From Geosiphon pyriformis uo1 (lineage: Eukaryota > Fungi > Glomeromycota): a DNA stretch of 45,564 nt. The stretch covers positions 65,652 to 111,215 of the forward strand of contig JAAOMT010000029.1 of assembly GCA_016748015.1 (NCBI GenBank), written 5' to 3'. A program made the translations under genes and the position numbers. The notes beneath the pieces are model-generated. The model saw only the letters and a program-made list of their open reading frames with translations. It had not been told where the DNA came from and did not search any database. How positions within the stretch are numbered: the first letter of the stretch is position 1; every line of letters starts with the position of its first letter. Shown here one piece after another: positions 1 to 45,564 of this stretch.

Positions 1-439
1 AAAACTTGGATTTTATGGGGAAGTGTTCTGGGTTTAGTTATCAAGGCAATTCCGCAATTTCTTGTGCAGGTACGTAAATTTGACTAACTAAAATCTTTTT
101 TCGATTTGAAATTGAAATTTAATTGGTTTCATTTTCTTTCAGATCTTGTATCGGAAAAATGTTGTAACGTGTGATATCATTCCTCTAATCACTCTAATTC
201 TCAGCGCCGTTCTTCTTCTCAGCAATATATTGCACAAAATATTTTTCTTAATCCAACAGCTGAAAAAACCAAAACATCAGAAAGTCCCAAATTTTCTTAA
301 AGACGAAGAAGAGTTCAACAATTTAAAAAATCAAAAACTTAATGCGAGTACCTTTGATCTTGAGCCTTCGGATTCCTCCACAGTTATTGCAGATCACAAA
401 TCTGGTTTGTTATCAAAACCTTCTTTGGGAAGGGGTTAA
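1..439 (+). CDS. 3' part of a multi-pass membrane protein gene (5'-truncated by window), copy A; join(<1..69,143..439)
   Basis: GT-AG intron 70..142 (gtacgt...actaac...ttttctttcag). Spliced frame reads KTWILWGSVLGLVIKAIPQFLVQ|ILYRKNVVTCDIIPLITLILSAVLLLSNILHKIFFL, i.e. two hydrophobic helices and a charged tail. Near-identical copy at the other window end. Confidence 0.7.
43..422. repeat. Left arm of ~380-bp inverted duplication (partner 45185..45564)
   Basis: Reverse complement of 45185..45564 aligns without indels (position sum 45607). About 7 substitutions by eye, intron included. Confidence 0.95.
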
Positions 440-829
440 GAATTGAGCTTGATACTGTTCTTGAATACAATAAGCGGGCTGTGGAGGAGGTTGCATTTGC
501 AGAACTTGTGAAGCTCGATCATGGACAAACGTTTGCGTTGGTGGGACCTGAACTAAATTATGCGGTTTATGAGTGATCGATTCGCTCTTAGTGTCTCTGT
601 GGTAATATACATTGGAGAGTTTTTTTCTTATGCAAATATAATTTTTTTTAAGCGATTTAATAACGAAAATAAAGCCAGAATGGATTTTTTTTGAGTGATT
701 TAATCGCATGGCTCATAATCATGATAAAGGATATGAGTATCACTCCATAAGTAAGAGAGTTCTGCCCTTGTGTTGAGTGCAACACTTCCAATAGCCCAAG
801 TCATAAATATGAAATATACAAACCATATT

Positions 830-1514
830 GATTGATTTGTCGTTGCGTTACCGAAATCGCCAAACTAACTGTTTTCCCCTTCGCACTTCTCAACATTATG
901 TCCCCCTACTTTGGGAAAATGGCTAATTTTCGGATATTCATCGTCACACCAGATCGGCAAGATCGTGCGCGGAAATCATTTCGTTGCGGCAGCCGAAATC
1001 AAAGCGCTCAAAGAAAATCTATCCAGAATTCGAAGTCGGCAAATAAACTGTCCGGTACAAGCTCTCAAGGCTTGGCTACATTGCCATTCTGCTCAAACTT
1101 TCAATAAAAATGTGTATGAGGATCTCCAAGCAAGAGTTCCATGTCGTGTTTTGCTGTGGTTATCATATAGCCCACAACTCGACCTCATTGAGAATATTTG
1201 GGCTGTTGCGAAATACGAAAAGTATTGTAGAGAAAAAAAGTGATAGAAATAGTGACAAAAAAAAGGGTGTTTCAAGAGATTTTTATTAGTTAATAAAAAA
1301 GAATAGTAATCTTTCTAGAAAAGATAAAATTTAATAACATTTGTACCATGTCTGCCCTTATTCAAGCTTGTATAAATGCAGTACCTAATATTAATTTTTA
1401 CACATATTAAAGCATTAATGTTAAGGTATCTTTGATAAAAAGCTTCTAGATTTCTGTTTGAGAAAATCTTGTAATTTATAAAAAATGTCCGCCATTACTT
1501 CCACCGGAACTGTA
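830..1514 (+). mobile_element. Degenerate Tc1/mariner DNA transposon remnant
   Basis: VLLWLSYSPQLDLIENIWAVAK matches the Tc1 WPxxSPDLNPIENxW motif. A C-terminal-like ICTMSALIQACINA lies at ~1340-1380. The putative right TIR ends ...ccggaactg followed by TA at 1513-1514. Internally deleted and frameshifted. Left TIR not found, so the left boundary is approximate. Confidence 0.75.
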
Positions 1515-2543
1515 TATTTTAGATTAGTGTTTGGTAAGATTTTATTTATTCCCAAATATTTAAAATAATAGGCAAAAATTTTAATTGAATTTGGGTTTTA
1601 AATAATTAACAAGCTGTTTTATTTGATATAATGTTTTGTTTAATTATCACTAAAATGCAGCCTTGTTTATTGTACTTAGTTTCAAAAGCCTTCATGTGAA
1701 TCATAAAAACAAATATAATTCTTGAAAACTTTTACCATTTCTATCATATATTTTGGAATTCTTGTTCTGGTCCTAAAAACTAAATGGCAACAAACATTAA
1801 TGGTTAGGAATAAATGTTCTTTTTTTCACAATTTGGAATTTTCATAAACTAAATGCTTAAAGTTTGTCTTTATATTGCCATCATATTTATTAAACAGATA
1901 ATAACTTCAAAAATGCAGAAACCAGAAAAAAAATAGGTTTTTATTGTTAAACGAGTTGGTTAAAAACCATTATCCACTTTTTTGGCAGACACTAAATATT
2001 ATTGAGCACTTGAACTCTCTTGACAGATGTTTGTGCTGGAATGGTTATTAATCTAGTGAATTGAATACAACTAACGCAATCAATTTATAAAATGATTGAT
2101 TCGAAGATTATATTTTTCTATAATCTCTTTGTTGTTTAATATCATAACATAACTAAATAAGCCCTGCTTTCTTGAAGCCAAAAGAACAATTCCTATTATA
2201 ATTCTAACTCAAAACAAAAAAATGAATCTTTTTTGTTTGATAAGTTATGCTATAAAATTCTCTTATTCGTATAAGATTTAATTAGATACAAATTTCCCAT
2301 AATTTTCGATGCAGGACTGAATTGTAAGTTTTAATGAGAAATTCGGAGTTTTCGGTTCTCATATAAATAAGGGGCTAAAATTCTCAGCTCTAAAAAGGAG
2401 GATCGTCACTGGCTAAGCAGATTATACAGTCTAATTACTTCGACGTGTACCAACTTGAAACCTTATTAGCTGCTCATTATAAAGGAAATCCCTGATGCAT
2501 ATATTTTTCATCAATCCTAGCTCAAACTTACTGATATTCTCTC

Positions 2544-3516
2544 ATGTCAAATAAAGAAATTACATTATTACAACCCACTCCCAACATGGAGAATTCGGTC
2601 ACTGAATATACAAAAGCAGAAGAAGAAATCTTTTCCGAAGTGTGGAGAGTTTTTAGGTTGCGCAACGATAACTGGGTTAATGATGAGTCAATCTCAAACG
2701 AAATAAAGTGTTTAATCGACAATTCAAAGACGGATGCGGAACGTATTTCTCAAATGTTTTTTCAAAAACAAGTGAACCTGGAATATGCTTGTATACTGGC
2801 GCTGTTCAATTATTATGGAATTGGAATGCCAATTTATAGGGAACAAGGATTCGAGTGGTATAAAAGGGCTGCAGAGGAGGCAAACGATTTATTGGCCCAG
2901 ATAGAATTGGGATATTGTTATACACATTCCTATGGGACTCACCTTGACTATACTAAGGCCTTTTATTGGCACAAGAAAGCGAGTGATGGTGGTAGTCCTG
3001 GGGGTCATTATTTTCTAGGGACTTGTTATGAACAAGGTATTTTGGGATTTATGTATTATCTGATCTGCTTTAGCGTTCAGACTTTCCTTACCATCAACGG
3101 GCATATATTTCAATTCTTTTATAAAACCTGTTATTCATACTATCATGATTAACAATCTACTTGTATAATCTTTCTTACCAGGAATTGGAACCGAAAAGAG
3201 GCCTGAAATGGCATTCTTTTATTATCAAAAAGCTGTAAATGAACAATATTTTGGTGCGTTGCCTTGGCTTGCATGTTGCTATGAAAGGGGTTTCGGTACA
3301 AGCAAGAATGGGGTTAAATCTTTTTATTGGGCTGATAAAGGCCGTCAGATGAAGAACATTCATGCAACAATGAGTTTGGCAAGACTCTATGAAAATGGGG
3401 TTGGGAGATGTAGAGATATTCATAAAGCAATATACTGGTACAGCAAGGGCAAGAGCAAAGATGATGACAGATATGATTCGTTATTTGCTCTCAATCTTCT
3501 TTTCAAAGTTCAATAA
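2544..3516 (+). CDS. Sel1-like repeat (SLR/HCP-like) protein, ~275 aa; join(2544..3036,3182..3516)
   Basis: Repeated Sel1 motifs (AQIELGYCYTHSYGTHLDYTKAFYWHKKAS; LARLYENGVGRCRDIHKAIYWYSKG). GT-AG intron 3037..3181 joins CYEQG|IGTEKRPEMAFFYYQKA in frame. Confidence 0.9.
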
Positions 3517-5183
3517 AGTTGGGAATATGAATCTGTGTGTCATTCCTATTATGAAATTTATTATTGTGTGAAATGTTACTAGTAGATTTATTTGGGGGTG
3601 GGTATAGCAATTTTTCACAAAAATTACCCTTATATGGTTCGATATTTTATATTCTTTTACATAACATGTGTAGACCAGATGAAATTTTCTTTTGCGTTGT
3701 CTTAGTGTCCAGCTATTTCAAAAATATCCTCTGATTCGAGTATAGTAAGTGAAGAAATCATTTCGCCAAAAAATCTAGCGAATAGATTCTTACCCAAATT
3801 GCTAAAACAATTGAGAGGAATCAATATCTTTAAATTCAACATAATTTTGTAAAAAGCCGTTTACGACAAACATTCTTTTGAGTGGCGTTTAAGATAGAAA
3901 AAATTGAAGACTTTCTCATAATATATAAGGCTGCTTGATCAGAGAATTATTCCAATCCACTCTACTGCAATTAATTTCAAAGATAGCTTACAAATCTATT
4001 GTGAATTGGACTTTTGAGATATATTTTGATTTGAAAACCCGAATTTTGGCTCCAACAAAGTACATGTACGTATTTCTCTGTTTCTTATACATGTACATGT
4101 ATTTGAATAATTTTTACAATCAGATGACTTTACTCGATACGTTTTTGTTTATCACATCAGGTATAAAACTTACCCACACGTAAATTAGGTTTATTAAGTC
4201 TACTGTGTGATTTTGTGTTAAACAGATATAAATAAACCAGCTGTTAATTAGATTAAAAATTTGGGCAGGCTTAGTACATGTATATAATAGAGGGAAATTA
4301 TCAAACAAGGATATAAAAGGCTACTAAATAAATATATCTTTAAACTTTTCATTGAATTCAATTTTCATGCTAAGCCAGTATGAAAATGACTTAATTTATT
4401 GATCATCAATCACATCAAGTGTAAAATATCAGGTAAAACTTTAGCAAAATATCATTCATAACTTTTCAAGCGATAGAAATTATTCTAACTTATTAAATTC
4501 TGGATAAAATTAAAGTTAAGAAAATGTTTGCAAATAAAGTCAAGATCGGATACTTTGATTACAGCAACATGGTGCAATCAATTTAGAGCTTTCAGAAAAG
4601 ACAAGGGAAATTTGAATATTTTCAAATTTGACACCTTGAATTGATCCCAATATCAAAATCATTGCTTTTTAATTTTTGTCCTACATTACCTGTATTCGAA
4701 ATAGAGGGTTGCAAAAAGACTTTCAAAGCACAATGATTTCAGAAAAAGTTACAAAATCAAGTTCCCTGTTTTTGGAGTGTTAAATGCCCCCCTCCCCAAG
4801 TAAAATAGCTAAATCTGGAACTCATTCAAATTCATCTCATTTGACAGCACAAAATCGTCTGATTTTTTCCCCTATTTCATATGGTAGACAATACTCGGCA
4901 TATCGTATGATTTTTGGAACAATTTTTTACAAAAACGTGATGCATTATGTCTTGGCTTTTTACCCAACTCTTGCTGGAAGCTCTTATGAAAGGGTTGAAA
5001 ATTGAAAGTTTTTAAAGGAATCTTTTTATTCCACTTCTTTCTATTAAAATTCACAATTTTAAAGTCTTGAAAAGGAATTTCCTCAGTATTTATAACAAAT
5101 TTGATTATTCCAGTAAAGCAGTTCATCAATATTAACAATACCTACTTGACACTTTTTCTTGGTGAAAATATATAAAAACCCAA

Positions 5184-6385
5184 ATGACATTACCACCATT
5201 TTCTTCGGGTGACTTCCACTATACAGAGCTAGAATTTAAGGATATAGTTATTGATGAAAGGCATCCATTTTATATCGGTGACTGGAAAAAAGCAATTGCC
5301 TTCATTGACGACGATTTTGCAATGGACGATCTGGACGAGCCACACTTAAAACGAGGAATAACAATTTTTAAACAACATCCAGAAATCGAGAAGCTATATG
5401 GTTATGAGCCAAAAACTCTGCCAATCACAATTTTTGCCACAATTTTTCAATTATCTGCTGCTTATACCTTTGGAAAAGTCTTCAATAATTGCGATTGGAT
5501 ATTGCTAATTTATGCGTATATCATTGGGGGCTCCACATCACAACTTTTTGGTGTTATCATTCATGAAGCAGCGCATGGGCTTGCTGCTTCAACGCAATTT
5601 CAAAACCGGATCGTCGGACTATTAGCCAATATTTCGATTCCATTTCCAATCGCCATGTTATTTCGTCGTTATCATTTAGACCATCATAGATTTACTGGTG
5701 TTGTGGGCATAGATTTGGATTTACCCTTGGAATGGGAAAAAAAATTTATAAGAGGGAACGCGTTTTTAAAGTTTCTATGGGTTACATTTTATCCGGCGAT
5801 TTGCTCATGGCGAACGGTTAAACACTTAAGATCCCCTCAATACTGGGAATATATAAATGCTGTTTTTACAGCCACAAGCAATATTATTATCTTCTTTTTA
5901 TGTGGCTCGAGGGGTTTTTTCTTTTTGTTAATTTCCTCATGGTTTGGCTATGGACTTCACCCTGCTGCAGCTCATTATATACAAGAACATTTTACTTTTG
6001 ACGATGGTCAAGAAACTTATTCATATTACGGGAATTTAAATAAGTTGTTAATGAACATAGGATATCACAATGAACATCATGACTTTACACAGGTAATATT
6101 TTGTTTCTGATTTTCCAAATATCCTCCTTTTGAAAACGAATAAAAATTGGTTGAACACTATAGATTCCTTGGTCAAGATTGCCAAAAGTTAAGGAATTAG
6201 CTCCCGACTTTTATGAAAATCTTGCTTACCATACCTCATGGTTTGCAGTACATTGGAATTTTATTACGCAAAGACAATTTGGTCCACAAAGCCGCCTCTC
6301 TCGAACCATCAGTGATCACAAAAGGGGAAGAAAAATGCTTAGAAACGTAAAACATTTTTTTAATGACGAACAATATTACAATTGA
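5184..6385 (+). CDS. DES1: Sphingolipid delta(4)-desaturase/C4-hydroxylase family, ~376 aa; join(5184..6092,6164..6385)
   Basis: N-terminal DEPHLKR...HPEIEKLYG motif and three His boxes (HEAAH, HLDHH, HNEHH). Also HPAAAHYIQEH and QETYSYYG. Intron 6093..6163 gives HDFTQ|IPWSRLP. Confidence 0.93.
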
Positions 6386-6478
6386 AAAACGTCCCACATG
6401 TATGTTTGGGGTGATAAAAATCAAAAGGACTTACTATTATTATGTATAATGTGGATATTTTGTTGAAATCTTTAAACA

Positions 6479-7198
6479 TTAGGTTCTTGCTTCTGTGTCA
6501 GCGCCACTCCATACCTGCTTCCCAGCACGTGGTCCCAAAGTGATATGCGGGTCATCAGTTGATGTATCATCAAATTCAATTGGTTCTAATTCATGCACTA
6601 TGATCGCCTTATTCAGGGCCTCTTTACGGATTGCTTGATTTTGATTTCGACGCTCGGGAGTCGCCATTGCCTTAAAATCGTTGATACAAATAAAAAATTT
6701 TGAAAGAATAATAGGCTTAAAGCATTCAAACGTAATATATTACTTCAGCATCCATATTAACAAAATCAGCTTCACTTATATCACCATTTGCCACCCTTTT
6801 GCGAAGCTCAAGGTTTTTCTTCAGATTCCAAATATGGCTGCGTGTCTTATTCTTGTATTCCTGAGCAGTATTGGAGCCACAATTATAGATTTTTTCTTCG
6901 ATACACTCTGCTTTTTGGTAAAGGCGATTTTTTTCATCTTGTATTAAAAAAAAAATCATATTTTACAATGACTTTGTGCAAGATGCATATTCCAATTCAG
7001 ATAGTCAAAATTCATCATAACACTTTAATACCTTGACTAAGGTCACATCCATCTATCAAAGCTTCGTATATCAGTGCTACAACTTAAAATTGCAACAATA
7101 TTAAATGAAAAAGAATAAGCAGTAAAAGTTCCAACCAGAAAAAACCAACTTTTTTTACGAGTTTTATCCGAAACATCGACTTTATTATTTGCTGACAT
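6479..7198 (-). CDS. Stand-alone TFIIS central (TFIIS_M) domain protein, ~161 aa; complement(join(6479..6670,6744..6937,7032..7082,7150..7198))
   Basis: Four exons with phase-compatible GT-AG introns. Reads MSANNKVDVSDKTRKKIVALIYEALIDG...AECIEEKIY...YKNKTRSHIWNLKKNLELRKRVANGDISEADFVNMDAEAMATPERR, matching the TFIIS domain II pattern YKxKxRSxxxNLKxxxxLRxxV. Confidence 0.8.
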
Positions 7199-7283
7199 TA
7201 AAAATTCACTACAGTTTTTCGCTCAGAGAAAATAAAAGGAAGCAAGTTTAAAATAGCGCGAGATATATGATTTGAAATAATTA

Positions 7284-7291
7284 TGACGTCA
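7284..7291. promoter_or_regulatory. Possible CRE/ATF bZIP site TGACGTCA
   Basis: Perfect palindromic octamer ~85 bp upstream of the TFIIS_M gene ATG. Motif match only. Confidence 0.25.
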
Positions 7292-7489
7292 GCAGTGAAG
7301 TAATGAGGTTGCTAAAATTTAGTCATTTCTGTTGATTATGCCAAAATGTTTATGGTCCAGATTTTTATTGATCTCAAACCTTTAAAGTCTGAGAAACTCG
7401 TGACGAAAAGGTTAGTGAAAAGAAAGCTTATATAACATGAAAAATTATTCTTTTTGGCAACTAATTCCAAGCGATGAAAGATTTTGCAT

Positions 7490-8655
7490 TATTAAATATT
7501 CTCAGATGGATTGTAATATATCAAATAATAGACAATGCTACTATTTCCTGCATGATCTACAGAGAGTGTCAAGGCTCCATTTCGGCATTTATACATCTCA
7601 GATCCTCCGATGTTTTGGATGTTTCCACACAAACTGCAAGTCTTGGACATATAATCTTCATTTTGGATAATAACATGAACTCCTAATTCCTAGGCCTTGC
7701 TGACCAGGCGTTGTAAAAAGCGATTATACGCCTAAAAAAGCATTTCCGGATAATCTTTTTGTTTTGCAATTCACCATGTCCGATACTTCAAAAGGAGGTA
7801 TGATTTCATTTAGCAGGTGTATAACTTTTTGCCACATCCGAAAAATCGTCTTATCGGGTCACCAGGTCATTTTATTCTTGCTTTTTGAGGAAGATGCTAA
7901 TAACATCCATTTTGGAGATGAGATCATTCATGTACTTTCAATGCGAATTATACGTCCAATAGAACGTTTGCCAATCTCGTCTACACCTTTTGCGGGAGAG
8001 TACCATGTAAAAGGTGTATGAACGCCAGGAACAATAGACTACGTGAACAGATAAACTCCCATTCATTAGTTTTGTGACAGTAACGGGCCACCTACTATTA
8101 TGCCTTTTTTTTCGAAATCAAGAGGCCACAAAACATGCTTATCATTATCCAGAATGGTGGTAGGCTTATAAAGATGTGTAGTAAGCATTGACGGATTATA
8201 GAGATAAGTGACATAAAAACGGTTCCATGTAGTTTTCGAGAAATTCTGTCATTTTTGCCGCAGATCTTTTCGAGATCAAAATGATAGAGTGTGCTGATAG
8301 ACCTTGCCGATTTGAATTACGCTTAATTCTTCTCCAGCAATCAATGCTTCATCGATTATGTTCGCAGACGCTTTGCCTTGGGTACCCTGAAGCAACATTC
8401 CAAGACATAAAACGGTTCGCATGAACTTGATTTCGCCCCATATTGCAGCTTTTTGGAGTTCTTCATGTTCATTCAAATTTATCTTTGATGGATTGAGGCT
8501 TTATCCAAGCTTGTTGTGATTAATCAATATGGGAATTTATAGCATAAAAATGGCGATATCGACTCTATTAGACAATAATATTATAAGCAAGCCCATCCAC
8601 CGCTTCAAGAACTGCTTGAGGATGATTCGGATACACCTTAATTAATAGTATACGG
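7490..8655 (-). pseudogene. tnpB: TnpB/Fanzor2-like RNA-guided nuclease pseudogene
   Basis: Fragments across frames, in order: RILLIKVYPN..LKRWMG..AYN; TLSF*SRKDLRQ; SIVPGVHTPFTWYSP (RuvC-I SIDPG with D>V at 8032-8030); IIPPFEVSDMVN; AYNRFLQRLVSKA*ELGVHVIIQNEDYMSKTCSLCGNIQNIGGSEMYKCRN (ExxxSKTCxxCG zinc ribbon). Multiple stops, frameshifts and deletions; RuvC-III DRD motif absent. Confidence 0.85.
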
Positions 8656-8669
8656 AAAATGGAAGAAAA

Positions 8670-8942
8670 AGAAATATTGAAAAACGTCAAAAGGCAAGTC
8701 GTCAAAGTTTATCATGGCGGGCGACCACAGTTTCCGAGACCATTCCGCGGATTATTTTTAGTTTGCACTAGAAACACGGACAATGGTAGTGGTATCAGCA
8801 TTTTGAGTAGTTCAAGAAAGAAGGGTATTTATTTTCGTGATTTTGAACCTGATAGTAAGCATCAGTATATTAACAAGGAATGATACCAGTCCCGGTTGAA
8901 TAATCAAATGTATTTTGAAAATGGCTTAATATGAAGCTCAAA
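8670..8942 (-). pseudogene. tnpA: IS607 TnpA-like serine recombinase remnant
   Basis: RVSSA at 8778..8764 matches the resolvase catalytic (Y)xRVSS motif. It is followed by IIRGMVSETVVARHDKL*RLAFD (VVxxxDRLxR motif). Upstream SFILSHFQNTFDYSTGT resembles a decayed N-terminal HTH. Heavily deleted. Confidence 0.7.
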
Positions 8943-9243
8943 AAAGGTTGAAAATTAATAATATGCAATTAAAATGAAAATATCTTTCTTAATTATATAA
9001 AAATATTCAAAAAAAATTGTTTTTAATAATATTTTTTTAGAATTTTGATTGTATTTTTAAATAAAAACATCTTAATATTTTAGATTTTTATTTATCACAA
9101 GTTCAATTTTTTCAGCTTTTCATGAATAATAAAATAATTTCATGTTTTAGATTTCTTTTTATTAAAATTTCATTTAGGAAAAAAAATCTCATTCAAAATA
9201 TTTTCCATTTCAATATTTCAAAATGAAAAACAACTAATTTACA

Positions 9244-11475
9244 AAAAAAAAATTTTGTATTTTCCATTTATTTAATCTAAAAAGCCAGAACTATCAATAA
9301 GATACTTTTTGTAATTTTTTAAAAATATATTAAGAATGTTAAAAAACTTTGTAGTTTAAAAAAAATTAAATCTTTCATTGGTTGTAAAGCTTGAAAATTC
9401 AAGATTCTTTGTTATATACTAATTAGCAATTTTGAAATGATCCAGAATCTTATATACATTCATATATTGGAAGACAAACAATAAAAGAAGTAAGGACTGA
9501 TTTTCCGCATTAATCTAACGAGAAAATGTTCTAAAAAGCGGCTTTTTTTTTGAGCTATTTTTGGAAGCATTTGTAAAACTTTAATGGAAAAACCTATAAG
9601 TCAATTAATATTTTCTGAATTTTCGAAGAAAGATTTGATCAAATTGAGACAGTGTGTTGCATTTTGAGAGAATATCATTTGATCCTTTTTTTAGATAATT
9701 GTACTTCCAAGGCTTACTAACTGCCTACCCAGTGTGTGGGAAATATTAACTAATCTATAGAGTTCCAAAAGGCAAAGTGTTTTTGTGTATTAAATAAGCG
9801 GTTATCTCATGGCATATTTTCATTTTCACACATTTTTCTAGACCTACCCGCTGATTATGTGTGTAATCTCAAACAACCCTGTCATTTTGTATTATCTCAA
9901 ATCTTTTCTTTATTTACATTAAAGAAATAAGGTTTGTGTTTGTTATTTAAACATTGTACATGAACTAATCTCAAATGATCATTTGTGTTCAAAACATTCC
10001 TTTTCTCTTTTAGACGCCAATTTTGGAAAATTGCAAAAATATATTGAAAGAACACTTGATCTACATTATATATTAATTATAGATTACTCACCAAAAGAAC
10101 AGAATTTCTCAAATCCCATTAAAATTTCATTTTAAAAAAATATTCATCTATTAATTTTAGATATAAAAGGAAAGATTTGAATCTTATTTCAAAAAAAGTA
10201 TAAAGATTGACAAAATTTCATGTTTTTTATCCGTTTACTCTCACCCCGAGCCGATTTTTCCTGCAAAAAATTGACCTTTACTATACTATATTACACACTA
10301 TTGTTACAGAAGATTCTCAAAATGACTTTGAGTACAATTCTCATTTGATNNNNNNNNNNNNNNNNNNNNAAAAAAAAATTTTGTATTTTCCATTTATTTA
10401 ATCTAAAAAGCCAGAACTATCAATAAGATACTTTTTGTAATTTTTTAAAAATATATTAAGAATGTTAAAAAACTTTGTAGTTTAAAAAAAATTAAATCTT
10501 TCATTGGTTGTAAAGCTTGAAAATTCAAGATTCTTTGTTATATACTAATTAGCAATTTTGAAATGATCCAGAATCTTATATACATTCATATATTGGAAGA
10601 CAAACAATAAAAGAAGTAAGGACTGATTTTCCGCATTAATCTAACGAGAAAATGTTCTAAAAAGCGGCTTTTTTTTTGAGCTATTTTTGGAAGCATTTGT
10701 AAAACTTTAATGGAAAAACCTATAAGTCAATTAATATTTTCTGAATTTTCGAAGAAAGATTTGATCAAATTGAGACAGTGTGTTGCATTTTGAGAGAATA
10801 TCATTTGATCCTTTTTTTAGATAATTGTACTTCCAAGGCTTACTAACTGCCTACCCAGTGTGTGGGAAATATTAACTAATCTATAGAGTTCCAAAAGGCA
10901 AAGTGTTTTTGTGTATTAAATAAGCGGTTATCTCATGGCATATTTTCATTTTCACACATTTTTCTAGACCTACCCGCTGATTATGTGTGTAATCTCAAAC
11001 AACCCTGTCATTTTGTATTATCTCAAATCTTTTCTTTATTTACATTAAAGAAATAAGGTTTGTGTTTGTTATTTAAACATTGTACATGAACTAATCTCAA
11101 ATGATCATTTGTGTTCAAAACATTCCTTTTCTCTTTTAGACGCCAATTTTGGAAAATTGCAAAAATATATTGAAAGAACACTTGATCTACATTATATATT
11201 AATTATAGATTACTCACCAAAAGAACAGAATTTCTCAAATCCCATTAAAATTTCATTTTAAAAAAATATTCATCTATTAATTTTAGATATAAAAGGAAAG
11301 ATTTGAATCTTATTTCAAAAAAAGTATAAAGATTGACAAAATTTCATGTTTTTTATCCGTTTACTCTCACCCCGAGCCGATTTTTCCTGCAAAAAATTGA
11401 CCTTTACTATACTATATTACACACTATTGTTACAGAAGATTCTCAAAATGACTTTGAGTACAATTCTCATTTGAT
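9244..11475 (+). repeat. Identical ~1.1-kb direct repeat (9244..10349 and 10370..11475) flanking a 20-N scaffold gap; probable assembly artefact
   Basis: Constant offset 1126 and no differences seen. Copy 1 ends and copy 2 begins exactly at the N run 10350..10369. Confidence 0.9.
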
Positions 11476-12385
11476 GTCGTAAAACGGTTTTGTAATTCAT
11501 TTTCCACGTTTCACCCTGTAAGGAAGATCTTTTGTTTACTTAATAACTCTGGGTCAAAGCTTTCGCTTCCCCTCATTGGTAAAACATTACTGAAAAAAAA
11601 AATCCAGGATAAAAAAAGCCAGATTTTTCAAAAAAATTTTATTAAAAAAGCTAAAAATTGAAAGAAATAATAGATTTTTATTATTTAAATGTAATATCAA
11701 ATAAAAATAGCTCACTGGTTAATTTTAAAAATCAATAAATTATAAATGTTTTTTGTAATAGGGGAATATCATGATTTTCGTTTGATCGGATAATGACGCA
11801 TTAAATTTTCTTTGCATTCTCTTTTTACGTAACTTTTTAATCATCTTTTTAACTAACTAGGGTTTTTTTTTCTTTAGAATTAAAACATTCACTCCCCCAA
11901 TTAGCTATATGTTTCAGAATCAAATAAATCAAACGTACAAAATTTAACTTTATTTTTTGCTTTAGGAAATTTTCGGTAAAACTTGAATGTATTCTAAAAA
12001 CTGTAAATATCATTCTTATTCTTATTCTTATTCTGTGCTGATGAAATCAATTACCCATATTCCGTAACTCCGTAAAAATTTTTCATGTTATGTAAATATT
12101 AAATTAACGCATTTAATAAATTTTAAGCATGTCATACCCTAAATCTGGTTGTTTGAATGAATTTTATCACATAAAACTGTCAATATCTTGATTAAAGTGT
12201 GGCATCCCAATTCTTTTATCTTTATAACCTTTATCATGCTGTAATTCATCCCCTTAAAAAACTAAAATCTATTTTTTGCGAGAAAAAAATTCAAGTCCAA
12301 CTGATTTTAATAAATCTCATTGATCGCACCAAAACATTTTTGGTTTTTTGGCCTCGCGAGCTCAAAGGTTTCAGAAAATATTTTC

Positions 12386-12390
<5 letters not shown>

Positions 12391-12436
<46 letters not shown>
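12391..12436 (+). repeat. (CA)23 microsatellite
   Basis: Perfect CA run ending 15 bp before the LOV gene ATG. Confidence 0.97.
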
Positions 12437-12440
<4 letters not shown>

Positions 12441-12451
12441 TACATAATCAA

Positions 12452-13951
12452 ATGAACTTTCATCCCCAACGAGGATTACCCTACGCTAACTCAGAAAGCA
12501 GCGATAGTAGTCAAGAAGAGGATAGTGGACTTAACTCACATAATGCCGTGTTTATTTTACCAGATTCTTCATCAAATCCTCCTCTTCAGATTTCTTCTCA
12601 AAATTCTATTAATCAACTTCCTATGTACACTATAAACGACCGGTAAGTTCTTTAAAAAAAATAAATACGCAAAAAATTGAACCTTTATGATATCTTTCCT
12701 TCTTGTCGTGTGTAAAAATTTGAAATCTTTTAAGCGCCTAGTCAAACCCAGCACTATTCTTTTAAAATAACAGACAGAACAACGGCTCATTAGACCACTC
12801 ACTACAACACCCACAGTATAATTCTTCCCATAGCACATCTATTGCTCAAGCCTTTTTTGGATTTACCCGTAATAATTACAACCAATCTAGTTCCCATTCC
12901 ATCAACTCATTATCATCCTCCAGATCATCTCGAGACACAACGACTTCAAGGCAAATTCCTCCGTTGCCTCCGGTATTACCAGGTCTTATTCAATATATTA
13001 TCAAAATATCAAACTCTTAGCATTGATGAGCTCAAAATATAATTATATCTGAAAATCTTTCTTTATGGATCTAGGTTTAGGAATAATTTATTCAACCTCT
13101 GGATTCGACATGTTAGGCATTTTGGTAAAAACTTTGAATATAAAGAAAATTTTGCTTTCCTTTATTTAAATATAATTAACTCAAAAATATTTAAATTAAA
13201 TTTAAGGCTCGTGTAGCCACCAGGTAGATGATTATTTAAAAATTTTTTAATTTCATCTGAATAAAGAAAGCATCTCAATCCAAATCATATAAATGTAATT
13301 AGTTACAGCCCACGTGATGTTCATTTGTCACATTTTTAATCCCATCTTTAAAGCCTGAGCTTTTCATCAAACTATGTTTTTATTTATTCCCATTTTAATA
13401 GACCCAACCCACAGATTGATCTTGGACCAGTTGATCTCAATTGTTCATTAATAGTAGGTGAGTAAGATTGATCAAAGATTTAAGGTGTTCTCATTTAAAA
13501 AAAAAACTACATGTTTTCCTTGTTATGAATTTGCAGTTGATGCACGGAAACCTGATCTTCCTGTTGTGTATGCCAATGATTCATTCGAAAGATTAACTGG
13601 CTACCCACTTAGGGAAATAATAGGCCGTAATTGTCGGTTTCTGCAAGCCCCAGATGGTCATGTGACACTTGGATCACGTCGTGAACATACTGATCCGACA
13701 ACCGTTTATCATATGAGGAATGAAATCAATTCGGGACATGAATGTCGCGCCAGGGTAATAAACTATCGAAGGAATGGTCAGGTAAATAAAACATGAGATT
13801 TTAAATTCTTTTTCAACACCCAATTAATTAAAACTTGAATCTTTTTTAATTTATGAAGAGATTCTTGAACGAAATAACAGTTATTCCAATAAGAGGGGAT
13901 TATGACGAACTTTCATACTATGTTGGTTTTGCGGTTGGAATTGAAATGTAA
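12452..13951 (+). CDS. Short VIVID/ENVOY-like LOV-domain blue-light sensor, ~286 aa; join(12452..12642,12774..12982,13075..13124,13207..13223,13402..13457,13537..13781,13859..13951)
   Basis: Seven phase-compatible exons. Fungal LOV N-cap IYSTSGFDMLGILARVATRPNPQIDLGPVDLNCSLIV and core GRNCRFLQAPDG with the fungal E-F loop insertion. Ends NYRRNGQRFLNEITVIP...YYVGFAVGIEM*. N-terminus is Ser/Asn/Gln-rich; no PAS or GATA domains follow. Confidence 0.9.
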
Positions 13952-15044
13952 CAAGGCAGACCATAAAATAATTGGAATTTGCTCTCAGAACACAACGAGC
14001 TAAGATTAAGGATTCATATCAGATAAGCACTAGGATCACCAGTCAAAAATTTGTTATTTTCATATCGGATGAGATCAGGTTTTTCGACTTTTTGATAAAA
14101 TTTGCACCTTTGCTTTTAAGCCATTCTTCCCGGGAACACACAAATATCTTTAAAAAGCATGGTTATGAAGTAAAAAGACCTTTTAACTTTACCCATATAT
14201 GAGCTATATCATCTGAATTACAAAATTTGTTAGAGGCTAGGATTAAAAAAAACAAGATTTGCCTGTTCATATAACAACTCAAGTAAAATCGAGTCGGATG
14301 GAGGAATTGAAAAATACCTGTGGATCCTGGATTTAGATAAAAGTACAAGTGAATTGAATTTGTATTGTGTGAAATAAAACAAATAAAGATAATTCTTGAG
14401 ATAAATAAAAATATTTTGTTGTTATTGAGTTGCTAACCCAAATATACAAGTTTTATCATTCAACAAATATGAACGCCCAAATTTTCTTGGCATGATTGAC
14501 ATCTCACTATTTGTCAGAATAAAGTTTTCCATGCTGTGCATGATAAGCAAAAAGTTGAATTTCTATTTAAGGTGTCACTTATCATTCCTTTTTCTGCAAA
14601 AATACTTGACAATCTATTACTTTCGTTTGATAGTATTAAAACAAAAAGCTTATTTTGTTGATTTTCATTAAATTTTGAAAAATTAGTTACAGTTACCATT
14701 TATTTTGCCAATTTATCCGAAGATTTCCACTTTCAATAAAAAAATAAGTACGGTTTCCAGAATTATTGCCCCTTTTTCTTTAAAAAAATTCCAGGGTCCA
14801 GTGATAAATTGTGATCATCCCTTAAATTGTGAATCCAGGTAAATATGTGACATCAGAGTACAAATTCATAGTGTATCCATCTTTTTTCACAGAAAACGAC
14901 ATTTATCAATCGAAACGAGCGGGCACTCTTTCTAGCCATTGAGGCTTCTTCGAACTTTATTAGAATAGGCTATTCTTTAAGAAGGTGCTATTGGCTTTTT
15001 GAAAGGTAATCTAAATTGGGAAGAAAAAAACTATCCATGATAGT

Positions 15045-18000
15045 TTATAACAAAGTAGTGATTCCAACTTCAATAGTATCTTCAGTTGGAATTTCCCAGT
15101 TGCCGTGCAAATCTCGGGAATTATTTGCCATAAACTGATAGAAGTTCAATAAGGGAGCTCTTAACCAATTACCGAGCCTTGGACGTATTTTATGTCGAGT
15201 AATTACGTAGGTCACCGCGGGGCTCCCAAGTAATTGGTCTGCCTTGAGAGATTCTCGTTCGGGATCAACTTTTATTATTTCTTGAATTAATTTCTGAATA
15301 AAATCTGATGACTGTATTACGGGCTCGATATAACCGTAACGAGCTATTACTCTGTACGCCCCAGCAAATTCACTAATCTTACGCACCACCAATCGATCTT
15401 CCTCACCAACAAAGGGAACAGCTACTGGTCGAATTGATATAAAAACCAAAGTCTCATGCACAGCCGATAAATGTTGTACAAAATGCCTGAAACTTAGTGG
15501 AATACTGAACCCAGCATCTTGATAAAATAGCCCGATGCCAGGAACTCGATGAATCTTTGAATTATTGCCAAGAAGTCGTAATTTTTGTGGTTGTAAAGTT
15601 GGAACAAATGAGATTGTGGGATAACTTTGAATAAATTCTGTCGTTTTAGTTTCAGGGATAACGTGACCATTGTCTTGAGTTATCTTAGATATGTCATTGT
15701 CTGATTCTATATTCTCGGGTGAAAGGGTATTTGAAGATGTGACAGGAAAATTTTGACTAATGAACAAATTTTCAAGACGCACTTTGTTCTTCGATTCATA
15801 TTCAATTCGAAGTGTAGTCCCCCATTTCCAAATAAACATTATTGTTGCCAAAATGAATCCAGAAACCAACGTGAACCAACCACCATCCTTGACCTTCCGT
15901 AGAGATGAAATCAAAAAAGCCCCATCCACAAGACCAAAGAAAAGCAGAAATGTGATTGGGACGAGAATATGCTGGCGCCAGACCACGTACATTACCACCT
16001 TTAATCAGAATTGACAAGATTAGTAAATGATCAAGGAAAAGGAAAATACTTAAATGATGTAATTTCTCTTTACCGAAAGTAAAAGTGTTGTTATAAACAT
16101 GACAGAGGCAACAGACACCCCAAAAGCACTAGTGAGCCTTGCCGATTCTTTGAACGTAACCACAATAATAAGGACCACGACCATAAGAAAAAAATTTACT
16201 GCAGTTTTTTAAATCAACAAATGGTTACTGATTAGTTGAATTTTTTTAAGCATGGAAGTGCAAAGGTCAAGGTTCTTTGAATAGATCATTTACTTTCAGG
16301 GATATAAACTTGCCCTTGATGTTGGCGAGAAGTATATACAATCTTTAAAGAATTATAAAAATAGTCAAATACACAGATAAAGAGGGAATAAACATAATAA
16401 TATATCAATATACCTTAACCCTAGGGAAAAAATCAAGTTGCATCGCTTGATGAAGCAAAGTGAACGAGGCCGAAATTAATGCTTGAGACCCTATAATTGT
16501 TGCTCCTATAGCTAGCGAAAAGATAAACCAATAAATGACATCCTGTTGAGGGATTGTTAGCCAAAAAACATTTGTGAAAAGTTCCGGCTCATTAACTAAT
16601 CTAGCACCCTGGCCCATGTATACAAGTATCAATGGTGGATAAACGAGACAAGGAAAAGATAATTGAATGGCGCGACGATTAAAATGACCCATGTCAGCGT
16701 ACATTGCCTCAACACCGGTGACAGCAAGAACGACACCGGCAAGCGAGTTAAATCCTTCTGTGCCTTTTCGTGTAAAATATTGGAAACAATAATATGGATT
16801 ATAAGCTTTCAAGATTTGTGGATGTTTGCTGATATTCCAGATCCCGATGCAACCAATACTAATCATCCAAAGAAAAATAATTGGAGCAAATACAATGCTG
16901 ACTCTATCGGTGCCGAATCGTTGTCCGAGAAAAAGTAAAACTATAATTAGGCTGAAATTACGACCTTGTTAGACCATAAAATATAATATCAAAGCAAGGT
17001 TAAAATCTGAAAATCATTTTGTTTACCATGATATGGGAACTACTGCAGAGGACAATTTTGGAACTGAAATTTCTATTCCTTCAACTGCTGAGATAACTGA
17101 AATTGCCGGAGTTAATAGTCCATCGCTTAGAACGAGCGATGCTCCAGCAAGCACTAAGATGAGTAAAACTTTTTGAACAAATTTGTTTCGAGCGATAAAG
17201 TCTGATTTCTCTTTGGCGCTATGAATGGAAACCGTATCATAATTGACAATCTTAAGGTCATCCTCATGTTTTTCACCTCGAACGGCTAGACCAGAATATC
17301 TAAAGTTAAATCAAGAATTTAACATTAACTCTCTATAGTTTCTTACTTTCTGATAATTATCTTGGAGAAAAAAATTTGCGACCTGCCTTGTAAGAAGCGA
17401 ATAAAGAGCGAAAGTCCCGCCTTCCCCGTTATCATCAGCCCTAATGACAATAAAAACGTACTTTATCAACGGCACGATTGTCCTGAAAAAAGTTATCTGA
17501 TTGAATTAAGTTGCAAACAGTACAAAAACAGAAACCATAGCAAGCTGACTATCCTTAATCTTACAAAGACCAAATAATGAGAGAGAGAGTTCCTATTAAT
17601 AAAATTTTCCCAAGTTTTTTCACTTGTGTGGCAAATATTTTGTAAAGGATCAAACAAAAATTACCATAAACATCACGAGGATCTTTTGGGGCCTCTGAAA
17701 ATATTCCCGTATAAGCATACAATGGAGAAGTTGCAAGATCCCCATAGATTACACCTGAAGCCAATGTAAAATGGGAATGAAATTCGATTTTTTACAAGAC
17801 AAAACTATTTTTTCTAAAAGATTATACCTAAAGACTTGAATGTCAAAATAATTGTCCCAATTGCGGTGACCTGAAGAAATTGCAAAAGGAAAAAGATATA
17901 TGTTCCAACTAACTAATCAGAAATAATCCTAGATCCATCTCTGAAGTAATAAGAATTGGGCTAGCCTTTTTGCGTGGTCTAAGCTTGCTTTCTAAAGCCT

Positions 18001-18064
18001 CATTTTCAACAGAAAATGATGGGTTCAAATTAACAGTTTTACTTTTCTCATTATTGGACGTCAT
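15045..18064 (-). CDS. HAK1: KUP/HAK/KT potassium transporter; complement(join(15045..15998,16074..16198,16294..16342,16414..16951,17027..17299,17387..17482,17565..17592,17665..17754,17828..17870,17966..18064))
   Basis: Family signatures [67 protein letters not shown] and YRVIARYGY. Ten exons; the first exon/intron is least certain because it needs a GC donor. Confidence 0.93.
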
Positions 18065-18519
18065 GGTGGGTTGAAATTGGTAGAAGACAAATTATCAACT
18101 CTTTTTTTTTTATTTTAGATATCCAGCAAAAACGCAAATTTTTATATTCGACCAGGGCCTTAAATATGTATTTCAACTAATTGATGTATTATTATTATAT
18201 GTTTAAGACAATCACACGTTTATATACATTGTTCACCAAAAGTTCATTTTATTTTATTCACGTGTATTAAAATCCGTAAATTGAAATAAAGAGGATTAGA
18301 ATTCCAAAAAAATAAGTTAGAGAAAAGTTTTGATTCAAGAAAATTTGTTCAAATTCAGACAACATTGATGTGTGCCAAGTCATATAACCTTAAAAACTTT
18401 TTTAGGAAAATAGATCTTAACTCTCTCTTGAATCAATTTAAATCGATTTTTATATCTTGACTCCTTAAAAGTTTATTTTTAAAATACTTAGTCGCCTCTA
18501 CTATTTTTTTATGACGAAA

Positions 18520-18990
18520 CTAAAATTCTGGGACAATGGGAGCCTTATTAAATGTTCAACATGGAAAGGTCAATGCTTTTAACATGTGGTTTATTTTATG
18601 CAAATCATTACCATTTTTTTCCTCATCACAAAATGATAATCGCGATAGGAATAATGTTTTCATTGAGCTGGTAACCGGGTGTTTGACGTTAGCTGAATAT
18701 GACATAATTGAAATATTCATATTTAGGTTTTGTACAAATAGTAAAATTGATTTCAAGTATAGAAGTTTCCTTCCGATTTTCTGTCAACTGATCAAGCAAA
18801 AGTCCAGATGTTTTTATTTACATGTAGAACTTTTTCTCTCCCAGATCTACTCTGCAAGTTTTTACTTTTATATTTCTTTAACTCTATAAACATTTGCTTC
18901 TTAAACTCTTTTGATTTTTTTACCAGTCTTTGCTTGATTTCCCACAATTAAATTTGGTTACGTATTTGGTGTCTGGACACATCATATGGA
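18520..18990 (-). mobile_element. Possible highly decayed Tc1/mariner fragment
   Basis: Minus-strand fragments ANVYRVKEI..KNLQSRSGREKVL (cf. Tc1 NLPRSGRP linker) and SFCDE (cf. FSDE). Many stops. Confidence 0.35.
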
Positions 18991-20509
18991 ATTATGATTT
19001 TAAACAAGGCTTAATAAGGTTATAAAGAAAAAAGTCTGAAGTTTTTGAACATATTGAGTGATCTTTTTGTCACGGCTAGAATTAAAAAATTATCAAAGAA
19101 AAAGACAAAAAGACCTGAATTACCTGAATTTAAAGCATAGACTTTATTATTCTTTACTTGATTTTTTCATTAAATTGTGAAGTATTTCGTTTAATATATT
19201 TCTTAAAACTACTTTTTACATACAAAAAAATAATTTTTGCTAATGACAAATATTTCTGGTTTTTCAACCCATAGTTTTTTCAAAAATTCCAATTATGCAA
19301 AAACTTGAGCTTATTTTTTTTTGTTTCAATTTTTTTTCTTATGAACTTTTGTTGCAAAAACAAAACGACCATTTCTTTTTTATTGAGTGATTTCAAACTT
19401 CATAATATTTTAAATACACACATCTTTTTTCACATTTATATACAAATCTCAATTGCAAAGTAAAAGCAGATCTCAATAACATTGAGATTTAATTGTAATT
19501 AATTTTAATAATTTTTGAAAAGTATTTTTAAAGGTTTTGTTTAATGGAACATTTTATTTTGCTCTAATTAATTGTTAAAATACATAGTAGTTAATTACTA
19601 TTCATTCAACTTATTTGATGGATAAAGCTTTATCTTATACAATGGGTGGGTTACCAAAGAAATTGAAGATTAAAAAAAAAAATTCAAAATTCAAATTGTT
19701 TTTTTATTTAAGAATTGTATAAAGAAGAAGGCTTATTTTAATTATCCAGATTTACAAGTAAATTATTTAAATAATAGTTTTAATATCAATTATTCTTTAA
19801 TTCTTGATCATTTCGGGACTAATTAGATGTCAATTATTTTTCTTTACACTATACGATTATATATATAAATAAAAAAAAAGTATTGTCTTATTACAAGTTG
19901 GGATTAATATAATTTTACCATGGGTTTTTTTCTTTCAACTTACAAAGATATTTTATGGAAATCTTTTAAGTTTGAAAATTATGATTTTTGAAAGTTTTTT
20001 TTTTTTAAAAAAAAGAAATCATTTAAAACAGAAAATAATATTTGATCTGTTTAAATTTATAAATAATTTATCCTGAATACTAAATTTTTACTTTTTTAAA
20101 TAATTGCAAATATTTTTTAAAAGAGTTAATTTAAATATCTGAGATCAAATACTTTTGCTAATAAATATACTTTATTAACTTATTATGAATTAAAAATTTC
20201 CATTTATTAAATTAGAATAATATTAACTATTAATAAATTAGTCCTACTCTATTTATTAAATTTTAAAGTTTCAGTGTAAGAAATATGAAGTTGGTTTTTT
20301 CTAGAAAAATATTTAATGAAATGGATAAACTATTTTTATGACCTGAATTAAAGCTTTAACCTTTTTTATTATCTTAAAATATAGATTCTAAATTTGCGAT
20401 TAGTTAACTAGAAAATTTTTAAATTTGCAGTGTATAGTCATTTTTAAAAAATCAATATATCAAGTTCTCTCCTTTCACTACCAACCAACATTTTAATATC
20501 GTTATGTAA

Positions 20510-21160
20510 AAAAAATGTCGTCCACTCGTACAAAACAGAACGAGATTGAAAAAGAAAAGATTCGAAAACCATAAATGTCGCTCAAACCTTTGGACTAGAC
20601 CTCACAATAATACGCCGCTTTATTGACAAATACAAAAGAATTGGGAAAAGTGAAATTCACCATGTTCTGAAAGACCACAAATTCCTAGCAACCGCAAAAA
20701 AGACTTATTCGTGAATAAAACCGCTTACGAGTGTGAAAATTGGTAAGCAATCACTACAATCAAGTTTTGCAGCACATTTAATGCTAAATGCTTTTGCGTC
20801 TACTTTCAAAAGTGAGAGGTGTTTGGTTGAGAGTTTTAAAAAGTTTATTAATATTTTGCGATGAATACCAAAAAGGGGATGCGAGTAATCCTCTTGAAAT
20901 CTTAAAAACCAATCTGTTACCATTTTCAGAACGCAATTAAGGTATTAATTGGAAGCTACGCAATTTTCATCAAGATAACGCAACGATCCATACTGCAGGA
21001 AATAAAATAATGAATCCAATTAAGAACATTTAAAGAAAGCTGTTGAAGGATAACAGCAAAAATATGAATTCTGTTATTTGAGCTTTTCAAAGAGGTTATT
21101 ACCTCAATTACAAAGATAATTGAAGCAGTATAAACTCAGGTGGAGGGCTAAGAAAGTTTT
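20510..21160 (+). mobile_element. Degenerate Tc1/mariner transposase remnant
   Basis: TIIRRFIDKYKRIGKSE...RPQI (HTH and GRP linker); FHQDNATIHTA at 20965..20997 (QDNAPxH motif); MNPI; C-terminal IEAV..SGGG. Frameshifted and deleted; TIRs not identified. Confidence 0.7.
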
Positions 21161-21786
21161 TTAGGGGGTAGTGTACATTAAAATCTAAAACGAGTTTTGG
21201 CCAAGTTTTTAGCATTCAAAATCAGGCAAGCATATCGTGTATATTAACGAGCTAAATACAAAATATTCATATTAAAATTTAAGTTGCTCCAAAATTAAAA
21301 CTAAATTTAATTCTTCTAATAAATGTAGTGTGCTCAGAAAAATGAAATTAAAGGAGCTTTACAACGCAGCGATTGGGTATAGATAAAAATTAAAAATGAA
21401 TGCCAGTTCTATACTACATGATTAATGGTCAAACATTAACATAGCCGATCAAAATCGTTTTAGGTAACGAGAATAAAACTAAAAAAAAAGCTTTTGAAAA
21501 TCAAGATTTAACTTGCCCTCCACTACATTTGATCATGGTATTACCGAATTAAATTTGCTGCATATAAATATGTATATTTAGAAAAAAATATTTTTTAATA
21601 TTATTTAATTAATTTTAATTTAATTAATTAATTACAATTATTGATAATGCTGAACAATTTGTACCATTTAGCGCAGCAAAAAATCATAAAATATAAAATG
21701 GGTTTTCTGGTAATAGAATTTTCAAGAGACAGAGTTTTTTTTTAAATACAAAATTTCTTTCAAACTCTCTCAATTAAATTTTCAAA

Positions 21787-23531
21787 ATGAGAATAAAAAA
21801 ACCTACTATTCGGCTATTTCGAAAATTTTTTATTGATATTGTCCCATTTCGAGAAACTGAACCAGTTTTTTTACGTATAGCAAAATTTGTTTTTATTTAT
21901 TTGATATATATTGCTCTCCTTTTTTATTTAATCTATTTGGGGTTAGAAATGAAAGATGAAAAACCTCACATTGAAACGACAAGGGAGGATGTTGAAAGAG
22001 TACCAGCTCCAAGTAAGCTTTTTTTATTTTTTTATTTTTGAGTTTAACTTTTCAAAAAGTTTTTTGTTCTGTTTTTGATTATTTCTTTTTTCATTAGTTA
22101 TTCTGATCATTTCACAGTTTAATATCACAACAAAAGTTTCTGTAATTAATCTTGATAATGAAGGTATTGTATGGATTCAATCATGATTTTTCATATTTTA
22201 ATTTTCAAAAGTTAATTAATCAACCTGCTTTGTATGGGTAAATTTAAGGGTTTTATACAAGACGCGAAGAACCAAATATTCATGAAAGCCCACAATTTGA
22301 AAAAAATACATATTTTAACACGATTAACGATCCGGAATTAACTTTTGGAAAAATCGGTGACAATGGGATTGAAGTGCAAGTTTTTAGGGATGAGACTTTT
22401 AATAACACAATCGAAGAAGACCTTGTAACTTCTTCAGGAATCCAAATTTGGCTTGGAGATATTGGTATGATAAATAAGATCCTTTCTCTTTTTGTTTTGG
22501 AATAGAAATTCTTATTGAAATTGCTGCTGCTACTATCTAGATATTTATAAAGCTAAGTATTTCCAAGAGAATCCCAATGCCATAAATAAGACGTATTATG
22601 ATGAAAATTATTTTTACCTTTCCCCACATCAGGTCAGAACAAAATTTTCATCATATTTAAAAGTTATCCACGTTTAACCGAATTATTTCTATCCAGAGGC
22701 ATGTTGTCTTGTTCACTCGACGAAAAAACAAAGTTCTTTTTGGTCACAAAATTAGGAATAATTTGGGAATTTCCACTAAACCTAACAACTATTATGAGAT
22801 CAAGTCAAATATCCGTAAGCTTATTTCAAATTCTTATCTACCATAATATTTTTTGCCTTAACTCTTTTCCTAAATGTTATGAAACTTTCCTTAATAATAA
22901 AAAATAGAAACAGTTGCCCCTTTAAATCCAAACACATTCAAACCTTTCCTCACTTTTGAGATTTATTGTGGGTCGTTTGTCGTAGAAGAGTTGGAAGAGA
23001 AAAGGTATTTTGACTTTTATTTCAAAACATTTAATTTAATTTAATAATACCAATGATTTTTATTATATTGATAGAGAAAAAACGGTCCTCTCAATACTCA
23101 GTGCTCTGGGTGGTGGTTTCGGCTTGGGAATGGCAGTCTATAGCTTTTGTTTTGGTAATTAAGAAATTTATTCATGAAAACTTTGAAATAAATAAATAAA
23201 TAAATATTTTTTCATTAATATAGGTGCCAGCCAAATAGGACCTTGGGGATGGGTGCAAGAATTACCAGGGGTTAGACACTCTCTAAAGGTAAAATTAAGA
23301 GACCGATTTAAAGGACATATTCCACTAATTGATGGGAGTCCCAACGTCGCCGCCGAAAATAATGATGATGATAATGGTGAATTAGGGGTTGAACCTAAAC
23401 TGTCTTCTGATTCAAGTCGTATTCGTCATCTCGAAATAAGAAGTGCAGCTCTTGAACTCTTACTCAAGGAATATGTAGTTGATATAGGTGATTTTGAAGA
23501 CTTAACAACAACACAAAACCAAGAAAACTAA
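21787..23531 (+). CDS. Two-transmembrane protein with large extracellular loop, ~400 aa (PAC/TMEM206- or DEG/ENaC-like topology); join(21787..22012,22098..22163,22249..22464,22541..22632,22697..22814,22908..23004,23075..23154,23224..23531)
   Basis: Eight exons with canonical GT-AG introns form one 1203-nt frame. TM1 is FVFIYLIYIALLFYLIYLGL. TM2 is TVLSILSALGGGFGLGMAVYSFCFG, followed by PWGWVQ and a coiled-coil-like tail RIRHLEIRSAALELLLKEYVVD. N-glycosylation sequons occur in the loop (NIT, NNT, NKT). Confidence 0.85.
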
Positions 23532-26500
23532 CCATTTAATTTAAATTGCATGAAATATTATTAATCAATTAATAGCTACTATTTACAATTTAAATAACAA
23601 AAAAAAATTATAATTTATAACAAACTAAATTATTCAATAAAATTTAATAAGTTAATTAATTCATTAATAAAATTTAAAATTCAACTTTGAATTGGTAAAA
23701 ATTTAAATTAACATTAGTAATTTATACAACAAAATTAATAACTTTTCTGCATGGGATAAACTTAATACTATTTTAATACTGCTATGTTCATATATATATA
23801 TATATGAATGGGACAAGCAAAACTACAAGTATCAATTATCGAGACTTTTAAGCTATTTCTTTGGAGTAATTTGCTCAGAACTAGTAAAATTCGTGACGAA
23901 AATTTTTTTTTTCGATATAAAATTTGTTAAAAAGAATTAGTACAAACTAATTACAAAAATTTCATCCCACGCTTTGCGGATAATGAACATCATTTAAAAG
24001 GAGTTTATCCAAATATGAGTTTAACTTGAAAGAATAAAAAGGCGTTTTCAGATTATATGGTTAGGACCAATTTTTATATATTAATAGTCATTTAATTTGA
24101 TATAAGGTATAATACTGTTAAAAAATAAGTATAGAAGAGTAAAGAAGTACGAGTATCCCTTATACTGAATCTCCTCATATATATATCAACTTATAATAAA
24201 TAAATTGAAAAATAATTATCTTTCAAGTTAAAAATATTAAATCTTGGATATTTTAAATACTTGAATTTAAATAAAATACAAAAAAAAATTAGTAAAAATT
24301 TTTATATTATTATTATATTAAAATTCTACATATAGGGTTCCATTTCGTGTAATTTAAACAATTTAATAATTAAAATTAAATAAAATAATTTATATGTAAA
24401 TATTTATTTACATTTTTAACCAAAAAAAAAACACTCACCAAGTCAAAAATGTAATTCAAAATTTTAACAAAATTGAACTTCCCAAATCATATCAGAAAAA
24501 ATGTTTTCATCAAGCCAGACAATTTTTTGTATTCATATTAATTCAAAAAAAACAAACAAACAAACAATAAAATTGCAATTTATTAAATTCTGTATTTTTG
24601 TTTAAAACCCTTTTGTCAATTTTGTTATTAGCTTATTTGGCTTCTTAAATTTCACAATTTTATTATCTTGCTTGTACTAATTTGGATAGAGAAAAAAATC
24701 TTTGGGAATTTACAGATATCCTGAGTGGCCCATAAAATTTTTTCAGCCAATCAACTTCCAAATGCAAGATTTCACGAATGGCTTCTCGGTATATCTCAAC
24801 GAGTTGGTATACAAGTTTCGCTGAATGGACATAACAAAGGATAATTCCATCGTTCAAAAGCTTGAATTTCATTCAAACTTACGTAAACACATATTTGTCA
24901 TTTCAACACAAAATTAAGGGTCTATTGATAATAGTTGTTTTTCATATTTTAGTTTTTCGGTATGATAATTGGCGGAAAACCTTCTAATAAAATCTCAAAT
25001 AAATTAGCAGAACAATTAATAAGAAACTGATTTTGATCGAAAAGTTGGCTAATATATTTATAGATTCTCTTCAATTTTGATGAAACAATAGAGAGTTAGT
25101 GGTAACACAAAATTAATTTGCATTATTAACCAAGTATATCTGTGTAGTTAAATCTTCTTTTTAGGATTATCATATATGAAGTACGTAAAATAAAATCTAT
25201 ACTACTTTAATATTTTTTGAAAGTTAATATTCTTTTAATGATATTATAAACTGTACTTTTATTTTTTATTATTAAAATTAATCAACATTAATTAGTTTTA
25301 TATTATATATATTATATATATTATATATATAATATATAATTATTTTTAATAAATACATATTAAAATATATATATACTTGATATTATTTAAAATGAAATTA
25401 TTAAAAAATTTTAATAAAAATATATTTGCACATAATATCTAAGATAATAAACAATTATTTTAAGATAAAAAGTAAAATAGAAAATAAATTTTTGATCCAA
25501 TTTTACAACCAAATGAATTAATTAAGTTGTATTTTAAAATATTTTTATGTTAATATTTTTATTTTAGTTTTTTCAAGCAAAAAATTTGAATTTTTATTAA
25601 TCTTTTATTTTTGATTGAAATTAAAATTAAATTTTTTTTTTAAATTTTAATATGCTATAACTGTATATAATTTTATATATTATAAATATAAATTCACAAT
25701 TCAAATCAAGTGAAAAAAATAAAATTTATATTAATAATAGATGGATTATTATTGACAATTATAATATTTTTTATTATTAAAATAATTTATTAAATAAATA
25801 TATATATAAAAAAAAATTAAAAAAATTAGAAAATTATTTAAAACCCAAATTTTAAATTTATGAAATAACTTAAATTTTAAAATACCACGAATTTTTTACT
25901 ATTTTTTTATTATTTGAACGGCATCAAATGTTTTAAATTTTATTAAAACACAAACCTTTAAAATTAATTATAAACTTCAGATTTATTTATTTTTTTATGT
26001 TTTTGTTAAGTAAATCTTTTTTTCTTTTTGGTCAAAATAATTATAAAATTTTAATAAAATTAGCTACTGTTAACAATTAATAGATTTTCATTATTATTAT
26101 TATTATTATTATAAGTAAACTTTTGAAAAATTTTTATTTTGAAACATACTAAAGATCTTTCTTTTGAAGATTATTTAATATATTTTTTTTATCTGTAAAA
26201 AAACATTGAAATAACCATATTTTTTTTCATATTTCGATCAAACAAATGTTTCTCAAAAACATGCTCTGTTGAAAAATTCATTATTTTAGCTCAGTAAGTA
26301 TCATTTTTTGTATCAGGGTATGGTCCGCGCAAAATTTTTTCAGAATTTGATTGAAAAGATTTAAAACTTCTCTATAAAGATAAAAATCTATGTGCATGTG
26401 CTACTTTTTTGTAAAATCAAATTTGTGAAAGTCTATGCATTTTTAGTTCATCTATAATTAATGGGTTACTGGGCTAAATTTTTAAAGTTTCCTTTTCAAT

Positions 26501-26554
26501 ATATTTAATAAATTTTAAAAAAAGTAAGGCAAATACTATAAAGAAATAATTTTG

Positions 26555-26598
26555 AAACAAACAAACAAACAAACATCCATCCATCCATCCATCCATCA
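26555..26598 (+). repeat. Compound (AAAC)n/(CATC)n microsatellite
   Basis: Seen directly. Confidence 0.85.
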
Positions 26599-26914
26599 TC
26601 TCCTCTAAGGATTCAAATCTAAATAAATAATTTTTGTTTAAACATTGCGGCACGCTTTTAAAAACATCCAAATAATCTCAAAAAGTCATGCTTTACAAAT
26701 ATTCTAATTGAGCTTGATATCATAAGCTAAAAGTTTTATAAAATAAAATATTTTAGATTCAAAAACACGGAATTCTGACAGATGATATAATTTGTTGAAA
26801 ATATTGGGGCTGGGTTATTCCACAATTCTATTTCTTTGTATTGTAACAAAACAATTTCATGTGTGTTTTGCTTAAATGTTTTTTTATATTGGAGAATTTT
26901 ACAATGACAGGTGA

Positions 26915-27005
26915 CAAACAAACAAAACAAAACAAAACAAAACAAAACAAAACAAAACAAAACAAAACAAAACAAAATAAAATAAAATAAAATAAAACAA
27001 AATAA
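26915..27005 (+). repeat. (AAAAC)n/(AAAAT)n pentanucleotide microsatellite
   Basis: Seen directly; generates the FCFVL pseudo-ORFs. Confidence 0.95.
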
Positions 27006-28113
27006 AAAAAATGTGATTGAAAATAATAACATTTATAAAATATTTCTCTCAACTCAATTTTGGAGATTTACAATTTGGGGGTATTTAAAGATTTTTATCA
27101 AAAATCCGATAAAAATTTTGCCAAAGACTTTTTTCAGTTTTAGTAATAATCATTGATATTTTTTATCATTTTTTTTTTATGTTAAAATAAAATTATTTTG
27201 AGATTATTTGGTTATTAAAACAAATAAAAATTTTCTATCTTTTTGATCCTAACCAATGAGAATTGATTTGTGTATGTTTCAAAGTACTAACCAATTTAAT
27301 TCGTTGTTAAAGCATTACCACCTTTTGAATGAAACATTTAGTGTTGTCATAATAAAAATTTAGAAATCAAATTGAATAATGGTCGGAAGTAAAGTTTTCT
27401 AAACAAAGGTTTTTTTTTAAATAATGTGTGCTAATATTAATTATTTAAATTTATCAAAAGTTTACACCACCTGGATAGGTATGACAGAAAATTCTTTCAT
27501 AATTTTAATTTTTAAAAAAAAGTTTGACTCAAACAATAACCACCAATAAAAAAAACTTGGTTCTGGAAAATTTTTCCCGATATCTGATTAAAAAGAACGA
27601 TTAATTTAAAATCTTTGTTCAGATTTTCAGTTATCTAATCAGGATATCAGCATTTTAACTCAACTTTATAAAATTATAATCCTCAATTCATTTTATTACA
27701 CATTTGGATTAAATTTCTCTTTCACTAATTTAGGATACATTTAACTATCCCCCTTCTATTCTCTCGATTTGAAATTTATTAGCTTGTTTACATTTTGAAA
27801 ATTTCTTCTGATTTGATAAAACTTTGGCAAACTTTGGCCAATTTCAAAGTTTTAATAGATAAAAAGATAAAAGGTTCAACATAAATAAATGCACAAAAGA
27901 AAGGCAATTTATTTAAGTTGAAAAAGCAATCTTAAATTGGTAATAATTTAAAAATCTTTTGGATCAAAATTCAAAATAACTAACGATTTTCCTTTCTTTA
28001 CCGATCACTCTTCTTTTAAATATTTACCTATGACAATGATTTAAACGGTGATACATCGGATGATGTGTCTTTAAACTTTGTATAAATTTAAAAATTGTAC
28101 GAGTTCAAAATTT

Positions 28114-28115
<2 letters not shown>

Positions 28116-28146
<31 letters not shown>
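28116..28146 (+). repeat. (AT)n microsatellite
   Basis: Seen directly. Confidence 0.9.
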
Positions 28147-28148
<2 letters not shown>

Positions 28149-28247
28149 CGGATCAAAAATTTCCCGAAATTTTTAAAAGATTTCCGGTTTGATTGTAAAA
28201 AATTTTTTGTTCATCATCATCTCTCTGGGCTACAATGTTCAACGTTT

Positions 28248-28280
<33 letters not shown>

Positions 28281-28975
28281 TTATTATTTAGTAAACTCAT
28301 TCAACTTTAATGGAGAAATGAGCAATTTCTAATTTGTAAATATTTTTGACAAATATCTTCTCATTTCTTTGATAACAGTCTTGTCCAATTTCAAAGGAAT
28401 CTCATAAGACTTTTACCAATATGTTTAGACTTTATAAAATTTAAATTTCTAGTTTTTCAATCATTTTTTCCGAATTTTAAAGTTTAATATACCCAGTATA
28501 TTATTCATTTGGAAAATAAAAAAAATCTTTCTTTTATCGAGCTTGGCTTCTCAATACAATTCGAACAATGAGAATTGATCTTTGATATTTCTTCTTTACT
28601 TGTAAATTTATTTATTACTCAAATGAAACATTATTTTATAATTAAATAATCCCGAAAAATCCCGTAAATTTTAGTTTTCTTCATCATCACAAGAGTAATC
28701 AAACAAAATTGACAGCTCGTGAATCTTTTAATATAATTATTAGCTTAGTAGTAGCAAATTCGCGCAAAGTCATATATTATTCCTTTTCCTCAATCTCTTT
28801 TTTACTTTTACTTTTTTTTTTCTTTTTTTATTTTTATTTTTTATACTATGAGAATAATATTATGCTCTAAAAAATTTATAAAGCTATTCCGAGGATCAAA
28901 GGAACTTAAAATTTTAATCGTAAAAATACTAAATTCATTACATCTCAAAGAACATTCTCTTCTTTTCATTTTAAA

Positions 28976-29862
28976 ATGAATTTCATTTCATCATACAATC
29001 TTCCCTTGTACCATTCAAAAAGATATTACGATTGTCAATTCGAACTTTTTTGGCGAAAAGTTAGCCAGCAAAACTCATCAATTTCTTCACGTAAAATCAT
29101 TCAATCTATTTTATTACTCTTCATATTGATATACCCAATGATACATATTTATCATAAGCATAATTATCATTTATCGAAAAAATTAATACAAAATGATTTA
29201 TACAATACGACAATGCAAAAAAACCTTTTTAATTTTAGTTATGAAATAAATCGGTTTCCAAATTTAGTTAGTCGAGAACTAAGCAAAAGTATCAGTCATT
29301 TCAAAATAAGGGTTTCCAGTCCTGCTTTCTTACAAATGACCCAACAATACGCATGGTATGCCATGAAATCTTATTGTTTGAACAAGAAAAATATCGTTGC
29401 TCCAGGAATTTATGGTAATTTTTTATCTATCTCGACAGCTATGAAATGATTTATTTTTCAAAAAGTTAATTTTTATAATTTCTGTAAATTATAACCCCAG
29501 CAAACATTAAAGTCGTGCAGGACCAAATAATTCTAAGCGTCAGGGGACCAAATTTAAATGATCCCAAATATTGGGAATCAAGAAGTCACGAGCTTATTGC
29601 CTTCCAAGGAGTTCATGGTGCAAAAGTTGATGCGGTATTTTATCAACAATTTCAGAAAACTAAATCTGCCCTAGGGGATGAAATATTGGAAACAGTAAAG
29701 GCAAATGAGATTTATACAGTCGCGTCTGTTGGCCATGGTGCAGGTGGTGGTAAGCAGACTCATACCCTAAAAAATAATTCATATATTCTATATTTAAGCG
29801 GAAATTTGAAAAAAAAAATTTATATTGTGCTCTCTCTCTTTTTCTCTCTCTTTTTCTCCCTC

Positions 29863-29956
<94 letters not shown>

Positions 29957-30592
29957 ATTATTTTATTTATCATCTTAGTTTTCGCCACATTTGCTCTATT
30001 GGAGTTTTGGGAACAGATCAATTCTATTAATGCTAAGATAGCAGAATTTGAAAATTTGATCAAAGTTCAATTAGTATTGGTCAGTTTCGGACAGCCACAC
30101 ATTGGCAATAAAGTCTTTGCACAATATATGAATGGACTTCAATATAAAGGAATCTTGAAGGTCTATCGATTTACTAATACAGACGATATGGTGCCGAGAC
30201 TACCTGCTCGTGTTGAAGGGGCTTACCATCATTATGTGCATAGTGTTTTCGAAGTATGGCAAGGTGAATCCACTTGTGACTGTCAACAAGAAGATACCAT
30301 CCTATATTTATGTAAAGGTCAAACACTATCAGACGAGAGAGGTATTCCATTAATTGAGGAAAGTCAGGTAACTATTTTAAATCATTTAAGCCTTTTTACT
30401 CTTACACAAAAAAATTAAACTTAATTTATTCAATTAAACTTTGCTTTTCTCAATTTTTATAAAAAGGAATGCAATAATAAATATGGGATAGCTCATTTTA
30501 CTCCACACAACGGGCCATATTTGCAAGTGCCAATGGGCAGTTGTTTAAAAGACATTCCTCCATGGGAAAAACCCATCTTCCACATACATTAA
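28976..30592 (+). CDS. Class-3 lipase-fold protein 1 (nucleophile Ser replaced by Gly), ~400 aa; join(28976..29414,29501..29749,29979..30367,30467..30592)
   Basis: Lipase_3 motifs in order: YAMKSYC, ILSVRGP, VDAVFYQQF, SVGHGAGGVFATF, SFGQPHIGNKVFA, YRFTNTDDMVPRLP, YVHSVFEVW, HNGPY. N-terminal hydrophobic anchor; canonical introns. Confidence 0.9.
29830..29956 (+). repeat. Imperfect (CT)n microsatellite within lipase-1 intron 2
   Basis: Seen directly; source of the SLSLSL and ERERER pseudo-ORFs. Confidence 0.95.
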
Positions 30593-32018
30593 CATTTAAA
30601 CCATTTAAATCCATACTTTCCTTTCTCAATTACTCATATAAGGTTGGTTTTTTTTATCAAAAAGTTTCTTTTTCTTTAAAATAATCAAAGATATCTTAAA
30701 AAACTTTTTTTTTGCCATTTTTAATTATTTGATTAAAAAAATTTTCAATTTAATTGGCTGTACAAAAATTGTTCATTATAGAAATCGATTTAGGGATTTA
30801 AATTTTTCACATGTATTAAGTAATATGGAGCGATTAATAAACCTATTCTCTCAAAATATTGAATTCCAAACTCTAGACCCAGACAAAGAGCTTCATATTT
30901 TTCAACGGAAAATTTTGGAAAACAAAAATTTTAATTGGTTGATGATTTATGAAACTAAATATTTATCCAGTTTCATCTTTATAGGTATTGAAAAAATTCG
31001 CCTAATCGAATAAACAGACCATTAAAATAAATTATGATGATGATGATGATAATGCTAAAAGGAAGGTGGGTATGACCTGATTCCTAAATCGCCTGAATTC
31101 CCAACAAATTTTCATATCATGATATTAATATATATATGTATAATGGATCAGGCCAAAATTTTATTTAATTCCTATCAAAAATATCGGGATAGATGATCAA
31201 TAATCAAATATTTGCATTGGGTTTAGCTGTCAATTTGTTCCATTGTCAATCCCCAAACGATGAGAAACTTTATGTCAGGTGAGAATTTTCCTTGTTCCTG
31301 TTACGACTTATGACCTGCATCACAAGCTCTTACTTCTTTATCAAATTTATCTATTATTTCTTATGAAGATCTGTTTGTAATTATTTTTCTTATAGATAAA
31401 GTTGACAAACAATGAGAGTACCCCAAATTTTTTTGAAGAATTTCCTACATGTCTTAATTAGAGCCTTAATAGAGATTTTCGTGATAAATTTTTTAACTTT
31501 TTTATAAAAACAAAAATACTAAAACAAAAATTAAAACTATTCACACATGATTTTTTTTTTTCTGAAAATTATTTTGAAATCTTTTTTTTTTTTTTTTTTT
31601 TTTTTTTTTGAAAATTAAAAAACTGTTTAAAAAAAAATTTATAACAGAATTTATTCAAAAAAATATTCATAATTAAAAACTTTTTATCATGTATTAAATA
31701 TTAAATTTATTATGAATTTAAAATTTATTATTATTTTGAAAATTTTTAATTAAAATTGTAAAAAATTAGGTTTTAAATATATTGGATAAAATTTTAATTT
31801 TAATTAAAATCTCAATTATCAGATCAAAATATTAATTATATTGAATTATTATTATTATTATTATTATATCCAAATGGTATATATTTAATAAATTTTAAAT
31901 CTGTTAATAAACTGATTTTACTTTATTTAAAAATTATTTAAATATTGAATAAAATTATTTATAAAATAATGATAATAATAATAAAAATAAAAATAAATAA
32001 AAATAATAATAACAAAAA

Positions 32019-32029
<11 letters not shown>

Positions 32030-32077
<48 letters not shown>
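32030..32077 (+). repeat. (TAA)n microsatellite in extreme AT tract
   Basis: Seen directly. Confidence 0.9.
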
Positions 32078-32078
<1 letters not shown>

Positions 32079-33386
32079 TGTTGTAATTAAAAAAAAAGTA
32101 TTACAATTATTTTCAAAAAATGAAAATTTGAATGATTATAAAAATATTTTTATTTTAAATATTAATAATGTAATTAATATTCTTTATTATTTTATATTTA
32201 AATATAAAATCCAAAAAAAAATAAAAATGAAAAGATGAATAAAAAAAAAGTAATTTTTTTTTGTATTTTGTAACAAATAAATAAAGAATCAGAAATTTTT
32301 TTTTTAAAAAAAAACCGTTTCAAATTTTAAATGACTTTATTTATTTATTTATTTATTCAAATACAAAGTAATATATTATTTTGAAGAAAAAAATATCATA
32401 AATAGTCAGTTAAAATTTTCAAAAAAAAAAGTTATTAATGAATCGATTAAAGAATGAATGTTTTCTTGACAAATAATATTGGAAAAAAAAGTAAAAATTA
32501 ATTTCATTAGTTTAATTTGTTTGTTTAAACTATATTTTGAAAAATTGTGTTATGCTGAAAAAAAAATGTAATGAAATATTTTATTTAATTTTTACAATAT
32601 ATATATATATGTATTTTTTTTTTTAAAAAAAAAAAAAGTAATTAAAAAACTTATTTTTAATATTTTAAAAGGAAAAAACATTTTAAAAATAAAAAAACTT
32701 TTTGTATTATTATTATTATTTTTTTTAAAAAAAAAGCATGATAATCTCTGATTAACCAATAATACTCTGTTTTTTTTTTGGTGAAAAATAACTATCTACA
32801 TATTTTGGTTAATCTCCTTTGAGTTTGTCGCAGAATGGAAGATTTATGTATTATTTACACATTTAGCTTTATTAGCTTTGCTTTGTCGATAAGCTATTTT
32901 GGGCTAGTAATATCCAAATTTGAAATTTTATTCTCAAGTTTTTGTTCAACAATGATTTCATATTTAATGATCGCGGAGATAGAATACATGATAACTTTCA
33001 AAACAATCTAGTTAAAGTGTTATTATTATTATTATTATTATTTTTTGAAATTAGTTATTTATGATAATCATAGCTCTTTGTTTAATAATAAAATGGGTAA
33101 TCACGTTTGAAACTATTCGATTGGATTTCAAATTTTGTTTTGCCAAACCATTTATATTGTATTTTTTTTGAAAAAGTGCTTTTCCAAATTCATGAAAAGA
33201 AGGGATGAATTGGAGCGTAAATTATTTTTCACCAAAGTTTAAAAATTATTTATCGATCGATGGTCTGAAAAAATTGCTTTAAAAATGAGGTCAGTTGAAT
33301 AAAAAGTTTTTGTATCATAATTATTCCCTTATAAATTTGCTTTTTAATTATTAAAAAATTTTATTTGTTCACTTTTCTTTACCCTC

Positions 33387-34846
33387 ATGACACATTCAAA
33401 TTTTATTATTTTGAAACATTTAATAAAACGATACAAAGTTTTTGATCTGTTGAAAGAGGGAAATGTTTTGCTCAAATTTTTGATTGCAAACTTATTATTC
33501 CTATTTATATGTGGAATTATATTAAGTCAAATGAGCGAAAAGTCATCATTATGGACATTAAATCTCTATTTTGAGAATTCGACTAACCCTCAGACCCTTC
33601 CAATTCTTGCGTTAAAAAATATTTCAATTATCCCTTCTTTCGGGAACCAAAATTTCACACCTAAAAGTCCGGAACGGGAAAATTTTACAATTTCCTATCA
33701 TACATTTAATTCCATTTCTAAGCATAAACCTTTCAATAAAAAAAATACCAATGGTTTTAAAGCAAAATTAACCGATTTTCAACTTGAAAAATCCAAAAAA
33801 TATGCTTGGCATGCATCACAAGCATATTGTCTTAAAAATGAACATTTAATTGCTTCAGAAATTTATGGTATATGTTTTTTATTTTTTAAAAAATAGGAAA
33901 CAACAAGAGCTTGATTTATTTAAAAATATTTATTTTTAGCAAATGTTGAGGTTCAAAAAGGAGAAATTATTTTGACTTTCAAGGGTGAAAAAGTGAATTA
34001 CCAAAGTTATTGGGACGGACGAGAGAAAGGCCTTATTCCATATCAATATAACCAAAGGGCGTTTGTCGATAAAATTTTCTTTCAGAAATGGAATCAAACT
34101 AAAAATTCCGTCTCAGAACGTATAATTGAAGAGATCAAATATCATGGTATATACACTATTGTAGCGGTCGGACATGGGATAGGTGGTGGTAAGCTTTTTA
34201 TATTAATCAAAATCTCTGATGATTATTTCACTTCAACCTTTGAGTTTGATAATAAGTTTCCTATTTTTATTTTATTTTTTTTAACTTTACATTAGTCTAC
34301 GCGACTTTTGCAATTCTAGAATTGCTAGAAATTTTAAAATATTCGAAATTCAAACTAGATCCTATTGTACGTGCTCCAAAGCTTTCTTTGCAAGTATTTA
34401 CATTTGGCCAACCCCACATTGGTGACAGAGAGTTTGCAAGACATGTTAATGATTTAATGTTCGAAGGAAAGTTATTAGTTTATAGATTTACGAACACAAA
34501 CGATTATGTTCCTCAATTACCAGAAAGTACATTTCAAAGCTATTACACTCATCATGCTTGGGAATATTGGATTGCATCAGATTGTGAATGTGCACTTCCT
34601 GAAGTTTATGTTTGTCAAGGACCAAAAGTTTTCGAAGATGGTAAAACATACATTGGAGAAAGTCAGGCAAGTTTGATTTAACCATTTTTGAAACTCAATT
34701 TTTTGCATTTCAACTGACTTTTTTAATATTATTAGGAGTGTAATAACAGCCTCCAACCAAGTTTTACATCACATAATGGTCCATACTTAGATATAATGAT
34801 GGGAGACTGTATACGAACAAACCTTCAAAAAGAACGAGTAGCTTAA
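33387..34846 (+). CDS. Class-3 lipase-fold protein 2 (Ser>Gly), ~403 aa; join(33387..33867,33940..34188,34296..34666,34736..34846)
   Basis: Same exon structure as paralogue 1. Motifs HASQAYC, AVGHGIGGVYATF, TFGQPHIGDREFA, YRFTNTNDYVPQLP, HNGPY. The last intron uses a GC donor (gcaagt, 34667). Confidence 0.9.
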
Positions 34847-36960
34847 ATCTTGATTAACAAAATATAGATTCTTGAATTCAGACTTTATTTATTTATTTAT
34901 TTATTTATTTAAAAATTTATTTAAACTTTTATTTAAACTTTTAATAAAAAAAATGTGTTTTAACTATATAGTATAAATTATTTAAAAAATCTCAATTGAT
35001 ATTTTTATTGAAACTTCTTTGGTTCCCGAGAAAATGTTAAAGTTATAATTTTTATCTTTGCTGTAAGCTAAGAATTTCCACCATTTTTTTTTGATGCATA
35101 AACTACCTCATCTGGTCATCTTGTATCAAAATAAAACAAAACCAGAATCGTTTATGAATCATTAACTTTCTGAACCGGTTATATTTTTATCTTAATTGGT
35201 CTTGTTAAAAGCAAGATATCTTTAGTTAAAGAATATTTTCTTTTTTAATTATATAATCATTGACCTAGGGAATATCAATTTTTCAATTTATTCTATAAAC
35301 TCTTACAAATGAAAAATGAATTTTCATTTTTTTGAATATTTCAAAAAAAACATTGATATTTTATCCTTAACGTTTCGTTTATTTGAAAGGTAAAAATTTG
35401 TTAAAATCGCTAGTTTTCATTTTTTCGCTAATTAACAATATTATCCACAGTGTTATTCAGACTAAAAATTAATTAGGCTGTTATCCTCGGGGATGAATTG
35501 AGCAAAATAAACTTTTTTCCTAGAGTTAAACTATGCTTAATGCTTCTAACACGTGGTTAGGTATATTAATTGCTTAATCTGTTGGCATTTCATATTCGGA
35601 AGAAATATCTAATGCGAATAATTCTCAGGTGATGGTGTCATGGGTACGGTTAAGCTGAATCTCAAAAGTTTAAAACTATCTTGATTTCCAGAATCTATTA
35701 TTTATCAGATTAATGGAAAAGAGTTTCGTGAAAGAGCTAGATTTTCATATAATAAAACTTTAAAAATTTTGTTAGATTTTTAAAGAATTAAAGTAGCCTT
35801 GGTTCTCAAATTATTCGTTAAATTTCATATAGTATTCGTATATAACCTCTCACCATTGTGATTTCTTCTAAAAGAATATGAATTAATTGAGCTTTTTGTT
35901 TTGCAACTTAAAATTATTTTTAAATTTCTCTTGAGCTTAGGGAGTACTATTGATAACCATAAATTTTGAATAGAGTCCTATTAGCGAATGCAGCTTGTTA
36001 AAAAATTAAGATTTTCTACAATGTTAATTGATAAAGGTTAATTTAAAGGATAAAATCTATTATAAAAACTTTTAGCTTATGAATAAAAATGATTTGTATG
36101 CTATTGAGGATAAAAACTATTTTTATAACAAGCACAAGAAATTTTCTTTTAAAATTTTCTTCAATGTATAATACATTGAAGAAATAACCTTTTACATCTT
36201 TTTATAATAATACTTTCACAAAGATAACAAATGAATTTTAAAACTAGAATGAAATCAGTATTTTTTTATGCCCTTTGACAAGAAATACTCTAAAGTTTGG
36301 ATTTTTTTAACTTTATTACATTCTAAATATATATATTAAATTAAAATATAAAATATTTTCTTTTATATTTGGTTTCCTAAGAGTAAATTTGATCAGAAAA
36401 GTAAAGGAAAAAAAATGTTTCTTACATTTCTTTTATTGAAGAGTAAAAAGTTTGGTTGATAAATCACTTTTTTAACAAAAATTCAGCCTACCTTAAAATT
36501 TATTTTTCTATCCAAAAAGGAATTTTCATACCCGTTCCTTTACCGGTGCTGGTCTCCGATCTTGTTCATTTTTTAATTAAGACAAACAAATATTAAACTA
36601 ATTTTCTGGCAAAAAAATAAAAATCGCTTTAAATCCATATTAAGAGGCGTTGGTTTATCAATCATATTCAATATTTGAATTTGTTCGCTTTCATCAAAAT
36701 GAAGAAATTTTGTTTAATCAAATTGAATATTTATACTGTTTGATGAGATTGCCGTAAAAATCAAAAAGGTCATAGAACTTTAGGAATATAACTTTTTAAA
36801 TCTTGGACCTTGAAAAATTGCTATCATAATGAAATTTTTCTTTATTTTGTTGCGAATTGATAGTTTTCCATTTTGAAAACTCTGCAAATTAAAAATAAAT
36901 GATCTCTGGCGAATTTTTTTATTGATAAAAAAGCGGTTTATTGATAGCTTTAAAAGATTA

Positions 36961-38583
36961 TCAAGATGAAAGAAATTGGTTGCACTCTCCAAAAGTAATA
37001 CCAAAATAAGGACCAAAATTACTGGATTTACCTAATCCATCAGTTGACTTGTTACATTCCTGAATTAAAGTACAAAGTTAAAGAGAAAGAAAAGATTTAT
37101 ATCAGTCTAAAAGAATTTCAAACCATTTTGATGTTTTTAAGTTGGCAAAAAAATCATACCCCGTTCTCGGCAAGTTTTCCTTCCCTTGTATAATATGATG
37201 GGCATTGATAAAGATCAAATCGGTCCGAGTTTTTGCCATGTATAGTGCTTTTGCAATCACAGTTGACCTGAGTGATCCAGAATTCTTCACCGCTATGTAA
37301 ATATTCTTTCCGTGTAACAGTCATTGTTGGTAATTGCGTCACAAAGTCATTTGTGTGCGTGACTCGAAAGACTCTGAAATGTTCTTCTAAGGCTTCGTCT
37401 ATAAGTTTCGCGAATTCATAATTTCCAGCCCTGGGTTGTCCAAAGGTTACAACAGTAATATACACGCTCTTGTGTTTTATTTGTAGGAGAGGCCTTTTTT
37501 TTAATTCCCAATGTACCATCAGCGCCAGATATTGTGCATAAACTTTGCATAGTTCCCATCAATAGAAATTGTATTTAGCTTTTATTAATTAAATTAGTGT
37601 AAGATATTGTCAAAGAAAAAATACCTCCTCCAATCCCGTGTCCAGTAAAAAAAATATTAATACTTTCAGATTGTATTACCTCCATTTGATGTTCAATCTT
37701 TGTTAAAAGCCTTGAAAATATTGCGCCGGATATAACTTTGGACCATTTGGAATCAATTCTAAAATGAATTTTTTTTTTTTCAAGCTGAGTAGTAACTTCA
37801 TTTTGATAGAATTTCATAGCTTTCCATTTGCTTCTAGTCATTTCTGGTCCTAAATCGAAATTTCCATAAATGAAAAAAGTCACAATCCAGAAACTAAAGG
37901 AAGAGTTATTTATATTTTTGAATTTAACAGCAGTTGACTTACCACGTAAAACTCCTACGATGCCAGCATCTTGGCCCGTCAGAAAAACGTCTCCTTTTTT
38001 TTTTTTTTTTTTTTTAAAATGAGAATAAATTAAAGAGTCAATTAAACTCTGTGTCTAAATTCTAGATTTCTCTTTATATATATATATATATATAATTTCA
38101 TTTATTACAATAAATGTAGTTACCTATTATTTCAGGTTCTTCTCCCCCAAGATAATTGAGTTCTTTAGTACAATAAAGTATACTTGCCCACCTTGCCATA
38201 TTTTGAAAAAAAACTCCAATCAGGGGATCCTTGATCAAAATTTTAGGTGGTGATTTGTTTGTAGAACCAAAACCCTTTGCGCTACGGCTCATTAAAATTT
38301 TTCGATGCCCCTTTAAAGACTCGTTTTCGACCATATACGAAGAATCTCTATGAATTGATCTAGTGATCAAGTGCTGGGTATGATTAATGGATAATTCTAA
38401 GTTTGAAAAGTTCAAAGGCGGAGGCTGCATGCCACTAACAAAAATACAATTAAAGAGCATGCTAAGTAAAATAAAAAAAAGTTCTAATGATAATGATGAT
38501 GATGATGATGATTGAAATTTGAAGCGAAAATTTCTTTTTCTGCAATGACGAATTTTATTGGCAAAGATATTTGAGCCCTTCAT
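36961..38583 (-). CDS. Class-3 lipase-fold protein 3 (Ser>Gly, His>Asn), ~405 aa; complement(join(36961..37059,37160..37542,37625..37849,37943..37993,38124..38583))
   Basis: Motifs WASILYC, VLRGP, FTGHGIGGVYAQY, TFGQPRAGNYEFA, FRVTHTNDFVTQLP, YLHSGEEFWI, ECN...SNFGPYFG. N-terminal hydrophobic segment; one extra intron relative to paralogues 1 and 2. Confidence 0.87.
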
Positions 38584-38995
38584 GATTCAGTAGATTAAAA
38601 TATTTTACAAGACAAACTCATTTTCAAATATTTTTCAACTCGTCAACTTCAAAGGAAAATTTTGTTAAAATCGTAAGTGTTTCACCAGCAGGAACTTGCT
38701 TAACTAGAACGGATTAAAATTCAGCTTTTTTGAGTCAAAAAGTTTTGTGCCGAAATATTTACCAAATAAAAATTTAAGCTTCATAGAATTGAGGATAGGT
38801 TTAAAATTTAAATTCCCTAGACTATGTAAAATTAAAAAAAAAATTAAAAAAAAATGGGAATTATTTTTTAAACATTAATAATTATGAGTACAAACAAAGT
38901 TATTTACATGGTATTGATAAAACTCAAAAAATGCTAATTTTGAAAACTTTTTTAAATCTCAAGAGAAGCTTAGATATAGATCTGTATGTATATGT

Positions 38996-39158
38996 GAATG
39001 AATGAATGAATGAATGAATGAACGAACGAATGAATGAATGAATGGATGAACGAATGAATGAATGAATGGATGAACGAATGAATGAATGAATGAATGAATG
39101 AACGAAAGAATGAATGAATGAATGAATGGATGAACGAATGAATGAATGAATGAATGAA
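38996..39158 (+). repeat. (GAAT)n tetranucleotide array with GAAC/GGAT variants
   Basis: Seen directly; ~400 bp upstream of the lipase-3 start codon. Confidence 0.95.
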
Positions 39159-40415
39159 AATTTTATCATAATGACGCATGATGATTCAAAATCTTCGGAA
39201 ATACTTTGCGCTAAAAATCAATTTTTAATTGGACCTATTATTGTTTAGAAAGTTCTAATGCTCATTATTAACTACTACTATAAACATTTTAAACTCAATG
39301 AGAGCGAATCCCAAATAGATTTCAATTAAGATTTTCCGTGTTTTAAAGATTTTCGAAATTTATAATTGACCATAATTAATTCAAAATAAGAGCCTATCCT
39401 GAAGACTACAGGAAATGAATGAAGTTTGGGCGCGCGTATATAAAAGATTCATTAATCTATGAAATAAAAATTTTATATGCAAATGTTCAACACTACACAA
39501 AGAAATTGGAATTCCATAGCCCAAAGAAGAGTTCATGAGTTTGTCATATGTTTGTAACATTGTACATGTATTCCAAAATCGGGAAACAATATAACTTTTA
39601 AAAATCATTAGTTTTAATTTGGGAATTAAATCATTGAGAAACTCAAGATACATATTGTACCCCTAAAATTTAGTCGTTGCACAGCTTTTTCTAACGCCCC
39701 AACCGGTATTATTCATTTGATTGAAAAGTTTCTGGGGGAATTCTTATCGTTACGAAAAGTTCCATTCTTTGGAAATTTTGATGAGGACCAATGAAAACTT
39801 TAACAATTGAATAATTGATTTTCAATTCAAAGCAATATTAGGTTTAGCAGTTTTCAATTTAAATTATAAATCAAGCTTTATCGAGTGAAAGGTGCATAAG
39901 TAGCAATGTAGTGTAAAGAAATCACGAGCCTTGAAAATTAAGAAAGGGGGGAGTAGGATGAGTAGGAGGAGTTAAACGAGGAAGAAGTTAAACGAGGCGA
40001 AAAATATTAGCCATGATTGCTATCCAGAATATTACGCTTTGAATGGGTCAAGAACGAAAAAAATAATAATAATTTCCTATTTTTATACAGAATTTTTATT
40101 TATTGTTTAATGTTTTTCTCTAATTTTTTATGACTTATGATATTGAAAAGGATTTAATATTTAATTGATATATACAGCGTGAAAAAATGAAACGATAACG
40201 AAGTTGGCAGAAAATTAACAAACTTTGAAATCATGCCCTACCTATTTCTGATGTTTGAATCATTCCATCCTATCTCTCTAAAAAAAAGGGCAAAATTTGA
40301 CACAACTCATGATATTTTTTCTTAAAACTTTAAATTACTGAATATTCTCTTAAAAATTTATTTTACAAAAATTGTGTGTACATTCTCAATTGAATGAAAA
40401 AATATAACTTTGTAT

Positions 40416-40970
40416 TTATATGCTGGTAACTACCATGGGTGATATTCCCCATTCAATGTTCATACTGTAAGAATTTATTCCAGCTGGGTCATTAACAGAA
40501 CCATTATTCTTAATATTGCTGGGAACCTGAAAAACTGAAGAATATGTATAATTCATAAAGAAATCATCTATAACCTCCTTGTTTGATTTGTTCGAAAAAT
40601 CGTTGATGGGAATGTTGAATTTTGTGTGTAGTCCTTGATTAGGGATATAAAGCTCCTCATCTGGTGGTTGCGTATCCAAATTTGTTCGCGCATGTAAATC
40701 GTCCTCTTGATGTTTTAGAGGGTCAAGATAAATATTAATCAAAGAAGACCTTTTGCTTCCTTTTGCTAAGATTCCATATTTGATGTGATCTATATGATTC
40801 TTGCCAAAATGATTTATGAGCTTTTTGTTGACACTTTTATCAAATGATTTAGCGGTCTTTAAAGTTTTAGAAACTTCAATCTTGTCTGATGTGGTAAGGG
40901 AAGGATGAGGTTGAATATCGAATGATATGGTTTGTTCTTGCATAAAGATTTCCCCTTTTAAAGACTCCAT
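40416..40970 (-). CDS. Hypothetical protein, 184 aa, single exon
   Basis: 555-bp ATG-initiated ORF (aaaATGg context) in very AT-rich DNA, where such length is unlikely by chance. Possible TATA (tataaa) ~100 bp upstream. No recognisable domain. Confidence 0.55.
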   Translation of the reverse strand: MESLKGEIFMQEQTISFDIQPHPSLTTSDKIEVSKTLKTAKSFDKSVNKKLINHFGKNHIDHIKYGILAKGSKRSSLINIYLDPLKHQEDDLHARTNLDTQPPDEELYIPNQGLHTKFNIPINDFSNKSNKEVIDDFFMNYTYSSVFQVPSNIKNNGSVNDPAGINSYSMNIEWGISPMVVTSI

Positions 40971-43230
40971 TTTGAGAGAATGGTTGTTTTAATGGAATTT
41001 TTAAAAATTAAACAATGAAAAGGCTATTGACAAAAGATATTCAGCAGAAAAAAAGGTTGGACGTAGACTTTTATAGTTTTTGGTCTTGCGCCTGCAGATA
41101 AAGTAAAACTGACTGTGCAGCGGTTAAAACCTGAATCTCCCTGACTAAATTTATAGGGATTTTCCGGAGTAAAATTTCCAAATTTTTAAACTTGCGTTCT
41201 GGTCACAACTGAGGCAGATTAAATAAAATATTTCTGGATTTAGCTTTCTGTGATACATTTTGGCTGTGGGAAGTTATTTAAAAAACCATATGCTTCCGAA
41301 GGGTATAAATGGTGTTTCTTGATCTATATTTAAATAAGATCTTCTGTTTATCATTATTGATTTGTGATTGTGGTAAGTCAATTATTAAAAAAATTAATTA
41401 ATCTTTTTATCGAGATTGACGAATACTTTAAATAATTTTCAAATTCGATTCTACCAATCAAGGATTAGGAGAAAGATTCTTTGTACAAAAAACTGGAAAC
41501 CCAAAGCTATTCGCAAAACTGTTATAATAAAAGAAATTTCAAAGGATTTAACGACAGTTCTCAAAATCTTTTGGCTTTTAGGCTAGATTAAAAAAAAAAG
41601 ATTATTCTTTTCCTGAAGAAAATTTTCTTTAAGAGCCTGTGTCAATAAATAATATTATTTGCTTCTTCAGATATAAGATAAAAGCTACTCCCGATTCCTG
41701 GAACAATAAACAAAGAAACTATTTTTTATTAACGAGACCTTCTGAATACCAAAAGTTTTTTATTTCAATAATTTATCATTAGTACCCATAATAATTTTTT
41801 TTAAAAAGATTTCCTAAATCAAATTTTCTTTTACCCACTTTTATCTCAGTACTTGACATAATAAGTATTTTAAAAATGTGACCACAAAACAAAGTTTGTT
41901 TGTTTTTTTTGCAAATGATATCAAAAAATCACCATATGATCCTTTTTATAATCAAGTTTCCCATTTTAGGATAGACAAAGCGGGTAGTTCTGGTGAAGCT
42001 GGCAAGGAAAAAATAAAATAGCATTCAAAATTTCAACTATAAAAAAGTCACTAACTAAATATCCCCAATGAAAAATGCCTCCTTAAATCAGGTTGAATAA
42101 TACGAAGCCTAAAAGAATCTGTTGATAAGGTCGCTCAATCTTAAAATTCCCAAAATCCCAAATAAACTTATCTGGATAAAAAATCCCGAACAAGTTACTC
42201 TATCGTAATCCGTCTTTTATTCTAGTTTAAACTCGCAAAGCTAATAAGCTTTTGTTTGTGGCCTACATAAAAATTCTTTAAACGCCAAAATTTGGTGACA
42301 CAAATCAAACGGTAAAATATTTATAGTTTTTTTTATAAATAAATCACGACAGGTTTTTAAAGGGAAGTATATTCATTATTAGAACTCACCATTTTGCGAA
42401 TGTCTTTTTTCTCGGTATTGGAATCAATCACCAAATTTTTACCTTCGATAATGCTGATAGAACATAGAAAAGCTTCTCGTTATTTTCACTTATAATTCAA
42501 TTGATATCTTAAATTTCTTGGCTATTGGAAATACTGTAACTAAATAATTAAATTAATATCTTTTTAATTTAAATAGTATATCTTTGAAACTCGTTAGAAT
42601 TTGTTTGAGTACATATTTTTATTGGTTTTTCATTCAGAACCATTGCAGAATTAGCTAATAATTTTTTAAAAACATGCTAATTTTCTTAATTTTTAATATA
42701 TGATTTAAATTTTTTAAATCAATATTAACAAATTCTCAATGATAAATTAGGAGTTCAATTATTAATCACAGATTAAATTAAATAAATCATTAATCAGTTG
42801 ACTTTGATTAAAAGTTTAATTGTGCAATTATAAAATATAAATGATTTTAAATAGGATTTGAATTTATCATTTTTAAAAGCAACCATCTTTTAAAATTATG
42901 ATAATCATATAAATAAAGTTGGATTTGATTTAGAAAAAGGGCATTAAATTAGCTGTTCTCATTGATTAAATCAAAATGAAAGTGATTGAAACATTTAGTT
43001 GGAATACAATTTTGTAAAGAATTTTTGTCGACCTAGGGATAAATTCTGAGAACTTGGATTTCTATGATTAATTTACTTTGAAATATTTCTTAAAAAAGAT
43101 TCAAATCTCTCCAGAATATATAGGGGAAAAATTTTAAAATTCACTAGGATATCTAAAACTTTAATTTGCATTTCATGAATATCAAACTCTTGCAGATTTC
43201 AACGCGTTCATTTCAAGAATCCTGTATGAC

Positions 43231-43265
<35 letters not shown>
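43231..43265 (+). repeat. (ATA)n microsatellite
   Basis: Seen directly. Confidence 0.9.
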
Positions 43266-43268
<3 letters not shown>

Positions 43269-45182
43269 ACAGAACGTGATGATAATTTCAATCAATCAAT
43301 CAACTAATGCTTTTGGCACCATTTACAAAGTTCAACAATAAATTTATCCGAATTATTTTCGAGCCGCTAGCTCGTAGTCAAAATTTAGATTGGCATATGA
43401 TAAAAAGCACCATGATTGTAATTCAGTAGTAAACGGAAAATATTGTACAGCTTTCTTTCAAATTTAGGATATCTAATCCCTATTTACTTGTCCGTTAATC
43501 AGTACTCAAAACAGTTTGGTTTTGGAAAAGTCTACATTATCTCAAAAAGAATACTCAAAGAATGAAGAACCACAAAAGTTTTAACACAATTTAACTGGTG
43601 GGAAATTATATTATTATTATTCGTTATAAAATAATAAAAGAGCTCTTCGTTTAAAAAAAAAAAAGCCGCAAGATTTTTATTATAAACTCTATGAAAGATG
43701 ATCACTGTCTCGGATCGAATATTCTTTTGTGCAGCATTTACCTATTCATCAAAATAAATAATGTCACAAGTTCATGTGCTACAAACACTGCCTTGCGGTT
43801 TTGTAATTTACAATTAAATAAATAGTATTAGTGTTTTTTTTCGAATATTTTGAGAGAATGATAAGTCCGAATTTGCTTGAGCATTTACGATAAACGAGTA
43901 AACTTGGGGGGATATAGATAACATTCATTAGAATATTCTAGTTAGAATTAGGATTAGGAAAATTAAAAAATTTTCAAGTCTCATTCGGCATTCTATATTT
44001 TCGAAAAGATTATTTTACTTGCATATCATATAATCAGCCTAAATAACCATCGAATCTAAAAAAAAAATACGTCATCCAACATCAAGAATACCAAAAAATA
44101 CGTCTTCAGCAACTAAAAATTCGTTCTTTCATCTTTTTGTAAAAGCCAACATCTTACAAAGCTCTTATTGACTTTTTTATCTAACCAAAATTTTTACATT
44201 TAAAAATGAGTTTTAAAATATAAATAAATAAGACAATGTTGAATAACAATGGTGGAGGCTTTGTTTATAAAGAATTCTAGAATCAAACTTATTTTGAATA
44301 TTTGAAAATGGTTTATAATACCTTATTTCAAAAAAAAATTTACGTTTTCGAAACAAAATCACAAAAATGAGGGGTGGGGGGTGGGAGGTTTTACCCATCC
44401 ACAAAAAAAAATTGTTTTTTATTTCAATTAGAATTTTATTTATTACATTTTATATAATTATATTTTCAATGATTTATTGCATTTATAAAATTTCTTATAA
44501 ATCAAATATTCAACTTGTAATATAATTATTTAAACAATTTTAATTTTAAAATAATAATAATAATAATAAAATTGGTTAATTAAAAATATATTTTTTATTA
44601 AAATTTATATACCTAAAGTAATTATTTTTAGTATATTTTAGTTTAAAATTCCTTTTTCTTAATTAAACTCAAGACAACAATTAATTAAAGAGTTAAGCCG
44701 TATTTTAATGAATAACATATTGCAGAAATTTTGGACGATCTAGCTCAATTATTTAATTTGTGGAATATATTCAAAATGTAAATTCAGAGCCAGATGAATA
44801 ACTTATACAGGAATGTTTCAATGAAATTTATTTATCCGTATAATTGAAAATTGCCAAAAAAATTTTGTAAGAAAAGGATGTTAATTTTGCTAATTAATAT
44901 AACTGTTGTAGCGATCTTCATTCTCAATAGTTTTACTCCAATAATACTAAATGAAATGCTACTTATGATTAATATCGTAATTAATTTTTAACCCTTTTAT
45001 ACATTACGGTTTTAATTTGCATGTTGGCCTCTCTACGAATTTGTCATCGACCCAAGATTCCAAAAATACCTTCTCCGTGCTGCATAACGACAATGACAGT
45101 GAGGTTTCCAGCCAATCTAACTTGGCAGCAGGACTATCCAAAGGTACTATGAAAATATCACACGATCAATGTTTTTTAGGGC

Positions 45183-45564
45183 TCAAGGTTTTCCTAACAA
45201 GCCAGATTTGTGATCTGCAATAACTGTGGAGGAATCCGAAGGCTCAAGATCAAAGGCACTCGCATTAAGTTTTTGATTTTTTAAATTGTTGAACTCTTCT
45301 TCGTCTTTAAGAAAATTTGGGACTTTCTGATGTTTTGGTTTTTTCAGCTGTTGGATTAAGAAAAATATTTTGTGCAATATATTGCTGAGAAGAAGAACGG
45401 CGCTGAGAATTAGAGTGATTAGAGGAATGATATCCCACGTTACAACATTTTTCCGATACAAGACCTGAAAGAAAATGAAACCAATTGAATTTCAATTTCA
45501 AATCGAAAAAAGATTTTAGTTAGTCAAATTTACGTACCTGCACAAGAAATTGCGGAATTGCCTT
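45183..45564 (-). CDS. 3' part of membrane protein gene, copy B (5'-truncated by window); complement(join(45183..45464,45538..>45564))
   Basis: Inverted near-identical paralogue of 1..439 with the same intron. Ends ...SGLLGKP* instead of ...SGLLSKPSLGRG*. Confidence 0.7.
45185..45564. repeat. Right arm of ~380-bp inverted duplication (partner 43..422)
   Basis: Direct reverse-complement match. Confidence 0.95.

What the first reader, a model, noticed from the sequence alone, without database searches (positions are those of the whole stretch)
7467..8942. Hidden fossil of an IS607-type element with a Fanzor2/TnpB RNA-guided nuclease in a fungal chromosome
Seen only by stitching minus-strand frames. 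Resolvase motifs (RVSSA; VVARHDKL*R) are immediately followed by TnpB motifs (KVYP..LKRWMG; F*SRKD; SI[D>V]PGV; IIPPF; NEDYMSKTCSLCG). Established: IS607 elements carry a serine-recombinase tnpA plus tnpB and gave rise to eukaryotic Fanzor2. Fanzors show a rearranged RuvC-II, with Pro/Gly at the canonical Glu and an alternative Glu before the zinc ribbon. That pattern is present here (IIPPF; E at 7659-57). Inference: this copy is dead (catalytic D>V, RuvC-III deleted, stops), but intact family members may exist elsewhere in this genome or lineage as a source of new programmable nucleases.
Basis: partly seen in the sequence, partly recalled or inferred. Interest (0 to 1): 0.72.

Follow-up and report, generated by a model that had tools for sequence, protein, structure and literature searches.

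The report
Dead IS607-Fanzor2 transposon in soil fungus
This is a broken copy of a bacteria-derived jumping gene whose intact relatives encode a likely RNA-guided DNA cutter (Fanzor2); the copy is dead and its protein family is already catalogued in these fungi, so its main use is as a pointer to intact relatives.

Summary
Confirmed: a decayed IS607-type element with a Fanzor2 gene lies on the minus strand, from about 8900 to exactly 7503. The zinc ribbon passes Pfam's cut-off and the best solved match is mimivirus Fanzor2. Against intact relatives, RuvC-I Asp is Val, RuvC-III is deleted (66 nt), about 509 nt are lost in 12 deletions, and the guide-RNA fold is gone. The resolvase scraps miss Pfam but match relatives' tnpA DNA (E 3.6e-9). 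A public Geosiphon pyriformis gene model matches the locus letter for letter, and a DNA run holds dozens of diverged copies. Relatives are Glomeromycota, a chytrid and metagenome sequences. Saito 2023's supplement already lists this family as Fz2, including two Geosiphon proteins. Added here: a sharp right end (…CATCCG), a predicted CCG-core TAM, a conserved omegaRNA fold, 2 of 23 metagenome loci with intact Fanzor2 frames, and rejection of a direct Nostoc donor. In intact relatives the nuclease's N-terminal domain is overprinted on tnpA for about 180 codons; this scan found that before on other DNA. Verdict: real, but a new member of a known kind.

The parts
8823..8900 (-). Probable remnant of the left-end subterminal region; candidate CCG core at 8895-8893
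   Evidence: 3, 10, 24 and 24 of 2000 shuffles reach the score against 4 relatives' left ends (region chosen after inspection); no nhmmer hit. Moderate support only.
8752..8822 (-). tnpA remnant 1: Thr-rich linker and RVSSA motif (8778-8764); holds the ATG (8801-8799) that opens the Fanzor2 frame in relatives; tnpA start and helix-turn-helix are missing
   Evidence: 0 of 2000 shuffles against each of 6 relatives; alignments; ATG position by comparison
8658..8753 (-). tnpA remnant 2, dual coded: MVSETVVARHDKL*R in the tnpA frame and SRKLWSP (8739-8719, Fanzor2 N-terminal domain motif) in the other frame
   Evidence: nhmmer E 3.6e-9; both frames seen; overlap in relatives
8106..8654 (-). Fanzor2 WED and REC remnant with frameshifts, stops and deletions
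   Evidence: tblastn 54% and 45% identity to P0005; deletions mapped
7748..8105 (-). RuvC-I with catalytic Asp changed to Val (8032-8030), bridge region, and IIPPF (7804-7790) at the canonical RuvC-II position
7581..7761 (-). Shifted RuvC-II Glu (7659-7657) and zinc ribbon; ends at the 66-nt deletion that removes the last Cys and RuvC-III
   Evidence: PF07282 E 2.5e-8; ApmFz2 match E 9.7e-8; deletion
7503..7580 (-). Last codons, remnant of the predicted omegaRNA scaffold, and right end; terminal CCG reads CTG; last base 7503
   Evidence: fold z -0.28 against -2.3 to -5.2 in 7 relatives; 4 other contigs leave the sequence at 7505
7483..7502 (-). 3' flank: the position that would supply the guide in a live element
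   Evidence: conservation stops here in all relatives; guide role inferred from TnpB/Fanzor literature

Best explanation
This is a dead, deletion-riddled copy of an IS607-type transposon carrying a Fanzor2 gene, from a family that likely spread by transposition in a Glomeromycota fungus, most likely Geosiphon pyriformis. Shown: both gene remnants, the lesions, the right end, many diverged copies, and intact relatives of about 2.2 kb. Inferred for the live element: the serine recombinase TnpA would excise and insert it at a CCG core without inverted repeats. Fanzor2 (about 625 aa, read in the +1 frame from inside tnpA) would bind a roughly 130-nt omegaRNA transcribed over its last codons and the right end, use the 3' flank as guide, and cut the emptied donor site so that repair restores the element. 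The predicted TAM has a CCG core, probably with A or G rather than T at position -4, since the element's own right end (TCCG plus flank) must escape cutting. This copy can do none of that: two of three catalytic Asp/Glu positions, the DNA-binding part of TnpA and the RNA fold are lost.
For: Fanzor2 identity: PF07282; ApmFz2 is the top solved match for the window piece, for family profiles (E 5.8e-25; E 9.6e-63 over residues 52-509) and for a model of relative P0029 (Z 22.0, rmsd 4.2, 439 aligned). IS607 identity: relatives carry Resolvase and weak MerR-type hits; window DNA matches them. Ends: 11 of 12 relatives with a right-end match end in CCG, with 10 distinct flanks; 3 of 4 left ends follow CCG. 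RNA: z -2.3 to -5.2 in 7 of 7 relatives; 6 of 32 pairs change on both sides, reached by 1 of 500 shuffles. Host: P0004, labelled Geosiphon pyriformis, is identical over its exons here. Copies: 240 contigs of run X1 lay on the region, up to 26 at one position, the listed ones mostly at depths like the flank's; 4 leave at the right end into other sequence. Death: 12 deletions totalling 509 nt; D>V and RuvC-III loss.
Against: No Pfam Resolvase hit in the window, and the tnpA protein profile scores only E 0.04. The left end is only moderately supported and 1 of 4 relatives lacks CCG there. No empty site was seen, so a CCG crossover core cannot be told from a fixed 3-bp duplication. The -4 rule rests on 3 left flanks. 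Covariation counts are not corrected for relatedness, and the first hairpin lies in coding sequence. X1 may be the window's own source and contigs give no copy number. Hosts of the metagenome loci are unknown. No activity was tested.
Confidence: 0.9

Rival explanations
1. The element came straight from the Nostoc cyanobacterium that Geosiphon houses (symbiosis recalled from memory), or is Nostoc contamination.
For: Pro-Fanzor IS607 elements are mainly cyanobacterial; 6 Nostoc loci carry related TnpB with the same overlap layout.
Against: The window sits in a 96*-supported group with Glomeromycota proteins, apart from a 98* group holding all 6 Nostoc rows; window plus Nostoc is rejected, p-AU 5.5e-5. 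Relatives occur in Diversispora, Gigaspora, Cetraspora, Rhizophagus and a chytrid. Neighbours are intron-broken fungal-type genes, and one contig runs from the flank into the element with no difference. Limits: quick tree, long window branch, only the best 80 of 583 bacterial loci were seen, and the second AU test did not finish.
Confidence: 0.03
2. The remnant has been domesticated as 5' exons of the neighbouring TFIIS-central-domain gene, as the public gene model P0004 draws it, or as a nuclease-dead RNA-guided binder.
For: P0004 splices Fanzor2 pieces onto the PF07500 exons at 6947-6482 and skips the stop codons.
Against: The copy has a very long branch (0.77-0.99), stops in every frame, scattered deletions and no RNA fold. 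Gene predictors often splice around stops in dead transposons (established knowledge); three other Geosiphon models look like similar patchworks.
Confidence: 0.05
3. The copies spread passively, by segmental duplication or inside another transposon or an integrated giant virus, rather than by their own recombinase.
For: Gilbert and Cordaux found no evidence of IS607 transposition in the eukaryotes they studied and saw shared flanks (PMC3673617, passages); some Fanzor2s ride other transposons.
Against: Homology stops at one base with unrelated flanks across 10 relatives and in 4 contigs of X1; tnpA parts are present in about 18 contigs of X1; no inverted repeat between the ends by inspection; no close relative in viral contigs.
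Confidence: 0.08

Closest known systems
Glomeromycotina Fz2 proteins in Saito et al. 2023, Supplementary Table 1 (PMC10432273): Geosiphon KAG9289801.1 and KAG9286232.1, Diversispora RHZ45176.1, Cetraspora CAG8554615.1
   Same: Same family by eye: SIDPG.RTPFTWYSP, NEAYTSKTCS and the ...DHAGN tail; RHZ45176.1 begins with the same sequence and has the same length as P0024.
   Different: This locus is not one of the two Geosiphon rows. The rows are broken gene models; the rows seen give no element ends, omegaRNA or TAM.
ApmFz2 / ISvMimi IS607 element of Acanthamoeba polyphaga mimivirus (PDB 9B0L; PMC11832414)
   Same: DPG RuvC-I, shifted Glu, N-terminal domain; top solved match by sequence and fold.
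   Different: Viral, TAM GGG, 247-nt omegaRNA; here nuclear fungal, predicted CCG core, predicted scaffold about 130 nt, and this copy is dead.
NlovFz2 of Naegleria lovaniensis (PMC10432273)
   Same: Nuclear eukaryotic Fanzor2 with TAM 5'-CCG, the core predicted here from the ends.
   Different: No sequence comparison was made; the TAM here is predicted, not measured.
Cyanobacterial pro-Fanzor IS607 elements (PMC10711439 / bioRxiv 10.1101/2023.08.09.552727)
   Same: DPG and shifted Glu; tnpB overprinted on tnpA in the +1 frame in 51 of 54 loci with both frames found.
   Different: A separate clade. The first tnpB ATG most often lies 67-76 nt after the tnpA ATG (35 of 51) against 157 nt in 7 of 7 relatives of this family.

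Membership tests
Fanzor2 | RuvC-I D-P-G motif | tested here: met
   Family DPG in A1; this copy reads VPG, a lesion
Fanzor2 | Catalytic Glu shifted to six residues before the zinc finger, none at the canonical site | tested here: met
   E 7659-7657 and IIPPF; definition
Fanzor2 | Zinc ribbon followed by RuvC-III R-D | tested here: met
   Met for the family; in this copy PF07282 hits but RuvC-III is deleted
Fanzor2 | N-terminal domain as in ApmFz2 | tested here: met
   Profile A4 aligns to 9b0l from residue 52; model aligns 84-642 to 53-517; parts of the model's N-terminus are low confidence; only a scrap survives in the window
Fanzor2 | Encoded in a eukaryotic genome and grouped with catalogued Fz2 | tested here: met
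   relatives labelled FZ2 in Saito's table
Fanzor2 | Structured omegaRNA at the right end | tested here: inconclusive
   Conserved predicted fold in relatives, lost here; no expression data; pseudoknot not tested
Fanzor2 | RNA-guided, TAM-dependent DNA cleavage | not testable with these tools
   Needs biochemistry; this copy lacks two catalytic residues
IS607 | tnpA serine recombinase with N-terminal helix-turn-helix upstream of tnpB | tested here: met
   Relatives: PF00239 above cut-off, PF00376 below cut-off; window keeps two scraps
IS607 | No terminal inverted repeats or target duplication; short shared core at both junctions | tested here: inconclusive
   CCG at 11 of 12 right ends and before 3 of 4 left ends; no inverted repeat by inspection; no empty site, so core and fixed duplication cannot be told apart
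IS607 | Transposition by TnpA | not testable with these tools
   Only indirect: dispersed copies with sharp ends
Fanzor1 | Closer to SpuFz1/GtFz1 and carried by a eukaryotic-type transposon | tested here: not met
   Foldseek ranks ApmFz2 first (E 8e-20) and SpuFz1 38th (E 4e-6); the partner is an IS607 tnpA

The most novel reading that the evidence does not exclude
A bacterial-type IS607 element transposed under its own recombinase in fungal nuclei for a long time while keeping the overprinted two-frame layout, with both proteins made from one eukaryotic mRNA by leaky scanning (no ATG in the 154 nt between the two starts in 4 of 7 relatives), and the family still supplies intact, untested ~625-aa Fanzor2 nucleases (L002, L005) with an (A/G)CCG TAM and a compact ~130-nt guide RNA.
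Probability: 0.4. Interest if true: 0.55.

Novelty: new member of a known kind. Interest (0 to 1): 0.3.

Why it matters
The copy itself is a fossil. Its value is indirect: it defines the ends, predicted guide RNA and predicted TAM of a Fanzor2 family of mycorrhizal-type fungi that published catalogues hold as broken gene models, and it points to two intact nucleases that could be screened as compact genome editors. Dozens of dispersed copies with a sharp end also bear on whether IS607 elements really jump in eukaryotic nuclei, for which a 2013 survey found no evidence (PMC3673617, passages).

Tried and rejected
No whole genome is held, so copies were seen only through run contigs. The long stop-masked frame P0001 found nothing in Pfam, NCBIfam or PDB. 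Von Willebrand hits to the zinc ribbon are a repeated short-motif match. I first suspected RuvC-III survived as SVDHAGN; relatives show that is the C-terminal tail. A tnpA protein profile gave only E 0.04. A broad left-end alignment was not convincing (2, 8, 12, 18 of 300 shuffles). No close relatives in viral contigs (one weak hit, none) or bacterial/archaeal genomes; these pattern scans find close relatives only. No RNA holder listed. No sign of strong CpG decay: 6 transitions at 30 CpG sites against 28 at 208 other C/G sites, CpG o/e 0.97. The within-gene synonymous shuffle did not show the open +1 frame to be significant in any single locus (P 0.06-0.25); only the uniform null did (P at most 0.002 in 6 of 7). 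The lack of intervening ATGs is weak: about 2 expected per locus and the loci are related. L011 positions 850-999 (helix-turn-helix region) had no cover in X1 or X2 at 80% likeness, which proves nothing. The careful tree and the second AU test did not finish. Earlier-findings look-ups by place and by sequence were blank.

Full report
Observation. One stop-masked frame hits PF07282 at E 2.5e-8, above the curated cut-off, and NCBIfam's TnpB model below its cut-off; the other two frames hit nothing. The 3' piece's best solved match is mimivirus Fanzor2, 9b0l. A search with residues 120-430 of frame P0001 returned 16 proteins among 1491 candidates. Against the closest near-complete one, P0005, the window aligns in three frames at 45-54% identity (E 5e-85). 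The catalytic Asp of RuvC-I is Val, and 22 residues holding the last Cys and RuvC-III are missing. Against five relatives the window has 12 deletions of 8 nt or more, 509 nt in all, between 8760 and 7503.

Host. P0004, labelled Geosiphon pyriformis by its source, is identical to the window over its exons and splices Fanzor2 pieces onto a TFIIS-central-domain gene at 6947-6482. The window is 28% GC with intron-broken genes for a sphingolipid desaturase, a potassium transporter, Sel1 repeats and class 3 lipases. So the host is most likely that fungus or a very close relative. Named relatives among the best 120 of 339 profile hits are Diversispora, Gigaspora, Cetraspora, Rhizophagus and the chytrid Borealophlyctis; named bacteria (Uabimicrobium, Magnetococcus, Moorena) start at 242 bits against 834 for the closest.

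The intact element. A metagenome scan gave 23 loci. They show a full tnpA, with PF00239 in 2 of 2 tested, upstream of the nuclease. The window keeps two scraps of tnpA: 8753-8658 (E 3.6e-9) and the RVSS segment (0 of 2000 shuffles against each of 6 relatives). The helix-turn-helix, about 40 codons between the scraps (read from the alignments) and 200 nt at about 8656 are gone. Conservation ends at one base: 11 of the 12 loci with a right-end match end in CATCCG (one in CCA), followed by 10 unrelated flanks; the window reads CATCTG with the last base at 7503. Three of four left ends follow CCG. The window's left end is probably near 8892-8900, with moderate support. L005 is a full element of about 2.2 kb with an open 627-codon Fanzor2 frame and a stop in tnpA. 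Only 2 of 23 loci, L002 and L005, have an unbroken Fanzor2 frame with all five motifs; many of the rest are cut by contig ends or broken. Hosts of these loci are unknown.

Guide RNA. The last ~130 nt fold with z -2.3 to -5.2 in 7 of 7 relatives tested, and -0.28 in the window. The consensus has a hairpin inside the RuvC-III codons and a closing stem two bases from the end; 6 of 32 pairs change on both sides, reached by 1 of 500 shuffles, with no correction for relatedness. The 66-nt deletion removes the first hairpin, so it hits protein and RNA together. In ISXfa1 the right end differs from the TAM so that the element is not cut (preprint, part 5). Here left flanks read ACCG, ACCG and GCCG, while right ends read TCCG; I infer a CCG-core TAM with discrimination at -4. 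NlovFz2's measured TAM is CCG.

Overlapping genes. In 5 of 8 relatives examined the Fanzor2 frame is open for about 180 codons in the +1 frame of tnpA; the other three carry stops or frameshifts. The same overlap holds in 51 of 54 bacterial loci where both frames were found, out of 80 fetched. A profile with this region aligns to ApmFz2 from residue 52, and a model of relative P0029 (mean pLDDT 68) matches ApmFz2 over 84-642 against 53-517, Z 22.0, covering the N-terminal domain described in PMC11832414 (parts 1-2 of 5 read). The window's 8753-8658 scrap is a piece of this dual-coded DNA. I found the overlap before consulting earlier notes; the scan had already reported it on bacterial, phage and giant-virus DNA. 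IS607 ORFs are known to 'often overlap' (PMC6188088, PMC3673617; passages). Searches for the overprinting itself found nothing in print (0 papers, no 'overlap' in PMC10711439; listings show no such title).

Other copies. One DNA run, X1, holds the stretch and may be the window's own source. At 80% likeness 240 contigs lay on 7000-9300; summed depth is 83 in the right flank and 300-2400 inside 7462-8847; up to 26 contigs differ at one position; 4 leave at 7505; others carry the RuvC-III segment this copy lost. Laid on L011, 216 contigs match, about 18 at a tnpA position and 26 near the right end, many with apparent internal deletions. Contigs give no copy number and none spans an element, so intactness is untested. 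The listed pieces have depths near the flank's, which suggests old, diverged copies rather than a recent burst (inference).

Origin. Geosiphon houses Nostoc (recalled), and pro-Fanzors are mainly cyanobacterial, so I tested a direct transfer. A quick tree of 116 of 203 RuvC regions puts the window in a 98* group with Glomeromycota, the chytrid and unnamed sequences, apart from Moorena. A second quick tree of 52 hand-picked rows with 6 Nostoc loci agrees, and window plus Nostoc is rejected, p-AU 5.5e-5. The window's branch is long and the trees are unrooted.

What is known. Fanzor2 in IS607-type elements was described in 2013 (PMC3627910, passages). Saito 2023 says Fz2 is found broadly in fungi (passages); its Supplementary Table 1 lists two Geosiphon proteins and many other Glomeromycotina proteins under FZ2, some of this family by eye (term searches and one part of 158 read; file 2 could not be searched). 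The NAR supplement lists Diversispora, Gigaspora, Rhizophagus and Borealophlyctis but no Geosiphon; the supplements of PMC10530073 gave no hit. A 2025 survey of transposons in these fungi does not mention Fanzor, IS607 or TnpB in its main text (term search). 'Fanzor' with 'Glomeromycota' gave 0 papers; with 'arbuscular mycorrhizal', 4 papers, of which the 3 listed are on other subjects by title and abstract start. The homing model for the live element follows a review's passages (PMC13565253). Of the bioRxiv preprint I read parts 1, 3, 4 and 5 of 7; its supplements are closed, and subscription papers and Repbase were not searchable.

Verdict. It is one dead copy of a family already catalogued as Fanzor2. 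The useful additions are the ends, the predicted RNA and TAM, two intact candidates and the rejection of a Nostoc donor. New member of a known kind; interest 0.3.

Noticed in passing
window 6482-6947 (-), possibly with upstream exons to about 7198: TFIIS central-domain gene (PF07500, E 6e-16) about 550 nt beyond the right end; the public model P0004 fuses the Fanzor2 remnant to it, probably a prediction artefact.
   Followed up: partly
window 9244-9543 and 10370-10669: Identical direct repeat of at least 300 nt on either side of a 20-N gap; likely an assembly overlap artefact.
   Followed up: no
window 43-422 and 45185-45564: A 380-nt repeat, 98% complementary, at the two ends of the window in inverted orientation; probably a young repeat that broke the assembly.
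   Followed up: no
window 869-1243 (+): ORF whose end looks like a Tc1/mariner DDE transposase remnant by eye (motif recalled); no Pfam hit at E 0.01.
   Followed up: partly
window about 28900-38600: Cluster of at least three intron-broken class 3 lipase-like genes; PF01764 confirmed for 2 of 2 pieces tested.
   Followed up: partly
run X2 on window 7000-9300: X2, coded as the same sample as X1, holds several of the same diverged copies but has no cover on this locus's right flank; the tool warns that a filter leaves records out, so absence is unproven.
   Followed up: no
L011 1231-2847 in runs X1 and X2: A contig joins tnpA directly to the right-end region, skipping 1615 nt; may be a short non-autonomous derivative.
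   Followed up: no
L014 about 630-690: A segment of tnpA is inverted in this copy.
   Followed up: no
Saito 2023 Supplementary Table 1, rows 1861-1874 and 2165-2178: Glomeromycotina assemblies hold at least one other Fz2 group that looks distinct by eye, and TnpBs of their Moeniiplasma endobacteria.
   Followed up: no

What the first reader, a model, noticed from the sequence alone, without database searches (positions are those of the whole stretch)
13859..13951. Natural glutamine-less LOV domain: VGFQ replaced by VGFA while the photoactive Cys is kept
Seen: the last exon reads RFLNEITVIPIRGDYDELSYYVGFAVGIEM*, with codon gcg at 13931-33 where LOV domains have Gln. This is two substitutions from cag, so a single-base error is unlikely. 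GRNCRFLQ and both flavin-binding Asn positions (INY, FLN) are intact. Established: the I-beta Gln (Q182 in VIVID, Q513 in AsLOV2) reads flavin N5 protonation and relays the light signal. Gln-lacking LOV receptors exist and can retain partial signalling. Inference: this may be a fungal photoreceptor with an altered photocycle, or a redox/oxygen-biased or decoy LOV. It could be useful for optogenetics.
Basis: partly seen in the sequence, partly recalled or inferred. Interest (0 to 1): 0.78.

Follow-up and report, generated by a model that had tools for sequence, protein, structure and literature searches.

The report
Glutamine-less VIVID-like gene in Geosiphon
This fungus (Geosiphon, which houses cyanobacteria) has a spliced gene for a small blue-light-sensor-type protein whose usual signalling glutamine is an alanine, a loss shared with two Ambispora relatives, and it likely acts as a slow-resetting brake on the fungus's main light receptor, a role so far described only in sac fungi.

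Summary
Codon 13931-33 is GCG, and a spliced contig from a second study carries all seven exons, the same codon and the stop, so neither an error nor another last exon explains it. The gene is Geosiphon pyriformis G9A89_005658, mis-annotated in NCBI; correctly spliced it encodes 286 aa: low-complexity N-terminus, VIVID-type N-cap, one LOV domain, no effector. Two Ambispora gerdemannii proteins form a clade with it (100/99) and also lack the Gln (Ala, Ile) and the Asp two residues on, while Cys and six other flavin-pocket residues are invariant. Geosiphon also has a normal WC-1. Gln-less LOVs are not new: a published list already holds 15 fungal-type rows, some VIVID-like, and this scan earlier met a Gln-to-Ala LOV in another fungus. 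What I could not find in print is a LOV-only VIVID-like family in Glomeromycota; VIVID is described as Ascomycota-born. Best reading (0.45): a photoactive, slow-recovering photoadaptation partner of WC-1. Against it: VVD Q182L lost light-induced dimerisation, the tree cannot place the clade, and no function was measured.

The parts
12452..12642 (+). Exon 1 (ATG at 12452), low-complexity Ser/Asn/Gln-rich N-terminus
   Evidence: X2 contig piece 12454-12641 and joint 12641/12773; open frame
12774..12982 (+). Exon 2, low-complexity N-terminus up to the Pro-rich segment before the N-cap
   Evidence: X2 piece 12773-12980, GT..AG joints
13075..13124 (+). Exon 3, N-cap latch with the Tyr equivalent to VVD Tyr40 (13089-91)
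   Evidence: alignment of the ortholog to VVD chains
13207..13223 (+). Exon 4, 17-nt micro-exon (end of N-cap helix); absent from the NCBI model
   Evidence: 14 letters between the sides of joint 13125/13400 in X2 match it; GT..AG flanks and frame
13402..13457 (+). Exon 5, N-cap hinge and first beta strand with the Cys equivalent to VVD Cys71 (13442-44); absent from the NCBI model
   Evidence: X2 piece 13400-13455; P0002 lacks it
13537..13781 (+). Exon 6, LOV core with GRNCRFLQ, the fungal extended loop and the first flavin Asn
   Evidence: X2 piece 13535-13779; 100% match to P0002; PAS_9
13632..13634 (+). Adduct-forming Cys codon TGT (VVD Cys108 equivalent), residue 207
13859..13951 (+). Exon 7, last two beta strands and stop TAA (13949-51)
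   Evidence: X2 piece 13857-13961, no gap
13931..13933 (+). GCG, Ala281, at the position of VVD Gln182
   Evidence: the ortholog's Ala aligns to the VVD Gln
13937..13939 (+). GGA, Gly two residues after the Ala, where WC-1-type LOVs have Asp; Gly in all three clade members
   Evidence: Gly in 3 of 3 clade members and 1 of 301 other fungal-type domains
13952..14160 (+). 3' untranslated region (minimum extent); contradicts the extra 3' intron and C-terminal extension of the NCBI model
   Evidence: X2 contigs cover 13857-13961 and 13941-14160 without a gap

Best explanation
The gene is a spliced, LOV-only paralog of the fungus's White Collar-1 receptor with Ala in place of the signalling Gln, and it likely works like VIVID: it would bind flavin, form the Cys adduct in blue light, recover slowly, and damp White Collar-1 by pairing with its LOV domain. 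Shown: gene structure, Ala codon, intact Cys and pocket residues, a three-member Archaeosporales clade that all lack Gln and the following Asp, and a separate Gln-keeping WC-1 in both species. Predicted: VVD fold and an N-cap-mediated LOV-LOV interface. Inferred from other LOVs: water in the space left by Gln relays N5 protonation with reduced amplitude, a blue-shifted spectrum and slower recovery. Inferred by analogy: photoadaptation of the White Collar complex; origin by partial duplication of wc-1.
For: Seven-exon spliced contig and open 286-aa frame. Architecture N-cap + LOV + stop, as VVD; best PDB matches by sequence and fold are VVD then ENVOY (E 2e-40; model of the ortholog pLDDT 87, rmsd 1.2-1.3 A to several VVD chains). 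Cys and six other pocket residues plus the Tyr40 equivalent are invariant in 3 of 3 members although only 81 of 150 columns are. WC-1 with Gln is present in both species (P0005, P0006). In YF1 most Gln substitutions, Ala included, keep signalling, and Q123L recovers 10-fold slower (PMC9098866 section 6). Predicted complex of the Ambispora ortholog with Ambispora WC-1 LOV: score 0.72, best control 0.15, runs agree in at least 98% of contacts, partner pLDDT 91; the mark was reached by 51 of 78 solved and 2 of 108 mismatched pairs (eukaryotes 39 of 65 and 2 of 126); but a like complex is solved (VVD dimer 3RH8) and close cousins pass 10 of 12 times, so this shows likeness only. Exon 6 has the same two limits as ORFs 82-98% identical to Glomeromycete WC-1.
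Against: In the closest characterised protein, VVD, Q182L 'completely prevents dimerization' (Cys-less, photoreduced background; PMC4682037 passage). The clade has also changed the outer sheet face (Leu to Glu/Cys/Asn at one column, Asp to Gly at another) and one member has Thr at the Cys71 position, which VVD needs for WCC binding (PMC4433212 passage on C71S). The clade diverges far faster than WC-1 (61-71% against 98% between the same two species). No enrichment of GATC-type elements upstream (5 GATC in 1.5 kb against 3.85 expected; 0 paired motifs), no light-regulated expression data, no biochemistry. All three members have Val at the Ile85 position, which speeds decay in a VVD double mutant and could offset the slowing.
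Confidence: 0.45

Rival explanations
1. Uncoupled decoy: the protein binds flavin and may form the adduct, but loss of Gln and Asp locks the N-cap in one state, so it binds WC-1 LOV constantly and damps it in proportion to its own amount, not its light state.
For: VVD Q182L loses the light-induced oligomer change; Gln, Asp and an outer-face Leu are lost together in 3 of 3 members; the predicted N-cap interface with WC-1 is retained (likeness only).
Against: Invariant adduct Cys and pocket in 3 of 3 members is more than a light-blind decoy needs; Gln-less YF1, AsLOV2 and a natural bacterial receptor still signal. In VVD the Gln-less state was the monomer, not the dimer.
Confidence: 0.2
2. Stand-alone photoreceptor with another partner: the LOV domain controls the ~130-residue low-complexity N-terminus or an unknown protein, independent of the White Collar complex.
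For: All three members keep a 100-170-residue low-complexity N-terminus, longer than in the VVD-type proteins seen here (197-215 aa in all); outer-face changes could mark a new partner.
Against: The N-termini are not visibly conserved and Pfam finds only PAS there; WC-1 has a similar low-complexity N-terminus, so it may simply be inherited.
Confidence: 0.15
3. Decaying truncated duplicate of wc-1 with no current function; Gln loss is relaxed selection.
For: Long branches (stem 0.32-0.38, tips 0.18-0.64 against under 0.03 for the WC-1s of these species); found in only 2 species; not found among the hits for A. leptoticha or other Glomeromycetes in four searches.
Against: Open frame across six intact GT..AG introns, spliced transcript, retention in two families of Archaeosporales with a further duplication in Ambispora, and invariance concentrated on pocket residues.
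Confidence: 0.1
4. Redox or oxygen sensor: flavin reduction, not light, protonates N5, with water relaying the signal; useful next to an oxygen-producing, nitrogen-fixing symbiont.
For: Gln-less, Cys-less LOVs are proposed to resemble redox ancestors (PMC9098866 section 10); Geosiphon hosts Nostoc (PMC13315312 passage); the Cys71 equivalent, which has a solved sulfenic form in VVD (3IS2 title), is kept in 2 of 3.
Against: The adduct Cys is kept in 3 of 3; the family is also in Ambispora, for which I know of no cyanobacterial partner (recalled), so it predates that symbiosis; no extra conserved Cys.
Confidence: 0.07

Closest known systems
Neurospora VIVID (VVD) and Trichoderma ENVOY
   Same: LOV-only architecture, N-cap with Tyr40 and Cys71 equivalents, extended loop, stop right after the last strand; best sequence and fold matches in PDB; coexists with a full WC-1.
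   Different: Gln182 is Ala/Ile and the +2 acidic residue Gly; only 43-49% identical to four VVD-type proteins against 56-65% to Glomeromycete WC-1 (three VVD-type rows in the matrix); longer N-terminus; outside Ascomycota, where VVD is said to have arisen (PMC9616733 passage).
White Collar-1 of Glomeromycota/Mucoromycota (e.g. Geosiphon G9A89_021509)
   Same: Closest by identity (63-65% for two members); same limits of the LOV-core exon; same N-cap motif.
   Different: No PAS-B, PAS-C or zinc finger; lacks Gln and the D-L-V-E-Q-P tail; evolves much faster.
Natural LOV-deltaQ receptors (Dietler et al. 2022, PMC9098866)
   Same: Meets their filter: nine of nine conserved positions present, Gln absent; their list holds 15 fungal-loop rows, three ending like Xylariales VVD.
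   Different: These three proteins were not found in the held list text (accession and motif searches); none of the 15 fungal-loop rows has Ala; none was characterised in the sections read.
Other Gln-less fungal LOVs met here: Xylaria VVD (Ile), Rhizopus stolonifer WC-1 paralog (Leu), unnamed P0360/P0370 (Val), P0363 (Ser)
   Same: Cys kept, Gln lost.
   Different: They sit in separate places of the tree, so the losses are independent, and they keep the +2 acidic residue.

Membership tests
LOV domain | PAS fold with GxNCRFLQ motif and two flavin-binding Asn | tested here: met
   model and Foldseek
LOV domain | Conserved Gln on the last strand | tested here: not met
   Ala in genome and spliced contig
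LOV domain | Binds flavin and forms the Cys adduct in blue light | not testable with these tools
   residues present; needs spectroscopy
LOV-deltaQ class (Dietler 2022) | At least 8 of 9 conserved residues, Gln absent | tested here: met
   criterion from section 22; G, N, C, R, F, L, Q, N, N all present
VIVID/ENVOY | LOV-only protein with N-cap (Tyr40, Cys71), extended loop, no effector | tested here: met
   Cys71 equivalent is Thr in one Ambispora paralog
VIVID/ENVOY | Orthology (one clade with ascomycete VVD) | tested here: inconclusive
   free trees place VVD with ascomycete WC-1 (87/86, 91/86) and leave this clade in a polytomy; AU test does not reject clade+VVD (p 0.103) nor clade+five Glomeromycete WC-1 (p 0.24)
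VIVID/ENVOY | Gln182 | tested here: not met
   Ala/Ala/Ile; note that some true VVD-clade members lack it too (P0426, P0443)
VIVID/ENVOY | Light-dependent binding to WC-1 LOV and photoadaptation | tested here: inconclusive
   predicted complex passes (0.72 against 0.15) but by likeness to the solved VVD dimer, and says nothing on light dependence
VIVID/ENVOY | Light-induced, WCC-dependent transcription | not testable with these tools
   only contigs of one presumed RNA run; a crude upstream motif count showed no enrichment
White Collar-1 | LOV + PAS-B + PAS-C (+ GATA zinc finger) | tested here: not met
   stop at 13949-51 inside the spliced contig; full WC-1 is a separate gene (P0005)

The most novel reading that the evidence does not exclude
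Archaeosporales evolved their own VIVID independently of Ascomycota, by truncating a wc-1 duplicate, and fixed the loss of the signalling Gln and the following Asp as a tuning step that gives a long-lived, water-relayed light state for photoadaptation; Geosiphon, which carries photosynthetic Nostoc, kept and expresses it.
Probability: 0.25. Interest if true: 0.75.

Novelty: new variant of a known kind. Interest (0 to 1): 0.52.

Why it matters
VVD is held to need Gln182 for its switch, while other LOVs do without it; a natural VVD-shaped family that lost the Gln in all members, with a Gln-keeping WC-1 in the same cell, is a direct test of whether the N-cap switch can run on water. It would also put a photoadaptation-type regulator in Glomeromycota, where a survey that did not sample these genera found VVD only in Ascomycota, and give a first handle on light sensing in the one fungus with intracellular cyanobacteria. 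The corrected exon structure is needed by anyone who expresses it: the NCBI model lacks the N-cap hinge and first strand.

Tried and rejected
Sequencing or assembly error at the codon: rejected (two studies' contigs, ortholog with Ala). Another terminal exon supplying G-F-Q: no second LOV-type motif in six frames of the window and no read support. NCBI model P0002 (intron 5 read as coding, 3' extension): rejected by the X2 joints. No run was on record as RNA; X3 and X4 did not cover the codon. No whole genome is held, so synteny, wc-2, frq and the wc-1 gene structure of Geosiphon could not be examined, and no DNA of the Ambispora genes was available for dN/dS. More orthologs: four protein searches (best 120-150 listed each, word-based candidate step is lossy: P0124 was missed) gave only three members; 90% clusters hold one member each; this is not proof of absence. 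Placement of the clade: unresolved; only sisterhood to the two Archaeosporales WC-1s alone was rejected (p 0.012), which long branches may affect. Upstream light-response motif count: no enrichment, low power. Neighbouring genes (Sel1 repeat, desaturase, K+ transporter, lipases) give no functional link. ESM Atlas returned only short ascomycete PAS_9 clusters and WC-1-type models. Scan notes by sequence and by place returned nothing.

Full report
Observation. Exon 6 matches 100% a protein named Geosiphon pyriformis G9A89_005658 (P0002; KAG9306758.1). A 913-nt contig of run X2, from a different study than the possible source run X1, is spliced at five listed joints, carries 14 extra letters that match a 17-nt micro-exon, and reads through the Ala codon and the stop with no other letter there. 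Joining these exons gives six GT..AG introns and an open 286-residue frame. Two of four runs cover the codon; all are contigs, and the tool marks X2 as possibly DNA, so 'transcript' is my inference from the splicing. The NCBI model drops exons 4 and 5, reads intron 5 as coding and adds a 3' extension; X2 contradicts both, and even that model has the Ala.

What it is. The protein is a low-complexity N-terminus, a VIVID-type N-cap and one LOV domain, ending five residues after the Ala. Geosiphon has a separate full WC-1 with the Gln (P0005). Two proteins of Ambispora gerdemannii, the same order Archaeosporales, have the same build and also lack the Gln: P0003 has Ala, P0124 Ile. The three form one clade (100/99 in a 68-row tree, 100/100 in a 36-row tree; rows chosen by me from 305 complete domains, one incomplete row dropped). 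Of 429 proteins held at that point, 305 spanned N-cap to last strand; among the 301 outside this clade 292 have Gln, none Ala, and nine have a gap or another residue, three of them read-through fragments. The set is dominated by unnamed WC-1-type ORFs and is not a census. All three members have Gly two residues after the lost Gln, against 1 of 301, and a non-Leu residue at an outer-face column where 286 of 301 have Leu. The adduct Cys, six other pocket residues and the Tyr40 equivalent are invariant, against 81 of 150 columns overall. VVD residue numbers Tyr40, Cys71, Ile74, Ile85, Cys108, Met135, Met165 and Gln182 come from the papers read; the other numbers and the choice of pocket residues are recalled, apart from the nine.

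Structure. An AlphaFold2 model of the Ambispora ortholog (stand-in for the window protein; mean pLDDT 87, alignment of 43 including VVD-type rows) puts the Ala on the last strand and matches VVD chains best, then ENVOY; sequence search agrees and aligns the Ala with the VVD Gln. A predicted complex with the Ambispora WC-1 LOV scored 0.72 against a best control of 0.15, with at least 98% contact agreement and partner pLDDT 91, through the N-caps; the mark was reached by 51 of 78 solved and 2 of 108 mismatched pairs. A like complex is solved (3RH8) and close cousins pass 10 of 12 times, so this shows that the interface is compatible, not that the pair binds.

Origin. Identity is 56-65% to Glomeromycete WC-1 and 43-49% to VVD-type proteins. 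Three unnamed ORFs 82-98% identical to Glomeromycete WC-1 begin and end at the limits of exon 6, and twelve ORFs break at its 3' limit, which suggests shared intron positions with wc-1 (inferred from ORF ends, not from gene models). The free trees put VVD with ascomycete WC-1 and leave this clade unresolved. AU tests do not reject grouping with VVD (p 0.103) or with five Glomeromycete WC-1s (p 0.24) and reject grouping with the two Archaeosporales WC-1s alone (p 0.012). Some residues are shared with VVD-type proteins (Leu73, Met135, Arg136 columns and an Asn seen in 3 of 301), which fits convergence or old common descent. Independent origin is therefore favoured but not shown.

Mechanism. In YF1 most replacements of the Gln, Ala included, keep light regulation; Q123L is blue-shifted by about 8 nm and recovers ten times slower, and water is proposed to stand in (PMC9098866, abstract and sections 6, 9, 10 part 1, 22 read). 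VVD dampens the White Collar complex by light-induced sequestration (PMC4039372 abstract; PMC10219052 and PMC4433212 passages). I therefore favour a photoactive, slow, VVD-like partner of WC-1 (0.45). The strongest contrary result is that VVD Q182L, in a Cys-less photoreduced background, does not dimerise (PMC4682037 passages); with the coupled losses on the outer sheet face this keeps the uncoupled-decoy rival at 0.2. Val at the Ile85 position could shorten the cycle. The clade diverges much faster than WC-1 (61-71% against 98%), so decay is not excluded (0.1). Nothing here favours redox sensing (0.07).

What is known. Dietler et al. report about 350 natural Gln-less LOVs. Their Suppl. Data 3 is held as 264 lines, so it may be incomplete; I read parts 1 and 5 of 5 and searched all of it. 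Part 5 ends with 15 fungal-loop rows (Met, Leu, Ser, His, Arg; no Ala), three ending like Xylariales VVD and one being RCI05841.1, which names as Rhizopus stolonifer. Searches for the Geosiphon and Ambispora accession prefixes and motifs found nothing; one supplement file of scans was unreadable. A survey of 45 proteomes says VVD arose in the ancestor of Ascomycota (PMC9616733 passages), and its supplements do not name Geosiphon or Ambispora. Nine literature searches listed no paper on this family; the library lacks most subscription papers, including, as far as these searches show, the Geosiphon genome paper, which I did not see. Also seen: PMC10386755 passages, the first third of bioRxiv 2020.10.05.326595, PMC13315312 passages on the Nostoc symbiosis.

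Verdict. Real, conserved and apparently expressed. New variant of a known kind, interest 0.52.

Noticed in passing
window 9244-10349 and 10370-11475: A perfect 1106-bp direct duplication separated by 20 N, about 1 kb upstream of the gene: a scaffold-gap overlap artefact, most likely; the X1 contigs laid showed no joint.
   Followed up: partly
window 43-422 and 45185-45564: 380-bp inverted copies, 98% identical, near both ends of the window, each with a ~105-codon open frame without Pfam match; probably a dispersed repeat or transposon end. The ORF at 869-1243 looks like a Tc1/mariner transposase fragment (recalled motif; Pfam found nothing).
   Followed up: partly
window 28900-38600: Cluster of class 3 lipase-like genes on both strands (Lipase_3 hits at 34256-34678 + and 37157-37558 -; similar ORFs near 29488-30418), apparently with Gly where the G-H-x-x-G-G motif normally has the catalytic Ser (ORFs read GHGAGGG, GHGIGGG): possible pseudo-lipase family.
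   Followed up: no
window 15045-17310 (-), 5166-6110 (+), 2535-3516 (+): Neighbours: KUP/HAK potassium transporter, sphingolipid delta-4 desaturase, Sel1-repeat protein.
   Followed up: partly
window 12389-12437: (CA)n microsatellite ending about 15 bases before the ATG; the X2 contig has 44 bases upstream of 12454, so it may lie in the 5' UTR.
   Followed up: no
window 12878: X2 differs from the window here (A>G, non-synonymous, codon 99 in the low-complexity part): allele, isolate difference or editing.
   Followed up: no
P0426, P0443, P0035/P0451, P0360, P0370, P0363: Independent Gln losses in other fungal LOVs: Xylaria VVD (Ile), Rhizopus stolonifer WC-1 paralog (Leu), unnamed ascomycete-type ORFs (Val, 18-member cluster; Ser).
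   Followed up: partly
P0238, P0450: Unnamed WC-1-like protein (605 aa) with Ala at the adduct Cys and Cys at the Gln position: a natural Cys-and-Gln-swapped fungal LOV.
   Followed up: no
P0151, P0372, P0386: LOV-only annotated proteins (189-270 aa) of Rhizoctonia/Ceratobasidium that keep the Gln and form their own clade (100/100) within Basidiomycota: possibly another independent VIVID-like truncation.
   Followed up: no
P0219-P0231, P0242: Very large multi-LOV proteins (up to ten domains) in which many repeats have Leu, Met, His or Ala for the Gln.
   Followed up: no
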